Of a DNA stretch of 64,000 nt, positions 1-64,000 are shown piece by piece. The position numbers and the translations under genes are program-made. The notes beneath the pieces were generated by a model. It ran no database searches and was not told where the DNA came from. It saw only the letters and a program-made list of their open reading frames with translations. Origin of the DNA: Lysobacterales bacterium (GTDB taxonomy: Bacteria; Pseudomonadota; Gammaproteobacteria; Xanthomonadales; SZUA-5); assembly GCA_022841325.1 (NCBI GenBank), contig JALHRS010000020.1, positions 2,541 to 66,540 on the forward strand, given 5' to 3'. Positions within the stretch are counted from its first letter, which is position 1, and every line of letters begins with the position of its first letter.

Positions 1-391
1 GGAGCTGGAACAGAAGCTCGGTCAGCGGGATTACCCGGCTGATGAAATCCGCTCGGCGCTGGAAGCGATGATCGAGGCAGGCGTGGTCAGTGACGAGCGC
101 GCCAGCCGCGCCCGCATCGCCAGCGGGCTGCGTCGAGGCCATGGTCCAGCCCGCATACGCCAGTCCCTGCAACAGGCTGGATTGCCGGTGGATTCAGCCA
201 TGACCGGTGATGACGACGAGGCCATCAACTGGATACAACAGGCCCGTGCAGTGGCAGAACGCAAGTTCGGCGCCACGGCACCCGGCGATTACCAGGAATG
301 GGCCCGGCGGGCGCGCTTTCTGCAGTCCAGAGGCTACGACACCCAGACCATCCACAAGGCCCTGCCTGGCGTCAGCAGCTCTGCGTTGTGA
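1..391 (+). CDS. recX: RecX recombination regulator, 3' portion (5' end outside window)
   Basis: Frame-2 ORF open from the window edge to TGA at 389-391. Helical-repeat sequence (ARIRQSLQQAGL, FLQSRGYD). Conserved recX-alaS-csrA order. Confidence 0.75.
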   Translation, partial: ELEQKLGQRDYPADEIRSALEAMIEAGVVSDERASRARIASGLRRGHGPARIRQSLQQAGLPVDSAMTGDDDEAINWIQQARAVAERKFGATAPGDYQEWARRARFLQSRGYDTQTIHKALPGVSSSAL

Positions 392-461
392 GCACCCTTG
401 TGGCGCGACCGTGGTCCAGCGGCAGCATCGAATGGTCGCGAAATCTGGCCGTCAAGAGATT

Positions 462-552
462 CAACGCGGAGAACGCAGAGGGTCGCAGAGAACGCTGAGA
501 AAAGCTGATTGTGGATTGGCTTCGTTTTTCTCCGCGTTCTCCGCGTTCTGCT
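462..552. repeat. Family-1 imperfect inverted repeat (GCGGAGAACGCAGAG / GCAGAGAACGCTGAGA arms facing TCTCCGCGTTCTCCGCGTTCTGC)
   Basis: Read directly. About 85% identical over the left arm to 49565-49624 and related to 53138-53256. Confidence 0.7.
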
Positions 553-689
553 TCCGGCATCGGCCTCCCGTTTGTTTCGGCGGCGCGTGACGTACCTATC
601 TCCGCTGACCTCAAGAGAGTGCAGTCTCGACCCCGGACAGGTTAGATTCCGGGGTTAGCTGCGTGCGCTCAAACTCAGGGTCCAATCCG

Positions 690-3449
690 ATGCAAACCAC
701 CAACCAGATTCGCCAGGCCTTCATCGACTTCTTCGTCGGCAAGGGGCATCGGCATGTGCCATCGAGTTCGCTGGTGCCGGGTGGTGACGGGACCCTACTG
801 TTCACCAATTCGGGCATGGTCCAGTTCAAGGACACCTTTCTCGGCGCCGAAAAGCGCGACTACACCCGTGCTGCATCCTCGCAGCGCTGCGTGCGTGCCG
901 GCGGCAAGCACAACGATCTGGATGCCGTCGGTTATACCGCGCGCCATCACACCTTCTTTGAAATGCTGGGCAACTTCAGCTTTGGCGACTATTTCAAGCG
1001 TGATGCCATCCATTACGCCTGGGAGCTGCTGACCGGTGTCTACGGCTTGCCCGCCGACAAGCTCTGGGTGACGGTCTACGCCACCGACGACGAAGCCTAT
1101 GAGCTCTGGAACCAGGAAATCGGCGTGCCGGCCGAGCGCATCGTGCGCATCGGCGACAACAAGGGCGCGCCCTTTGCCTCAGACAATTTCTGGCAGATGG
1201 CCGACACCGGCCCCTGCGGTCCGTGTTCGGAAATCTTCTACGACCACGGCGCCGACATCGCTGGTGGCCCGCCGGGTTCACCCGACGAAGACGGCGATCG
1301 TTACATCGAAATCTGGAATCTGGTGTTCATGCAATATGACCGCTCGGTCAGCGGCAGTGCCGAATACGCCAGCAGCGAGGCCGCCCGCGCCGCCTATGCG
1401 CAGGCGCTGGCCGACGGCAAGGTGGTGCAGCCGCCCGTGGCCGGTCGCAGCGCCGATGGGGAGCTCAAGTACACGCTCACCGAGTACCGCATGGCGCCCT
1501 TGCCCAGCCCCTGCGTCGATACCGGCATGGGTCTGGAGCGGCTGGCGGCGGTGCTGCAGCACGTGCATTCCAATTACGAGATCGATCTGTTCCAGGCGCT
1601 GATCGCGCAGGCGGCCAGGTTGACCGACACCGAAGATCTGGCCAACGCCTCGCTGCGGGTCATTGCCGATCACATCCGCGCTTGCGCCTTCCTGATCGTC
1701 GATGGCGTGCTGCCGGGCAACGAAGGTCGCGGCTATGTGCTGCGCCGGATCATCCGCCGGGCGCTGCGCCATGGCTGGAAACTGGGCGTGCGCAAGGCCT
1801 TTTTCCACCACATGGTGGCGCCGCTGGTGGCGCAGATGGGACAGGCCTATCCGGAACTGGCCGCCAAGGCCAATCTGGTCGATCAGGTACTGGCCGCCGA
1901 AGAAGAGCGCTTTGCCGAGACCCTGGACAGCGGCATGAAGGTCTTTGAGCAGATCGCGGCAAAGAACACCGGGCAGATTCCGGGGGCGGATGCTTTCCGT
2001 CTGTATGACACCTATGGCTTTCCGGTTGATCTGACCGCCGACGTGGCCCGCGAGCGCGGCATGTCGGTGGACATGGACGGCTTCGAGCAGTCCATGACTG
2101 CCCAGCGCGACCGCGCCCGCAGTGCCAGCCAGTTCGGCGGCGGCGTGCAGGTCACGGCCGAGCACGTGGCCGGTCTGCCGGCCACCGAGTTCTGCGGCTA
2201 TCACGATGAGGCCATCGAGCAGGCCAGGGTGTTGCGTATTCTGGTCGATGGGCAGGTGCGCGATCAGATTGTCGGCGGTGATCGCGCGCTGATCATCCTC
2301 GATCGCACGCCTTTCTACGCCGAGAGTGGCGGTCAGCAGGGCGATCAGGGCCGGCTCAGTGCCGAGAACGGCGTCTTCGCCGTGGCCGATACCATCAAGC
2401 TGGCGGCGGTTTTCCACGGCCACCTGGGTCAGCTCGACGCCGGCGTGCTTCGCGTCGGCGACACTGTCAGCGCCAGGATCGATCACGAGCGCCGCAGCGC
2501 CATCGTCCTCAATCATTCCGCCACGCACCTGCTGCACGCGGCGCTGCGCGAGGAACTGGGCGATCACGTGCAGCAGAAGGGCAGTCTGGTGGCGCCCGAC
2601 CGCCTGCGCTTCGATTTCTCCCACTTCCAGCCGATTGCGCCGGAGCAGCTGCAGCGCATCGAGAATCGGGTCAATGAACAGATTCGCGCCAACGCGCAGG
2701 CCGAAGTCCATCACATGGGCATGCAGGAAGCCCTCGATTTCGGCGCCATGGCGCTCTTTGGCGAAAAGTATGGCGACCACGTGCGCGTGCTGAAGATGGG
2801 CGATTTCTCCACCGAACTCTGTGGTGGCACCCATGTATCCCGCGCTGGCGACATCGGTCTGTTCAAGATCTTGAGCGAAACCGGCATTTCCTCCGGCGTG
2901 CGCCGTATCGAGGCGATCACCGGCGCCGTCGCCGTGGCCCATGTGCAGGAGCAGGAACAGCGCTTGCGTGAGCTGGCCGGCATGCTCGGCGGCGGCGATC
3001 AGGTTATCGCCAAGGTGCAGGCCTTGCTTGAGCGCATCAAGCGTGACGAGCGCGAACTGGCGGCGATGAAGTCCAGGGCCGCCAGTGCCTCCGTGGACGA
3101 CATGGTGTCCGGTGCCGTGACCGTGGGCGATATCCGCGTGCTGGCGGCACGGCTGGAAGGCATCGATGCCAAGGTGCTGCGCGAGATGCTCGACAAGCTC
3201 AAGCAGTTGCTCGGTGACGCCGTGGTCGTGCTGGCCTCGGCCCAGGACGGCAAGGCCACCCTCATTGCCGGCGTCAGCGGCAGCGCACTCGGCCGCATCA
3301 AGGCCGGCGAAGTGCTGGCGCACGTGGCCTCCCAGGCCGGTGGCAAGGGCGGCGGCCGCCCCGACATGGCCCAGGGTGGCTGCAATGACATTCCGGAACT
3401 GCAAGCCGCATTCAAGGCGCTGCCGGAATTTGTGGGCGGCAAGCTGTAA
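690..3449 (+). CDS. alaS: Alanine--tRNA ligase
   Basis: 919-aa ORF from ATG 690 ([15 protein letters not shown]). Class II motifs, HSATHLLH editing motif, C-terminal [11 protein letters not shown]. Carries an extra segment at 1344-1496. Confidence 0.97.
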
Positions 3450-3840
3450 TCTGGAGGGGAGGGGTCATTTCAAGCACCCTTGTCGTGCTGACATTGCGCA
3501 CGGGCCTTGAACGAATCGCGTGGCTCGGAGCAACTTGAGGAGGGCCGCGCGCCTGCGCGGCCGCTCTTGATCTTCGGTCGGCACAAGGCGGCGCCGCGGC
3601 GCGGCGCCGTCCACGCCAGCGGCCGAAACTGCGCCGTCCCCATGGGTCTGTCAGCAGCCGTGCCCGGCCTCGAAGTCACCTGGGCCACCGATGGCATTGC
3701 TCTTGGTCCCCCGACTACGCTACCATTCGCGTTTCGCGCAGACAGGAATGGTCGCGCGTTGTGACAGGGACAGTTACGGGTGCGCTGTTGGGCACTCACG
3801 ATATCCTGGGTAGTCTCCGGGGTGGCGGCAGGAGGAATGG

Positions 3841-4047
3841 ATGCTGATCTTGACGCGTCGCGTCGGCGAAGCCCTGATGATCGGTGATCAGGTGTCGGTG
3901 ACGGTGCTTGGTGTTAAAGGCAATCAGGTGCGTATCGGTATCAACGCGCCGAAGGATGTCGCAGTTCATCGCGAAGAGATTTATCAAAGAATTCGCAAGG
4001 AAGACGGCACCGAGGGCGATGTCCCCTCAACAGACGCCGAATCCTGA
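3841..4047 (+). CDS. csrA: Carbon storage regulator CsrA
   Basis: [41 protein letters not shown] is a near-canonical CsrA sequence. GGAGGA RBS 6 nt upstream. Confidence 0.95.
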
Positions 4048-4054
4048 CGATCAC

Positions 4055-4147
4055 GGAGAGATGCCCGAGAGGCCGAAGGGGCTCCCCTGCTAAGGGAGTA
4101 TGGGTGCAAAACACCCATCCAGGGTTCGAATCCCTGTCTCTCCGCCA
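4055..4147 (+). tRNA. tRNA-Ser (anticodon GCU)
   Basis: Cloverleaf folded by hand: acceptor GGAGAGA/TCTCTCC, anticodon loop CTGCTAA, long variable arm, GGTTCGAATCC T-arm, encoded CCA. Confidence 0.95.
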
Positions 4148-4153
4148 AATACC

Positions 4154-4186
4154 AAGCCCAGTCCAGCGATGGTCTGGGCTTTTTTG
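4154..4186 (+). terminator. Rho-independent terminator after tRNA-Ser
   Basis: AAGCCCAG ... CTGGGCTT stem followed by TTTTT. Confidence 0.7.
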
Positions 4187-4344
4187 TGTGCGCTCGGAGC
4201 GGCTGGCGCTGATTTTCATCCGTCGCTTGCATCGCGCGGCAGGCTGCGCGCCGCGGTGGGGTTGTCAGGGTAAGCCAGGATCACGTTCTCATCCCCGCCG
4301 CTATTGCCTGGAGCTTCGACGCTGTTTCCAGACGTGTCTGAAGC

Positions 4345-5103
4345 TCAGCGTCGCAGCGAGTTCCGGGCGTCGACGTGGTGCGCGGATTCGGCGCTGACCT
4401 TGCCGTCGTAGGTGCAGTCGAAGCCAGCCGAATCCTCGGTGATCGACCAGCGCTCTTCCTGCTCTTCGCCGGTGCGCTTGGTATAGGAGACGGTCACGCC
4501 GAATTGCTCGGGCAACTCATGGCGCTGGATGAAGGCAATGATCTCGCCGCCGGTGACCAGGGTAGGGTGAGTCTCATCGATGAAATGCATGCGATCCTGG
4601 TAATGCCAGTACAGCGACACGCCCCAGATCTGGGCGCCGTTGTTCTTCAGGACCAGCACGATGGCTGAATCACCCATCGAGCTTTCCGGACGCAGGAACA
4701 GTCGCGGGTCGTCTGCTGCGTACATGAAGTCCGGGATCTGCTCGATGGCATTGCCGCTGCGCTGGGACAGCCTCGCGGCTTTCGCCATCTGTTCGCGCTG
4801 CATGCGGATCTCCTCGCGCTGCATGGCCAGTTCCCGGGTCTGCGCCTGCAGGCCCAGCCACACCAGCACCAGGGCCAGCACCGTGGCCATGCTGCCGAAG
4901 GTGCTGGCTGCCACGGCGATCGAGAAACCCGAGCTGGTGTTACCAGCGACGACCCCGACCACCAGCGACAGCAGGAATCCGATGGCGATGAGCTGATTGG
5001 TGGTGGGCACTTGGATATCCCGAATATCTGGCAACGCCCTGATCGTGGCACGTCGCGCATGCGCTGGAAAGCCCGCGGGCGATCGTGCATCGCTGATTGA
5101 CAA
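4345..5103 (-). CDS. Hypothetical membrane protein (two hydrophobic helices, Q/E/R-rich coiled-coil segment, soluble C-terminal domain)
   Basis: 252-aa ORF. Hydrophobic stretches LIAIGFLLSLVVGVVAG and FGSMATVLALVLVWLGL. No family recognised. An alternative GTG start lies at 5010. Confidence 0.5.
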   Translation of the reverse strand: MSISDARSPAGFPAHARRATIRALPDIRDIQVPTTNQLIAIGFLLSLVVGVVAGNTSSGFSIAVAASTFGSMATVLALVLVWLGLQAQTRELAMQREEIRMQREQMAKAARLSQRSGNAIEQIPDFMYAADDPRLFLRPESSMGDSAIVLVLKNNGAQIWGVSLYWHYQDRMHFIDETHPTLVTGGEIIAFIQRHELPEQFGVTVSYTKRTGEEQEERWSITEDSAGFDCTYDGKVSAESAHHVDARNSLRR

Positions 5104-5166
5104 TTGTCGTCCTGTTTGCCGCGCTTGACGCTGGCGTACGGTCGCCGTGGTGACTACGATGCGGCA

Positions 5167-8100
5167 ATGCGCACTCTCGCCAGACTGCTCGTCGTCTTCT
5201 GTCTACTGTGGGCATGCCGCGCGCAAGCCTTTCCACAACTCGCCCCGTACTTCGAAACGGTGGGCGACGGCGAGTCGATTCCGGACAACAATGTTTCTGC
5301 TCTGGCGCAGGACGGGTCCGGTTTCATCTGGATAGGGACGCCCGCGGGCCTGTTGCGCTACGACGGTTATCGATTCCGCAGCTTCGCTGGCGACGATGGC
5401 GACGCCCGCTCGTTGGCCGGCGACTTCGTGCGTTCGCTGCTGAGCGGCAGTGATGGGCGCTTGTGGATCGGGACCAATGCCGACGGTGTGGCGGTGCTTG
5501 ATGCCGACGGGGTCGGGGTCACCCGGGTGCGCGCTGCGGCCGATGGCTTGTCCAGCAATACCGTGCGTGCGCTGGCCGAAGACGGCAGCGGCGGCGTATG
5601 GATCGGTACCCGTGAGGGGCTGGATTACTGGCCGCGCAGAGAGGTCGGTATCCGGCACTACCGCCAGCGTTTCGGTGCCGATGGCGACGTCGATGACGAG
5701 CACATCACGGCACTGCTGTTGGACGCAGAGGGCAATCTGTGGGTGGGCAGCTGGGGTGGGCTCAGCGTGCGCAGGTCCAACTCCCCGATCTTCGAGCGCA
5801 TCGATCGCTTTGATGCCTCCAGCAATCCGTCCGACCGGGTGCAAGTTCAAAGCTTGCTCCAAATGGGCGACGGTACGCTGATCGTCGGCACCGCGCGCAG
5901 CGGCAGTTTCGCGCTGGCCACGGGCAGCTCGACGCTGCGACCGATCCCGGCGGGCGATGAAAACCGCAGTGCCGTGCAGCCGGCCGTGCTGAGTCTGCTG
6001 GAGCCCCGCCCGGGAATCCTCTGGATCGGCGTTTTTGGTGGGATAGATGTACTCGATGCTCGGAGCTTCCGGCTGGTGCGGCAGATTCGGCCCAATTCGG
6101 CGGTGGCCTCCAGCCTGGCCCACGATCAGATTCGCAGCATGCTGCGTGATCAGGCCGGGGAGATCTGGGTCGGCGGCTACGGCGGTGGACTGCAACGGCA
6201 CAATCCGGCCAACGACGCCATCGGCGTGCTGCGTCACAGCCCGGGTCGCCCGGAAACCCTCAGCAACCCGAGCGTGTCCAGTGTGCTGGAGGCGGCAGAC
6301 GGGCGGATCTGGATCGGCACCCGCGGCAATGGCATTGATCTCTGGGACCGTGGGCAGGGTGTCATCGGTGGCTTCCGCCCGGATCCGGACGACCCCAAGG
6401 CGCTGCGCAACGGCGTGATCTCCAGTCTGACGCAGTCCGCGGACGGCACGATCTGGGTAGGAACCGTCGACGGCCTGCATCAATATGAGCGCGATACCAA
6501 CGAGTTCGCCTGGTGGGGGCCCGATCAGGGCTTGCCGGATGTCTACGTGCGGCGCTTGCTGGCCTCCGCCGGTGGCGAGCTCTGGATCGGCACCGACGCA
6601 GGCCTGGCCCGAAGGCGAGTGGGTGGGGCGGTCATTGAGCAACTGCGTGCCATCGATGACTCTCCGGTCAGGGCGGACGTCAATGCCCTGGTTGAAACCG
6701 CCGACGGCGGATTATGGGTGGGCAGCTCGGCTGGACTGTACCGGGTTGATGCCGGCCAGGAGCGGCTGCGCCAGATCCAGATCAAGGCTGGCGATGGCAG
6801 TGCGATGGATCAGGTCAGCGTGCTCGGTCTGCTGCTCGATCGCAGCGATCGGCTCTGGGCCGACACCCCTGTGGGCCTGCATCAGGTGCGACTGTCAGAC
6901 CCTGATCACGCCGTGCTTGTTCCCGCAGCCGTGCGCCCAGGTCAGCCGGTCAGGCCCTTCGGTGCGAATCTGCTGGAGGACCCGCTCGGACGTATCTGGA
7001 GTCAGCGTTTCGTCTACGATCCCAAGGCTGGCAGTCTGTATGAGCTGGGGCGCGCCGACGGCGCTGACCTTGGTACCGCCTGGTTCCGCAGCTACACCCA
7101 GACCCGCGACGGCACCCTGTTGTTCGGTGGCAGCAAGGGTCTGATGGTGGTCGATCCTCGGGGTTTCGCGCCCTGGCAATACCAGCCGCCGATGGTGGTG
7201 ACCGAGTTGCTGCTGGGTGGAGTGCAGGCGTCGATCGGATCCGCGGCGGCGGGCTTCAAGGTCAGTCCCGAGCAACGTGGATTCGCACTGGAGTTTGCGG
7301 CGCTGGATTTCAGTTCACCACTGCGACTTCGATATCAGTATCGGCTTGATGGCTTTGACCGCGACTGGATCGAGACCGATGCCACCCGGCGCGTTGCCAG
7401 CTACAACAGTCTGAGTCCGGGCGATTATGTGCTGCGCGTGCGCGGCAGTGCCCGAACCGGGGTGATGAGTCCCCATGAACTGCGAATCCCGGTGCAGGTC
7501 ATTCCGGCCTTCTGGCAGTCCTGGTGGTTCCGTGCGCTGGTGGTGCTGGCGTCGGTGTTGCTGCTGGTGCTTGGATTGCGTATGCGCGAGCACGGCTTGC
7601 GCCGTCGTTCCGCCAGGCTGGAACAGCTCGTGGCTGAGCGCACCGCCGAATTGACGCAGTCCAAGGAAAGCGCGGAGACAGCGCTGCAACAGCTGCAGAA
7701 TGCCCAGATGGAATTGGTGGCGCGCGAGAAGATGGCCTCCCTGGGCCAGTTGGTGGCCGGCGTGGCCCACGAGATCAACACCCCGGTGGGTGTGGCACTG
7801 ACCGCCTCGTCCTATCTGGCCGAGCGCAGCGCCGCCCTGGCGGAAGCTCTGGAAGCCAATGCCCTGCGTCGCAATACGCTCGCTGAATTTGCGACCCAGG
7901 CCAGCAACGCCAGCCAGATCATCCATCAGAATCTGGCGCGGGCTTCAGAGCTGGTGCGCAACTTCAAGCAGGTCTCGGTGGATCGGAGCAAGGATGACCG
8001 GCGCCAGTTCGATCTGGCACAGAATCTGGCGGCCGTGGTGAGCAGTCTGGAAATCACCTGGAAGCGGCGTCCGATCACGCTGACCCTGGATTGCGCCGAT

Positions 8101-8463
8101 GACATTCTGCTCGACAGTTATCCCGGTGCCTTGGGGCAGGTGATCAGCAACCTGATCCAGAATGCGCTGCTGCACGGCTTTCCTGAAAACCGGGCCGGCC
8201 AGATGCGCCTGTCGGCCTCATTGACGCCAGCCGGGCTGGTGCAGGTGGTGTTCGAAGACAATGGTGCCGGCATCGGCAGCAAGGAGTTGGCTCGGGTCTT
8301 CGAGCCCTTCTACACCACCCGGCGAGCGCAGGGCGGCAGTGGTCTGGGACTGCACATCGTCTACAACCTGGTGACCGTGCAGTTGGGCGGTCGGGTCGCG
8401 GTTGCAGGTGCTCCGGACCTTGGCATGCGTTTCGAGCTGACTTTTCCCAGGGTGGCGCCGTGA
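5167..8463 (+). CDS. Sensor histidine kinase with periplasmic beta-propeller (Reg_prop-type) repeats and Y_Y_Y-like domain
   Basis: Signal peptide MRTLARLLVVFCLLWACRAQA. More than 10 repeats of the G.LWIGT..GL type. TM segment WWFRALVVLASVLLLVLGL. H-box GVAHEINTPVG. HATPase N/G boxes (NLIQNALLHG, DNGAGI, GSGLGL). Confidence 0.85.
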   Translation: MRTLARLLVVFCLLWACRAQAFPQLAPYFETVGDGESIPDNNVSALAQDGSGFIWIGTPAGLLRYDGYRFRSFAGDDGDARSLAGDFVRSLLSGSDGRLWIGTNADGVAVLDADGVGVTRVRAAADGLSSNTVRALAEDGSGGVWIGTREGLDYWPRREVGIRHYRQRFGADGDVDDEHITALLLDAEGNLWVGSWGGLSVRRSNSPIFERIDRFDASSNPSDRVQVQSLLQMGDGTLIVGTARSGSFALATGSSTLRPIPAGDENRSAVQPAVLSLLEPRPGILWIGVFGGIDVLDARSFRLVRQIRPNSAVASSLAHDQIRSMLRDQAGEIWVGGYGGGLQRHNPANDAIGVLRHSPGRPETLSNPSVSSVLEAADGRIWIGTRGNGIDLWDRGQGVIGGFRPDPDDPKALRNGVISSLTQSADGTIWVGTVDGLHQYERDTNEFAWWGPDQGLPDVYVRRLLASAGGELWIGTDAGLARRRVGGAVIEQLRAIDDSPVRADVNALVETADGGLWVGSSAGLYRVDAGQERLRQIQIKAGDGSAMDQVSVLGLLLDRSDRLWADTPVGLHQVRLSDPDHAVLVPAAVRPGQPVRPFGANLLEDPLGRIWSQRFVYDPKAGSLYELGRADGADLGTAWFRSYTQTRDGTLLFGGSKGLMVVDPRGFAPWQYQPPMVVTELLLGGVQASIGSAAAGFKVSPEQRGFALEFAALDFSSPLRLRYQYRLDGFDRDWIETDATRRVASYNSLSPGDYVLRVRGSARTGVMSPHELRIPVQVIPAFWQSWWFRALVVLASVLLLVLGLRMREHGLRRRSARLEQLVAERTAELTQSKESAETALQQLQNAQMELVAREKMASLGQLVAGVAHEINTPVGVALTASSYLAERSAALAEALEANALRRNTLAEFATQASNASQIIHQNLARASELVRNFKQVSVDRSKDDRRQFDLAQNLAAVVSSLEITWKRRPITLTLDCADDILLDSYPGALGQVISNLIQNALLHGFPENRAGQMRLSASLTPAGLVQVVFEDNGAGIGSKELARVFEPFYTTRRAQGGSGLGLHIVYNLVTVQLGGRVAVAGAPDLGMRFELTFPRVAP

Positions 8464-8563
8464 AATGCTCCTTGCCTCGGCATGATCGGCAGTGTGCAGG
8501 CGCTGGTCGATTCCAGGCGTTCAATGCAGACTGCGGGTCTGACGGTCGGCGAGGGAGCTGCAG

Positions 8564-8962
8564 GTGCGATTGACCTTGTTGATGTGGGCGATGCTGAGCC
8601 TGTTGCTGTCGGCCTGCGCTGAAGATCCGGCACCGCAGCCGGCGAGCGCTCAATCCCGGCCCGTTCCGGCGGTACCTGCGGCGCCCCCGCCCGCGCCGGA
8701 CCTGGCGGCGTCGAATGCGTCGGATGACGCTGATGCCGACCCGCAGGAAGTGGAACTGCAGGCCCGGTTGAGCGCCGCCCAATCCTATCTGGAAGTCGCG
8801 ACCGACAGTGCCAGAAAGCGCTACGAGCAGTCCCTGCAGAATTGCCGGCGATTGCAGGCTTCCGATCGAGCCGACTGCGAAACCAGCGCGGTCGCCAGCG
8901 AGGAGGCCGAGTTGCGGGCGGCGCGGGTAGAGTTCGATCGACGCATGAGCGAAGGCGAATAA
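8564..8962 (+). CDS. Hypothetical lipoprotein
   Basis: GTG start. Lipobox LLLSAC, Pro/Ala-rich linker, helical C-terminus. No family recognised. Confidence 0.5.
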   Translation: MRLTLLMWAMLSLLLSACAEDPAPQPASAQSRPVPAVPAAPPPAPDLAASNASDDADADPQEVELQARLSAAQSYLEVATDSARKRYEQSLQNCRRLQASDRADCETSAVASEEAELRAARVEFDRRMSEGE

Positions 8963-9016
8963 GCGGGGCTGGAAAAAACTTATGTCAGACCGGCAAGAAA
9001 AGCCGCGATCAAGGGC

Positions 9017-9045
9017 TTGACGGCGATCGAATCACGCCACATAAT
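9017..9045 (+). promoter_or_regulatory. Sigma70-type promoter for the tRNA cluster (TTGACG-N17-CATAAT)
   Basis: -35 at 9017-9022 and -10 at 9040-9045, 12 nt upstream of tRNA-Arg. Confidence 0.55.
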
Positions 9046-9057
9046 TCTCGTTTCTAC

Positions 9058-9134
9058 GCGCCCGTAGCTCAGTTGGATAGAGTACCTGGCTACGAACCAG
9101 GTGGTCGGAGGTTCGAATCCTTCCGGGCGCGCCA
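9058..9134 (+). tRNA. tRNA-Arg (anticodon ACG)
   Basis: Acceptor GCGCCCG/CGGGCGC, anticodon loop CTACGAA, encoded CCA. Confidence 0.95.
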
Positions 9135-9147
9135 ATGTGTGGCATAG

Positions 9148-9178
9148 ACGCCCGAACTGGTTTCGGGCGTTGATGTTT
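9148..9178 (+). terminator. Terminator-like hairpin after tRNA-Arg(ACG)
   Basis: ACGCCCGAA-CTGGT-TTCGGGCGT followed by TGATGTTT. Confidence 0.45.
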
Positions 9179-9205
9179 GGGGGGTGCAATTGGCGGTCTG
9201 TAGGT

Positions 9206-9234
9206 TTGACCGGCATTTGAGGCCGTCGTATTGT
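9206..9234 (+). promoter_or_regulatory. Candidate sigma70 promoter (TTGACC-N17-TATTGT) for the downstream five tRNAs
   Basis: -35 at 9206-9211 and -10 at 9229-9234. A second TATTGT lies at 9243-9248. Confidence 0.4.
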
Positions 9235-9266
9235 GGTGGTGGTATTGTGTCGTCGCGGCAAGTTTG

Positions 9267-9343
9267 CGGGGTATAGCGCAGCCTGGTAGCGCGCCAGCTT
9301 TGGGAGCTGGATGTCGTGGGTTCGAATCCCCCTACCCCGACCA
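9267..9343 (+). tRNA. tRNA-Pro (anticodon UGG)
   Basis: Acceptor CGGGGTA/TACCCCG, anticodon stem CCAGC/GCTGG, loop TTTGGGA (U33, G37), encoded CCA. Confidence 0.9.
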
Positions 9344-9400
9344 TCTTTCCCCGGTAAACAGTGGGCAAGAGGGGCGCGGTCGGCGAGACTACGGAGCGTT

Positions 9401-9477
9401 GCGCCCGTAGCTCAACCGGATAGAGCATCGGCCTTCTAAGCCGAGGGTTGCAGGTTCGATTCCTGTCGGGCGCGCCA
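9401..9477 (+). tRNA. tRNA-Arg (anticodon UCU)
   Basis: Acceptor GCGCCCG/CGGGCGC, anticodon loop CTTCTAA, encoded CCA. Confidence 0.95.
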
Positions 9478-9495
9478 GTGGTACAGGTTTACGGT

Positions 9496-9572
9496 GGTGG
9501 ATGTAGCTCAGCTGGTAGAGCATCGGATTGTGATTCCGACGGTCGCGGGTTCGAGCCCCGTCATCCACCCCA
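9496..9572 (+). tRNA. tRNA-His (anticodon GUG) with encoded G-1
   Basis: Extra 5' G facing C73. Acceptor GTGGATG/CATCCAC. Anticodon loop TTGTGAT. Confidence 0.95.
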
Positions 9573-9596
9573 ACAACCTCGGGATGCCGTTTCTGT

Positions 9597-9671
9597 GGGC
9601 TGTTAGCTCAATGGTAGAGCAGCTGACTCTTAATCAGTAGGTTCGGGGTTCGAGTCCCTGACAGCCCACCA
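9597..9671 (+). tRNA. tRNA-Lys (anticodon CUU)
   Basis: Acceptor GGGCTGT/ACAGCCC, anticodon loop CTCTTAA, encoded CCA. Confidence 0.93.
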
Positions 9672-9705
9672 ACTCGCCGCTTGCCCCGCGTCAGCAGTCG
9701 GTCAT

Positions 9706-9789
9706 GCGAAAGTGGCGGAATGGTAGACGCGCTGGACTTAGAATCCAGTGGGGCAACCCGTGAGAGTTCGAGTCTCTCCTTTCGCACCA
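9706..9789 (+). tRNA. tRNA-Leu (anticodon UAG)
   Basis: Acceptor GCGAAAG/CTTTCGC, anticodon loop CTTAGAA, long variable arm, encoded CCA. Confidence 0.93.
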
Positions 9790-9844
9790 GAATCGGGCAG
9801 GCGCCTGGCGCCATGCGCGTATGTTTTGTGACTTTGGAGGTTTC

Positions 9845-11155
9845 ATGCAGGTTTCGGTCGAGAAGCTGGACGATTTTGCCCGTCGTCTCAAGATCAGTGT
9901 TCCGGGCGAGCGCTATCACCAGGTCGTGCACGCGCGCATCCGCGAATTGTCGAAGACGGTGTCGCTCAACGGCTTCCGTCAAGGCAAGGTGCCGGCGATG
10001 GTGATCGAGAAGCGCTACGGTCAGCAGATACGCGACGAAGTTGCCAACACGCTGATTCGCGAAACCCTGGCGGAGGCGGTGCAGCAGGAAAATCTGCGTC
10101 CGGCGCAGACGCCTTCGGTCGTGAAGGATGCCGAAGGTGCCAACGAGTTTGCCTACACGGCCACCTTTGATGTGCTCCCGGAGTTTCCCGAGATCGACGT
10201 CACCGATCTGGTGATCGAGCGTGAAGTGGCGCAGGCCACCGACGCCGACATCGATCGCATGATCGACACCCTGCGGCGCCAGCGCATGAGCTTCCGTCCG
10301 GCCGACAGGCCTGCCATTGCCGGGGATTTCATTGCCTTCGAGTTCGTGATCAGCGCCGATGGCGTGCGGATTCCGGAAGAGGGCAAGGAACGTGGTCTGA
10401 CCGCAATCGGTCAGAAAGCGGTGATGCCGGAAATCGAAGACGCGCTGGTCGGCATGAGTGCCGGCGAAGAAAAGTCGATCACTGCCGAGTTCCCGGCCGA
10501 CTACCGCGATGAGCGGATCGCCGGCAAGAGCGCGACGATCGAGCTCAGCGTGACTCGAATCAACGAAGGTGTGTTGCCCGAAGTTGACGACCGCTTTGCT
10601 GCCAGCTTCAACATCAGTGGTGGTGTCGACGCATTCAGGCGTGAAGTGCGGCAGAACCTCGAGCGCGAGCTCGGCCAGGCGCTGTCGGGTCGTCTGCGCG
10701 GTGCGGTGGTCGAGCAGTTGTTGAAGAAATACAACGATCTGGCGGTGCCCAATTCGCTGGTCACCAGCGAAGCCGAAGCCATGCAGCGTCAGGCTGTGGC
10801 CGAGATGACCGAGCGCGCCACGCAGGCGGGTCAGCCAGTGCCGCCGCCGCCAGCGGTCGAGAGCCTGCGCGATCTGGCGCGGCGCCGGGTGCTGGCCGGG
10901 CTGCTGTTGAACGAGATCGCCATGCGCAACAGTCTGCGTCTGGACGATTCCAAGGTCCGTCTGGCGCTGTCGGCCATCGCTTCGACCTACGAGGATCCCT
11001 CCGAAGTGGTCACCATGTATCAGCAGGATCAGCGCCTGATGAACAGCCTGCGCGCCCGGGTCATGGATGAGCAGGTGGCCGAGTGGGTGGCGCAGCGCGC
11101 CAAGGTCACCGAGGTCGAGCGCAGCTTCAAGGAGATCCTGCAGCCGGGCAGCTGA
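9845..11155 (+). CDS. tig: Trigger factor
   Basis: MQVSVEKLDDFARRLKISVP start with GGAGG RBS. FKBP-type middle domain. Conserved tig-clpP-clpX-lon order. Confidence 0.95.
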   Translation: MQVSVEKLDDFARRLKISVPGERYHQVVHARIRELSKTVSLNGFRQGKVPAMVIEKRYGQQIRDEVANTLIRETLAEAVQQENLRPAQTPSVVKDAEGANEFAYTATFDVLPEFPEIDVTDLVIEREVAQATDADIDRMIDTLRRQRMSFRPADRPAIAGDFIAFEFVISADGVRIPEEGKERGLTAIGQKAVMPEIEDALVGMSAGEEKSITAEFPADYRDERIAGKSATIELSVTRINEGVLPEVDDRFAASFNISGGVDAFRREVRQNLERELGQALSGRLRGAVVEQLLKKYNDLAVPNSLVTSEAEAMQRQAVAEMTERATQAGQPVPPPPAVESLRDLARRRVLAGLLLNEIAMRNSLRLDDSKVRLALSAIASTYEDPSEVVTMYQQDQRLMNSLRARVMDEQVAEWVAQRAKVTEVERSFKEILQPGS

Positions 11156-11316
11156 GGCTGTCGCGACCTGCTGGACGCAGCATCAGGGGCACCGGTCAGG
11201 CGAGGTCAACTCGTCGGGCCGGTGCCCTTTCTGTTTTCGGGGTGTGGTCGCTCCGGGATCAGCGCAGGCGAACCATGAAACAAGGCGCCGGAGCGTATTG
11301 CGGGCTTTGCACGCCT

Positions 11317-11384
11317 GGAGCGCCCTTGCGGCGCGACCGCTGCCGCGAGAGTGCGGCTTTCCGGTCGCGCCGCAAGGGCGCTCC
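11317..11384. repeat. Perfect 23-bp inverted repeat (GGAGCGCCCTTGCGGCGCGACCG / 22-nt loop / reverse complement)
   Basis: Read directly. Related half-copies at 390-411 and 3471-3490. Confidence 0.85.
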
Positions 11385-11469
11385 TACACGCGACTGAGGT
11401 TCATGGCCCGTGCGCAGTGTCGGGCCGAATCAGGTGGCTCTCCAAGAACCCATGTCGTAAGTTGTTGAT

Positions 11470-11553
11470 GCGTCATTGCGAGGAGCGTAGCGACGAAGCA
11501 ATCCAGGTATCGCCGCACGCCCCTGGATTGCTTCGCTACGCTCGCAATGACGC
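11470..11553. repeat. Family-2 palindromic element (GCGTCATTGCGAGGAGCGTAGCGACGAAGCAATCCAG ... CTGGATTGCTTCGCTACGCTCGCAATGACGC)
   Basis: Read directly. Second copy with the same 5' flank (CGTAAGTTGTTGAT) at 63241-63328. Partial half at 11598-11611. Confidence 0.85.
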
Positions 11554-11681
11554 CGGGGGTTAATGGCCCGTCAGCAGTTTCAGGCCGACACACGCGGCTC
11601 GCAATGACGCCGGTTCAAGGTCGCTGCGCAGGCGCGAGTGCTTCCTCAGGGCTGCTTCGAGTCAAGCTCTCGTCTCGCCGG

Positions 11682-11706
11682 TTGAAAAGAGGTAGAACGT
11701 CCCCAT
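11682..11706 (+). promoter_or_regulatory. Sigma32 (heat-shock) type promoter upstream of clpP: TTGAAA-N13-CCCCATCC
   Basis: Matches the RpoH consensus CTTGAAA-N13/14-CCCCATNT. Lies 28 nt upstream of the clpP ATG. Confidence 0.65.
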
Positions 11707-11733
11707 CCAATGGCGTCTACCCGGGAGTATTCG

Positions 11734-12360
11734 ATGAGCAATGACATTCGCGCCCTGAATCTGGTTCCCATTGTGGTCGAGCAGAGTGCTCGGGGCGAGC
11801 GGGCCTATGACATCTATTCCCGGCTCCTCAAGGAGCGCGTGGTTTTCTGTGTCGGTCCCATCGATGACTACATGGCCAATGTGATCGTGGCCCAGTTGCT
11901 GTTCCTGGAATCGGAGAATCCGGACAAGGACATCAATCTTTACATCAACAGCCCTGGTGGCGCGGTCACCGCCGGGATGGCGATCTACGACACCATGCAG
12001 TTCGTGAAGCCGCCGATCAGCACCATGTGCATCGGTCAGGCCGCCAGCATGGGGGCCGTGTTGCTGGCGGCGGGTGCTGCCGGCAAGCGCTTCTGTCTGC
12101 CGAACTCGCGGGTCATGATCCATCAACCGCTGGGCGGATATTCGGGCCAGGCCTCGGATATCGACATCCACGCACGGGAAATCCTGCTGATTCGCGAGAA
12201 GCTCAACCGCATCCTGGCCAGCCACACCGGGCAGCCGCTCGAGCGCATCGCCAAGGACACCGATCGCGACTACTTCATGAGCGCCGAAGACTCCAAGGCC
12301 TATGGTGTGGTCGATGAAGTGCTGGATCGTCGCGCCGAAGGCTCGATCAAGTCGGTTTGA
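11734..12360 (+). CDS. clpP: ATP-dependent Clp protease proteolytic subunit
   Basis: Near-canonical ClpP sequence (catalytic-Ser context [16 protein letters not shown]). ATG 11734 preferred because the sigma32 promoter overlaps the upstream ATG at 11710. Confidence 0.95.
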
Positions 12361-12441
12361 GGCCTGCACAGCCTTAAAAAAACCCTGTGATATGCTCGGG
12401 CCGTCGGGGTCCTACGGGCGCTTTTCTGTTGAGGTTCGCAA

Positions 12442-13719
12442 ATGTCTGACGATCGCCAGCACCGCTCCGGGGACGGTGGCAAAGTGTTGTACTGCTCGTT
12501 CTGTGGCAAGAGTCAGCACGAGGTCCGCAAGCTGATCGCAGGACCGAGCGTGTTCATCTGTGATGAGTGCGTCGAGTTGTGCAATGACATCATCCGCGAA
12601 GAGCTTGAAGACAAGGCTCAGGCCGGACGCAGCAGTCTGCCCAAGCCGCGTGAAATCCTGGATGTCCTGGATCAGTACGTCATCGGCCAGCAGCGCGCCA
12701 AGCGCATCCTGTCGGTGGCGGTACACAATCATTACAAGCGCCTGGAGTCCCGTCAGCGCGGTGATGATGTGGAGCTGGCCAAGAGCAACATCCTGCTGAT
12801 CGGACCCACCGGATCGGGCAAGACCCTGCTGGCCGAAACGCTGGCGCGGCTGCTCAACGTGCCGTTCACGATTGCTGATGCCACCACGCTCACCGAGGCC
12901 GGTTATGTCGGCGAGGATGTGGAAAACATCATCCAGAAGCTGCTGCAGAAATGCGATTACGAAGTCGACAAGGCGCAGACCGGGATTGTCTACATCGATG
13001 AAATCGACAAGATTTCGCGCAAGAGCGAGAACCCGTCGATCACCCGGGATGTGTCGGGCGAGGGCGTGCAGCAGGCGCTGCTGAAGCTGATCGAGGGCAC
13101 CGTGGCCTCGGTGCCGCCCCAGGGTGGCCGCAAGCACCCCCAGCAGGAATTCCTGCAGGTCGACACCCGCAATATCCTGTTCATCTGTGGTGGTGCCTTC
13201 GCCGGACTGGAAAAGATCATCCAGGCGCGTTCCACATCGACCGGCATCGGCTTTTCGGCCGACATCCGCAGTACCGAGTCCAGGCGCAATGTGGGTCAGG
13301 TGCTGGTCGAGGTCGAGCCTGAGGATCTGATCCGCTTTGGCCTGATTCCCGAATTCGTCGGTCGTCTGCCGGTAGTGGCTACCCTGGAGGAACTGGATGA
13401 ATCGGCGCTGGTACGGATTCTTTCCGAGCCGAAGAACGCGCTGGTCAAGCAATTCCGTCGCCTGTTCGAAATGGAGGGGGTGGATCTGGAATTCCGTCCC
13501 GATGCGCTGGCCGCCATCGCCCGCAAGGCGCTGGAACGGCGCACCGGCGCGCGCGGATTGCGGACCATCATCGAACAGGTGCTGCTCGACACCATGTTCG
13601 ATCTGCCGTCGATGAGCAACGTCAGCAAGATCGTGGTGGACGAAGCCGTCATCAATGGCGCTGCTGAGCCCTACCTGATCTACGAAGGTAGCGCCCAGCC
13701 ACGCACGGCAGCCCAGTAG
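12442..13719 (+). CDS. clpX: ATP-dependent Clp protease ATP-binding subunit ClpX
   Basis: N-terminal zinc finger CSFCGK..CDEC, Walker [12 protein letters not shown]-type loop. Confidence 0.97.
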
Positions 13720-13750
13720 CAGCAGGCGAGTGCCCGGCTTCCGGCCGGGC

Positions 13751-13775
13751 TTGTAATCGCCCGGCCATACCCCAC
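13751..13775 (+). promoter_or_regulatory. Sigma32-type promoter upstream of lon: (C)TTGTAA-N13-CCCCACCT
   Basis: Spacing and -10 C-run fit the RpoH consensus. Preceded by the GCCCGG...CCGGGC hairpin after clpX. Confidence 0.55.
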
Positions 13776-13829
13776 CTTATCAGCGTGTCGGGACTGCTCC
13801 CGGCCGCCGTCACGGTATTGGAGTGAAAG

Positions 13830-16349
13830 ATGTCTGCAACTACCCGCCTGGAATTCGGCCGCAGCGAGAAGTCCCTGCCGATATTGCCCCTGCGCGATGT
13901 CGTGGTCTATCCGCACATGGTGATCCCGCTGTTCGTCGGGCGCGAGCGCTCGATGAAGGCGCTGGAGTCGGCGATGGAGAGCGACAAGCAGATACTGCTG
14001 ATCAGCCAGCGCGCGCCGGAGATCGATGATCCCAAGCCCGATGAGCTCTACGACGTCGGTACCCAGGCCACGGTGCTGCAGTTGCTCAAGCTGCCCGATG
14101 GCACCATCAAGTTGCTGGTCGAGGGCTTGAAGCGCGTCGAAATCACCCAGGTTTCCGAGCACGACACCGTGTTCCGCGCGGTGCCGGTGGAGATCGAATC
14201 CACTGCGGACCGTGAACCCCGCGAGATCGAGGTGCTTTCGCGCACGCTGCTCTCGCAGTTCGAGCAGCTGGTCAAGCTCAATCGCAAGATACCGCCCGAG
14301 CTGTTGTCCACGCTCGGCGCCATCGACGATCCCAGCCGCTTTGCCGACACCATCGCCGCGCACCTGTCGATCAAGCTGTCGGACAAGCAGAGCCTGCTGG
14401 AGACGGCCGGCATCGGCGCGCGTCTGGAGATGCTGATGGCAGCGGTGGATGCCGAGATCGATCTGCTGCAGATCGAAAAGCGCATCCGCGGCCGGGTCAA
14501 GTCGCAGATGGAAAAGAGCCAGCGCGAGTACTATCTCAACGAGCAGATGAAGGCCATTCAGAAGGAACTGGGGGAACTCGACGAGGCCCCCAGCGAGATG
14601 GATGAGCTGGCGCGGCGCATCGAGAAGGCCGGCATGCCCAAGGAAGTGGCTGCCAAGGCGCGCACCGAGCTCAACAAGCTGAAGATGATGTCGCCGATGT
14701 CGGCAGAGGCGACCGTGGTCCGCAACTACATCGACTGGCTGGCGAACGTGCCGTGGTCGGAGCGCTCACGCATCCGCAAGAATCTGGCGGAGGCGAAGAA
14801 GGTGCTGGACGAGGATCACTTCGGCCTGGAGAAGGTCAAGGAGCGCATTCTCGAGTATCTGGCCGTGCAGCAGCGGGTCAAGCACATGAAGGCACCGATC
14901 CTGTGCCTGGTCGGGCCGCCGGGCGTGGGCAAGACCTCGCTCGGGCAGTCGATCGCACGGGCGACCGGACGCAAGTTCGTGCGCATGTCGCTGGGCGGCG
15001 TACGCGACGAGGCCGAGATCCGGGGCCATCGGCGCACCTACATCGGTTCGCTGCCGGGCCGCATCGTCCAGAACCTCAGCAAGGTGAAGACCAAGAACCC
15101 GCTGTTCATGCTCGACGAGCTGGACAAGATGTCGATGGATTTCCGCGGCGATCCTTCGTCGGCCCTGCTGGAAGTGCTGGATCCGGAACAGAATCACAGC
15201 TTCAACGACCACTATCTGGAAGTGGATCTGGACCTGTCCGAAACCATGTTCATCGGCACCGCCAATTCGCTGAACATCCCGGGACCCTTGCTCGACCGCA
15301 TGGAAGTCATCCGCATTCCCGGCTACACCGAGGATGAGAAGGTGGCCATCGCCAGGCGCTATCTGGTGCCCAAGCAGCTGAAGGCCAACGGCTTGAAAGC
15401 CGAGGAGATTTCCATCAGCGACGGGGTGCTGGTCGACATGATCCGCTACTACACGCGAGAGGCCGGCGTGCGTAGTCTGGAGCGTGAAGTCAGCAAGATC
15501 TGCCGCAAGGTGGTCAAGGAGCTGTCGTTGACCGAAGCCGCCCAGAAAGCCGCGAAATCGGCGCGCAAGGGCAAGGCTGCCGGTGCCAGGACCGCCACTG
15601 CCAGCAAGGCCAAGGCCGCGCAGAAGGTCATCCACGTCACCAGCAAGAACCTGGACAAGTTCCTCGGCGTGCGCCGCTTCCAGTACGGACAGGCCGAAGA
15701 GAAGGACGAGATCGGGCTGGTCACGGGCCTGGCCTGGACCGAGGTTGGCGGCGAGATCCTCAGCATCGAGGCCTCCATCGTTCCCGGGCGCGGCAAGCTG
15801 ATCCAGACCGGGCAACTCGGTGAAGTGATGCAGGAGTCGGTGCAGGCGGCGCTGTCGGTCGTGCGCAGCCGCAGCCAGTCGCTGGGCATTGATCCGGATT
15901 TCCATCAGAAGTGGGACATTCACGTGCACGTACCCGAAGGTGCGACACCCAAGGACGGGCCCAGTGCCGGTATCGGCATGTGCACGGCGCTGGTGTCGGC
16001 GCTCACCAAGATTCCGGTCCGTTCCGCAGTCGCGATGACCGGTGAGATCACACTGCGCGGTCGGGTGCTGCCGATCGGCGGACTCAAGGAAAAGCTGCTG
16101 GCGGCTCATCGCGGTGGCATCCGCACGGTGATCATCCCCGATGACAACCGCAAGGATCTTGCCGACATTCCGGCCAATGTCACCCGGGACCTGGAAATCA
16201 GGCCGGTCAAGTGGATAGACGAGGCGCTGGACATCGCTCTGGTCAGTTCGCCGGTGCCGGTGGCCAGTGGTCCGGCAGTGGCCGAAGAGGAAAAGCCGGG
16301 TGCAGCAGGCGCCGAAGTGGGCCAGGCACCGGGTGTGGTGAGGCACTGA
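13830..16349 (+). CDS. lon: Lon protease (LonA)
   Basis: LON N-domain, Walker A GPPGVGKT, protease Ser motif PKDGPSAG. Basic Ala/Lys-rich insert at 15531-15626 and a C-terminal extension. Confidence 0.97.
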
Positions 16350-16534
16350 GGTGACACGCTTTGTTGCGTGGTCATTTCTCGCCTGATATAAAGCGCCAGC
16401 GCTGTTCGCCGCATCTTTCGAGCGCTGGCGCGGATCACGGCAGGTACTGCGAGATCCGGAAAGCTGATAGCCCCAACAACTAACAATCCGATTGGCAGCC
16501 ACCCTGCTGCCGATTAAGAAGGGAGTTTCACCTC

Positions 16535-16807
16535 ATGAAAAAGACTGACCTGGTCACCGAGATCGCCGACGCTGCAGACCTCAGCAAGGCTGATGCCGGC
16601 CGCGCTCTGGACGCATTCATCAGCGTCGTCACCAAGGCACTCAAGGCTGGCGACAGCGTCACGCTGACCGGCTTCGGCACCTTCGATGTGCGCAAGCGCG
16701 CTGCTCGTCAGGGCCGCAATCCGCAGACCGGTGCCACGATCAAGATCAAGGCATCGAAAAATCCTGGTTTCAAGGCTGGTAAAGCCCTGAAGGATGCCGT
16801 AAACTAA
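16535..16807 (+). CDS. hupB: DNA-binding protein HU-beta
   Basis: 90-aa canonical HU sequence ([16 protein letters not shown]). Confidence 0.95.
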
Positions 16808-16821
16808 CGGGCTCTCCGGCT

Positions 16822-16896
16822 GGGTGCTTAGCTCAGCGGTAGAGCGTCTCCCTTACAAGGAGAGGGTCGGGGGTTCGATCCCCTCAGCACCCACCA
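16822..16896 (+). tRNA. tRNA-Val (anticodon UAC)
   Basis: Acceptor GGGTGCT/AGCACCC, anticodon loop CTTACAA, encoded CCA. Confidence 0.93.
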
Positions 16897-16907
16897 ACAG
16901 TTTCAAT

Positions 16908-16984
16908 GGAGCGGTAGTTCAGTCGGTTAGAATACCGGCCTGTCACGCCGGGGGTCGCGGGTTCGAGCCCCGTCCGCTCCGCCA
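16908..16984 (+). tRNA. tRNA-Asp (anticodon GUC)
   Basis: Acceptor GGAGCGG/CCGCTCC, anticodon loop CTGTCAC, encoded CCA. Confidence 0.95.
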
Positions 16985-16989
16985 ATCCT

Positions 16990-17022
16990 GACACGGGCGC
17001 CTTAGGGGCGCCCGTGTCATTT
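16990..17022 (+). terminator. Terminator hairpin after tRNA-Asp
   Basis: GACACGGGCGCC-TTAG-GGGCGCCCGTGTC (12-13 bp) followed by ATTT. The T-run is weak. Confidence 0.5.
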
Positions 17023-17073
17023 CCGGGCTCAGCAACTTGCTCGGCCCATCAACAGTCGCTACAGGTTTTGATC

Positions 17074-18975
17074 ATGCTGCAGGCAATCCGCGAGAAGATG
17101 TCCGGCTGGGTTCTGGTCATCATCGTACTGTTGTTGGCCATTCCGTTCGCACTGTTCGGAATCAACAACTATTTCCAGGCGCAGGTGGACACCTACGTCG
17201 CCAAAGTCAACGACGTTGAAATTGCGCCGCGAGAGTTGCAGGAACGGCTCGATCTGCAGCGACGCCAGTACCGCCAGATGTTGGGCCAGGACGCGGATCT
17301 GCGTTTCCTCGAGTCGCCCGACAGCAAGCGCCGGGTGCTGGACTCACTGATCGAGGAAGAGCTTCGCTTCCAGGACGCGCGTGCGGCCGGCGTGGAAGTC
17401 CCCAAGGCCAAGCTGCAGAGCGAGATTCTCGCGATCGATGCCTTCAAGCCGGGCGGCAGCTTTGACCAGAATGCCTACGTGGCCACGCTGCGCAACAACA
17501 ACATGACGCCGGCGATGTTCGAACAGCGTCTGGTGCGGGATCTGGCGTCGCGCGAGATCACCGCTCGTCTGAGCGAGAGCGCCTTCGTCACCGATGCCGA
17601 GGTCGACAGCTATCTGCGCCTGCAGAACCAGACCCGCAGTTTTGCTGCGGTGATCCTGAACGCGGGGGAAGAGACCGCGCCGGCGCCGACCGAAGAAGCC
17701 ATCGCTGCCGATTTCGAGGCGCGCAAGTCCGACTTCATGACGGCCGAGTTGGTCACGGTGGAATACGTAGAACTGAAACCCTCCGATATCAAGGTCGATG
17801 CCCCGACCGAAGAGGATCTGCAGGCGCGTTACGAGGAGCAGAAGGATCGCTATGTGGTGCCGGAACAGCGCCAGATCAGCCATATCCTGTTCGAAGTGCC
17901 GGCAGACGCCGATGCCGAGGCCCAGAAGGCTGCATTGGCCAAGGCGGAGGCCGTACTGGCAGAGATTCGCGGCGGCAAGGATTTCGCCGAAGCGGCGACA
18001 GCCAGTTCGGACGATCTCGGCTCCAGGCAGCAGGGCGGTGATCTCGGCTGGCTCGAACCGGGTGCGAGTGATCCGGCCTTTGAAGAGGCTGCGTTCAAGC
18101 TTGAAGCCGGCGCCGTGTCCGATCCGGTGCTGGGCAGCAACGGCTATCACCTGATCCTGGTTCGCGAAATCAAGCCGGAAAGCCGTCGCCAGTACGCCGA
18201 GGTCAAGGCAGAGCTGGAAACCGAGTATGTGAGTTCGGAGCAGGCACGACTGTATTCGGATCTGGCCGGGCAGCTGGTCGACGAGATTCATCGCGACCCG
18301 CAGTCGCTGGAAGGCCCGGCACAGCGGGTGGCGCTGGAAATCAAGCGCACCGAGCCGTTTTCGCGCGCCGGCGGTCCTGGCATCGCCAGCAACCCCGGTG
18401 TGCTGGAGGAGGTCTTCTCCGAACTGGTGCTCGAGCGTGGCCAGACCAGCGATCTGATCGATCTGGGCAAGGATCACGTGGTCGCCCTGCGCGTGGTCGA
18501 GCGCAAGGCGCCCGAGCCCAAGACACTTGATCAGGTTCGCGGCGAAATCGATGCCCAGTTGCGCCTGAAGGCGCAGCGCGAACAGCTCAAGATCAAGGTC
18601 GCCGAGCTGGAGGCGCGTCTGCTCGCCGGCGAAGCTCTGGCAACGATCGCGACTGAACTGGGCAAGACCCCGGAGCAGGCCGATGCGGTTGTGCGTACCG
18701 CCGGCAATCAGAACCCGACCCTGCTGGACAAGGTGTTCAAGTTGCCGCGTCCGGGTGCCACGCCGGTGCGCAAGGCCATCGAGTTGAGCGAGGACCAGCG
18801 GGCGCTGGTCGAGCTGAGCGCGGTAGTCGATGGTGACCCCAAGACCGTCGAAGCCGAGGCGCGGGAAGCGGCGCGATCGCAGCTGGTCGCCCAGTGGACC
18901 GAATCGGAAAACAGGGCCTACGTTGATTGGCTGCGCAAGAACGCGGTGATCAAGATTGCCGAAGACCGCATCTGA
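17074..18975 (+). CDS. ppiD: Periplasmic chaperone / peptidyl-prolyl isomerase PpiD
   Basis: N-terminal anchor MLQAIREKMSGWVLVIIVLLLAIPFALFG, parvulin domain (GGDLGW, GYHLILV). Conserved position after hupB. Confidence 0.9.
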   Translation: MLQAIREKMSGWVLVIIVLLLAIPFALFGINNYFQAQVDTYVAKVNDVEIAPRELQERLDLQRRQYRQMLGQDADLRFLESPDSKRRVLDSLIEEELRFQDARAAGVEVPKAKLQSEILAIDAFKPGGSFDQNAYVATLRNNNMTPAMFEQRLVRDLASREITARLSESAFVTDAEVDSYLRLQNQTRSFAAVILNAGEETAPAPTEEAIAADFEARKSDFMTAELVTVEYVELKPSDIKVDAPTEEDLQARYEEQKDRYVVPEQRQISHILFEVPADADAEAQKAALAKAEAVLAEIRGGKDFAEAATASSDDLGSRQQGGDLGWLEPGASDPAFEEAAFKLEAGAVSDPVLGSNGYHLILVREIKPESRRQYAEVKAELETEYVSSEQARLYSDLAGQLVDEIHRDPQSLEGPAQRVALEIKRTEPFSRAGGPGIASNPGVLEEVFSELVLERGQTSDLIDLGKDHVVALRVVERKAPEPKTLDQVRGEIDAQLRLKAQREQLKIKVAELEARLLAGEALATIATELGKTPEQADAVVRTAGNQNPTLLDKVFKLPRPGATPVRKAIELSEDQRALVELSAVVDGDPKTVEAEAREAARSQLVAQWTESENRAYVDWLRKNAVIKIAEDRI

Positions 18976-18983
18976 GGCAACGC

Positions 18984-19019
18984 CGGTAGCCGGTCGCCCC
19001 GCCAGGGGGCCGGCTACCG
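18984..19019. terminator. Hairpin between convergent ppiD and fabI (possible bidirectional terminator)
   Basis: CGGTAGCCGG ... CCGGCTACCG 10-bp stem. No T-run. Confidence 0.35.
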
Positions 19020-19033
19020 ACTCGAAGCGGAAC

Positions 19034-19825
19034 TCAGTCGCCGAGCAGATCGCCCATGCTGACGTGGCTGTAGCCTGAGTCCACGTACAGAATTTCGCCG
19101 GTGATGCCGGCAGCCAGATCGGAACACAGGAAAGCGGCGGCATTGCCGACATCCTCGATCTTGACGCTGCGCCGTAGCGGCGCCGTGCGCTCCACATGAT
19201 CGAGCATCTTCCGGAAATTGCCGATGCCGGCCGCCGCCAGGGTCTTGATGGGACCTGCGGAAATGGCGTTGACGCGGGTTCCCTCGGGGCCCAGATCCTG
19301 AGCCAGATAGCGCACGCAGGCCTCCAGGGAAGCCTTGGCCAGACCCATGACGTTGTAATTGGGCAGGGAGCGCACCGCGCCCAGATAGCTCAGTGTGATC
19401 AACGAGCCGCAACGGCCCTTCATCAGTTCCCGTGCGCCTTTGGCCAGTGCGGCAAAGCTGTAGCTGCTGATTTCATGCGCCGTGTTGAAACCCTCACGGG
19501 TCACGGCGTCGATGAAACGCCCCTGGATCTGGTCTCGCGGTGCGTAGGCAATGGAGTGGACCAGAATGTCCAACCCGTCCCAGTGCTGCCCCAGCTGCGC
19601 GAACAAGGCCTCGATCTCACCCTCGACCGCGACATCGCAAGGCAGAACCGGACCGCCGCCCAGAGCCGCCGCGGCTGCTTCCACCCGCGATCTGAGGCGC
19701 TCGTTCTGGTAGGTGAATGCCAATTCGGCGCCTTCGCGGTGCATCGCTTCGGCGATGCCCGAGGCAATTGATCGCTCCGACGCGATGCCGGTGATCAATG
19801 CGCGTTTGCCGCTAAGAAATCCCAT
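19034..19825 (-). CDS. fabI: Enoyl-[acyl-carrier-protein] reductase (NADH) FabI
   Basis: [22 protein letters not shown]-terminus, Tyr-x6-Lys active site ([12 protein letters not shown]). Confidence 0.95.
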
Positions 19826-19883
19826 CGTCTAGGTGCTCCCTGTTGAGTCGCTGAATCTGGTGCCGATGCGCGTTTGCCGAGCT

Positions 19884-21176
19884 TCATGGGGCGCCAAGGC
19901 GCAGCACCTGACCGATACGCAGCACGCTGCGCTTGCCGAGACCGTTCCAGTGCATCAGATCGGCCAGCCGGACACGATAGCGTCTGCTGATTGTCCAAAG
20001 CGAGTCCCCGGCCTGGACCTTGTGCACCTGGCCGGCCTTGGCCGGCTGGGCAGCAGCCACTCGCGCCGTGGCGACGGGCAGATCACCGTCGGCCAGCGTT
20101 CTCGAAGCTGCCGCGGCCAGCGCCGAGGGCAGCAGCAGCGGACGCTCAGGGGTCGTTGCGCGGCGCACCCAGGCCTGCTGGTTCCAGCGCCGGATCTGAC
20201 CGTCCTCCATGCCGATACGTTCGGCCAGCCGCTCCGGATCCACCGGAAACGGCGTGCTCACCGCCGTCAGTTTCTCGCCCGCAAACAGCTCCGGTAGCTG
20301 CAGGTCAAATCGTTCTGGATCTCCGAACAGGCAGCCGAGTGCCTTGATCTTGTCCAGATAGTCGCGCGTGGTTCGCGACAAACCGAGCTGCTCCAGTGTC
20401 ACCTCCGGTCCGAACTCCCGTCCCGCCAGGGCCTTGCGCACGCGGTAGCCGCCAGCGTTGTAGGCAGCGAAGATCAACCGTGGATAGCTGGGGAAGTCCT
20501 GGGCGTGGATGCTCAGCAGACGCATCGCGGCTTCGGTGGACGACTGCAGGTCCAGGCGTTCGTCATGGGTGCCGTGTATACCCAGGCCGAAGCGTCGGGC
20601 GGTGTCCGGCATCAGCTGCCACAGACCCAGAGCTCCGCCGGGACCGCGCGCATCCGGTCGGTAGTAGCTCTCGACCAGGGGCACCAACATGACCTCGCTG
20701 GGCAGACCCTGCAATTCCGACTGGGTCAGCACATAGTCCATCGCTGGCAGCAGCGGCCGCAGATGGTTGGCAAAGCGTTCGGGGGATCCGGCATAGCGCT
20801 GGATCCAGCGTTCGACGCCGGGACTGGGTTCGCACACGGGCCAGACTTGCTGGTCTCGGAAACGTGTCCACAGGTCTGGCCTGGGATGCGGCAACGGTGG
20901 CGTGAGCGCGGGCGCAGGTATGAGCGCGATGGCCGGGGGCGGTGCCGGTGGCGGCGCTGGAGGATGCTCTTGCTGATTGCCCGGCGGTACCTGCGACGGC
21001 TGCTCCGAGGCTGTTGGTGGACGCGGTGCCGTGGTGCTGCAGGCAAGCAGTATCAATATCCCGGCCGTGAGGCCGGCATAGCGGAAAGCTGCGCGCAGGG
21101 GAGTTCCAGCCCAGGGTGGTAATCCGGCGAGCGCATGCCCCAGCCCGCGTGCCGCAGCGTTCAGTAATCCAGACAT
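19884..21176 (-). CDS. Lytic murein transglycosylase, MltD-like lipoprotein with C-terminal LysM domains
   Basis: Lipobox LLLACS, SLT motif E-S...GLWQLMP..A, LysM (HKVQAGDSLWTISRRY...L..WN). Start uncertain. Confidence 0.8.
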   Translation of the reverse strand: MSGLLNAAARGLGHALAGLPPWAGTPLRAAFRYAGLTAGILILLACSTTAPRPPTASEQPSQVPPGNQQEHPPAPPPAPPPAIALIPAPALTPPLPHPRPDLWTRFRDQQVWPVCEPSPGVERWIQRYAGSPERFANHLRPLLPAMDYVLTQSELQGLPSEVMLVPLVESYYRPDARGPGGALGLWQLMPDTARRFGLGIHGTHDERLDLQSSTEAAMRLLSIHAQDFPSYPRLIFAAYNAGGYRVRKALAGREFGPEVTLEQLGLSRTTRDYLDKIKALGCLFGDPERFDLQLPELFAGEKLTAVSTPFPVDPERLAERIGMEDGQIRRWNQQAWVRRATTPERPLLLPSALAAAASRTLADGDLPVATARVAAAQPAKAGQVHKVQAGDSLWTISRRYRVRLADLMHWNGLGKRSVLRIGQVLRLGAP

Positions 21177-21471
21177 GTGGCTGTAGGGTTCATCGACACG
21201 ACCAGAGGCATCTGCGCGGAACAGGGGACCGGCTGCGGCTTCGGGCTGATCCCGTCGATCCCAGCGGGCGCGGGATAGTCTCAGAGTGCAGGATTTCGGT
21301 CAAATCGCGGGCGAATGCCTGGGCTGGCTCGGGGCGACGGCCGGGTTCTGCACTCAGGGTGTCGCGGCCTCGACGGCGCCTGGGCCGGCCGCCGCCGGCA
21401 TGACGGAAAATGCGGGCGGGGCCGGTGCGGGCTATGCTCCGGCAGTCCCTTCGATTCCCGTGCCCTGATTG

Positions 21472-22170
21472 ATGTCGAAATTGCCGTCCGATGTTGTGCC
21501 TGGCAGCTCACTGATTTCTCGAAGCGAACGTGCTTGCACGCTGCTGATCGAGGAGCGCTGGCGCCGGGCGCCGGGGATTTCCGTGAAGTTGACCTCGGCC
21601 GCGGCTGGTGTGGTGGAACGGCCCGGGCGCACGCGCTTCGACCTGCAGTGGCAGCCCGAGGCCCGGCAATTCACCGGGCCGCTGCGCTGTGGATGGCCGG
21701 ATATCCCGATGGCCGCCGGATCCCTGCAGCTGCTGATCGTCGAACGCCTCGGCATCGCCGACGAACAGCTGCTCGAAGAGCTGCTGACCGAAGCGCTGCG
21801 GGTGCTGGCGGATGATGGTCGAGTATTGCTGGTCGATACCAATCCCTGGAGCTGGCTGGGGCTGCGGGCACGCTGGCAGGGAGCGCCGCCGATGCCTGCA
21901 GCGGCAATGGTTGCGCGCTTGATGAGGCGAATGGGCCTGGACGACGTCGAGAGTGAGCACGTGCTGCGCCTGCCGCCGCTGCCGCGGGCAATACTCGAGC
22001 GCTATGGTGATCCCATCAATGCCTGGTGCACGCGCGTACTGGCAGTTCCCGGTTGCATCTACGCGGTGTCCGGTCGCAAGCGCAGCAGCAATGTCATTGC
22101 GATACCGATCCGGCGCGACCAGCGTCCGGCCCTGATTGCGGCTCCGGAGGGGATGCGTCGTGCAGGCTGA
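21472..22170 (+). CDS. YafS-like SAM-dependent methyltransferase family protein
   Basis: [29 protein letters not shown] resembles the E. coli YafS segment LLREADRVLIDDGWLVISGFNPISFMGLR. Position beside rnhA as in enterobacteria. Confidence 0.55.
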
Positions 22171-22645
22171 CAGTGACGCGGTCGTGGCCTACACCGACGG
22201 TGCCTGCTCAGGCAATCCCGGACCGGGAGCCTGGGGTGCAGTGTTGATCTTCCGGGGACGGGAACTGGAGCTGTGCGGCTTTGAGCCCGACACCACCAAC
22301 AACCGGATGGAACTGATGGGCGCGATCGCCGCGCTCGAAGCATTGAAACGCGGCTGCGATGTGCATCTGCACAGCGACTCCCAATATGTCTGCAAGGGCA
22401 TCTCCGAGTGGCTGCCGGGATGGCAGCGCCGCGGCTGGAAGACTGCTGCGGGAAAACCGGTGCTCAATCGCGATCTCTGGGAGCGACTGGCGATCCAGGC
22501 CGCGCGTCACAAGGTCCGCTGGCAATGGGTGCGCGGCCACAGTGGCGTGCCCTTGAACGAGCGCGTCGACCAGTTGGCGCGGCGCTGTCTGGAAGAGGGC
22601 AGGGGGCGCGCGGCGAGCCCACAGGACGCGGGCTCGGCAGCATGA
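22160..22645 (+). CDS. rnhA: Ribonuclease HI
   Basis: GTG start after a [31 protein letters not shown] and HSD..YV motifs. Overlaps the upstream stop. Confidence 0.93.
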
Positions 22646-23340
22646 GGCAGGTGGCGCTGGATACCGAGACCACCGGCATGGATATCGCCGCCGGCAACCG
22701 CATCCTCGAGATCGGCTGCATCGAGATCGTGCAGCGGGTGGTGACCGGACGCAGGTTCCACGTCTACCTCAATCCCGACCGCGACAGTGAACCCGGGGCG
22801 CTGCAGGTGCACGGGCTGACCCGTGAATTCCTGGCCGACAAGCCGCAGTTTGCCGATATCGTCGATGAACTGCTGGCTTTCATCGATGGCGCCGAACTGC
22901 TGATACACAACGCCCCCTTCGATCTGGGCTTTCTGAACAACGAGCTGAAACTGTTGTCGAGGACCGGCCGGATCGAGGAGCAGCAGGCAGTCCTCGATAC
23001 GCTGACGCTGGCCCGTCAGCTGCACCCGGGACAGCGCAACTCGCTGGATGCGCTGTGCAAGCGCTATCAGGTCGACAATTCCGGACGGAGCTACCACGGT
23101 GCCTTGCTCGACGCGCGCCTGCTCGCGGACGTCTATCTGGCGATGACCGCAGGGCAGGGCAGTCTGAGCCTGGACATGGTCAGTCACGGACCGGTCCTGA
23201 CGGCGTCCGGCTCCCGGACTGTAGTCCAGATTCCACGGCGTCGGGCCACCGCTGTGGAAATCAGCGCCCACGAGGAACGCATTGCGGAACTCGAGAAAAA
23301 ATCGGGAAATTCATCGCTCTGGCGCAATTGGTCCCTCTGA
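22642..23340 (+). CDS. dnaQ: DNA polymerase III epsilon subunit (3'-5' exonuclease)
   Basis: [12 protein letters not shown] (ExoI), HNAPFD (ExoII), HGALLDA (ExoIII). ATGA overlap with the rnhA stop. Confidence 0.93.
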
Positions 23341-23451
23341 TCAAGGATTCATGAGGCCTATGTGCTCGTGAAGTGAACAGAAAGGGTGACGTCGAGCAAA
23401 GGCAAGTGGCAGAATGCAGCGAGCCTCATCTCGGGTCGGGGAGCTAGTCAG

Positions 23452-24813
23452 ATGGTGCAAACACCAGAGATCGGACCACCGCTGGGCTCCAAGCGCGCCA
23501 GTTTCGCGTCTTGGGTCGTTACCATCCTGTTGGCGGTGCAAGTGCTGCCACTGCATGCGGCTGGTGCCGTGGAGCAGATCTTCGCGCACAAGCATCTGGG
23601 GCCGGCAACCTGTGCCAGCTCGGTTTGCCATGGTGCCAACCAGCGCGGTGCCAGTTCTGAAATCCTGTTGAACGAATTCAGCGTCTGGCAGCAGACCGAT
23701 CCTCACGCCAGGTCGTACGCGACGCTGGGATCAGCGGATTCCAAACGCATTGCCACGAAACTGGGTCTGGGGGATCCACGATCGGCGGCCGTGTGCCTGG
23801 ATTGTCATACCGATGCCCCGCCCGAAGCGATGCGCGGCGACAAGTTCCTGATCACCGACGGTGTCGGCTGCGAAGCCTGCCACGGCGGTTCCGAGCAGTG
23901 GATTTCCACCCATACCGAAGCCGGGCGCGATCGCGCCAAGACGCTGGCCGAGGGTCTGTATCCCACCGATCAGCCGGTAGCCCGGGCCAAGCTGTGCCTG
24001 AGCTGCCATATGGGTACGCGTGACCGCATGATCACCCACCGCATCATGGGTGCCGGTCATCCGCGGTTGTCCTTCGAACTCGACACCTTCACTTGGCTCA
24101 ATCCTCACTATGAGATCGATGAGGACTATGTCCGGCGCAAGGGCGAGTTCAATGGTGCTCGAGACTGGGCCATCGGCCAGGGTATCTCGGCGGTCAATCT
24201 GCTCGACATCCTGACCGACGAGCGCAAGGGCTGGAACGGCATCTTCCCGGAGCTGGTGCTGTTCGATTGTCATGCCTGCCATCGTCCGATGAGCGGGCGT
24301 CAGTGGGGGCCGCGACCGGGCACTGGCCTGGGCCCTGGCGTGGTGCGCTTGAACGACGCCAATCTGGTGATGTTCCGGCACGTGCTGAGCGTGGTTGATC
24401 CGCGCGCCGGCGAGGACCTGATGGCGGGCACCCGGGCGCTGCATCAGGCCACCTTGGTCAGTCGCGAGCGTACCTTCGCGGCGGCCAATGCGCTGAAGAA
24501 CAAGGTGGAAGGCCAGCTCGACAAGGTGGCCGCCTACGAGTTCGGTCCGGAGACCCTGGGCAAGGTGCTGGACAGCCTGATCCGCGACGCCGATCGCGGC
24601 GAATTCCGGGACTTTGCCGGCGCCGAGCAGGCAGCCCTGGCGGCGCAGTCAGTGGTCGTGGCTTTCGAGACGGCCAGGCAGCTGGGTGATGCCGATGCTG
24701 CCGGTCTGAGAGCCGGAGTCGATCGCCTGTATGCGTCGGTAGAGAAGGAAGACGCCTACAACATGGCCAATTTTGTCAGTGCCCTGAAATCGCTGCGGGC
24801 AAGTGCCCGCTGA
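23452..24813 (+). CDS. Exported multihaem c-type cytochrome (cytochrome c554-like N-terminal region plus long helical C-terminal region)
   Basis: Signal peptide. Four CXXCH sites (CLDCH, CEACH, CLSCH, CHACH) plus one CX4CH (CASSVCH). W..TDPHA..Y..L segment typical of c554-like proteins. Start 23452 chosen after a GGGGAG RBS (ORF opens at 23386). Confidence 0.7.
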   Translation: MVQTPEIGPPLGSKRASFASWVVTILLAVQVLPLHAAGAVEQIFAHKHLGPATCASSVCHGANQRGASSEILLNEFSVWQQTDPHARSYATLGSADSKRIATKLGLGDPRSAAVCLDCHTDAPPEAMRGDKFLITDGVGCEACHGGSEQWISTHTEAGRDRAKTLAEGLYPTDQPVARAKLCLSCHMGTRDRMITHRIMGAGHPRLSFELDTFTWLNPHYEIDEDYVRRKGEFNGARDWAIGQGISAVNLLDILTDERKGWNGIFPELVLFDCHACHRPMSGRQWGPRPGTGLGPGVVRLNDANLVMFRHVLSVVDPRAGEDLMAGTRALHQATLVSRERTFAAANALKNKVEGQLDKVAAYEFGPETLGKVLDSLIRDADRGEFRDFAGAEQAALAAQSVVVAFETARQLGDADAAGLRAGVDRLYASVEKEDAYNMANFVSALKSLRASAR

Positions 24814-24953
24814 TCCTGGTCAGGCTGTATCTGCCATCGAAGCGCGGGGGCGTGTGTCGTTTGAGTGCCTGGAGGGCTCGAATGACACGCCGTCCTTGCG
24901 GTTCGGTGCCGAGCACGGGTCTAATCACCGGCAGCGCCTACGAATAGAGTGAC

Positions 24954-26381
24954 ATGGCTGAACTGCCGCAAATCCCAGGATATCGCCTGCTCAAGGTGCT
25001 GAAACAGAGCAAGCGCTCGCGCACATTCCTGGCCGAACAGCAATCGCTGGCGCGGCAGGTGGCACTGAAGGTACTGAGCGAGGAATTCTTCGACGATCCG
25101 GCCCTGCGTCAGCGCTTCGTTGACGAAGGCAAGAGCGCGGCACGCCTCAATCACCCGCATGTGCTCGCCGTCTTCGACATTGGTTCGGCCGGGGGCTTTC
25201 CCTATATCGCCACCGAGTTCGTGCCCGGGGGCACGCTGCGCGATCGCATGCAGGTGCCGATGGCGCCGGTCGAGGCCTTGCGCATCACCCGCGATCTGGC
25301 CAGCGCGCTCGATTACGCGCACTCCCAGGGCGTGGTCCATCGCGATATCAAACCGTCGAACATCATGTTCCGCGGCGACGGTGCCGCAGTACTGGGCGAT
25401 CTCGGCATCCTCAAGGCGCAGAGCGAAGCCGGGAGCATGCAGATCGGCAGTCCGCACTACATGAGTCCCGAGCAGATCGAGGGTGAAAGCGGCGACGGCC
25501 GTGCCGATCTTTACAGTCTGGGCATCGTCTTGTTCGAGATGCTGACCGGTCGCCCGCCCTTCGATGCGGATGATCCCTACGCGGTGATTGCAAAACACCT
25601 GACCGAGCCGGTGCCGAAGCTGCCCGAAGCATTCGCGCTGTACCAGTCGCTGATCGACAAGACTCTGGCCAAGAGTGCCGCCGAGCGCTTTGGCAGCGCT
25701 CGCGAGATGGTCGCGGCTCTCGATGGCTTCATCGAGCCCAAGACCGTGCGTGAGCCGCGCACCGAGGCCATGCGGCCAACGGCCAAGCCGGCGGCCGCCC
25801 GGCCCGCCGAGACCCAGGTATTCGGGACACCGACGGTGGTTCAGGCCGCCGCGAGCGAGCCGGCTCCGCGCCCGGCGGCTGCTCCTGCGCCAGTTGCCCC
25901 GGTAGCGCCGGCGCCGGCCAGAGCTTACCGCCAGGCACCCAAATCGAATCTGCCGCGGGCCATCGTACGAATCACCCTGGTGATAGCCGTCATTGTGGCG
26001 GTGGCCTGGGGTTTGGCGCAGCTGTTTGGGCGTTCTGCGCCCACCGCCGGTGCTGGCGCCGGAGCATCAGACAAGGCACTGGCCCAGCTCGGCGGTACCC
26101 AGGGTATGGCTGAAGGCATCCTGGCCAAGGCGGAGCGCCTGATCAACGAAAAGAAATGGTCGGAAGCCTTTGATACCATCCAGCAGGGTGGTCTGAGTCC
26201 GGCCAACAAGGAGCGCGCACAGCAGGTGCGCAAGAAGCTGGTGCAGGCCATGGCCGACGAAGTGGGCACGTTGCGCAAGGGCGGCAACAATGATGCTGCC
26301 GAGGGCCTGCTGGCACAGGCGCTGAAGATGTTTCCCGACGAACCCGCGCTGACCCTGCTGGCCAGTCAGAAGCCGTCCTGA
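24954..26381 (+). CDS. Hanks-type serine/threonine protein kinase, single-pass membrane protein with helical extracytoplasmic tail
   Basis: VALKVL (Lys), HRDIKPSNIMF catalytic loop, DLG, SPHYMSPE. Pro/Ala-rich linker, TM IVRITLVIAVIVAVAWGLAQLF, roughly 110-aa C-terminal domain. Confidence 0.9.
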   Translation: MAELPQIPGYRLLKVLKQSKRSRTFLAEQQSLARQVALKVLSEEFFDDPALRQRFVDEGKSAARLNHPHVLAVFDIGSAGGFPYIATEFVPGGTLRDRMQVPMAPVEALRITRDLASALDYAHSQGVVHRDIKPSNIMFRGDGAAVLGDLGILKAQSEAGSMQIGSPHYMSPEQIEGESGDGRADLYSLGIVLFEMLTGRPPFDADDPYAVIAKHLTEPVPKLPEAFALYQSLIDKTLAKSAAERFGSAREMVAALDGFIEPKTVREPRTEAMRPTAKPAAARPAETQVFGTPTVVQAAASEPAPRPAAAPAPVAPVAPAPARAYRQAPKSNLPRAIVRITLVIAVIVAVAWGLAQLFGRSAPTAGAGAGASDKALAQLGGTQGMAEGILAKAERLINEKKWSEAFDTIQQGGLSPANKERAQQVRKKLVQAMADEVGTLRKGGNNDAAEGLLAQALKMFPDEPALTLLASQKPS

Positions 26382-26437
26382 ACCTTGCTGCGGTCCGCAC
26401 GGGTGGGACCGATTGAAGATCTTGTGCCGGAAGATGG

Positions 26438-26662
26438 TTGGCCGTGGTTCACGATGCGCCGATCCTGCAGTTTCTGGTGCAGCGCGCCTATCCACGGCAG
26501 CTGACGGTATTGCCGCAGCGCCTTGATCGTCAGTATTACGCCTTCGCGCTGCCTGAGGGTCGGCCGGAGTTGCGCGAGGCGATTGACCATGCGTTGCTGG
26601 AAGCCATCGAAGATCCGCGCTGGAATGCGCAACTGCAGCGCTATCTGGGTACCGACGAATAG
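26438..26662 (+). pseudogene. Orphan 3' fragment of a family-3 solute-binding protein gene (SBP_bac_3-like C-terminus)
   Basis: 74 codons reading AVVHDAPILQFL..YYAFALPEGRPELREAIDHALLEAIEDPRWNAQLQRYLG, typical of the last third of amino-acid-binding proteins. An in-frame TGA lies about 20 nt upstream, and there is no signal peptide or N-terminal lobe. Confidence 0.55.
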
Positions 26663-26707
26663 TCTGGAACACCGCCGCAGCGCGGCCGCGCCCGGATGCG
26701 CCTCGAT

Positions 26708-27406
26708 TCAGACGCAGCGCACCAGCAGTACCGTGATGTTGTCGGAACCGCCGTGATCCAGGGCCGCCAGGATCAGGTGGTCCACCGTTTCCTGCGCACT
26801 CAGACCGCGTTCGATGATCTCGCTGATCATCGTGTCCTCGACTTCCTCGGTCAGGCCGTCGCTGCAGAGCAGCAGACACTGCCCGGGTTCGAGGGTGCCA
26901 CGCAGGGTCTCGATCTTCAGCTGATCGGGCATGGTCACACCCAGCGCCTGGGTCACCACATTGCGGTGCGGATGCGTGCGTGCCTGCGCGGCGCTGATGG
27001 CACCCTGGTCGATCAACTCCTGCACATAGGAGTGATCCTGCGAGATCTGGCGCAGGCTGCCGTTCCAGATGTAGACCCGACTGTCCCCTACCCAGGCCAC
27101 CTCGTAATCGTGCTTCTGCACGCGTACGGCGACCACGGTGGTGCCCATCGGGCGCTCACTGCGCTTTTCGTTGGAGTGGCGGATGATTTCCTCATCCGCC
27201 GATTGAATGGCGTTTGCCAGGGCCTGGCCCTTGTGCACTTCGCGGATAACAACATCCCGCGCCAGTGCGCTGGCCACCTCGCCGTGCTCGTGCCCGCCCA
27301 TCCCGTCAGCCACCAACCACAGACCCATGTCGGGATCCGCGCAATAGGTGTCCTCGTTATGCTCGCGCCGTAGCCCGGTATGCGTCCCGTGTCCGAATTC
27401 GATCAT
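26708..27406 (-). CDS. PP2C-family serine/threonine phosphatase
   Basis: GHGTHTGLRREHNEDT, VADGMGGHEHGEVAS, LLLCSDGL and GGSDNITVLLV motifs. Confidence 0.92.
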   Translation of the reverse strand: MIEFGHGTHTGLRREHNEDTYCADPDMGLWLVADGMGGHEHGEVASALARDVVIREVHKGQALANAIQSADEEIIRHSNEKRSERPMGTTVVAVRVQKHDYEVAWVGDSRVYIWNGSLRQISQDHSYVQELIDQGAISAAQARTHPHRNVVTQALGVTMPDQLKIETLRGTLEPGQCLLLCSDGLTEEVEDTMISEIIERGLSAQETVDHLILAALDHGGSDNITVLLVRCV

Positions 27407-27672
27407 GGTGCTCGGTCGCGAAAAATAGCGGTCAATCGGCGCCGATGCCGCGGGTTGTTAGCCCGGCATCCGACGGCGGAAGAAACAAGATTTTCAGATT
27501 CAATGTTTGCAAGCGAGGCCTCCCTCACCGATAGGATGCCGTGCGCATACGCTGCTTGCAACACACCATTCTGATCAGTCGCCTTGAGAACGGGAAAAAC
27601 ACGCCGCAGGTGCCATCCGCCGGTCGGCCCACCAAAGTGTTTCCGAACTCCATCAAAGTCACCCACAGGTGC

Positions 27673-27701
27673 TTGTCGGCGCGCGCTGCTGACCGTATGC
27701 T
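27673..27701 (+). promoter_or_regulatory. Candidate sigma70 promoter (TTGTCG-N17-TATGCT) upstream of tRNA-Ser(CGA)
   Basis: Hexamers and spacing read directly. Weak match. Confidence 0.3.
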
Positions 27702-27744
27702 CCGCCCCCTTGCCGCGCGTCGCGCAGCAATGATCACAGTCTCC

Positions 27745-27834
<90 letters not shown>

Positions 27835-27840
27835 AATCAG

Positions 27841-27872
27841 AACCCGGCCGCCAACGCGACCGGGTTTTTTTT
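27841..27872 (+). terminator. Rho-independent terminator after tRNA-Ser(CGA)
   Basis: CCCGGCCG...CGACCGGG stem followed by TTTTTTTT. Confidence 0.75.
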
Positions 27873-27893
27873 GCCCGCGATCTGGCCATCCCG

Positions 27894-27917
27894 GTGGGAG
27901 CGGCTTCAGCCGCGATC
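27894..27917. repeat. REP-like hairpin GTGGGAGCGGCTTCAGCCGCGATC
   Basis: Same GTGGGAGCGG...CCGCGA core as 57671-57695 and, inverted, 49748-49843. Confidence 0.7.
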
Positions 27918-28020
27918 AGGACTGAGGGTCAAGGTCAGCGGCGGGTCGACACTCCCTGTCAGCCGGCCGCAGCTGCGATCGCAGTCCAGACCGCGACCGT
28001 CAGATGGCAGCAGGCACCGA

Positions 28021-28392
28021 TCATTGCGTTCGATGGTAGATGCCTTTCCAGCGCTGGCTGCCGTCCGGATTGAAGGTGGCGGCATCGGCGGCGCCGTCGC
28101 TGCGCAGTTTGAAACTGACGAAGCCCAGGTCCGGCTTGTTACCGCGCCTGAAGGTGAGTACCAGCCAGCCGTTGCGGAAGTAACCCATGGCGTCTGCGTA
28201 GATCTGGTCGTTCTCGGTGAATTGCGCGGTGACGACCTCCGGGGTCTTCTGCGCGAGCATCACCGTGATGCAGTCGTTGGCATTGCTCTGGGCGCACCAT
28301 TTGCCGTCGATGGACTGCGCGTCGATCGAGGGGCTGAAACTGATCATGCTGGCTGTGAGCAGCAGTGCGGAAAGTGTGGATTTGGATGTCAT
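28021..28392 (-). CDS. Hypothetical small exported protein
   Basis: 123-aa ORF with a signal peptide (MTSKSTLSALLLTASMISFSPSIDA). No family recognised. Confidence 0.5.
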   Translation of the reverse strand: MTSKSTLSALLLTASMISFSPSIDAQSIDGKWCAQSNANDCITVMLAQKTPEVVTAQFTENDQIYADAMGYFRNGWLVLTFRRGNKPDLGFVSFKLRSDGAADAATFNPDGSQRWKGIYHRTQ

Positions 28393-28649
28393 GGAAGGTC
28401 TCCCGATCCGGTGCCACCGAATCCTGACTTGCCCCGGCTTGCTCGCATTTGTCCAGGATCAAGACCTGGGTTCGGCTCGGCAGGCATGTATCTCCAAGCT
28501 GGGCGCGCCTGAGTCCGGCTCGGCTGAAGGCGCGATGCACCTCGTGCGCTCCTCGCAATGACGCGTCGATGCGGTGTCCTGAGGTCCGGGTTTCGAAGCG
28601 CCCGCAAACTCCGGCACACTGGCCGCCCTGGAATGGCTCTGGAGGGGCG

Positions 28650-29720
28650 ATGAGCAGACCGCGGGGCAATCATGGCAAGTCTACGGTGGCGCCCTTCGAG
28701 CTGGCCGGCGTGTCGGTGGCTGCGGGTTCCGAGGCCACCATTGATCTGGCGATCAGCCGTTTGTCCACGCACACCCCGCTGGCACTGCCGGTGCGGGTGC
28801 TGCACGGGGCCAGGCCGGGTCCGGTGATGTTCGTCAGCGCCTGCGTGCATGGTGACGAGATCATCGGCGTCGAGATCATCCGCCGTCTGCTGTCGCGGAT
28901 TGCGCCGAAGCGCCTCGCCGGCACGCTGCTGCTGATTCCGGTGGTCAATGTGCTCGGCTTCATCATGCACCAGCGCTATCTGCCGGATCGGCGCGATCTC
29001 AACCGCAGCTTTCCGGGTACCTCCAGAGGTTCGCTGGCCGGGCAACTTGCCCATGCCTTTTCCAGTCAGATCATCAGTCGCTGCCAGTTCGGCATCGATA
29101 TCCATTCGGCGGCGCTGCATCGAAGCAATCTGCCGCAGATCAGGATCAGCTCCGAGCGCCCGGTGGCCTTCGAACTGGCCATGGCCTTCGGCGCGCCGGC
29201 GGTGATCTCGGCGCCGTTGCGGCCGGGGTCGTTGCGACAGATGGCGGCGGAAATGGATGTCGATGTGCTGGTCTACGAATCGGGCGAGGCGCTGCGATTC
29301 GACGAACTGGCCATACGCGTGGGCGTCAAGGGTGTGCTCCGGGTCATGGCCCATCAGGGCATGTGGCGCCGCAGCGAGGGTGATGAAGTGCCGACCAGGC
29401 CGGTGGTGTCGCAGCGTACCCACTGGATCAGGGCGCCGCAGGGCGGCATCTTCCGCGCCACCCGGCGCCCGGGCGAGCTGGTGCAGGCCGGCGCCACCCT
29501 CGGTCATCTTGCCGATCCTTTCGGCGATTCCGATCAGCCGGTGACGGCGCACAGCGAGGGCTTGATCATCGGCCGCAGCAACCTGCCCATCGTCAACCAG
29601 GGCGATGCGCTGATGCATATCGCCCAGATCAAATCTTTCCACACCGCCGGCGAGCGCATAGAGGGCATCGCCGAAGGGGCGCTGTCGGACCCCTTCTTCG
29701 ACGAGGATGAGATTCTCTGA
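28650..29720 (+). CDS. Succinylglutamate desuccinylase/aspartoacylase-family zinc deacylase
   Basis: VSACVHGDEIIGVEI (Zn His/Glu) and RDLNRSFPG motifs. ATG 28650 after a GGAGGGG RBS (ORF opens at 28449). Confidence 0.75.
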   Translation: MSRPRGNHGKSTVAPFELAGVSVAAGSEATIDLAISRLSTHTPLALPVRVLHGARPGPVMFVSACVHGDEIIGVEIIRRLLSRIAPKRLAGTLLLIPVVNVLGFIMHQRYLPDRRDLNRSFPGTSRGSLAGQLAHAFSSQIISRCQFGIDIHSAALHRSNLPQIRISSERPVAFELAMAFGAPAVISAPLRPGSLRQMAAEMDVDVLVYESGEALRFDELAIRVGVKGVLRVMAHQGMWRRSEGDEVPTRPVVSQRTHWIRAPQGGIFRATRRPGELVQAGATLGHLADPFGDSDQPVTAHSEGLIIGRSNLPIVNQGDALMHIAQIKSFHTAGERIEGIAEGALSDPFFDEDEIL

Positions 29721-29793
29721 TGCCGGCCGGGCACAATCCCACGGGTCGCCCGCGCTTACGTATCATCCGCCGCCTCAAGATTGGAGCCTGACC

Positions 29794-30219
29794 ATGTCGC
29801 AATTGCTGGTGCCCGTTTCCTACGGCGAACTGATCGACAAGATCAGCATTCTCGAGATCAAGGCGCAACGCATCAGCGATGCCGCCAAGCTGGCCAATGT
29901 GCAGAAGGAGCTGGAAGCCTTGCTGGCGACCTGGCAGGCGCATCCGGCCTCGACGGCGGCCTCGATCGAGGATCTCTGGGCGGGCCTGCGCGGCGTCAAC
30001 GGCCAGCTCTGGGATATCGAGGACCGCATTCGCATCAAGGAAGGACTGGGCCTGTTCGATGCCGAGTTCATCGAGCTGGCGCGGGCGGTCTATTTCATCA
30101 ACGACGACCGCGCCCGCCTGAAGCGGGAGTTGAACGCGCGTCTGGGCTCGGAGCTGGTGGAGGAGAAGTCCTACGCCGATTACCGCCGTGTGGACGCCGG
30201 TGCGCCGAAGGTGGATTGA
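29794..30219 (+). CDS. DUF6165-family protein
   Basis: VPVSYGELIDKISILEIK, LWDIEDRIR, FIELARAVYFINDDRA and EEKSY match my recollection of DUF6165, often found near LPS-core genes. Confidence 0.55.
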   Translation: MSQLLVPVSYGELIDKISILEIKAQRISDAAKLANVQKELEALLATWQAHPASTAASIEDLWAGLRGVNGQLWDIEDRIRIKEGLGLFDAEFIELARAVYFINDDRARLKRELNARLGSELVEEKSYADYRRVDAGAPKVD

Positions 30220-30542
30220 TGACGGGGCAGGGGAGACGGGGCAGGGGGCACGGGAAGATGCGAGGGCGGTTGTGGGTCGAGGCTAGTGTGGACCTACGCG
30301 AGTGCGCTGGCGTAGGCCGGGTCCTTCGAGTGCGAAGGCTTTGATCGAGCCCCGGTCCACACACGCGAGGCGCCCGGCGGCCTTGGTTGGCCCGCCATGA
30401 CGCCGGCTGTTGTGGGTCCAGACTTGTCTGGACGCTTTTCTCGCTCACCGCGGAGAGCGTCCAGACAAGTCTGGACCTACAAGAGCCCGAAGTCCTTAGC
30501 CTTTCCCGTGCCCCGTGCCCCGTGCCCCGTGCCCCGTGCCCC
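30220..30542. repeat. Composite heptamer/palindrome element, copy A (degenerate GGGGCAS run, GGTCCAGACTTGTCTGGACGC / GCGTCCAGACAAGTCTGGACC pair, (GTGCCCC)x5)
   Basis: Read directly. Same architecture as 35547-35964 in the opposite orientation. Fills the spacer between the convergent stops at 30219 and 30546. Confidence 0.9.
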
Positions 30543-30545
30543 GTT

Positions 30546-31625
30546 TCACCGCCGCAATCGCGCCGGCGCCAGTCGTTCCGCTGCCGGTGTGGCCAGCAGG
30601 CGGTCGAGTGTGGCCAGGACCTCGTCGATCTCGATCAGGTCCATGACGCCGGGATACTCGATGCGGGTGCTCCAGCGCACCTGCTCCAGCTCCTGCCCGA
30701 GCTTGGCCCGCGCCACCTCGGGGAAGCGGTTCACGCACCACTGCAGGCTGCGATAGGGGCCGCTGCGGCGCGGATCGGTGGCGGCGTGCAAACCGATGAC
30801 CGGAACGCCGAGGGCACTGGCCAGGTGTGCTGGCCCGGAATCGGGCGAGACCACGGCGCTCATTCGCGACAGCAGCGCCAGCATCTGTTTCAGGGTGTCC
30901 TTGCCGACCAGATCGACACAATCGGCGTCCGGGGCCAGCCCGAGGATGGCGTCGGCCATCTGCCGCTCGCTGTCGCTGCGGCCACCGAGCAGCACTACCC
31001 GCATGCCATGGCGTTTGTGCGCGTGTCGGGCGAGTTCGGCATAGCCCTGCGGCGACCAGCTGCGCAGGGCGTGACTGGAGCAGGCGCTGATGCCCAGCAG
31101 CGGCGCATCCGCGGGCAGGCAGGATTCGGCAAAGGCCTGAGCCTCGTCGGGAATGACCAGCGGCCAGTGCAGCTGGTCGACCCGCACGCCCAGCGGTTCG
31201 CCAAAGCGACAGAGCGTCTCCAGTACATGGCTGTAGCCGTGATCGGCGATGCGTTCGTTGATGAACAGGCTGTGTCCCTCGCGCGAACGCAGGCGGTCGT
31301 AGCCGATGCGACGACGGGCGCGCAGGCCACGGCCGAGCACGTTGGCACGCAGCGCCAGCTGCATCATCAGCAAGGCGTCAAAAGTCTGTCCGCGCTGACT
31401 GCGCCACAGCGCGCGCATGCCGGCAAGGCCATCGCGCTTGCGATACGGCAGCAGGCGCACACCTTCGGTGCCGGCCAGCAGCTGGGCCTCGCCGGCGCCC
31501 AGGACCCAGCTGAGCTGATCCTGCGGCCGCTGCTGGCGCCAGGCGTGCACCAGGGGCAGCACATGGCTGACATCGCCCAGGGCGGACAGGCGCAAGATGC
31601 AGACCGATAGCGATGGCGAGTTCAC
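30546..31625 (-). CDS. Glycosyltransferase family 9 (LPS heptosyltransferase-like)
   Basis: ILRLSALGDVSHVLPLV N-terminal motif and DSGPAHLASALGVPVIGL C-terminal motif. GTG 31625 preferred (ORF opens at 31721, which would overlap kdkA). Confidence 0.8.
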   Translation of the reverse strand: MNSPSLSVCILRLSALGDVSHVLPLVHAWRQQRPQDQLSWVLGAGEAQLLAGTEGVRLLPYRKRDGLAGMRALWRSQRGQTFDALLMMQLALRANVLGRGLRARRRIGYDRLRSREGHSLFINERIADHGYSHVLETLCRFGEPLGVRVDQLHWPLVIPDEAQAFAESCLPADAPLLGISACSSHALRSWSPQGYAELARHAHKRHGMRVVLLGGRSDSERQMADAILGLAPDADCVDLVGKDTLKQMLALLSRMSAVVSPDSGPAHLASALGVPVIGLHAATDPRRSGPYRSLQWCVNRFPEVARAKLGQELEQVRWSTRIEYPGVMDLIEIDEVLATLDRLLATPAAERLAPARLRR

Positions 31626-31670
31626 GGCTATGCTTGGGCAGAGGATGGAGGGGAGAGTGCAAGAACCATC

Positions 31671-32408
31671 GTGAGCGAGTTGCCCTGTCAGACACAAGTC
31701 TGGACCGACGGCGATCTGCACATCGTCTACGATGCGGCGTGCCTGTCGCTGCCGACCAGTGACTGGTTTCTAGCAGATAGCTGGCCGCAGCGCAGCCTGC
31801 TTGCGGCCGGCAGGGGCAAGACCTGGGCCATCGAGGGACCTTTCGGAGCCGCCGTGCTGCGCCACTATCGTCGTGGTGGGGCACTGGCGCGGCTGCTCAG
31901 GGATCAGTATCTGTGGACGGGTCTGGAGGCCAGCCGGCCGCTGCGCGAATTTCGCCTGCTGGCCTCGGCCCTGAATGACGGATTGCCGGTGCCGCGGCCT
32001 CTGGCGGCGCGGATCGTGCGCGCGGGGGGCTTCTATTCGGGCGATCTGATCATGTCCCGCATCGCCGATGCCTGCGCACTGTCCACCCGTTTGGCGGAGC
32101 CCGGATCCTGGTCTGAACTCGACTGGAGCGCACTTGGCGAGGTCCTCGGGCGGGTGCATGCACTCGGCTACCAGCATGCCGATCTGAATGCCCACAACAT
32201 CCTGATCGATACTGCTGGCCGCTATTGGCTGATCGACTGGGATCGCGGCGTGCGCCGGCGCCCGGGGGAATGGCAGGCGCGGGTGCTGCAGCGTCTGCAG
32301 CGTTCCCTGCGCAAGCTGTATGCCGAGCGCGTCGACCAGGCCGATGCACGGCAGGCCTGGCAAAGGCTGCTGGATGCGCATGCGCGATCTGCGTCAGGGA
32401 CCCTCTGA
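31671..32408 (+). CDS. kdkA: 3-deoxy-D-manno-octulosonic acid (Kdo) kinase
   Basis: LRHYRRGG and HADLNAHNILID..WLIDWDRG motifs. Divergent from the GT9 gene. Confidence 0.8.
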   Translation: MSELPCQTQVWTDGDLHIVYDAACLSLPTSDWFLADSWPQRSLLAAGRGKTWAIEGPFGAAVLRHYRRGGALARLLRDQYLWTGLEASRPLREFRLLASALNDGLPVPRPLAARIVRAGGFYSGDLIMSRIADACALSTRLAEPGSWSELDWSALGEVLGRVHALGYQHADLNAHNILIDTAGRYWLIDWDRGVRRRPGEWQARVLQRLQRSLRKLYAERVDQADARQAWQRLLDAHARSASGTL

Positions 32409-32536
32409 ACAAGTGAGTCAAGATGGCCTGCCGCTAGACGCAGTCCGAAGGTCGTAGCCCATACTACGAAGCCGAGGACTGCAACGACGCGGTAGGCGAT
32501 CTTGGCCGCCGTCGCGGCCACGAAACTTGTTCAGAG
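32403..32536 (+). other. 134-nt multi-helix structured element closed by a perfect 12-bp stem
   Basis: CTCTGAACAAGT (32403-14) pairs with ACTTGTTCAGAG (32525-36). Nested helices: GCCTGCCGC/GCGGTAGGC (32426-34/32489-97, one G-U), hairpin TCGTAG-CCCATA-CTACGA (32452-69), hairpin TGGCCGC-CGTC-GCGGCCA (32503-20). Confidence 0.5.
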
Positions 32537-32554
32537 GATCGCTAACGTCCGCCC

Positions 32555-33343
32555 ATGCATAACCCTGACGTGTTTTCCTTCCGGTTTCTGGGTGTGGGCA
32601 GTGCCCAGGCGGCAGCCCTGGGCAGTTCCTGCGGCGTGCTCGAGCGCGCCGGTGTGCCGCTGCTGCTGATCGATATCGGCGTCGGTGCGCTGGATCGCTA
32701 CGCCCAGGTCTACAGCGATCCGCCAGCGGCGGTGTTCATCACCCATGCCCACCTCGATCACATCGGCGATCTCGAGCACTGGTTCTATCGCCTGGCCTTC
32801 AGGGCAAACCCGGGTCTGCCCAAACTGTTCGTGCCGGCGGCTGTTGTTCCGCTGCTGCAGCGTCGGGTGGCCGATTTCCCCAACTGGGTGGCAGAAGGTG
32901 GACGCAATTTCTGGGACATGTTCCAGTTGATCCCGGTCAGCGACTACTTCTGGCACGCCGGATTACGCTTCGCCGTCTTCCCGGTGCGTCACCATGCGCC
33001 CGAGAGTGCCTTTGGACTGGCCCTGCGCGGCAGCTTTCTCTACACCGGCGATACCCGCCCCATTCCAGAGTGGCTGCAGAAACATGCCCGCGAGGAGGAA
33101 CGCATCTTTCACGACTGCACCACCGAATCGAATCCCTCGCATACCGGGCTCGACGATCTGGAGCGCGAGTACGGAGCGGCTGTGCGCTCGCGCCTGGTGC
33201 TCTATCACTACGCCGACGATGAGGCGGCCGCGGCCATGCGGGTGCTAGGCTACGAGGTTGCAAGCTCTGGAGCCGTATACCCGTTGGCCAATCCAAACGA
33301 AGAAAGCACCGTGGAGCATTGGGCCGCCTGGAGTCAGTCGTGA
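32555..33343 (+). CDS. MBL-fold metallo-hydrolase
   Basis: FITHAHLDHIGD (HxHxDH) motif. Its stop overlaps the moaA start (GTGA). Confidence 0.8.
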   Translation: MHNPDVFSFRFLGVGSAQAAALGSSCGVLERAGVPLLLIDIGVGALDRYAQVYSDPPAAVFITHAHLDHIGDLEHWFYRLAFRANPGLPKLFVPAAVVPLLQRRVADFPNWVAEGGRNFWDMFQLIPVSDYFWHAGLRFAVFPVRHHAPESAFGLALRGSFLYTGDTRPIPEWLQKHAREEERIFHDCTTESNPSHTGLDDLEREYGAAVRSRLVLYHYADDEAAAAMRVLGYEVASSGAVYPLANPNEESTVEHWAAWSQS

Positions 33344-34383
33344 GCGCGGTGGCCGTACCCAGCGCCGAACACGCGGCGCTGGTCGACCGGCTGGCGCGGC
33401 CATTGCAGGATCTGCGAATCTCGGTCATCGACCGCTGCAACTTCCGCTGTCCCTACTGCATGCCTGAAGAACGCTACCCACGCGATCATGCCTTCATGGC
33501 GGCGGCGCAGCGGCTCAAGCCTGAGGAGATCGAGCGTCTGGCGCGATTGTTCGTGGGTCTGGGTGTGCGCAAATTGCGGCTCACCGGCGGTGAGCCGCTG
33601 TTGCGCCGTGACCTGCCCGAGATCATCTCGCGGCTGGCGGCCCTGCCGGGTGCGCCGGATCTGGCGCTGACCAGCAATGGCGTGCTGCTGACCCGCGATG
33701 CTGCAGCGCTGGCTGCGGCTGGCCTGCAGCGCATCACCATCAGTCTGGACGCGCTCGATCCGCAGATCTTCGCCGCCATGAGTGGTGGTCGCGGTCGGGT
33801 TGAGGATGTACTCGGTGGCCTCAGGCACGCGGCGGCAGCGGGCTTGTCGCCGATCAAGATCAACTGTGTGGTGCAGCGCGGCATCAACGAGACCGAAGTC
33901 ATGCCGCTGGTGGAACATTTCCGCGGCAGTGGCCAGATCGTGCGCTTCATCGAGTACATGGATGTCGGCACCTGCAATCGCTGGCAGGCCTCGGCGGTGG
34001 TGCCTTCGCGCGAGCTGCTGGCGCAGATTCATGCACGGTATCCGCTGGAGCCGGTGGATCCGGCCTACCGGGGCGAGGTTGCCGAGCGCTATCGTTTTCT
34101 CGATGGTGCCGGCGAGATCGGCTTCATCTCCTCGGTCAGCCAGCCCTTCTGCGGCCACTGCACCCGGGCGCGCGTATCCGCCGATGGGCGTTTGTACACC
34201 TGTTTGTTTGCCCGTGAGGGTCAGGATCTGCGTGCCCTGATCCGCGGTGATCAGGGCGATGGCGCGGTCGAGGCGATGATCGAGGCGATCTGGCGCAAGC
34301 GCCAGGATCGCTACAGTGAACAGCGCCAGCAGGCGCAACCGACCCGCGAGGGGCGCGTGGAAATGTACAGGATCGGCGGATGA
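33340..34383 (+). CDS. moaA: GTP 3',8-cyclase (molybdenum cofactor biosynthesis protein A)
   Basis: Radical-SAM CNFRCPYC, C-terminal CGHCTRARVSADG cluster, GG tail. Confidence 0.95.
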   Translation: MSAVAVPSAEHAALVDRLARPLQDLRISVIDRCNFRCPYCMPEERYPRDHAFMAAAQRLKPEEIERLARLFVGLGVRKLRLTGGEPLLRRDLPEIISRLAALPGAPDLALTSNGVLLTRDAAALAAAGLQRITISLDALDPQIFAAMSGGRGRVEDVLGGLRHAAAAGLSPIKINCVVQRGINETEVMPLVEHFRGSGQIVRFIEYMDVGTCNRWQASAVVPSRELLAQIHARYPLEPVDPAYRGEVAERYRFLDGAGEIGFISSVSQPFCGHCTRARVSADGRLYTCLFAREGQDLRALIRGDQGDGAVEAMIEAIWRKRQDRYSEQRQQAQPTREGRVEMYRIGG

Positions 34384-34865
34384 GTCTGACCCATGTGGAT
34401 GAGCGCGGAAGGCCGCGCATGGTCGATGTCGGTGCCAAGGCCGTGAGCGCCCGGATGGCGCGGGCCGAGGCCGAGATCGTGTTTCCGCCGGACATCGACA
34501 GCCAGCTGCGTGCGCAGGGCTTCCACGTGGCCAAGGGGCCGGTGCTGGCGACGGCGATCATCGCCGGGGTCATGGGCGCCAAGCGCACCTCCGAACTCAT
34601 CCCCTTCTGCCATCCGCTGTCGCTGGAAGATTGCGCCATCGAGATCGAACCGGGTGAGCAGGGCTGCTGGCGCGTGCTCTGCAGTGTCAAGCTCAATGCC
34701 CGCACCGGTGCCGAGATGGAAGCCCTGACCGGCGCTGCGGTGGCGGCGCTGGCGGTCTACGACATGTGCAAGGCGCTTTCGCCCGAGATCGAAATCCGGC
34801 GGTTGCGGCTGGTCGAGAAGCGCGGCGGCAAGCGCGACTATCTGCGCGCGGAGCAGGGTGGCTGA
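34380..34865 (+). CDS. moaC: Cyclic pyranopterin monophosphate synthase MoaC
   Basis: LTHVDERGRPRMVDV and KRTSELIPFCHPL motifs. ATGA overlap with moaA. Confidence 0.95.
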   Translation: MSLTHVDERGRPRMVDVGAKAVSARMARAEAEIVFPPDIDSQLRAQGFHVAKGPVLATAIIAGVMGAKRTSELIPFCHPLSLEDCAIEIEPGEQGCWRVLCSVKLNARTGAEMEALTGAAVAALAVYDMCKALSPEIEIRRLRLVEKRGGKRDYLRAEQGG

Positions 34866-35104
34866 TGCGGATCAGCGTGCTCTATTTCGCTGGTTTGCGC
34901 GCAGCCGCCGGGGTGGCCAGCGAAGAGCTGCAGTCCGATGCCGCGTCCTTGACCGCACTCTACGAGGAATTGCGGGCCCGCCACGGCTGGTCCTTTGCGC
35001 AGACATCGCTGCGGGTGGCGGTCAACGATGAGTTGGTGCCGTGGACCAGAGCCGTGCAGGAAGGTGATGTCATTGCCTTTCTGCCGCCGTTTTCCGGAGG
35101 TTGA
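34865..35104 (+). CDS. moaD: Molybdopterin synthase sulfur-carrier subunit MoaD
   Basis: 79-aa ubiquitin-like ORF ending in ...PPFSGG. Start overlaps the moaC stop. Confidence 0.85.
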   Translation: MRISVLYFAGLRAAAGVASEELQSDAASLTALYEELRARHGWSFAQTSLRVAVNDELVPWTRAVQEGDVIAFLPPFSGG

Positions 35105-35529
35105 GGGTGGCTGCACTGTTCGAACTGTCGACCGAGGCGCTGGATCCTGACGCGCTGCGCCGGCGCATCGAGGACCTCGGCTGTGGCGCGGTCGTCCTGT
35201 TCGAGGGCCGGGTGCGCGATCGCAATCGCGAGAGGCCGGTCGAGCGCATTGTTTACGAGGCCTTCGCCGCGGTGGCTCTGGCCGAGGGCAAGGCGGTGGT
35301 AGCACAAATGCAGTCAGCGCACGCCCTGAGCGAAGTGCTGGTGGTGCATCGCACCGGCGAGGTCGGGCTGGGAGAACTCGCTGTGTGGGTCGGCGTCAGC
35401 GCACCGCATCGCGACGCCGCCTTCGCCGGCTGCGCCGCCACCATCAGCGCCATCAAGGCCCGGGTGCCGATCTGGAAGCACGAGCATTACCGTGACGGCG
35501 GGCCGGAGTGGCTGCATCCGCTGCCGTAG
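35101..35529 (+). CDS. moaE: Molybdopterin synthase catalytic subunit MoaE
   Basis: GAVVLFEGRVRD and PIWKHE motifs. Start is TTG 35101 or GTG 35107. Confidence 0.9.
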   Translation: MRVAALFELSTEALDPDALRRRIEDLGCGAVVLFEGRVRDRNRERPVERIVYEAFAAVALAEGKAVVAQMQSAHALSEVLVVHRTGEVGLGELAVWVGVSAPHRDAAFAGCAATISAIKARVPIWKHEHYRDGGPEWLHPLP

Positions 35530-35546
35530 CGGCAGGGGGCGTTTCT

Positions 35547-35964
35547 GGTTGTCGGTTGTCGGTTGTTGGTTGTTGGTTGTTGGTTGTCGGGGCACGGGGC
35601 ACGGGGCACGGGGCACGGGGCACGGGGCACGGGGAAAGGCTACGAGCTTCGGGCTCTTGTAGGTCCAGACTTGTCTGGACGCTTCTCCAGCCGGAAGGCC
35701 AAGGGTGCCGCGCAGCGGCTCCCCGGCGCTTCTGCGTCCTGTGCGTGCCGGTGAACGCGCCTGCGGCGCGCACCCTCGGCATCTACGCGCTGCACCGGCA
35801 ACCAACAACCGACAACCAGAAACCACCCCCCCGCCCCGAAACAGGAGCGTCCAGACAAGTCTGGACCCACAAGAGCCCTCGCATCTTCCCGTGCCTCGTG
35901 CCCCGTGCCCCGTGCCCCGTGCCCCGTGCCCCGTGCCCCGTGCCCCGTGCCCCAACAACCAACA
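35547..35964. repeat. Composite heptamer/palindrome element, copy B: (GGTTGTY)x6 (GGGGCAC)x6 - linker - GGTCCAGACTTGTCTGGACGC ... GCGTCCAGACAAGTCTGGACC - linker - (GTGCCYC)x9 - AACAACCAACAG
   Basis: Unit boundaries counted by hand: 35547-35588, 35589-35630, 35662-35682, 35799-35819 (three CAACCRR units), 35847-35867, 35891-35953. Confidence 0.92.
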
Positions 35965-35970
35965 GCGCCC

Positions 35971-36000
35971 TTGAGCCCACCCCTGCCGCTCAGCTATGAT
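35971..36000 (+). promoter_or_regulatory. Candidate sigma70 promoter (TTGAGC-N18-TATGAT) for tRNA-Ser(GGA)/ffs
   Basis: Hexamers read directly, 55 nt upstream of the tRNA. Confidence 0.4.
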
Positions 36001-36054
36001 CGCTGGCTCGCTGGGGTGAGCCCGATTGGGGTGAGCCGGGCGAGAGTCGGAAGT

Positions 36055-36147
36055 GGAGAGATGTCCGAGCGGTTGAAGGAGCACGCCTGGAAAGTGTGTA
36101 AACGGCTAAACCCCGTTTCGAGGGTTCGAATCCCTCTCTCTCCGCCA
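36055..36147 (+). tRNA. tRNA-Ser (anticodon GGA)
   Basis: Acceptor GGAGAGA/TCTCTCC, anticodon loop CTGGAAA, long variable arm, encoded CCA. Confidence 0.95.
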
Positions 36148-36191
36148 CTTCCCACTCCGGGTGTCGGCACATCGATACCTTCAGTTTCTGC

Positions 36192-36307
36192 GGTGGTCCC
36201 TGTCGGTCCCCCCGCGTCGCAAGGCCGTCAACCCCGCCAGGCCCGGAAGGGAGCAACGGTCGCGGTTCGAGCGGGCGCCGGGGTGTGGCTGGCAGGGATC
36301 ACCACCC
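36192..36307 (+). ncRNA. ffs: Signal recognition particle RNA (4.5S, small bacterial type)
   Basis: CCAGGCCCGGAAGGGAGCAAC matches the domain IV GGAA-tetraloop region. The 3' end GCTGGCAGGGATCACCACCC parallels the E. coli 4.5S 3' end and pairs with GGTGGTCCCTG at the 5' end. Lies immediately upstream of dnaX, as in many bacteria. Ends approximate. Confidence 0.8.
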
Positions 36308-36346
36308 CTGAGCGATCATGACCCCTCGATCCTCTGGAATTCCCCA

Positions 36347-37996
36347 ATGAGCTATCTGGTTCTGGCGCGCAAATGGCGTCCCCGCCGTTTTTCCGAACTG
36401 GTCGGACAGCAGCACGTCGTGCGCGCGCTGGTCAACGGGATCGAGTCCGGTCGCCTGCATCACGCCTTCCTGTTCACCGGCACCCGTGGTGTCGGCAAGA
36501 CCACCATCGCCCGCATTCTGGCCAAGGCCCTGAACTGCGAGACCGGTGTCAGCGCCGAGCCCTGTGGTGAGTGCTCTTCGTGCAAGGACATCGATGCCGG
36601 TCGCTTTGTCGATCTGCTGGAGATCGATGCGGCCTCGCGCACCAAGGTCGACGACACCCGCGAGCTGCTCGACAACGTCATCTATGCGCCGAGCCGTGGT
36701 CGCTACAAGGTCTATCTGATCGACGAAGTGCACATGCTTTCGGCGCACAGCTTCAATGCGCTGCTGAAGACCCTGGAAGAGCCGCCGCCGCACGTCAAGT
36801 TCCTGCTGGCCACCACCGATCCGCAGAAGCTGCCGGTCACGGTGTTGTCGCGTTGTCTGCAGTTCAGTCTGAAACGTCTGGAACGGGCCGAGATCGACGG
36901 CCAGATGCGGCGCATTCTCGACGCCGAGGAGCTGAGCTACGAGCTGCCGGCCATCGCTGCGCTGGCGCGTGCCGCCGATGGCAGTCTGCGCGATGGCCTG
37001 AGTCTGCTCGATCAGGCGCTGGCCTTCGGCAGCGGCAGTGTTCGTCACGAGGATGTGCTGGCGATGCTCGGCACCATCGACCGCAAGGCGCTGGCCAATC
37101 TCGGCACCGCCCTGATGCAGGGTGACCGCGCCGCGCTGCGCCTTGAACTGGCGCGCATCGCCGAGCTGTCGGTCGACTACTCCGGTTTGCTGTCGGAACT
37201 GCTGGTGCTCTGGCACGATGTCGCTGCCCGTCAGGTGCTCGGCGATGATGTCGAATCGGAACTGGTCGACGACGACGTTTTGCTGCAACTTGCCGAAGGG
37301 CTGTCTCCGGAAGACACCCAGCTGTTCTATCAGCTGACGCTGCTGGCGCGGCGCGACCTCGATCTGGCGCCGGACCATCGCACCGGATTCGAGATGGCGA
37401 TGCTGCGACTGCTGGCGTTCCGGCCGCTGCCCGGCGGCGATGAACGGCAGCATGCGGGCACACGCGCGCCAACGCAGCAGCAGGCACCCAGATCGCCATC
37501 CGCGTCTGCCCCGGCGCGGCCGGAAGCGGCGCCAAAAGCGATGGCCGCGCCGGTGCGGGCCATGCCGATGGCAACCTCCGCGGCCATACCGGCCAAACCC
37601 GCGGCGCCAGCCTCGGCGGTCGCCGAAGCCTGGTTCGAGCTGCTCGACCGCATCGATCTGCGTGGGCCCTCGCGTGAACTCGCTGGGCGGCTCCGCGCGC
37701 TGGAGCGGGTGGGGCACAGCTGGAAACTGGCGCTGGCGCCATCGCTGGAAAGTCTGAATTCGGAATTCGCCCGCCGTGGCCTGGAAGCTGCGGTGCGCGC
37801 GGCGCTGGGCGCAGAGGCCAGCCTCGACATCCAGCTGCGCGTGGCCGAGGGCGAAACCTGGGCCGAACGCGGCGCCCGTGCCCGCAGCGAGCACATGGCC
37901 GCGGCTGAACAGACCTTGCTGGCAGATCCGGGATTGCAGGCGCTCACCCAGGAGTTCGGTGCGCGCGTGGTGCCGGGCTCACTGCAAGTCGATTGA
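36347..37996 (+). CDS. dnaX: DNA polymerase III subunits gamma/tau
   Basis: MSYLVLARKWRPRRFSELVGQ, Walker A GTRGVGKTT, Zn module CGECSSC, SRC motif. Low-complexity tau linker. Confidence 0.95.
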   Translation: MSYLVLARKWRPRRFSELVGQQHVVRALVNGIESGRLHHAFLFTGTRGVGKTTIARILAKALNCETGVSAEPCGECSSCKDIDAGRFVDLLEIDAASRTKVDDTRELLDNVIYAPSRGRYKVYLIDEVHMLSAHSFNALLKTLEEPPPHVKFLLATTDPQKLPVTVLSRCLQFSLKRLERAEIDGQMRRILDAEELSYELPAIAALARAADGSLRDGLSLLDQALAFGSGSVRHEDVLAMLGTIDRKALANLGTALMQGDRAALRLELARIAELSVDYSGLLSELLVLWHDVAARQVLGDDVESELVDDDVLLQLAEGLSPEDTQLFYQLTLLARRDLDLAPDHRTGFEMAMLRLLAFRPLPGGDERQHAGTRAPTQQQAPRSPSASAPARPEAAPKAMAAPVRAMPMATSAAIPAKPAAPASAVAEAWFELLDRIDLRGPSRELAGRLRALERVGHSWKLALAPSLESLNSEFARRGLEAAVRAALGAEASLDIQLRVAEGETWAERGARARSEHMAAAEQTLLADPGLQALTQEFGARVVPGSLQVD

Positions 37997-38014
37997 ACTA
38001 CGGAGGGCAGAATC

Positions 38015-38350
38015 ATGCGTGGTGGATTGGGAAACATCCTGCAGCAGGCTCAGCGCATGCAGGAAGAATTGCAGGCGCAGATGGAGCAGGCCCAGAAGGA
38101 ACTGCAGACCGCTGAAGTCACCGGTACCTCGGGCGGAGGCATGGTCAGTGTGACCATGAGCGGTCGCCACGAAACCCGGCGGGTACGCATCGATCCGACG
38201 CTGCTGAAGGACGATCCGGAGATGCTGGAAGACCTGATCGCCGCGGCCATCAACGATGCCGTCAACAAGGTCGCCGAGCTCTCGCAGTCGCGCATGGCCA
38301 AGGTCACCGGCGGCATGCAGTTGCCGCCTGGCTTCAAGCTGCCGTTCTGA
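38015..38350 (+). CDS. ybaB: Nucleoid-associated protein YbaB/EbfC
   Basis: 111-aa [23 protein letters not shown] in the conserved dnaX-ybaB-recR order. Confidence 0.93.
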
Positions 38351-38362
38351 CCGGCATTTCGC

Positions 38363-38953
38363 GTGAGCCCACTGCTCGATGAATTGGTGCAGGCACTGCG
38401 GTGTCTGCCCGGGGTCGGTGCGAAATCGGCCCAGCGCATGGCTTTCCAGTTGCTGGAGCGCGACCGCGCCGGCGCCCGACGGCTGGCCGACAAGCTGATC
38501 GCCGCGGTCGAGCGTATCGGGCTGTGCCAGCGCTGCCGCACCTTCACCGAGGACCCGCAATGCAGTCTCTGCCGCGCCAGCGGCCGCGACGACGAATTGC
38601 TGTGCGTGGTCGAGTCCCCGGCCGATCTGTATGCGCTGGAGCAGGCCACCGGCTATCGCGGGCGCTATTTCGTGCTGCACGGTCGATTGTCGCCCCTCGA
38701 TGGCCGCGGCCCCAGAGAACTTGGCCTCGACCTGCTGGCCGAACGCCTGGCCGAGGGCCAGGTCAAGGAACTGATCGTCGCCACCAATCCCACCGTGGAA
38801 GGGGAAGCCACCGCCCACTATCTGGCGGAGATTGCCCGCGCTGCCGGGGTCTCACCCACCCGCATCGCCCATGGCGTACCGGTAGGCGGCGAGCTGGAAT
38901 ACATCGATCGCAGCACCCTGGCGCATGCTTTCAGTGGGCGGTTGAAGGTGTGA
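38363..38953 (+). CDS. recR: Recombination protein RecR
   Basis: Hh[16 protein letters not shown]4 zinc finger CQRC..C.LC, Toprim domain. Confidence 0.95.
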
Positions 38954-39277
38954 GAGAGGTGGGAAAAAGGGAAAGGGAAAAAGGAAAAGGGTAAGAGCGG
39001 TCTGCAGCACCCCGATCTGTCGCTTGGGTGTCCTTTCCCACGTGAGAGGGGCGGGAAAAAGGAAAAGGGGAAAAGGGAAAGGGGAGGAGCGTCGGGCAAG
39101 AACTTGACGCTTGGGCGAAGGCGCACGACATTGTGCAACCCAGCTGATTGCGGATTGCTGGTCCTCGCTGCGGAGCAGGTGGCTCGCTCCTTTGGAATGC
39201 GGCGGGAAAGTGCAGCGTGCCGGCTCTTCCTTTTTCCCTTTTCCTTTTTCCTTTTTCCTTCCCCTTACCTTTTCCCA
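38952..39277. repeat. Three roughly 45-nt polypurine/polypyrimidine tracts (two direct GGGAAAAGG-type blocks at 38952-38997 and 39044-39089, one inverted block at 39225-39277)
   Basis: Read directly. Block 3 is the approximate reverse complement of block 1. Confidence 0.85.
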
Positions 39278-39318
39278 GGCTCCAATAAGCCCCTACACAG
39301 CGCAAGGCTCCCAATCCC

Positions 39319-39660
39319 ATGCCCACCCTGTTCAGCAAGATCATTTCCCGCGAGATTCCGGCCCAGATCGTCTACGAGGACGAGCATCTGCTGGCGTTCA
39401 AGGACATCAATCCGCAGGCGCCGGTGCATGTGCTGTTCATTCCCAGGGAAGAAATCGCCAGTGCCGATGCGCTGGAGGATCGCCACGCCGAACTGGTCGG
39501 GCGGCTGGTGCTGGCGGCCGGGCGCTACGCCCGCGAGGCTGGCATTGCCGAGGATGGCTACAGGCTGGTGATGAACACCAACGAGCACGGCGGCCAGACC
39601 GTGTTCCACCTGCATCTGCATCTGATCGGTGGCCGGCCGATGTCCTGGCCGCCGGGCTGA
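39319..39660 (+). CDS. HIT-family (histidine triad) nucleotide hydrolase
   Basis: 113-aa ORF with the HLHLHLIGG triad. Confidence 0.9.
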   Translation: MPTLFSKIISREIPAQIVYEDEHLLAFKDINPQAPVHVLFIPREEIASADALEDRHAELVGRLVLAAGRYAREAGIAEDGYRLVMNTNEHGGQTVFHLHLHLIGGRPMSWPPG

Positions 39661-39844
39661 CGTATTGGGGGCGCCAGCGCGAGGCGTCGGCCCACCGGTC
39701 GGTCAAAGCCAAGCTGGGGGGGAGAAAGCGCGGCGCCTCCCTGGAATTTCCGGCGAGGCTCTGCGCGCTATTCGGACTCGGCTTGAAGCTGTTACGGATT
39801 GCAGGCCGGGGTCGCCACCTCGCGGTGGCCCCGGCCGCTGAAGC

Positions 39845-40177
39845 TCATTGCCCGGCCAGATCGCCCAGATTGGACTTCTGGCTGCTGAAATAGGCGGCCA
39901 GATCGGCGATGTCCTGGTCGCTCAGCGTGCCGGCAAAGCCTTGCATGATCACGTTCTCGCGGGCACCCGAGCGATAGCTCTTCAGTGCATGCGACAGGTA
40001 GTCGTGGTACTGACCCGCGATGATCGGGTATTGCGGATCGCCGACGCCATTGCCGTCAACGCCGTGACAGGCCTGGCAGGTCTTGGACAGCTCCATGCCG
40101 CGGCCGGCACTGCCGGCAGCCTGGGCTCCGTTGGCGATCAACAGGCCAAGGGCCAATACAATCAGATGCTTGCTCAT
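39845..40177 (-). CDS. Monohaem class I c-type cytochrome (cytochrome c4 half-like)
   Basis: Signal peptide MSKHLIVLALGLLIANGAQA, CQACH, distal Met region. The longer ORF to 40540 is rejected. Confidence 0.8.
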   Translation of the reverse strand: MSKHLIVLALGLLIANGAQAAGSAGRGMELSKTCQACHGVDGNGVGDPQYPIIAGQYHDYLSHALKSYRSGARENVIMQGFAGTLSDQDIADLAAYFSSQKSNLGDLAGQ

Positions 40178-40188
40178 GACGGGGCCCT

Positions 40189-40512
40189 TCACGGTTTCGG
40201 CTTCGAGGACAGATAGCTGGCGATGTCGGCGATGTCCTGCTCCGACAGACTCTGCGCTTGCGCCACCATGGTCGAGTGCTTGCGCTGCTCGCTTCGGTAA
40301 GCGCCGAGAGCGGCGACCAGATATTCGTAGTTCTGACCATGAATTCGCGGAACCCGATAATGCGGGTAGACATTGCTGTAGCCGGTGATGCCATGGCAAC
40401 CGGTACAGGAGTAGGCCTTGCGCTTGCCAGCTTCGGCATCGCCCTTGGCGCTTGCAACTGTGGGTGCGGCACCAGCCAGAACCAACAGTACTGCGAGTGT
40501 GATCGACCTCAT
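40189..40512 (-). CDS. Monohaem class I c-type cytochrome (cytochrome c4 half-like)
   Basis: Signal peptide MRSITLAVLLVLAGAAPTVASA, CTGCH. Lies 11 nt upstream of its paralogue. Confidence 0.8.
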   Translation of the reverse strand: MRSITLAVLLVLAGAAPTVASAKGDAEAGKRKAYSCTGCHGITGYSNVYPHYRVPRIHGQNYEYLVAALGAYRSEQRKHSTMVAQAQSLSEQDIADIASYLSSKPKP

Positions 40513-40750
40513 CCATCCATCCCCGATGATTGGCCCGCACCGTGATGGTGTGGGCAGCGACAAAGACCCTGGATTATGCCGAGCGACGTTGGCCCGGTCC
40601 ATGCCTGTGACTTGTGGCGGACGATAGCGTGACGGCAACTGTGGATACTGAACAACATCCGCATGACGAGCGAACAGCGTGACTTCCGGTACTGCCGACG
40701 CGGCGAACTGGTGTCATAGCATACCAACACACTTGAGCAGAGTTCTCCCG

Positions 40751-41887
40751 ATGATCATGGAACGAAGGCATCGCATCACCCTGTCCGCGCTGATCGTGGC
40801 GATCAGCCTGTCGCTGGCTGCCTGCGGCGGAGCAGCGGATGAGCAGTCTGCCGACAGCACCGAGAAAACCGACACGGCGGCGCTCGGAAAGGATGGCAAG
40901 CCGGTGGAAGCGGTCAAGGTGCCGGTCGAAGTGGCTACCGCTACCCGCGCCCCGGTGAGTGCTGCCTTTCAGGGCACCGCCAACCTCGAAGCGGCTGCAG
41001 AGGCCGATGTGGTCACCAAGACCAGTGGCGTGGTGCTGGAGATCATGGTCGAGGAAGGCGACAAGGTGCGTGCCGGCCAGGTGCTCGCGCGCCTCGATTC
41101 CGATCGCCAGCGTCTGACCGTCAAGCAGAGCGAGGCCAATCTGCGCAAGCTGGAGAATGACTACAAGCGCCAGCAGGAGATGTTCGCCCGCAAGCTGATC
41201 AGTCAGGATGTGTTCGACCGTTCGCGCTTTGATCTGGACACCCAGCGCGCCGCTCACGACATGTCCAGGCTGGAGCTGTCCTACACCGAGATTCGTGCGC
41301 CCATCAATGGCGTCGTCAGCAAACGCATGGTCAAGGTGGGTAATTTGATCCAGCTGAACCAGCCGCTGTTCAAGATCGACGATTTCGACCCGCTGGAGGC
41401 CATGATCAATGTGCCGGAGCGGGAAATGCGGCTGATCAAGGCCGACCAGCCGGTGCAGATGCTGGTGGATGCGCTGCCCGATGCGGTGTTCACGGGCATG
41501 GTGGCCCGGGTCAGTCCGGTGGTCGATTCCAGCACCGGTACCTTCCGCGTGGTGGCGCAGTTCAAGGATCCCAGTGGCCGGCTGCGCACCGGCATGTTTG
41601 GGCGCGTGCGCATTGTTTACGACGAGCGTGCCGATGCGCTGGTGGTACCGCGCTCGGCGCTGGTCGGGGACGACAAGGATGCGTCGGTGTTTGTGGTCGA
41701 GGAAGGCACGGCCAAGCGCCGCAAGGTGCGTCTGGGCTATGCCGATGGCGGTCAGGTGGAAGTGGTCGATGGCATGAGCGAGGGCGAGCAGGTGGTCACG
41801 CTGGGCCAGGCCGCGCTGCGCGACGGTTCCAAGGTCCAGGTCATCAACCCGGAGAAGCCGGTGGCGGTCGCCAGGTCCGGGGGCTGA
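40751..41887 (+). CDS. RND efflux periplasmic adaptor (membrane fusion protein)
   Basis: Lipobox SLSLAAC, coiled-coil hairpin, IRAPINGVV lipoyl motif, beta-barrel domain. Confidence 0.9.
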   Translation: MIMERRHRITLSALIVAISLSLAACGGAADEQSADSTEKTDTAALGKDGKPVEAVKVPVEVATATRAPVSAAFQGTANLEAAAEADVVTKTSGVVLEIMVEEGDKVRAGQVLARLDSDRQRLTVKQSEANLRKLENDYKRQQEMFARKLISQDVFDRSRFDLDTQRAAHDMSRLELSYTEIRAPINGVVSKRMVKVGNLIQLNQPLFKIDDFDPLEAMINVPEREMRLIKADQPVQMLVDALPDAVFTGMVARVSPVVDSSTGTFRVVAQFKDPSGRLRTGMFGRVRIVYDERADALVVPRSALVGDDKDASVFVVEEGTAKRRKVRLGYADGGQVEVVDGMSEGEQVVTLGQAALRDGSKVQVINPEKPVAVARSGG

Positions 41888-42030
41888 CCTCGGTCAAGGG
41901 CCCTGCCTTGACCATGTCCGCAAGGGTCGCCCTGGATCGCTCAGGGTGAGGCGCCGCAGTTCAGGGCGCGACCTACGCACAACAGCTTGTTCCGGGCGCC
42001 GCTGAGACGGCCTCCCATCGACTGTCGGAA

Positions 42031-45000
42031 ATGTCCATGAATATCGTCCGTCTTGCCACTGAACGCCGCGTCACCATCGCCATGGTCACCATCGCCCTGG
42101 TGCTGTTTGGCCTGATCGGTCTGAGTCGTCTGAAGGTCAATCTGCTGCCGGATCTGTCCTATCCGACACTGACCGTACGCACCGAATACGTGGGCGCCGC
42201 GCCGGCGGAAATCGAGAATCTGATCACCGAGCCGCTGGAAGAGGCGCTCGGCGTGGTCAAGAGCCTCAAGCGCATCCGCTCGATCTCGCGTACCGGTCAG
42301 TCCGACGTGATCCTGGAGTTCACCTGGGGCACGAACATGGACGATGCCGGCATGGACGTGCGCGAGAAGCTGGAACTGATCCAGCTGCCGCTGGACGTCA
42401 AGAAACCGCTGCTGCTGCGCTTTGATCCCTCCACCGAGCCGGTCATGCGTCTGGCCCTGGCGACCGGCGCCAATGACAGCGATGCCAGCACGGTCGCTGC
42501 GCTGACCGAGTTGCGGCGATACGCGGAAGAAGATCTGAAAAAACGTCTGGAACCGATCGAGGGTGTGGCAGCGGTCAAGGTTTCGGGTGGCCTGGAGGAT
42601 GAAATCCAGGTCGAGATTGACCAGAACCGCCTGAAGCAGCTCAATCTGGACGTCAACACCGTCATCGAGCGACTGCGCCAGGAGAACATCAACATCTCCA
42701 GCGGCCGACTCGACGAAGCCAGCCAGCGCTATCTGGTGCGCACCATCAATCAATTCTCGACCTTGACCGACATGGGCGACATGGTGGTGGCAGTGTCCGC
42801 CGACGTGCCGGTCAAGCTGCGCGATGTGGCCAGCGTGTCCCAGGGTTACAAGGAACGTCAGGCCATCATCCGCAGTGATGGCCAGGAAGCGGTGGAGATC
42901 GCCATCTACAAGGAGGGCGATGCCAACACCGTCAGCGTGGCCGAAGCCGTGGTCAAGGCGCTGGAACGCTACAAGGACGAGGTGCCCGAGGGCGCCAAGC
43001 TGACAACGGTCGACGATCAGTCGATCTTCATCAAGAGCTCGATCCGCGAGGTCGTCGATGCCGCGGTCATCGGCGGTCTGCTGTCGATTCTGGTGATCTT
43101 CCTGTTCCTGGGCGAAGCCTGGGCCACGCTGGTGATCGCGCTGTCCCTGCCGGTGTCGATCATTGCCACCTTCTTCTTCATGCAGCAGTTCGGCATTGGC
43201 CTCAATGTGATGTCGCTGGGCGGCATCGCCCTGGCCACCGGCATGGTGGTGGACAACGCCATCGTGGTGCTGGAAAACACCCGACGCCTGCGCGACCAGG
43301 GTCTGGGCGTGGTCGAGGCCGCGGTACAGGGCACCAGTGAGGTCGGCATGGCGATCACCGCCTCGACCTTCACCCATATCGCGGTGTTCCTGCCGCTGGT
43401 CTTTGTCGAGGGCATCGCCGGCCAGCTGTTCGGCGATCAGGCGCTGACCGTGACCTTCGCGATGATCATCTCGCTGTTCGTGGCCGTGACCCTGATTCCG
43501 ATGCTGGCTTCTCTGGGCAGCAAGCATTCGGCGATGGAGTTCGAGCATCCGCAGCCGGTGGCACACCAGCGGCACTGGCTGATGAGCAACAAGCCTCGCC
43601 TGGATCGCGGGCGTTTTCTTCTTCTACCGATCTGGCTGTTGCTGGCGTTGCTGCGCGGCGCCTGGTTCGTGATCGCCAGGGCGGCCTTTGCACTGGCCTG
43701 GCTGGTGCGGCGGATTTTTGGCGGGCTGGGTCGCCTCGCCATGCGCATACTCAGCCCCATGGCCAGGGCGACCATGGGCTTCTTCGACTTCATGCTCAAG
43801 CGCTACGACGTGTTGCTGCCGTGGTCCTTGCGTCATCCGACTGTCATTCTGGGCATCGCCCTGCTGTCGCTGCTTGGGGCATTGGCCCTGGTGCCGCGCC
43901 TCGGCTTGGAACTGATACCCGAATTCGCCCAGGGCCGATTGCAGGTCGATCTGAAACTGCCGGTGGGCACGCCGCTGGCGCGCACGGATCTGATGGTGAC
44001 GGGATTGCAGCAGCATGGTCTGCAGGTGCAGGGTATCGAGCACATGTTCGCCACCGCTGGCACCGGAGCGCGTCTGGACGCCAATCCCACCGAGTCGGGG
44101 GAGAACATCGGCAAGCTGCTGGTGACACTGGCGCCACATACCGAACGCAGCGACGAGCCGCGCATCGTCGAGAGTTTGCGCGCGTATACCGACGTCATCC
44201 CCGGCGCTGAAGCCAAGTTCTCGCGACCGCAGCTGTTCAGCTTCGAGACGCCGCTGGAAGTCGAGATCAGCGGCTACGACCTGGATCTGCTCAAGCAGGC
44301 CAGCGAGCGCATCAGTGCGCGCATGCGCAAGGAGGCCATGTTCGCCGATGTCAAGAACTCGCAGGAACAGGGCGCGCCGGAGGTGCGGATCTATTTCGAC
44401 CAGGACAAGATCGCCTCGCTGGGTCTGACCACCCGCCAGGTGGCCGATCAGGTGGTGCGCAAGATCCGTGGTGAGGTGGCCACGCGCTACAGCTTCCGCG
44501 ACCGCAAGATCGATGTGCTGGTGCGCGCCACCGAACCCGACCGCGACTCAGTGCAGGCGGTGCGCCGGCTGATCGTCAATCCGGGCAGCCTGAGTCCGGT
44601 GCCGCTGGATTCGGTGGCGCGGGTCGAGATCACCGAAGGACCGGCCGAAATCCGTCGGATCAATCAGGAACGGGTGGCCGTCGTTTCCGCCAGCCTGCGC
44701 GGTGATCTGGGTTCGGCCGTGGCGTTGGCGCAGCAGATTGTCGACGAGAATCTGTTGCCGGCGGGGACGGCGGCACGCGTCGCCGGACAGAGCGAGGATC
44801 TGGATGCCTCTTTCAATTCACTGATCCTGGCCCTGGGCCTGGCGGTGTTCATGGTCTACCTGGTGATGGCTTCGCAGTTCGAATCATTGCTGCATCCCTT
44901 CCTGATCCTGTTCACCATTCCGCTGGCGCTGGTCGGTGCCATCTTCAGTCTGTGGATCACCGGCACCACGCTCAGCATCATCGTCTTCATCGGCCTGATC

Positions 45001-45357
45001 ATGCTGGTCGGCATCGTGGTTTCCAATGCCATTGTGCTGATCGATCGCGTCAACCAGCTGCGCGCCAAGGGAATGGAGAAACGCGCCGCCCTGATGGAGG
45101 GCGCGCGCACCCGCTTGCGGCCCATCGTCATGACCACCATCACCACCCTGTTCGGCTTTCTGCCGATGGCGCTCGGCCTCGGCGACGGCGCCGAACTGCG
45201 CCAGCCGCTGGCGATCACCGTGATCGGTGGACTGATCTTCTCGACGCTGCTCACGCTGGTGGTGATACCGGTGCTCTACAACGTCGTCGATCGGCGCGCC
45301 ACCTATCGCCAGCCGCGGGCGCTGCAGCAGGGTGAAGGCGCGGAGGTGGGGGCGTGA
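42031..45357 (+). CDS. RND efflux permease 1 (AcrB/MdtB-like)
   Basis: 1108-aa protein with 12 predicted TM segments. GIALATGMVVDNAIVVLEN motif. An extended cytoplasmic loop lies between the two halves. Confidence 0.92.
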   Translation: MSMNIVRLATERRVTIAMVTIALVLFGLIGLSRLKVNLLPDLSYPTLTVRTEYVGAAPAEIENLITEPLEEALGVVKSLKRIRSISRTGQSDVILEFTWGTNMDDAGMDVREKLELIQLPLDVKKPLLLRFDPSTEPVMRLALATGANDSDASTVAALTELRRYAEEDLKKRLEPIEGVAAVKVSGGLEDEIQVEIDQNRLKQLNLDVNTVIERLRQENINISSGRLDEASQRYLVRTINQFSTLTDMGDMVVAVSADVPVKLRDVASVSQGYKERQAIIRSDGQEAVEIAIYKEGDANTVSVAEAVVKALERYKDEVPEGAKLTTVDDQSIFIKSSIREVVDAAVIGGLLSILVIFLFLGEAWATLVIALSLPVSIIATFFFMQQFGIGLNVMSLGGIALATGMVVDNAIVVLENTRRLRDQGLGVVEAAVQGTSEVGMAITASTFTHIAVFLPLVFVEGIAGQLFGDQALTVTFAMIISLFVAVTLIPMLASLGSKHSAMEFEHPQPVAHQRHWLMSNKPRLDRGRFLLLPIWLLLALLRGAWFVIARAAFALAWLVRRIFGGLGRLAMRILSPMARATMGFFDFMLKRYDVLLPWSLRHPTVILGIALLSLLGALALVPRLGLELIPEFAQGRLQVDLKLPVGTPLARTDLMVTGLQQHGLQVQGIEHMFATAGTGARLDANPTESGENIGKLLVTLAPHTERSDEPRIVESLRAYTDVIPGAEAKFSRPQLFSFETPLEVEISGYDLDLLKQASERISARMRKEAMFADVKNSQEQGAPEVRIYFDQDKIASLGLTTRQVADQVVRKIRGEVATRYSFRDRKIDVLVRATEPDRDSVQAVRRLIVNPGSLSPVPLDSVARVEITEGPAEIRRINQERVAVVSASLRGDLGSAVALAQQIVDENLLPAGTAARVAGQSEDLDASFNSLILALGLAVFMVYLVMASQFESLLHPFLILFTIPLALVGAIFSLWITGTTLSIIVFIGLIMLVGIVVSNAIVLIDRVNQLRAKGMEKRAALMEGARTRLRPIVMTTITTLFGFLPMALGLGDGAELRQPLAITVIGGLIFSTLLTLVVIPVLYNVVDRRATYRQPRALQQGEGAEVGA

Positions 45358-45372
45358 GCACGGCGATGACGC

Positions 45373-45679
45373 GGGGCACGGGGCAGGGGGCACGGGGCAC
45401 GGGGTGGTCTGCGGGGCCGTGCGGCCTTCTGGCGCGTGCATTCCCGTGCGCGGAGATGAAGCGGGGCACGGGGCACGGGGCATGGGGCACGGGATGTGCT
45501 GAGGGCGTTTGTCGACTTGCTACACAGGCTTTCCCTCTAGAGCTTGAGCGCAGAAAAGCGGCACTGAGCGCCTACCCCCCAATCCGCCCCTGCTTTTCCC
45601 CTGCCCCGTGCTCCGTGCCCCGTGCCCCCGCTTCGCGTGCCCCGTGCCCCGTGCCGAGTTCCCCAGCTTCTCGTGCCCC
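45373..45679. repeat. Heptamer-array inverted element, copy C: GGGGCAC blocks (45373-45400, 45463-45490) facing GTGCCCC blocks (45601-45628, 45637-45650, 45673-45679)
   Basis: Read directly. Occupies the 343-nt spacer between the two co-oriented RND permease genes. Confidence 0.9.
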
Positions 45680-45700
45680 GTTCATCTGGAGCCGCCACCC

Positions 45701-48700
45701 ATGACCCTCGCCGAAATCGCTCTGAAGCGCCCGGTCACCGCGATCATGCTGTTCGTCAGTTGCGTGGTCTTCGGGCTGCTGAGCGCGCGCATGCTCAAGC
45801 TGGAGTTCTTTCCGGAGCTGGATGCGCCCTTCATTCTGGTGCAGGTGCCGTATCCGGGCTCCACGCCCAAGGAAGTCGAGCGCGAGATCGTGCGTCCGCT
45901 CGAAGAATCGCTGGCGACGATTTCCGGTATCGACCGGATGTTCGCCAATGCCGATGAAAACGGCGCCTTCTTCTTTCTGGTGTTCGACTGGAATCGCAAC
46001 GTCAAGGTCAAGCTGTCGGAGGTGCGTGAGCGGGTGGATGCCATCCGCGGCGAACTCCCCAAGGACATCCAGCGCATCCAGGTCCTGAAGTTCTCGACCA
46101 ACGATGAACCGGCGTTGCAGATTCGCCTGTCCAGCACCACCGGCAATCTGCTGGACGCCTACGATCTGCTCGAACGCCGCATCAAGCGTCCGCTGGAACG
46201 CATACCGGGCGTAGCCTCGGTCGAGCTGTCCGGGGTGGAACCCAACGAAGTCCGCATCGATCTGCTGCCCGAGCGCATCGCCTCGCACAACATTGATCTC
46301 AATGCCTTGTCGCAGCGGATTCAGTCAGCCAATTTTTCGACCTCGGCCGGACTCATCCACGATGGCGATCAGCGCTATCGGGTGCAGCCGGTGGGCGAGA
46401 TCCGCAGTCTGGAGGAATACGGCGATCTGGTCATCAACGATGCCGGCCTGCGGCTGCGCGATGTGGCGGAAATTCGCTACATGCAGCGTGAGATCAACTT
46501 CCGTCGCATCCTCAATGGCAATTACGCGGTCGGTGTGGACATCCGTCGCGAGCGCGGTGCCAATCTGGTGGATGTCTGTGCCAATGTGCTGGCCGAGGTA
46601 CGCCGGATCGAGGCCAGCGGCGCCCTGGCTGGCATCGAGCTCTACATGATCGGCAATCAGGGAGAGGGTATTACCAGTTCGCTCGGGGAACTGGTCAAAT
46701 CCGGTGCCCAGGGCATGCTCTTCGCCGTGCTGATCCTGTACTTCTTCCTGCGCCACTGGCCGAGCACGCTGATGGTGTCGCTGTCGGTGCCGATCTGTAT
46801 CGCCATCAGTCTGGGGGCCATGTATTTCCTCGGACTCACGCTCAATGTGCTGACCATGATGGGTCTGTTGCTGGGTATAGGCATGCTCGTCGACAACGCG
46901 GTGGTCGTGACCGAGAGCATCTATCAGCAGCGGGAGAAGCGACCGGGAGATCCGGTCGGAACCGCCATCGAGGGCACCCGGATGGTGCAGCTGGCGGTCA
47001 GTGCCGGCACGCTGACCAGCATCATCGTATTCCTGCCCAATGTGTTCGGGGGCACCACCCAGGTCGGTGTTTTCCTCTACTACGTGGCCATGCCGATGTC
47101 GGTCGCCTTGCTGGCCTCGTGGTTCGTGGCGGTCAGCATCATTCCGATGCTGGCCTCACGCATCGAACCGCCCAAAGGCTTGTCGCAAGTGCGCATCGTC
47201 GAGCATTGGAAGCTGCTGTACGGCCGTCTGCTGCACTGGACCCTGAACCATCGCGGCTGGGCCCTGATGGGCGTGCTGCTGATCTTCGCCAGCGTGGCCA
47301 TTCCCGCCAACCTGGTGAAGACCGATTTCTTCGGCGGCAGCGGCAAGCGCGATTTCAGCATCGGCTATGAGCTCAACGGACGCTACCGGCTGGATCAGCT
47401 GGAGCCGGCGGCGCGCGCGGTGGAGGCTTTCCTGCTGCGCCACAAGGAGGAGTTCGAGATCGAATCGGTGTACAGCTGGCTGTCCGAGGATCAGGGCATG
47501 CAGACCCGATTGCAGCTGGTCAAGGACGACCAGGCCACTCGGCCTCTGGAGGAAATCAAGCAGGCCGTGCGTGACGGCCTGCCACAGCTGGCCATCGGCA
47601 AGGCCGTGGTCGATCTGCGCCAGGGGCCGGGTGGCGGCAACGCCGGCAGCACCGATACGCCCAGCGTCAGTGTCAGCATCAATGGCGATTCCACCGAAGT
47701 GCTGACCGAGGTGGCCAAGGACGTGGCGCGCCTGCTCGCCAGCCATGAGGAATTCGCCGAAGTTCGTGCCGATGATGCGCAGGAGCAGCAGGAAGTGCAG
47801 CTGCGCATCGATCGCGATCGCGCCTCGAATCTGGGTTTCGACCCGGCTCAGGTAGGCCAGCTGATTCAGGTGGCCATGCGCGGCGTACCGCTGCGCGAGT
47901 TCCGCCAGGGCGACACCGAGGTGCCGGTGTGGCTGCGCTTCAAGGATGCCGAGTCACTGTCGCTGGACGATCTCAAGGAAATCCGCATCACCCGTGCCGA
48001 TGGCGAATCGGTGCCGCTGTCGACGCTGGTGTCGGTCGATGTCTCGCCCAGCGCCCGCCAGATCGGCCGGCAGAATCGCAAGACCAGTCAGTCGATCACC
48101 ATCGATCTCAAGCCCAACGGAGACATGGGCAAGGCCCGCGAGATCATCGAGAGCAGTCTCAAGGACTACCCCTTCCCGTCCGGCTACAGCTACGATCTGG
48201 GCCAGCGCTTTCAGGACGATGCGGCTGCTGCATCCGAAATGATGTTCCTGCTGCTGCTGTCCATCGTGCTGATCTACATGGTGATGGCGGCCCTGTTCGA
48301 ATCGGCGGTCTATCCCATCGCCATCCTGATCTCGATCATGTACGCGGTGGTGGGCGTCTGGTGGACCTTCCTGGTCTGGGACACCACCTTCTCGGTCATG
48401 GCCTTCATCGGCATCATGATCCTGACCGGCGTGGTGGTGAACAACGGCATCGTGCTGGTCGAGCATGTGAACACGCTCAGGCGCGCCGGGCATGATCGCG
48501 AGCGCGCCCTGATTCTGGGCGGACAGGAACGCCTGCGGCCGATTTTGATCACCACCGGCACCACCTTCCTCGGGCTCTTGCCCCTGTGCATCAGCGATGT
48601 CGGCATCGGTGGCGACGGCCCGGCGTACTATCCGATGGCCAGGGCCATTGCCGGCGGACTGGTTTTCTCCACTGCCATCACCCTGGTGGTGCTGCCCACG

Positions 48701-48793
48701 GTGTATGCCTCGCTGGAAGACGCCAGTGAGGCCATCAAGCGGGCCTGGCGCCGCGCCGGCTCGCGCACCACCCAGGCGGCGGTCGAGGTCTGA
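45701..48793 (+). CDS. RND efflux permease 2 (AcrB/MdtC-like)
   Basis: MTLAEIALKRPVTAIMLF start at ATG 45701 (the ORF-track start 45608 lies within the repeat). GIGMLVDNAVVVTE motif. 1030 aa. Confidence 0.92.
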   Translation: MTLAEIALKRPVTAIMLFVSCVVFGLLSARMLKLEFFPELDAPFILVQVPYPGSTPKEVEREIVRPLEESLATISGIDRMFANADENGAFFFLVFDWNRNVKVKLSEVRERVDAIRGELPKDIQRIQVLKFSTNDEPALQIRLSSTTGNLLDAYDLLERRIKRPLERIPGVASVELSGVEPNEVRIDLLPERIASHNIDLNALSQRIQSANFSTSAGLIHDGDQRYRVQPVGEIRSLEEYGDLVINDAGLRLRDVAEIRYMQREINFRRILNGNYAVGVDIRRERGANLVDVCANVLAEVRRIEASGALAGIELYMIGNQGEGITSSLGELVKSGAQGMLFAVLILYFFLRHWPSTLMVSLSVPICIAISLGAMYFLGLTLNVLTMMGLLLGIGMLVDNAVVVTESIYQQREKRPGDPVGTAIEGTRMVQLAVSAGTLTSIIVFLPNVFGGTTQVGVFLYYVAMPMSVALLASWFVAVSIIPMLASRIEPPKGLSQVRIVEHWKLLYGRLLHWTLNHRGWALMGVLLIFASVAIPANLVKTDFFGGSGKRDFSIGYELNGRYRLDQLEPAARAVEAFLLRHKEEFEIESVYSWLSEDQGMQTRLQLVKDDQATRPLEEIKQAVRDGLPQLAIGKAVVDLRQGPGGGNAGSTDTPSVSVSINGDSTEVLTEVAKDVARLLASHEEFAEVRADDAQEQQEVQLRIDRDRASNLGFDPAQVGQLIQVAMRGVPLREFRQGDTEVPVWLRFKDAESLSLDDLKEIRITRADGESVPLSTLVSVDVSPSARQIGRQNRKTSQSITIDLKPNGDMGKAREIIESSLKDYPFPSGYSYDLGQRFQDDAAAASEMMFLLLLSIVLIYMVMAALFESAVYPIAILISIMYAVVGVWWTFLVWDTTFSVMAFIGIMILTGVVVNNGIVLVEHVNTLRRAGHDRERALILGGQERLRPILITTGTTFLGLLPLCISDVGIGGDGPAYYPMARAIAGGLVFSTAITLVVLPTVYASLEDASEAIKRAWRRAGSRTTQAAVEV

Positions 48794-48878
48794 TCGATAT
48801 GCCGAACTAAATTGACGGACAATCGAATCGACCGATAGTCTCCACCTTCTGCATTGCCCGCCATATGAGGATTCCGCC

Positions 48879-49451
48879 ATGCGCGTTGTAATCGATCTGT
48901 CCGAACAGGATCTGGAGCATTTCCGGTCCGCCATGCGGCGTGCCAAGGAAGCCGCCGCCCACCTGAGCGCCGCTGAAATCACCGGTGCCGCCATGAAGTT
49001 GCTGGACGACACCAAGGCCGTGCAGGTGCCGGAGTTCGTGTCCTCGCGGATGAAGCGTCTGGGCACGCTGGTGGGCATGGTGCATGACACCAACTGGGGT
49101 ATCTCCGACGAAGAGCGCAAGGAAATCCTGTCGGCGCTGACCTATTTCTCCGATCCGAATGACGCCATTCCCGACGATATCCCGGTGCTGGGCTTCCTCG
49201 ACGACGCCATCATGATCGAATTGGTGGTGGACGAGCTCAAGCACGAGATCGATGCCTACGAGGACTTCTGCCTGTTCCGCAAGCAGGCCGAGGAGGACGT
49301 CGGCGCCGTTGAAGCCAGTGGCCTGAACCGCGACGACTGGCTGCAGCAGCGCCAGACCGAGTTGCTGGATCGCATGCGCGGGCGGCGTTCGCGTGACAGC
49401 GCCTCCTACGGCGGCGGTCGCGGCGGCTTCTCGCTGTTCTCGATTCGCTGA
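48879..49451 (+). CDS. DUF1232 (YkvA-like) domain protein
   Basis: IPDDIPVLGFLDDAIMIELV motif. Confidence 0.6.
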   Translation: MRVVIDLSEQDLEHFRSAMRRAKEAAAHLSAAEITGAAMKLLDDTKAVQVPEFVSSRMKRLGTLVGMVHDTNWGISDEERKEILSALTYFSDPNDAIPDDIPVLGFLDDAIMIELVVDELKHEIDAYEDFCLFRKQAEEDVGAVEASGLNRDDWLQQRQTELLDRMRGRRSRDSASYGGGRGGFSLFSIR

Positions 49452-49470
49452 GCTGCGGCACAGGTTTCGA

Positions 49471-49498
49471 AGAAGGCGCCCTCGGGCGCCTTTTTTGT
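49471..49498 (+). terminator. Rho-independent terminator
   Basis: AAGGCGCC-CTCG-GGCGCCTT followed by TTTTTG. Confidence 0.8.
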
Positions 49499-49564
49499 GC
49501 GCTCTGGTCGCGATCGGCAGGGTGGCGCGAAAATCGGGAACAGCGCTGAGTCGACAGCAAGGGC

Positions 49565-49675
49565 CAAACGCAGAGAGCGCAGAGGGTCGCGGAGAACGCC
49601 GAGAACAGCTGATTCAGGTTTGCCTCTGTTTTCCTTCGCGTACTTTCTGCTTTTCCTTTGCGTTCTTTGCGCCCG
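49565..49675. repeat. Family-1 repeat copy (CGCAGAGAGCGCAGAGGGTCGCGGAGAACGCCGAGAACAGCTGATT... with a degenerate inverted arm)
   Basis: Left arm about 85% identical to 462-510. Confidence 0.7.
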
Positions 49676-49747
49676 GCTTCTGATCGCGGTACCCGATCAG
49701 GTCAAGTTCGGGCGAGCGCCGGGCTTCGCGACGCGACGGGGCTGAAT

Positions 49748-49843
49748 TTCGCGGACAGAGTCCGCTCCCACAGGGGGAACAAGTTCGCGGACAGAGTCCG
49801 CTCCCACCGGGCGAACAAGTTCGCGGACGAAGTCCGCTCCCAC
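49748..49843. repeat. Three tandem REP-like hairpins TTCGCGGAC(A/G)A(G/A)GTCCGCTCCCAC, period 36 nt
   Basis: Units at 49748-49771, 49784-49807 and 49820-49843. Reverse complement of the GTGGGAGCGGAC..GTCCGCGA core seen at 57671. Confidence 0.85.
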
Positions 49844-49869
49844 AGGGAGAGCCAGCGGTCGCGCGAGGG

Positions 49870-51297
49870 TCAATCGCCGCCGCCGCAACCGCCGCAGCCA
49901 CTGCCGCCGCCACCATCGCCACCGCCGCTGTCGCCGCTCGAGCCGCCGCTGTCGCCGGAGGAACTGGGCGGTGAGCGCAGCTGGTGGTATTGGGCGTAGG
50001 CCGTGCCGCTCAAGGCGGCGGTTCCGAGCAGAGCCACTGCCAGTCCCAGTTCCTTCTGTTGCGGGGCCCGCATGGCTCGGGCATGCCGTTGCTTGGCATC
50101 CGCAAGCGCGTGGTCGCCGGCGCGCGTGCGGGTCGGACGTGCCAGCAACAGACCCAGCCCAATCACGCCGGTGATCACGGTCAGTATCACCAGGAAGGCC
50201 ACCGGTTTCGATCGCGACAGGCCGACGACGATCTTGCTGAGGCCGAAGGCGGCCACCAGCAGCACGGGCAGGGCGCTGAACAGCCGCACCCGCCAGGCAG
50301 CTGCGTCATCCAGCCACAGATTGCTCTTCTGGAGCCTCTTTTCGATCGGCGCCAAAGCCACTGATGATCGCTTGATGACCTGCGCCAATGCCCCATCCAC
50401 GGCAATGCATCGAGCCACGATCGCGGGCGCTTCGGAACCGTCGAAGGCCGGCCTTTCCAGCTTCAGCTTGCGGTCCACCTCGTTCCAGCTGGCCTCACCG
50501 TTGCCCAGCAGATGCGCCACCGCGGCATCGGTACAGCGGACGGCGCCGCCGGCCAGATATGCCAGTTCAAAGGCGTCCGGGCGCGCGCCGCCGGCACTCC
50601 CCGTGTCCCGCAGCGATCGGCGCAACCACCAGGCGCCGATCACTGCGGTGACCATCAATGCCAGGAACAGTTGCAGAAAGGGTCCGCCGGTCCAGTCCAG
50701 TGGATTGGATGACAGAGCCAGGGCGCTGGGTACCTGCAGCAGCGTGGCCAGTGCCAGCAGTGCCGCGCAAGCGCTGGCTGCACCGGGCCAGCGGGGCTTG
50801 GGCAGCAGCCAGTAGCGGCCGCGTTCGACGGTGATCCAGGCTGGCTTGGCAGCGAAGCGTTCGCGGGTGCCAGGCCACAGGTCCAGCGGGGTTTCGCCGA
50901 AGTAATCCTCGTACAGGGCAATCGTCTGCGCGTATTGCTCGCGGTAACGCAGCGATTCCTCGCGGCCGCCCAGGGTAGGTCCATGGTGCAGCGCTCGCCC
51001 CAGTACCTCAGGGCAGAACTGCTTCCAGTAATCGCGGGTGTAGCACAGGTGCAGGTGCCAGACCTCGTCAACGGCGTCGCTGGGCGTGAGCTCGTGATCG
51101 CTGACACAGGCCAGGAAACAGAAGCGGCGGTACTCGTCGATGGCGCGTCTGGCGTAGGCCAGGGTCCAGCCCTGCTCGCGCGCCAGGCGTCGGGCAAAAT
51201 CGAGGCCCAGCGCCGGCTGTTCAAATGGATGGGCCTGCAGGCGCGCCCAGAGTGCCTGCTCGGTATCGGTCCAGTCGCGAATCTGCGTTTCCGTCAT
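49870..51297 (-). CDS. Membrane protein: N-terminal DUF1399/GRDP-like domain fused to a TIGR04222-type membrane domain with a Gly/Ser/Cys-rich C-terminal tail
   Basis: [18 protein letters not shown] motif. Several TM segments. Tail [29 protein letters not shown] is characteristic of TIGR04222 proteins (from memory). ATG 51297 chosen; the upstream ORF extension is non-coding-like. Confidence 0.65.
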
Positions 51298-51432
51298 GGG
51301 AGAGCCCTCGGTCGGACGCTGCCGATTGTAGACTCGGGAAGGGCAGGGTCGATGACAATCTCGACCTGCAGACCGGGGATTTGCGCCACTGGTCAGAATC
51401 GCTGGATCGCCAAGGTCATCAGGGAGCGGGGA

Positions 51433-52752
51433 ATGAAGCAGTTGCGATGGGCCGTCAGGGCGATGATCTTGCTGCTTTTCGGCGGAGCGCCGGTATGGGC
51501 GCAAGACCCGCCGGCACCGGAATTCATCGCTGGCGATTGGTGCGCCGTGCAGGGCGAACAGCAGTTCGAGGAGCGCTGGACCAGCGCCGAGGGCGGCGCC
51601 ATGTACGCCGTGGCACGCAGCTTCAGGAGCGGGCGTCTGAGCGGCTTCGAATTCCTGCGCATCGAGGCCGAGGGCGAAAGCTGGGTCTATCGGGCGCAGC
51701 CCGGTGGTCAGTCGGCCACCGATTTTGCCCGGATCGAATCGGCCGACCGGCGCTTCGTGTTCACCAACCCCGATCACGATTTCCCGCAGCGCATCGAATA
51801 CTGGCGCGATGCCTCGGGGCTGCATGCGGCGGTCTCGGCGCTTGATCCGGCCGAGCGCCGGCTGCAGTTCGATTTCCGCCCCGGCCGCTGCCAGCCGTCA
51901 GCAGCCAAGGCGGCGGAGGCCGGCCTGACCATGGCTGAAGTGCTGGAAGCCAGCCAGCCCGGCGACTGGCGACGGCCCGATCCCGACCACACGCTGTATC
52001 TGGAGCTGGATTCCGGGCGTGTGGTGATAGAACTGGCGCCCGATTTCGCGCCCCGGCACGTGGCGAACATCCTCAGACTGGCCCGTTCGGGCTATTACGA
52101 CGACCTGGCGATCCTGCGCGTGCAGGATAATTTCGTCGTGCAATGGGGCGATCCCAAGGCCGAAGACGAAGCGGCGCGCAAGTCGCTGAGCGCCGGAGAG
52201 CGGCAGCTGGCGGCCGAATTCACCCGCGCCGCCAGCGCCGATCTCCAGTTCACAGTGCTGCCCGATGGCGACGGCTATGCGCCGCAGACCGGTTTCGTTG
52301 CCGGATTCCCCGCGGCGCGCGATCCGGGATCGCAGCGCGCCTGGCTGACGCACTGCTACGGCACGCTCGGTGTGGGCCGGGACAATGAGGTGAACTCCGG
52401 TGGCGGCACCGAATTGTATGTGGTGATCGGTCACGCCCCGCGGCAGCTGGATCGCAACATCACCGTGGCTGGCCGGGTCATCCAGGGCATGGAATGGCTG
52501 TCCAGCCTGCCGCGGGGTCCGGTGCCCATGGGCTTCTACGAGCGGCCCGAGCAGCAGATTGCCATTCGCCGCCTGCGCGTGGCGGCCGATGTTGCCGAGG
52601 GTGAGCGCAGCCGGATCGAGCTGTTGCGCACCGACACCCCGCGATTTGCCGATCTGATCGAGTCCAGACGCAATCGCCGCGACGCCTGGTACAAGCATCC
52701 GGCCGGCTACATCGACGTCTGCAGCGTGCCCTTGCCGGCCCGGCAGTATTGA
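51433..52752 (+). CDS. Exported fusion protein: DUF6265-like N-terminal domain plus cyclophilin-type peptidyl-prolyl isomerase domain
   Basis: Signal peptide [36 protein letters not shown] (DUF6265-like). [27 protein letters not shown] and [11 protein letters not shown] (cyclophilin-like). Confidence 0.7.
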
Positions 52753-52877
52753 CGGTCGACGGTAGCAGCGACCTGGCGTCGCGACCGTCCTGGCGAGCCA
52801 CCTGTATCGGCCCGATGCTGCCCACGGTCCATGAACTGCAGGTTGCCGTGAAAGTCGTTCAGGCGAGTGCTGTCGCT

Positions 52878-52900
52878 CCCTCCCCGATGTTCGGGGAGGG
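52878..52900. repeat. Hairpin CCCTCCCCGA-TGT-TCGGGGAGGG
   Basis: 10-bp perfect stem read directly. Confidence 0.7.
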
Positions 52901-52930
52901 CAGGGGAGGGGTTAGGCAAGAAACCCTATG

Positions 52931-52988
52931 CAACGGTCATGGCACCAGCAACTTTCATGATGGCGAGTGGCCCGCAGCCATGACCGTT
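52931..52988. repeat. Perfect 13-bp inverted repeat CAACGGTCATGGC ... GCCATGACCGTTG (32-nt loop)
   Basis: Read directly. Confidence 0.75.
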
Positions 52989-53050
52989 GGGCTAAGCGCA
53001 GCGTGCCCAACGCCAGCGTCCGTTGTTGGGCACGCTGCGCTTAGCCCAAC
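52986..53050. repeat. Perfect 26-bp inverted repeat GTTGGGCTAAGCGCAGCGTGCCCAAC / 13-nt loop / reverse complement
   Basis: Read directly (52986-53011 and 53025-53050). Confidence 0.9.
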
Positions 53051-53137
53051 CTACGTCATCGACCACAATTCAACACGTTAGGACATGGGTTCATGGCAAG
53101 AACCTGGAACGGCGGCTGGCTCCAACCAAGGGCGAAT

Positions 53138-53256
53138 CGCAGAGAACGCCGAGAGGCGCAGAGAACGCTGAGGGGCGCAGAGAACGCTGAGAGGCGCAAG
53201 AGCCATTCTTGTTCAGCTCTTCTCAGCGTTCTCTGCGCCCCTTGGCGTTCTCTGCG
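53138..53256. repeat. Family-1 repeat, expanded copy: three direct 19-nt units CGCAGAGAACGCYGAGRGG followed by two inverted units
   Basis: Units at 53138-56, 53157-75 and 53176-94. Inverted TCTCAGCGTTCTCTGCG at 53221-37 and GGCGTTCTCTGCG at 53244-56. Confidence 0.85.
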
Positions 53257-53389
53257 TTGACGCTTCCGGCCCTGGGTCCCAGGCGCAACTCTCACGTAGA
53301 CCTTTCGGGTCAACGTGACCTGCATTCACGGTTTATTGCGCGAACAAGCGCACCCCATGGGACTCTTGCAGCAGCGGGCCCCAAAGAGC

Positions 53390-54079
53390 TCAGCCGCCGG
53401 GCTTTTGCCTGGCTCCAAACAGCGCCGATCCGACCCGAACCATGGTGGCGCCCTGTTCCAGGGCGAGTTCGAAGTCCTCACTCATGCCCATGGACAGGGT
53501 GTCGATGTCGGGGAAATCCCGCTGCAGCTGATCGAATAGCTGGCGCAACTGGGCAAAGCTGGCGCGTCTTTGCTCCAGCTCAGGCCAGGGCTTCGGGATC
53601 GACATCAGTCCGCGCAAGCGCAATCGGGGCTGCGCGGCTATGGCCCTCGCCAGTTCCGCGACCTCGGCGGGCGTGCAGCCGGATTTGCTGTCCTCGTCAT
53701 CGATGTTGACCTGAATGAGCACCTGCAGCGGCGGCAGGGCCTCTGGGCGATAACGGGCCAGCAGCGCAATCAGCTTGGCCCGGTCCAGTGTCTGCAGCCA
53801 GTCAAAATGCTCGGCAACCTCGCGGCACTTGTTCGATTGCAGCGGGCCGATCAGGTGCCACTGGATATCCGGACACCTGTCCCGCAGTTCGCGCATCTTG
53901 GCCAGCGCTTCCTGGACGTAGTTTTCGCCGAACACGCGCTGTCCCAGCGCATAGGCCTCGGCCACCGCGGCGGCGGGCTGGGTCTTGCTGACGGCGACCA
54001 GTGTGGCCGCATCTGCCGGTGCCGCGGTGCGCAGGCGCCGGTTCAGCGTGTCCAATCGGTCACTCAAGCTTGCGGTCAT
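53390..54079 (-). CDS. yggS: YggS-family pyridoxal-phosphate homeostasis protein
   Basis: VAVSKTQP (PLP Lys), HLIGPLQSNK and LSMGMSEDFE motifs. Divergent from pilT, as in Pseudomonas. Confidence 0.9.
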   Translation of the reverse strand: MTASLSDRLDTLNRRLRTAAPADAATLVAVSKTQPAAAVAEAYALGQRVFGENYVQEALAKMRELRDRCPDIQWHLIGPLQSNKCREVAEHFDWLQTLDRAKLIALLARYRPEALPPLQVLIQVNIDDEDSKSGCTPAEVAELARAIAAQPRLRLRGLMSIPKPWPELEQRRASFAQLRQLFDQLQRDFPDIDTLSMGMSEDFELALEQGATMVRVGSALFGARQKPGG

Positions 54080-54145
54080 GGTGCGCAGTTCCGGGTGGTG
54101 ACGTGGCTATACTCGACCTGCACACGAGTGAGGCAAGGGGCAGTC

Positions 54146-55186
54146 ATGGATATCGCCGAACTATTGGCTTTCAGCGTCAAGAATAAGGCTTCGGACTTGC
54201 ATCTGTCGGCAGGCCTGCCGCCGATGATCCGTGTAGACGGCGACGTCCGTCGCATCAACATCCCGGCGCTGGACCACAAGTCCGTTCACGGGCTGATCTA
54301 CGACATCATGTCGGACAAGCAGCGCCGCGACTACGAAGAATTCTTCGAGATCGATTTCTCCTTTGAAATTCCGGGACTTGCACGCTTCCGCGTCAATGCC
54401 TTCAATCAGAATCGTGGCGCCGCGGCGGTGTTTCGTACCATTCCATCCGAGATTCTCTCGCTGGAAGACCTGGCCGCGCCCAAGGTGTTCAAGGAGCTGA
54501 TCGACTATCCCCAGGGCCTGATTCTGGTCACCGGGCCTACCGGTTCGGGCAAATCGACCACGCTGGCGGCCATGCTCGATCACATCAACAAGAACGAGTA
54601 CGCCCACCTGCTGTCGGTCGAAGACCCGATCGAGTTCGTGCACACCTCGAACAAGTGCCTGATCAACCAGCGCGAAGTGCACCGCGACACCCATGGCTTC
54701 AATGAGGCGCTGCGCTCGGCACTGCGTGAGGATCCCGACTACATCCTGGTCGGCGAGTTGCGCGATCTGGAGACCATCCGTCTGGCGCTGACCGCAGCCG
54801 AAACCGGCCATCTGGTGTTCGGTACCCTGCACACCAGCTCAGCGGCCAAGACCATCGACCGCATCATCGACGTGTTCCCTGCCGGCGAAAAGCCGATGGT
54901 GCGTTCGATGCTGTCGGAGTCCCTGCGTGCGGTCATCGCGCAGACGCTGATGAAGAAGGTCGGCGGCGGCCGTATTGCCGCGCACGAGATCATGGTCGGC
55001 ATCCCGGCCATCCGCAACCTGATCCGCGAAGACAAGGTGGCGCAGATGTACTCCTCGATCCAGACCGGTGCCAACTACGGCATGCAGACGCTGGATCAAT
55101 GCCTGCAGGATCTGGTCAAGCGCGGTCTGGTCACGCGCCAGCAGGCGATGACCTACGCCAAAGACAAGCGCCTGTTCGAGGTATGA
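54146..55186 (+). CDS. pilT: Type IV pilus retraction ATPase PilT
   Basis: MDIAELLAFSVKNKASDLHL start, Walker A GPTGSGKST, LVGELRD, AHLVFGTLHT. Confidence 0.95.
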   Translation: MDIAELLAFSVKNKASDLHLSAGLPPMIRVDGDVRRINIPALDHKSVHGLIYDIMSDKQRRDYEEFFEIDFSFEIPGLARFRVNAFNQNRGAAAVFRTIPSEILSLEDLAAPKVFKELIDYPQGLILVTGPTGSGKSTTLAAMLDHINKNEYAHLLSVEDPIEFVHTSNKCLINQREVHRDTHGFNEALRSALREDPDYILVGELRDLETIRLALTAAETGHLVFGTLHTSSAAKTIDRIIDVFPAGEKPMVRSMLSESLRAVIAQTLMKKVGGGRIAAHEIMVGIPAIRNLIREDKVAQMYSSIQTGANYGMQTLDQCLQDLVKRGLVTRQQAMTYAKDKRLFEV

Positions 55187-56325
55187 GGCCGCTGACGCCG
55201 TTGAACCTGGCCAGGCGTGGCACGCGAGCGAGTCTGGTCTGGCTGAGTTCATTGGCGTTGTCTCTGTGGATGGCCCTGCCGCTGCAGGCCGAGGAGTCGC
55301 CGGCGGTGGCCGAGCCCAGCGTCAGCCAGCGCCTCGAACAATCGATGGCCGGCTACGCCGAGTCCGCCATCGAACTGCTGGCGGCCAGCAACTCGCCGCG
55401 CGAACGCTGGATTGCGGGCTTGATGCTGGTCGGATCAGCCATGAACAACGGCCAGGACGCTGAGCAGTCCGAGGCCATGCTGGCGCGCGGACAGGCGCTG
55501 CTGAAGCAGGCACTGGCGGACGGCAAGGACGACGCCACACTGGTCTTCTGGGCCATTCTCGATCCGCCGACGGTCGATCGCAGCAATGCCGATGCGGTCG
55601 CGCGCGAACGTATCGCCATGACCGCGCACCTGCAGCAGCTGGAACCGGACAATGCGGTGGTCTGGCTGGGTGCTCTGCCGCCCCGTGGCGAACCTGGCGC
55701 CATCCCGGTCGCCGCCGAAATGCTGGCCAAGGCGGCCGCGGCCAAACGTTTCGACACCCATTTCGCCAGTTCGATGCAGATGCTGCTGAAGGCCTTCGGG
55801 CGCGTGCCTTTACCCAAGGATTGGCCCGATACCAGCAGTCTGCCGGCCTATGACGGCGTCTCCCGCAACGATCTGCCGGTGATGATGGCTGTGGGCATCG
55901 CCAGCGGCATGGCCATGCCCTATCTGGTGGCGGCTCAGTGGTGGTGCGGTGGCAATGCCGACGAACATCCGTGGCTGGATGATTGTCGCCAGCTGGCGTA
56001 CACCATGGTCGAGCACAGTGATTCGATCGTGCCGCGCTCGCTGGGCCTGGCGCTGCAGGAACAGCTGTACCAGCCTGGATCCGAAGGCGCCCGGCGCACG
56101 CAGGCGCAGCGACGCGAACTGGCCTGGCTGGTGGAACGCGGTCTGCAGCGGGTGGGCCCGGGTCAGCCGGTGAGTTTCGCGCAGTGGCGCCAGTTCTGGA
56201 TTCAGCCCGGTGCCAACGAAATCAGCGTCGCCCGTGCCCTGGTCAGGGCCCAGAAGCTGCCGGCCGAGCCTCCCGATGATTTTGTGCCGGCCTGGGATCG
56301 CGAGGGTGAGGGTGGTACGCCCTGA
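55183..56325 (+). CDS. Hypothetical exported helical protein, translationally coupled to pilT
   Basis: 380-aa ORF. Its ATG overlaps the pilT TGA (GTATGA). Signal peptide ...LALSLWMALPLQAEE. No family recognised. Confidence 0.6.
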   Translation: MRPLTPLNLARRGTRASLVWLSSLALSLWMALPLQAEESPAVAEPSVSQRLEQSMAGYAESAIELLAASNSPRERWIAGLMLVGSAMNNGQDAEQSEAMLARGQALLKQALADGKDDATLVFWAILDPPTVDRSNADAVARERIAMTAHLQQLEPDNAVVWLGALPPRGEPGAIPVAAEMLAKAAAAKRFDTHFASSMQMLLKAFGRVPLPKDWPDTSSLPAYDGVSRNDLPVMMAVGIASGMAMPYLVAAQWWCGGNADEHPWLDDCRQLAYTMVEHSDSIVPRSLGLALQEQLYQPGSEGARRTQAQRRELAWLVERGLQRVGPGQPVSFAQWRQFWIQPGANEISVARALVRAQKLPAEPPDDFVPAWDREGEGGTP

Positions 56326-56477
56326 GCTTCATCGCCTGGTGTGCGCGCAAGCCGGCCCGGGCGGAGCGCCAAAAACGGGCGGAGGTCGCATATCGGTCCG
56401 CAGACAGCGATTGATGCTTCAGGCACAATTGAGCTCTGGCGGGGGCCGCTTGCGCTCCAATTCGCGGAGGGTACGAG

Positions 56478-57602
56478 ATGAGTATCGACTTCAATTCCTT
56501 CTTGAAACTGATGGTGCACAAGAAGGCATCGGATCTGTTCATCACCGCCGGTGTGCCGCCCTCCATGAAGGTGCACGGCCGCATCGCCCCGATCACGCAG
56601 GCGGCCTTGACGCCGCAGCAAAGTCGCGATCTGGTGCTTTCGGTCATGACTCCTTCGCAACGCGAGGAGTTTGAGAAAACCCACGAGTGTCAGTTCGCGA
56701 TCAGTCTGCAGGGTGTGGGCCGTTTCCGCGTCAGCTGTTTCTATCAGCGCAATCAGGTCGGCATGGTGCTGCGCCGCATCGAGACCAAGATCCCGACGCT
56801 GGACGAACTCAGCCTGCCGCCGATCCTGAAAACACTGGCCATGACCAAGCGTGGCCTGATCATCTTTGTCGGTGCCACCGGTACCGGTAAATCGACCTCA
56901 CTGGCGGCGATGCTGGGTTATCGCAACCAGAATTCCACCGGTCACATCATCACCATCGAGGACCCGATCGAATTCGTGCACAAGCACGAGGGCTGCATCA
57001 TTTCGCAGCGCGAAGTGGGCATCGATACCGACAGCTTCGAACTGGCGCTGAAGAACACGCTGCGTCAGGCGCCGGACGTCATCCTGATCGGTGAGGTGCG
57101 CGCCCGTGAGACCATGGATCACGCCATCACCTTCGCCGAAACCGGTCATCTGTGTCTGTGCACGCTGCATGCGAACAACGCCAACCAGGCCATCGACCGC
57201 ATCCTGCATTTCTTCCCGGAAGACCGCCGCCCGCAGCTGCTGATGGATCTGTCGCTGAATCTGAAGGGCATCGTCGCCCAGCAGCTGATCCCGACGCCGG
57301 ACGGCAAGGGCCGTCGTGTGGCCATGGAAGTGCTGCTGGGTACGCCGCTGGTGCAGGACTACATCCGTCAGGGCGAGGTGCACAAGCTCAAGGACGTCAT
57401 GAAGGAGTCCACCAACCTCGGCATGCGCACCTTCGACCAGAGCCTGTTCGAGCTTTATCAGGCCGGCGAAATCAGTTACGAAGACGCGCTGCGTCACGCC
57501 GATTCCGCCAACGAAGTGCGCCTGCGCATCAAACTGGCTCAAGGCGGCGATGCCCACACGCTGTCGGCCGGCATGGAAGGCGTGGAGCTGATCGAGCGCT
57601 GA
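56478..57602 (+). CDS. pilU: Type IV pilus ATPase PilU
   Basis: PilT-paralogue motifs: GATGTGKST, LIGEVRA, GHLCLCTLHA. GGAGGG RBS. Confidence 0.93.
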   Translation: MSIDFNSFLKLMVHKKASDLFITAGVPPSMKVHGRIAPITQAALTPQQSRDLVLSVMTPSQREEFEKTHECQFAISLQGVGRFRVSCFYQRNQVGMVLRRIETKIPTLDELSLPPILKTLAMTKRGLIIFVGATGTGKSTSLAAMLGYRNQNSTGHIITIEDPIEFVHKHEGCIISQREVGIDTDSFELALKNTLRQAPDVILIGEVRARETMDHAITFAETGHLCLCTLHANNANQAIDRILHFFPEDRRPQLLMDLSLNLKGIVAQQLIPTPDGKGRRVAMEVLLGTPLVQDYIRQGEVHKLKDVMKESTNLGMRTFDQSLFELYQAGEISYEDALRHADSANEVRLRIKLAQGGDAHTLSAGMEGVELIER

Positions 57603-57610
57603 GCTGGGCT

Positions 57611-57673
57611 GGTTGCCGGATGTGGGTTGCCGGTTGTGGGTTGTCGGTTGTCGGTTGTCGGTTGTCGGTTGTG
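57611..57673. repeat. Heptamer array, copy D: nine GGTTG(Y)(S)-type units (GGTTGTC x4 core)
   Basis: Units counted by hand. Starts 9 nt after the pilU stop. Confidence 0.88.
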
Positions 57674-57695
57674 GGAGCGGACTTTGTCCGCGATC
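57671..57695. repeat. REP-like hairpin GTGGGAGCGGACTTTGTCCGCGATC
   Basis: Same core as 27894 and, inverted, 49748-49843. Confidence 0.75.
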
Positions 57696-57704
57696 GCTCC
57701 AGCC

Positions 57705-57773
57705 GTAGGGCGGAACCCGCCCGCGACTCCGCCTGAGCAAGCGAAGCACTCCCACAGGCGGATTCCGCCCTAC
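57705..57773. terminator. Hairpin GTAGGGCGGAA ... TTCCGCCCTAC between convergent pilU and hda
   Basis: 11-bp arms at 57705-15 and 57763-73. The right arm overlaps the hda stop codon. No T-run. Confidence 0.35.
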
Positions 57774-58447
57774 GACAGCACTTCCTTCAGCAGCGGCACG
57801 GTGATGCGGCGGCTTCGGGCCAGGGCTTCGCGGTCGAGGTCGGCGAGGGTCTGCAGCAGGGTGCGCAGATCGCGGCTGTGGTGTCGCAGCAGATAATCGG
57901 CGGCGGCCTCGTCCAGCGGCATGCCGGCGTGCCCGGCGCGTTGCATCAGGATGGCCTTGCGGGCCTCGTCGTCGTGGCGTTCGATGCGCAGCATCTCTGA
58001 TCTGGCCAGGCGCGAAGCCAGGTCCGGCAGTATGGCGGTTGCAGCATCCGATTCGCTGCCCAGAGCCAGCAGCAGGGCGCGCTGGCGATCATGCTGGCGG
58101 TTGATTTCGGCAAACAGCCATTCCGCCAGCGCGCGGTCGCCCAGCGCCAGTCCAACATCATCAATGGCCACCAGTTCAGCATCCAGCGGCTCTGCGGGCG
58201 TGCCCGCTTGCAAGCGCGCCAGGGGCAGATAGACCGCGCTGTGCCCCGCGGCCCGCGCGGCATCGCAGCAGGCCATCAGCAGATGAGTCTTGCCGGACGA
58301 CGGTCCGCCGCCCACCAACACCTGCGAGGAACCCGGACTGTCGGCGAGCGCCCGCAGGCGAGCCAGCAGCAAGCTGTCGTTGCCAGCCCAGAAACTGTCG
58401 AAATCCGGCGTGCCCAGCCCGCCGAGCGCCAATGGCATCTGACTCAT
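57770..58447 (-). CDS. hda: DnaA regulatory inactivator Hda
   Basis: Short AAA+ protein (GGPSSGKTHLL Walker A). Position next to the perM-like gene, near purMN. Confidence 0.85.
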   Translation of the reverse strand: MSQMPLALGGLGTPDFDSFWAGNDSLLLARLRALADSPGSSQVLVGGGPSSGKTHLLMACCDAARAAGHSAVYLPLARLQAGTPAEPLDAELVAIDDVGLALGDRALAEWLFAEINRQHDRQRALLLALGSESDAATAILPDLASRLARSEMLRIERHDDEARKAILMQRAGHAGMPLDEAAADYLLRHHSRDLRTLLQTLADLDREALARSRRITVPLLKEVLS

Positions 58448-59739
58448 CTGGGTTTGGGTTTCGACGGTTTGCGCCGTGCGGCCTTGGGTTTGGCTGCGGC
58501 GGTTGGAGCGAGTGTCGGAGTTGGAGCTGGAGTTGGAGCTGGAGTTGGAGCTGGAGTTGGAGCTGGTGTTGGAGCTGAGGCCGGTGTCGGTGTCGGTTCA
58601 GAGGCCAAAGCCGAGTCCGAAGCCAAAGCCGAATCCGAAGCCGAGCCCGAAGCCGAATCTGAAGCCAGCGCAGGTGCCGGGCCTGCGCCTTCGCGATAGA
58701 GGCCGCTGGCCACGTACTGCTCGTGGACGTGGCGCAGCACCACCATCAGCACCGCCGTGACCGGCAGCGCCAGCAGGATGCCGATGAAACCGAACAGTTG
58801 CCCGCCGGCGAGGATGGCGAAGATCACCGCGACCGGATGCAGGCCGATGCGGTCACCGACCAGCCAGGGCGTGAGCACGAAACCTTCCAGCGTCTGGCCG
58901 ACACCGAAGACGGCCAGCACGTAGACCACGTGGATGAGGTCGCGATGCTCGACCAGCGCCGCGATGACGGCGCCGCCGACGCCGAGAATGCTGCCCAGGT
59001 AGGGCACGAAGCTCAGCAGCCCTGCACTCATGCCGATCAGGAAGGCCAGTTTCAGTCCGGCCAGCCACAAGCCGAAGGAGTAGATCAGGCCCAGCGCCAG
59101 CATCACCGCGAGCTGGCCGCGCAGGAAGGCGCTCAGCACCTCGTCCGATTGCCGGGCGATGTTGACCACGCGCGCTTCGACCGTACGCGGCAGCAGCTCG
59201 CGCACGCGCTCGATCATCAGATCCCAGTCGCGCAGGAAGTAGAAACTCACCACCGGAATCAGCAGCAGGTTCATGATCCAGCCGATGATGGCCAGACCGG
59301 ATTTGGACACCGAGGCGATGACCGTGGCGGCGATGCCGCCGGCCTGCTGCCAGTGTGATTTAAGCATGGCCACGATCTGATCGGTGCTGAACAGCTCCGG
59401 ATCGACGCCCAGATGCTCCACCAGGAAGGGCATCAGGCGTTCGCGTATCCAGCCGATGTACAGCGGCAGTTTCTCCACCAGCGTGCTGATCTGGGCTTCC
59501 AGCAGCGGGATCAGGATCAGCGGCAACAGCAGCAGCACCAGGGTCATGACCGCGAACACGATCGACACCGCCGCGCTGCGCCCCAGCCCTCGCGACTGCA
59601 GTCGATCGACCAGCGGATCGCCCAGATAGGCCAGCAGGGCCGCCATCGCGAAGGGCGTGAGAACGGGCCCGAGCAGGTACAGCAGCAGGCCGATGCCGAA
59701 CAGGATGGCCAGCAGTTGCCAGCGGTGGGTCATGGTCAT
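58444..59739 (-). CDS. AI-2E family transporter (PerM-like) with a repeat-encoded low-complexity C-terminal tail
   Basis: Eight-TM AI-2E-type core. Tail ASDSA.. / (TPAP)n / KPKAARRKPSKPKPR. Stop overlaps the hda start (ATGA). Confidence 0.85.
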   Translation of the reverse strand: MTMTHRWQLLAILFGIGLLLYLLGPVLTPFAMAALLAYLGDPLVDRLQSRGLGRSAAVSIVFAVMTLVLLLLPLILIPLLEAQISTLVEKLPLYIGWIRERLMPFLVEHLGVDPELFSTDQIVAMLKSHWQQAGGIAATVIASVSKSGLAIIGWIMNLLLIPVVSFYFLRDWDLMIERVRELLPRTVEARVVNIARQSDEVLSAFLRGQLAVMLALGLIYSFGLWLAGLKLAFLIGMSAGLLSFVPYLGSILGVGGAVIAALVEHRDLIHVVYVLAVFGVGQTLEGFVLTPWLVGDRIGLHPVAVIFAILAGGQLFGFIGILLALPVTAVLMVVLRHVHEQYVASGLYREGAGPAPALASDSASGSASDSALASDSALASEPTPTPASAPTPAPTPAPTPAPTPAPTPTLAPTAAAKPKAARRKPSKPKPR

Positions 59740-60311
59740 GAGTGCCTATCCCCGATTCGTCGTGCCTTGATACTCCAGCGCCGCACATAGTCGACGCCAC
59801 TGACCAGCAGCAGTCCGGCACAGGCCAGGATCAGCGTCTCGATCAGCCAGGCCGGTATCTGCGCCTGGACGTTCTGCCACAGCAGCAGTACCACCAGCAG
59901 CAACAGCGCTGCGGTCGTGATCTTGCCGACGATGGTCGGCGCCGCGTGCAACGGCGCGTAGTTGAAATGGAAAGCCACGGCGCCGCTGACGATCACCAGA
60001 TCGCGGATGGCAATCAGCCCCAGCAGCCAGTAGGGCAGGTCGCCGTGTGCGGTCAGCGCAATGCACACCGACAGCACCAGCGCCTTGTCGGCCAGCGGGT
60101 CGAGCCAGCCGCCCAGCTGCGATTGCCAGTGATAGCGCTTGGCCAGCCAGCCGTCGATGCCATCGGTGGCGCCGGCAGTGATGAACAAGGCCATCGCCAG
60201 CACGCTTTCGTCGTACACCACGAGCAAAGCGATCGGTACCGCCATCAACAGACGCAGCACCGACAGCGCGTTCGGCAGATGGCGCAATCTGGAGCGGCTG
60301 AGATCAGGCAT
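59736..60311 (-). CDS. CDP-alcohol phosphatidyltransferase family protein (PgsA-like)
   Basis: DGIDGWLAKRYHWQSQLGGWLDPLADK motif (D-G-x2-A-R-x8-G-x3-D-x3-D). Confidence 0.85.
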   Translation of the reverse strand: MPDLSRSRLRHLPNALSVLRLLMAVPIALLVVYDESVLAMALFITAGATDGIDGWLAKRYHWQSQLGGWLDPLADKALVLSVCIALTAHGDLPYWLLGLIAIRDLVIVSGAVAFHFNYAPLHAAPTIVGKITTAALLLLVVLLLWQNVQAQIPAWLIETLILACAGLLLVSGVDYVRRWSIKARRIGDRHS

Positions 60312-60324
60312 CCGCTGGGTCCGT

Positions 60325-61335
60325 TCAGCGCAGATCGAGCACGACGGCGCCGTCGCTGCTGTCTCCGGCCACGTTCAGCAGATCGCTCATCGGCAGGATC
60401 TGCCGCAGTCGCTCCTGGCCACCGGCAACCGTCAGATCCAGATTCATGGAGTCGGCCGCGGCGCTGCTGAGGTGTATCTCCCGCACTACCGACAATGACT
60501 CCAGATAGGCGTAGACGCGGGCAAAGTCACTGGCCGAGCGCAGACCACGAACCACCGCCGACACCTGGGCGGGGGTACTGTCAGCAGCGGCGAAGGCGTA
60601 GCGCGCGGCCAATCGGTTGGCGGTTTCGTCAGCCACCGCGCGCAGGGCCGAGGCCTGATCTGGACCACGGACCTCGAAACTCTCCTCGCGTTCGCCATCG
60701 CCGTAGGCAAAGCGCGCGACCACGCCATCGGCGGTCGCGTACAGACGCCCGGCGAGCACGCCGGGAGCGCCAAAGCGGCTGGCGACACTGCGCAGCGAGC
60801 CCACCTTGCCGCGTTCGACATCGATCACCGAGGGCGCGTCTTCGCCACCGATCAGCGCCGCCTTGAGTTCGATGCCGCGCTCGCTGCCCCGGCGCAGCAA
60901 TGGCGCCAGCTGGGTGCTGCCGAGAAAGTCGGTTCCGGAATCGCCCACCACCCAGACCATCAGCGTCGGCCGTTCGCGCGCCCAGCGCGCCAGGCCGCTG
61001 GAATTGACCAGCTTGTTGATCGCACGCGGCTCGAAATTCGCGGCGTAATAGAGTTTCAGCGCCGGAACCGGGCCGGAACGGTCGACGTCCTGGCGGTAGT
61101 AGAAAGCCTGGATCAGCGGTTCGGGGTTGGCCAGTGCTGCCTGTACCTCGGCGCGCTGTGCCGCCGAGGGGTCGCCGGAGACCTTGACCAGCACCTGTTT
61201 CAGGGCTTCGGTCATGGCCACCTTGCGGGCAGCTTCATCCTGCCCGGAGACCGGTACTTCTCCGGTATAGACATCGGAGGCGGCCAGCGGCGCGATGAGT
61301 GTCAGCAACAATCCAATCAACCAAATCCGGCGCAT
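60325..61335 (-). CDS. DUF2066-family exported protein
   Basis: Signal peptide [19 protein letters not shown]. Conserved position upstream of purM in gammaproteobacteria. Family assigned from memory. Confidence 0.55.
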
Positions 61336-61479
61336 GCACAGCTCAACCGCAAAGTTCTGATACGCCAAGTATGGCAGGCACAGGCGCATTCAGACGAGGC
61401 TTGGCCCTGGCCACGGCGAGCTTCGGTTTCTTCGATCATGCCCGTATGCTTCGCGGCTTCACGCAAATGGTACCAGCCG

Positions 61480-62520
61480 ATGAGCGATAACAAGCCCCTG
61501 ACCTACCGCGATGCCGGGGTCGATATCGATGCCGGCAACACGCTGGTGGAGCGCATCAAGCCGGCCGTGCGCCGCACCATGCGCCCGGAAGTGCTGGCCG
61601 GCGTCGGCGGTTTCGGGGCCTCGGTGCGGGTGCCGCTGGAGCGTTTCAGGGAACCGGTGATGGTCTCGGGTACCGATGGCGTAGGCACCAAGCTGCGTCT
61701 GGCCCATCAACTCGGCCGCCACGACACCATCGGCATCGATCTGGTGGCCATGTGCGTCAATGATGTGCTGGTGCAGGGCGCCGAGCCGATCTTCTTCCTC
61801 GACTACTTTGCCACCGGCAAGCTGGAAGTCGAGGTGGCGGCGTCCGTGGTGGCCGGCATCGCCCGTGGTTGCGAGGAATCCGGCTGCGCCCTGGTCGGCG
61901 GTGAAACCGCCGAAATGCCCGATATGTACCCGCCGGGCGAATACGATCTGGCCGGCTTCTGCGTGGGCCTGGTCGAACGCTCGAAGATGCTCGATGGCAG
62001 TGCCGTGCGCGCCGGTCAGCGGCTGGTCGGTATTGCCAGTTCCGGACCGCATTCGAATGGCTATTCGCTGATCCGGCGCATCCTGGCCCGCGCCGGCGCC
62101 GATCTGAACGCCGATCTGGAGGGCCGTCCGCTGGCTGACCACCTGATGGCGCCGACCCAGCTCTATGTCAAACCGGTGCTGTCGCTGCTGGCCGACCTGC
62201 CGATCGCTGCCATGTCGCATATCACCGGCGGTGGTTTGACCGAGAACATCATCCGTGTGATCCCCGAGGGCCTGGGCATCCAGGTCGACAGCTCGCGCTG
62301 GCCGGAACCGGCGATCTTCCAGTGGCTGATGCAGGCCGGGCAGGTGGCGCGCAGCGAGATGTGGCGCACCTTCAATTGCGGCATCGGCTTCGTGCTGGTC
62401 CTGCCCGCAGAATCCGTGTCTGCGGCGATCGAACGCCTGCAAGCCCTGGGTCTGTCGGCTTACGATATCGGTGAAGTCAGCGAGCACGCCGGTGAGGCCG
62501 CCCGTGTCCGTATCGACTGA
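61480..62520 (+). CDS. purM: Phosphoribosylformylglycinamidine cyclo-ligase
   Basis: [23 protein letters not shown] and DYFATGKL motifs. Confidence 0.96.
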
Positions 62521-63151
62521 GCATCTGCGCGTTGCGGTGCTGCTGTCGGGGCGGGGCAGTAACCTCGCCGCGCTGATCGAGGCCGCGGGGCAGGAATTGG
62601 CGATTGCACTGGTCGGCGCCTTTGGCGACCGTGCCGATGCGCCGGGGCTGGCCAGGGCGGCGGCGGCAGGCATTCCCACGGCGAGCTTCAGCCCGAAGAG
62701 CTACCCGGACAAGGCGAGCTTCGAGGCAGCCCTGTTCGCTGCGGTCGCCGCCAGTGGCGCCGAACTGGTTGTACTGGCCGGATTCATGCGCGTGCTCACG
62801 GCGCATACCGTGGAGCAGTGGCGTGGTCGGCTGATCAATATCCATCCGTCCCTGTTGCCCAAGTTCCAGGGCCTGCACACCCACGCGCGAGCCATCGAAG
62901 CCGGCGAACGCGAGCACGGCGCCAGCGTCCATTTCGTGACCCCGGTGCTGGATGGCGGTCCGGTATTGATGCAGACACGATTGCCGATCCTGCCCGACGA
63001 CACCCCGGAATCGCTGGCGACAAGGCTGCTGCCGCTGGAACATCGGCTGCTGGTCGCGGCCGTGCGGCTGTTTGCCGAACGCCGCGTGCGCCTCGATGGC
63101 GATCAGATTGCGGTGGATGGGCAAATGATTGGCGAGCCTCTGAAGTTGTAG
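62504..63151 (+). CDS. purN: Phosphoribosylglycinamide formyltransferase
   Basis: [18 protein letters not shown] and [14 protein letters not shown] motifs. GTG start overlaps the purM end. Confidence 0.93.
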
Positions 63152-63240
63152 TTGCACTGCTGTGAAGGGCGCCGCGCTGCGGCCGTGCTTCTGGATTTCT
63201 GCGCTACGCTGTCCGTGAACCCATTTCGTAAGTTGTTGAT

Positions 63241-63328
63241 GCGTCATTGCGAGGAACGCAGTGACGAAGCAATCCAGTGCTTCTGAGACCGTGCTTTCTG
63301 GATTGCTTCGCTACGCTCGCAATGACGC
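63241..63328. repeat. Family-2 palindromic element, second copy
   Basis: GCGTCATTGCGAGGAACGCAGTGACGAAGCAATCCAG ... CTGGATTGCTTCGCTACGCTCGCAATGACGC. Shares the CGTAAGTTGTTGAT flank with 11457-11469. Confidence 0.85.
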
Positions 63329-63376
63329 ATCAACCACTCGCGATCTCGGTTCTGGGGTACGCCGCTTCCTCTGGCA

Positions 63377-63586
63377 CCCACAACCCACAACCCACAACCC
63401 ACAACCCACAACCCACAACCCACAACCAACAACCAACAACCAACAACCAACAACCAACAACCAACAACCAACAACCAACAACCAACAACCAACAACCAAC
63501 AACCCACAACCCACAACCCACAACCCACAACCCACAACCAACAACCCACAACCAACAACCGACAACCAACAACCGACAACCGACAA
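63377..63586. repeat. Heptamer array, copy E: 30 tandem CC(C/A/G)ACAA units
   Basis: Counted by hand: CCCACAA x7, CCAACAA x11, CCCACAA x5, then a mix of 7 units including CCGACAA x3. Confidence 0.95.
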
Positions 63587-63667
63587 CCGCTCCAAACCCC
63601 CGATAAGCGCGCATTCATGCGTCAGGGGCTGGAATGCACGTCCAAGTCCAGGTGCACATGATTGCCG

Positions 63668-64000
63668 ATGAAGTCTTCAAGCTTTTTGGGAATGACGCTG
63701 TTGCTGGCCTCGGCCTGCAACAGCGCCAGCGCACTCGAGGCCTTCGAGGCGCGCTTTGCCGTGAGTCGCAATGACAAGGCGCTGGGAACCATGGACATGC
63801 GGTTGTCGGCCCCGGCGCCGGGTCAGTGGCTGTTCGTCAGTCGCACCCAAGGCCAGAAAGGTCTGGCCGGATTCCTCGGTGTCAGCATCGAGGAGCGCTC
63901 GCAACTGGTCGAGTCCGAGCGCGGCCTGACCACGCAGAGCTATTCCTACCAGCAGGACATGGTCGGTCGTCACCGCAAGCGCCAGCTCATGGTGGGCGCC
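63668..64000 (+). CDS. DUF3108-like lipoprotein, 5' portion (runs off the window end)
   Basis: My own translation: MKSSSFLGMTLLLASACNSASALEAFEARFAVSRNDKALGTMDMRL... Lipobox LLASAC. Open to the window end. A DUF3108 gene commonly follows purN. Family assigned from memory. Confidence 0.55.
   Translation, partial: MKSSSFLGMTLLLASACNSASALEAFEARFAVSRNDKALGTMDMRLSAPAPGQWLFVSRTQGQKGLAGFLGVSIEERSQLVESERGLTTQSYSYQQDMVGRHRKRQLMVGA

Follow-up and report, generated by a model that had tools for sequence, protein, structure and literature searches.

The 418-bp element between moaE and the tRNA-Ser(GGA) gene (positions 35547-35964 of the window, i.e. of the whole 64-kb stretch of DNA analysed) is very probably a non-coding mosaic, in which a pair of GTAG-tagged REPs is bracketed by inverted heptamer arrays. 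Judged from the sequence, its 21-nt palindrome is a GTAG-tagged REP of the form GTR-GGTCCAGAC-TT-GTCTGGAC-GC, the core appears to be a head-to-head REP pair (REPIN) in which a 164-nt nested insert replaces the 25-26-nt spacer, and the arrays can be assigned to the G-rich heptameric SSR class known from Xanthomonas. The element is thereby an unusually tidy example and does not represent a new type. Orthologous sites differ in whether they carry a REP dimer, close relatives differ in array copy number, and the interior between the inverted arms is itself inverted in some lineages relative to others. A function of the element as an RNA barrier is proposed tentatively, with a probability somewhat short of even; mosaic identity and barrier function, taken together as one explanation, are considered reasonably probable.

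Architecture and genomic context

The gene upstream of the element was identified as moaE by Pfam (PF02391, E = 1.3e-29); its ORF ends at 35529, and the outer left array starts 18 nt past the stop codon. Downstream follow tRNA-Ser(GGA) (36055-36147) and the SRP RNA (36201-36297). These locations agree with the original prediction, which had placed the element between the moaE stop and tRNA-Ser(GGA)/ffs and had given the arrays, linkers, palindromes and CAACCRR units correctly to the base, far beyond chance. The features are:

35547-35588, + strand: outer left array (GGTTGTY)x6; TRF period 7, 6.3 copies, 94% matches
35589-35634, + strand: inner left array (GGGGCAC)x6 plus a partial unit (six units at 35589-35630); G4-capable, G4Hunter 2.0
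35631-35658, + strand: linker type L1, starting with the junction motif GGGAAAGGCT at 35632-35641
35659-35682, + strand: left REP, GTAG-GGTCCAGAC-TT-GTCTGGAC-GC, left partner of the head-to-head pair
35683-35846, no strand: interior of 164 nt, read as nested insert
35847-35870, - strand: right REP, GTGGGTCCAGACTTGTCTGGACGC, right partner of the pair
35871-35890, - strand: linker type L2, minus-strand reading GGGAAGATGCGAGGGCTCTT
35891-35953, - strand: right array (GGGGCAC/GAGGCAC)x9, i.e. (GTGCCYC)x9 on the + strand (TRF)
35954-35964, - strand: ~1.5 AACAACC units, short partner of the outer left array
35971-36000, + strand: promoter-like site TTGAGC-18-TATGAT for tRNA-Ser (context only)
30220-30545, no strand: sister mosaic in opposite orientation in the same window, exactly filling a convergent intergenic gap

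The left linker including the GTA before the palindrome reads GGGGAAAGGCTACGAGCTTCGGGCTCTTGTA (35631-35661), and L1 holds a small GAGC-TTCGG-GCTC hairpin. The left 21-nt palindrome GGTCCAGACTTGTCTGGACGC (35662-35682) is mirrored by GCGTCCAGACAAGTCTGGACC at 35847-35867. On the + strand the second linker spans 35868-35890; by its sequence L2 looks like a shorter variant of L1, and the array-to-REP linkers of the element are 20-28 nt long. Directly after the (GTGCCYC)x9 array comes AACAACCAACAG. A third palindromic motif, of low copy number, is present in the interior as an inverted pair (35697-35728 / ~35757-35780); the interior also has a C-run and, at 35799-35819, three CAACCRR units that are complementary to the outer left array. 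The right boundary of the element is set by the tRNA-Ser promoter-like site, which lies 7 nt past it and is conserved in the relative L081 and in four congeneric metagenome-assembled genomes (MAGs; L101-L104).

Three arrays of the element were detected by TRF with period 7 and 94-100% matches (scores 67, 94, and 125). An inverted-repeat search returned array arms of 64 nt with 94% complementarity and palindrome-plus-flank arms of 36 nt, also with 94% (35651-35686 / 35843-35878). Three consecutive GGGGCAC units occurred 22 times in the window and the 24-nt tagged palindrome 4 times, versus 0.00 expected from shuffles in both cases. The long ORFs crossing the element had no Pfam match. Rfam in gathering-score mode gave no family match for the element, and at E < 1 the sole match was an irrelevant archaeal snoRNA model with 22 bits versus a threshold of 71. 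Neither a direct repeat nor a target-site duplication was found at the element ends (left ...GCGTTTCT / GGTTGTC, right CAACAG / CGCCCTTG, with the slash marking the boundary). A CRISPR-like array was rejected, as the spacer/repeat layout is absent.

Heptamer arrays in the lineage

Tandem repeat analysis of the fetched loci with TRF yielded 81 arrays of period 7 and at most 33 of any other period. The arrays of the window are intergenic and start 2-18 nt past stop codons (2-11 nt for those not at moaE). Read 5′ to 3′, the strand leading away from the nearest ORF is always the G-rich one, and among neighbouring arrays G-rich followed by C-rich was counted 31 times versus 5 times for the opposite polarity; in all five opposite pairs the units are unrelated and the distance exceeds 500 nt. 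That the G-rich arm is always 5′ is not explained by hairpin formation alone. Also, heptamer arrays break short-read assemblies and cause spurious ORF calls; the Logan short-read contig L001, for example, has arrays at both its ends.

The units of the element are GGGGCAC and GGTTGTY and not the Xanthomonas consensus GGGAATC/GGGANTN. Arrays of GGTTGTY-family units are also present at 57611-57672, as complement at 63376-63588, and in related MAG loci, while GGGAATC/GGGACTC arrays occur in two other loci of related MAGs (L068, L025). GGGGCAC contains a G4 tract and GGTTGTY only GG. G4Hunter scores were 2.0 for the left GGGGCAC arm, -1.83 for the right arm, and 0.64 for the abutting GGTTGTY array. 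The G-quadruplex (G4) assignment made in the original prediction therefore stood for the GGGGCAC runs, which fit the canonical pattern, but it is not general, with a G4 or C4 pattern in 35 of the 81 period-7 arrays of the lineage. The recR/HIT spacer has (GGGAAAA)n...(TTTTCCC)n in the window and (AAAACGT)3...(ACGTTTT)3 in relatives, a different heptamer in an unchanged inverted layout.

REP palindromes

In the REP, a GTAG or GTGG tag is followed by GGTCCAGAC-TT-GTCTGGAC-GC. In 149 exact-core copies the positions next to the core were G (98%), T (96%), and G/A (80/19%), and the conserved flanks read GCTYTKGTR on the 5′ side and GC-T-Y-T-T as 3′ tail. The window has four copies arranged as two inverted pairs, all of them in intergenic gaps, and each of three related Lysobacterales MAGs has the REP at dozens of loci or more. 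About 230 oriented copies comprised 62 head-to-head dimers, 54 head-to-tail neighbours, and 5 tail-to-tail dimers. The spacer of head-to-head dimers has its mode at 25-26 nt; the head-to-head dimer of the element has an atypically long one of 164 nt because of the nested insert. The palindrome, which had been taken for a special module, is accordingly read as an ordinary GTAG-tagged REP of the kind catalogued in PMC3733652.

For identification of a cognate transposase, the 64-kb window and ~0.86 Mb of related loci were searched. RAYTs are usually single-copy, and the cognate RAYT (HUH-Y1 transposase) gene is typically located between copies of its own REPs. No RAYT was found in these sequences, neither by a HUH/Y regular expression on six-frame ORFs nor by tblastn with an approximate E. 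coli RayT query. The tblastn search gave one weak match (locus L061, E = 0.1), whose overlying ORF lacks the HUH/Y motif and which was judged unrelated to RayT from its sequence.

Array-REP junction and sister mosaic

Arrays sit on the GTAG side of the REPs with a modal gap of 27-31 nt. Of 151 outer REP copies, 20 have the hexamer GAAAGG at -28 to -30, for which ~0.1 was estimated by chance, and the subfamily with the 5′ extension GGGAAAGGCT-N17 preceded by a heptamer array makes up ~13-15% of outer REP copies. This fixed 27-31-nt junction GGGAAAGGCT between arrays and REPs may be new; no description of array-REP coupling via a conserved junction was found in the searchable literature. A metagenome scan with an array/junction 18-mer gave 82 matches, only 3 of them with a real array and only 1 with a REP, and given the pattern length and the size of the collection most of these matches are estimated to be chance.

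Further related copies, a search for which had been suggested in the original prediction, were found elsewhere in the window as well as in genomes of relatives. At 30456-30544 an inverted copy of the 90-nt array+L1+REP module is 95.6% identical, the L2-end module recurs, likewise inverted, with 87.7% over 57 nt, and the L2 match is located at 30253-30276. Together they belong to the sister mosaic, which consists, from left to right, of a degenerate GGGGCAG array, L2, a decayed REP, ~130 nt, and then a canonical REP dimer (30412-30480, with 21 nt between the tagged copies), L1′, and (GTGCCCC)x5.7. The interiors of the two window mosaics are unrelated. The interior of the 35.6-kb element together with both REPs recurs at another locus of a related MAG (L038, 4346-4620, ~83-91% identity), and in L101, L102, and L104 the orthologous element has L2 at its left end; both linker types recur at 30.2 kb, at 35.6 kb, in L038, and in L101-L104. 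Array units vary from copy to copy (GGGGCAC, GAGGCAC, GGGCACT, GGCGCGC), and array/REP modules also occur singly or with other partners. The view of the 418 bp as one composite element had to be given up in favour of a nested mosaic with modules that also recur on their own and a content that varies among close relatives.

Turnover at the moaE/tRNA-Ser spacer

A homologous mosaic is present at the same spacer in the four congeneric MAGs, with flanks ~91-93% identical to those of the window. The distance from moaE to tRNA-Ser is 525 nt in the window and 595, 904, 974, and 1020 nt in the congeners. In L081, a relative of 76-83% identity, the spacer has 146 nt and no mosaic, and a plain hairpin of ~18 bp (-39.6 kcal/mol) is located directly past the moaE stop; with respect to presence at orthologous spacers, the mosaic is thus found in L101-L104 and only the plain hairpin in L081. 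Some hairpin directly 3′ of the moaE stop exists in each of the six genomes that were compared. In L081 a REP dimer lies in the moaD-moaE gap, with none past moaE, the reverse of the window and L101-L104.

Array copy numbers and interiors differ among the congeneric MAGs by 7-nt steps, inversion, and large indels. The right array has 9.4, 9.3, 10.3, and 23.3 units depending on the assembly, lengths which come from short-read MAG assemblies in which mis-assembly is possible. In L103, the closest relative, the right array is replaced by 7.9 AACAACC units, compared with ~1.5 in the window. The interior of the window is inverted relative to L101, L102, and L104. In L108, homologous arrays are located just upstream of dnaX.

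Predicted folding and proposed role

The reverse-complementary ends and the long GC-rich hairpin, both part of the original prediction, were recovered by the inverted-repeat search and by RNA and DNA folding, which predicted one long GC-rich hairpin with 105 left/right pairs, including 63 between arrays. The whole element gave -303.1 kcal/mol as RNA (z = -13.9) and -174.5 as DNA (z = -13.95). The REP on the + strand pairs with that on the - strand in both the RNA and the DNA minimum-energy folds, with 31 REP/flank pairs. A search for intrinsic terminators gave no match on the + strand, and a U-tract is absent after the big hairpin, which is therefore not a canonical intrinsic terminator. On the minus strand two terminator-like sites were found at 35828-35866, one of them being the REP hairpin (0.8 expected in shuffles); the REP tails are T-enriched (GC-T-Y-T-T) but short.

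From these data a scheme for origin and role of the mosaic can be proposed. The REPs would have been moved by a RAYT-type HUH tyrosine transposase, the arrays altered through replication slippage, and the interior inverted by recombination between the inverted arrays. A transcript leaving moaE would contain first the G-rich and then the complementary C-rich arm and could fold into a hairpin with ~105 inter-arm pairs. Such a hairpin may serve as a 3′-end barrier, by which read-through is attenuated or exonucleases are blocked, and it might thereby keep the tRNA-Ser/ffs/dnaX transcription unit apart from the moa operon. The arms of the element are unequal (6+6 vs 9+1.5 units) and vary independently among relatives, which argues against tight selection on pairing.

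Alternative explanations

The strongest competitor to a barrier function is the view that slippage-prone microsatellites and selfish REPs have accumulated as neutral sequence in an insertion-tolerant spacer, the hairpin being a by-product without a role. Spacer content and length are highly variable among the congeners (525 to 1020 nt), the mosaic is wholly absent from the more distant relative L081, copy number is unequal between the arms, and at least three repeat families are nested at the element. Nevertheless we consider neutrality rather unlikely: arrays adjoin ORF ends and strictly keep to one polarity (31 to 5), some form of hairpin directly follows the moaE stop in 6/6 genomes, the recR/HIT spacer keeps its inverted heptamer layout despite replaced unit sequences, and repeat-bearing spacers lie in unusually stable neighbourhoods with the repeat type usually preserved between species (PMC4692102). 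A further, quite unlikely reading is that the arrays are not independent microsatellites next to REPs and that array-GGGAAAGGCT-N17-GTAG-REP forms an integral, actively generated module of the REP family, which would be made or moved as a unit, e.g. through hairpin-templated synthesis or the RAYT reaction. A strand-specific process would then underlie the near-universal polarity, in which the G-rich arm is 5′ on both strands. One option is that the C-rich arm is sequestered once transcribed and Rho cannot load, by which the elements would become sequence-independent bidirectional transcription barriers. If true, this would provide a mechanism and a function for the unexplained heptamer excess of Xanthomonadales. 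Regulation of flanking genes by G4 structures of the GGGGCAC arrays and i-motifs of the C-rich arms, in DNA or RNA, corresponds to what Rehm et al. 2015 (PMC4692102) suggested for the GGGAATC arrays of Xanthomonas. (GGGGCAC)6 has G4-N3 repeated at least four times and the G4Hunter scores are high (2.0/-1.83), Xanthomonas heptamers form G4 in vitro and prefer four units (PMC4692102), and the G-rich strand always reads 5′ to 3′ away from the nearest ORF. We nonetheless regard this explanation as improbable: with a fit in only 35/81 arrays, G4 is not the common denominator, the abutting GGTTGTY array scores 0.64, the AAAACGT arrays of relatives at the orthologous recR/HIT spacer are G4-incapable, and each G-arm has a fully complementary C-arm, so that the predicted -303 kcal/mol hairpin competes.

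Movement of the whole as a unitary, MITE-like transposon, with the array+linker+REP modules as terminal inverted repeats, would agree with the inverted recurrence of both end modules at 30222-30544 (95.6%/90 nt, 87.7%/57 nt) and with the recurrence of REP+interior+REP at a different locus in L038. It is very unlikely, however, as target-site duplications are not visible at the ends, the two window copies have unrelated interiors, modules also occur singly or with other partners, and the array units vary from copy to copy. Still less credible is a promoter-proximal binding or spacer array, in which the C-rich array tunes the tRNA-Ser promoter like an UP element or a VNTR. The right array, whose copy number is variable, does stop 7-18 nt short of the conserved TTGAGC -35 hexamer in 4/4 congeners as well as in the window, but a like architecture exists at promoterless convergent gene ends (30220-30545) and in the intercistronic gap between two RND genes, and unit sequences vary between loci, which makes a single sequence-specific binder unlikely. 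Finally, an assembly artefact or a hidden protein-coding gene is effectively refuted. Short-read contigs break inside arrays (L001, both ends) and long ORFs run across the element, but homologous arrays at the spacer in four independently assembled MAGs and in a fifth contig (L108) upstream of dnaX show that it is not an assembly artefact. A coding gene was rejected, in agreement with the original prediction, since the ORFs lack Pfam matches and relatives differ by 7-nt units, inversion, and large indels.

Comparison with known repeat systems

GTAG-tagged REPs are among the closest known systems, and the SMAG repeats of Stenotrophomonas belong here too. They were catalogued by Di Nocera et al. 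2013 (PMC3733652), and head-to-head REP dimers are known as REPINs (Bertels & Rainey 2011, PMC3116915). The REPs described here share with them a 5′ GTAG/GTGG tag followed by GT, a stem of 6 bp enclosing a TT loop, and a short tail that is conserved, where the layout of GTAG, GW, stem, and 3-nt tail is taken from a reading of the feature table (GTAG-1/2, PMC3733652) and not from a published consensus. In both cases the repeats are multi-copy, mostly head-to-head dimers with a spacer of conserved length, and present or absent at orthologous sites; those of the window are intergenic. Some published REP dimers are also embedded in longer flanking palindromes (PMC3733652). Unlike in usual GTAG REP dimers, the spacer of the element has 164 nt and not ~25 nt, a subfamily carries the 5′ GGGAAAGGCT-N17 extension and a heptamer array, and no cognate RAYT was found in the 64-kb window and ~0.86 Mb of related loci.

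BIMEs, the bacterial interspersed mosaic elements of E. coli, were reportedly described by Gilson et al. in 1991 (see also Ton-Hoang et al. 2012, cited in PMC3733652). As in the mosaic, their REPs alternate in orientation, are joined by few recurring linkers (here L1 and L2), and are sited at gene 3′ ends and between cistrons. BIMEs lack microsatellite arms, however, and their linkers and REP sequences are unrelated to those of the element. Protein partners of BIMEs are IHF, gyrase, and Pol I.

The likeness to cyanobacterial STRR heptamers noted in the original prediction is apt, as both these and the TAACTGA repeats of Beggiatoaceae are intergenic tandem heptamers, but the element belongs to a different phylum or family and has different units. 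Inverted heptamer pairing is rare in Nostoc according to Rehm et al. 2015 (PMC4692102), and for Beggiatoaceae TAACTGA only one indirect repeat among 169 repeat sets is reported (PMC4679880).

For the arrays themselves, an equivalent in gammaproteobacteria has been described, contrary to the original prediction: in Xanthomonas, G-rich heptamers form 70-75 convergent inverted pairs in each genome (Rehm et al. 2015, PMC4692102), in intergenic arrays of variable length adjoining stop codons (PMC4692102). Literature matches to the heptamer sequences themselves were limited to unrelated work on eukaryotes and viruses. The arrays reported here agree with these in period 7, G-tract units, intergenic location, and bacterial order. 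In both, the G-rich strand starts within ~50 nt past the stop, convergent inverted pairs are frequent, and relatives keep the type (single or pair) but differ in copy number. They differ from the GGGAATC/GGGANTN arrays of Xanthomonas in their units GGGGCAC and GGTTGTY, the latter not G4-capable, and the G4 explanation is weakened by such units. The host is not Xanthomonas and appears to belong to a Lysobacterales genus known from MAGs; according to Rehm et al. 2015, such arrays had not been identified in other gammaproteobacteria (PMC4692102). Also, the arrays here are tied to REPs at a fixed distance, whereas those of Xanthomonas were reported without mobile-element association (PMC4692102). 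Orthologous spacers keep the inverted-heptamer layout while unit sequence, copy number, and orientation of the enclosed segment change, and the spacer is a compact natural system for asking whether selection acts on structure rather than sequence. As both ingredients were already known, the element opens no new category; it extends inverted heptameric arrays beyond Xanthomonas to another Lysobacterales lineage with other units, and in this lineage the arrays are physically coupled to GTAG REPs by a fixed distance and a conserved junction.

Architecture of the element

Direct reading of window positions 35000-36600 confirmed every feature coordinate of the original prediction for the 418-bp element at 35547-35964. 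The flanks also agree with that prediction: MoaE (PF02391) ends at 35529, tRNA-Ser(GGA) lies at 36055-36147 and the SRP RNA at 36201-36297. The feature is real and had been described well.

Features of the element and its right flank. Arrays, linkers (L1, L2') and palindromes were read directly; REP(+) and REP(-), left and right copies of the palindrome
35547-35588, + strand, outer left array (GGTTGTY)x6
35589-35630, + strand, inner left array (GGGGCAC)x6
Between (GGGGCAC)x6 and REP(+), linker L1, starting GGGGAAAGGCT
35662-35682, palindrome GGTCCAGACTTGTCTGGACGC; mirror copy at 35847-35867
Between REP(+) and REP(-), interior, 164 nt
35799-35819, inside the interior, three CAACCRR units, complementary to the outer left array
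Between REP(-) and the right array, linker L2'
35891-35953, right array (GTGCCYC)x9, then AACAACCAACAG, 1.5 AACAACC units
7 nt past the right end, promoter-like TTGAGC-18-TATGAT, conserved in relatives

The arrays have a period of 7 with 94-100% matches (TRF). An inverted-repeat search returned array arms of 64 nt and palindrome-plus-flank arms of 36 nt, both 94% complementary. The window has 22 occurrences of three-unit GGGGCAC and four of the tagged 24-nt palindrome, each against 0.00 expected from dinucleotide shuffles. A third motif, GTGCCGCGCAGCGGCTC, is present in the interior as an inverted pair; its copy number is low, with six matches across all fetched data. The element is non-coding, as predicted: ORFs crossing it are without Pfam match. 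An Rfam search of the element gave no matching family. On a further related contig (L108), the gene caller placed a 170-aa ORF (252-764) over an array, also without Pfam match.

Elsewhere in the window, an ARAGORN call of tRNA-Ser(CGA) at 9721-9806 (-) overlaps tRNA-Leu(TAG) at 9706-9789 (+) and is probably false, because Rfam supports the plus-strand gene only. Hexamer-based tandem repeats GGAGCT/GGAGTT and GCCGAA (58502-58666; periods 6, 12, 18 and 24) sit within a minus-strand ORF (58444-59739) and probably encode a low-complexity protein segment.

Identity of the palindrome

Judged by its sequence, the palindrome is a GTAG-tagged repetitive extragenic palindrome (REP). The tagged 24-mer occurs at 30412-30435 (+), 30457-30480 (-), 35659-35682 (+) and 35847-35870 (-), the first two forming a pair with 21 nt between them. 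In a one-genome-per-species scan, three MAGs, those labelled Lysobacterales bacterium (JBFWOF), uncultured Rhodanobacteraceae (CALEZI) and Xanthomonas sp. (JAIMJQ), each had dozens of loci with the core GGTCCAGACNNGTCTGGAC among the matches listed; the other listed matches, isolated in unrelated taxa, were taken as chance. The conserved unit is GCTYTKGTR-GGTCCAGAC-TT-GTCTGGAC-GC-T-Y-T-T, that is, tag, GT, 6-bp stem, TT loop, stem and short tail. About 230 oriented copies formed 62 head-to-head dimers, with GTAG tags on the outside and a spacer mode of 25-26 nt, 54 head-to-tail neighbours and 5 tail-to-tail dimers.

Other palindromic repeats were also present. A second REP type, GTGGGAGCGGAC-N3-GTCCGC, lies at 49751-49841 and 57673-57691, at the former site as a 36-nt head-to-tail tandem array of 2.8 copies (49748-49847). 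Close by, and at 49569-49668 and 53138-53198, there are CGCAGAGA-rich tandem repeats of 9, 19 and 22 nt; arrays of the related loci L002 and L061 have similar CGCGGAGA-type repeats beside them. A further family, GCGTCATTGCGAGGA-N-GCGACGAAGCAATCCAG, forms inverted pairs (window 63230-63340; L025 6210-6300; L103 ~2330-2400) that nest within heptamer-bracketed spacers of several genomes.

Heptamer arrays and their linkage to REPs

Across the window and the fetched loci, 7 was the commonest tandem-repeat period (81 arrays versus at most 33 for any other), with units including GGGGCAC, GGTTGTC/T, GGGGGCT, GGGACTC, GGGAATC and GGGAAAA. Arrays in the window are intergenic; they either begin 2-18 nt past a stop codon or stop shortly ahead of the following gene or promoter. 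Neighbouring arrays are ordered G-rich then C-rich in 31 cases versus 5 opposite, all five being more than 500 nt apart with unrelated units.

Arrays near a GGTCCAGAC-type REP lie on its GTAG side at a modal gap of 27-31 nt. Apparent 3'-side matches at 71-85 nt are GTAG-side arrays seen across the dimer partner, leaving one true exception, the interior array of L038. Of 151 outer REP copies, 20 have the junction motif GAAAGG at -28 to -30 (estimated chance expectation from base composition, about 0.1), and (heptamer)n-GGGAAAGGCT-N17-YTKGTR-REP is common to examples from four genomes, the preceding heptamer varying (GGGGCAC, GAGGCAC, GGGCACT, GGCGCGC). Matches from a metagenome scan for the junction were judged to be mostly chance.

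The modules recur, and the element belongs to multi-copy repeat families. Array, L1 and REP (90 nt) return inverted at 30456-30544 with 95.6% identity, and L2 plus array at 30222-30278 with 87.7%; the interiors of this 30.2-kb sister and the 35.5-kb element are unrelated. REP, interior and REP are also found at another locus of the congeneric MAG JBFWOF (83% over 284 nt; interior alone ~91%), adjoining tRNA-gene-like sequence. Inverted heptamer pairs enclose no GGTCCAGAC-type REP at window 38961-39275 and 45361-45681 and in L057, L068, L043 and L032, and surround other REP types in L061 and L002. The arrays therefore form an outer frame within which various palindromic repeats nest.

Further arrays were noted in the window. 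At 45358-45701, a ~340-nt gap separating two long ORFs is filled by a pair of direct GGGGCAC arrays and then a pair of inverted GTGCCCC arrays, with no GGTCCAGAC-type REP inside; the upstream ORF is an orthologue of a PF00873 (ACR_tran, RND transporter) gene of congener L101. The longest, (ACCAACA)x30 (63376-63588, 213 nt), is C/A-rich on the + strand and lies at the right end of its spacer without a G-rich partner on the left. At 57611-57695, (GGTTGYC)x9 begins 9 nt past a stop codon and continues straight into the second REP type, GTGGGAGCGGACTTTGTCCGCGAT; its last heptamer, GGTTGTG, overlaps the REP's 5' TTGTGG, a hint that GGTTGTY arrays may derive from REP 5' flanks.

Variation among relatives

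Relatives found via exact-protein look-ups with HU and YbaB share ~93% (JBFWOF, GCA_050250665.1) or ~91% (GCA_041395365.1 and several metagenome contigs) nucleotide identity with the window; the JAIMJQ MAG is more distant (76-83%).

Spacer between moaE stop and tRNA-Ser
Window, 525 nt
L103 (congener), 595 nt
L102 (congener), 904 nt
L104 (congener), 974 nt
L101 (congener), 1020 nt
L081 (distant relative), 146 nt

A homologous mosaic is found in each of the four congeners (L101-L104): arrays stand immediately past the moaE stop at one end and immediately ahead of the tRNA promoter at the other, and interiors measure ~160 to ~650 nt with differing nested repeats. Array length is polymorphic: the right array counts 9.4 units in the window, 9.3 in L102, 10.3 in L108 and 23.3 in L101, lengths taken from short-read MAGs, whose assemblies break at these arrays. 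Such breakage is seen in Logan contig L001, identical to window 30518-35575, since both its ends lie inside heptamer arrays. Apart from array copy number, L101, L102 and L104 are nearly identical; L103 retains only ~1.5 GTGCCCC units, but has 7.9 AACAACC units.

Window 35588-35686 matches L104 2589-2491 in reverse at 92%, versus 78% forward to the L104 left end, and 35794-35912 matches 1926-1811 in reverse at 89%. By these alignments the segment between the inverted GGGGCAC arrays has one orientation in the window and L103 and the opposite one in L101, L102 and L104, an inversion for which recombination between arrays would be the simplest cause.

In L081 the spacer has no arrays; a plain ~18-bp hairpin (-39.6 kcal/mol) directly follows the moaE stop, so that a hairpin of some kind is found there in six of six genomes. 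L081 also carries a canonical head-to-head REP dimer (4357-4440) between moaD and moaE, genes adjacent in the window and congeners. REP dimers are thus present or absent at orthologous sites, with a clear difference even within an operon. In the 365-nt recR/HIT spacer (38954-39318), the window has two (GGGAAAA)-type arrays in direct orientation plus a single inverted (TTTTCCC)-type array, whereas six relatives have (AAAACGT)3...(ACGTTTT)3 in 154 nt at the same position: another heptamer in the same inverted layout.

Predicted folding and possible function

The long hairpin suggested originally was borne out by predicted RNA folding: 35530-35975 has strong predicted hairpin potential (-303.1 kcal/mol; shuffles -207 +/- 6.9; z = -13.9), and as DNA reaches -174.5 kcal/mol (z = -13.95). 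Left and right arms form 105 predicted pairs, 63 array-to-array and 31 in REPs and flanks. No U-tract follows the hairpin on the + strand; the minus strand has two terminator-like sites, one being a REP hairpin (0.8 expected in shuffles).

That the arrays act as G-quadruplexes is a reading weakened by three observations: only 35 of the lineage's 81 arrays are G-quadruplex-capable, that capacity is lacking in the adjoining GGTTGTY array and in the AAAACGT arrays of the relatives, and every G-arm has a complementary partner arm. Under the hairpin reading, the moa transcript may end in, or gain protection from, the predicted structure, which would insulate moa from the tRNA-Ser/ffs/dnaX unit. The G-arm is always the 5' one; a possible reason is that, were the C-rich arm transcribed first, it would offer a free Rho-loading site, unlike a C-arm transcribed second, which would be paired at once. 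The arrays would change through replication slippage. The REPs would be moved by a RAYT (REP-associated HUH tyrosine transposase), a role that is established in E. coli and has been proposed in Pseudomonas and Stenotrophomonas; no RAYT was found within the 64-kb window and ~0.86 Mb of scattered related loci.

Comparison with known repeat classes

Unit layout and head-to-head dimer excess both fit the GTAG REP superfamily (PMC3733652), and such dimers correspond to REPINs in the usage of Bertels and Rainey. The arrays belong to the xanthomonad heptameric SSR class. The original statement that no equivalent was on record for gammaproteobacteria fails, because Rehm et al. 2015 (PMC4692102) described the same pattern in Xanthomonas: GGGAATC-type heptamers of unknown function in X. 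campestris and X. axonopodis, each genome having ~185 arrays, of which 89-93% are intergenic, at a mean distance of 28 nt from the 5' neighbouring ORF, with 70-75 convergent two-array cases per genome, mostly transcribed, and differing in length between species with the repeat type preserved. Fixed array-junction-REP linkage, heptamers incapable of forming G-quadruplexes, and turnover with a kept layout are modestly new details. The element neatly combines two repeat classes, both of them previously known from Xanthomonadales/Lysobacterales.
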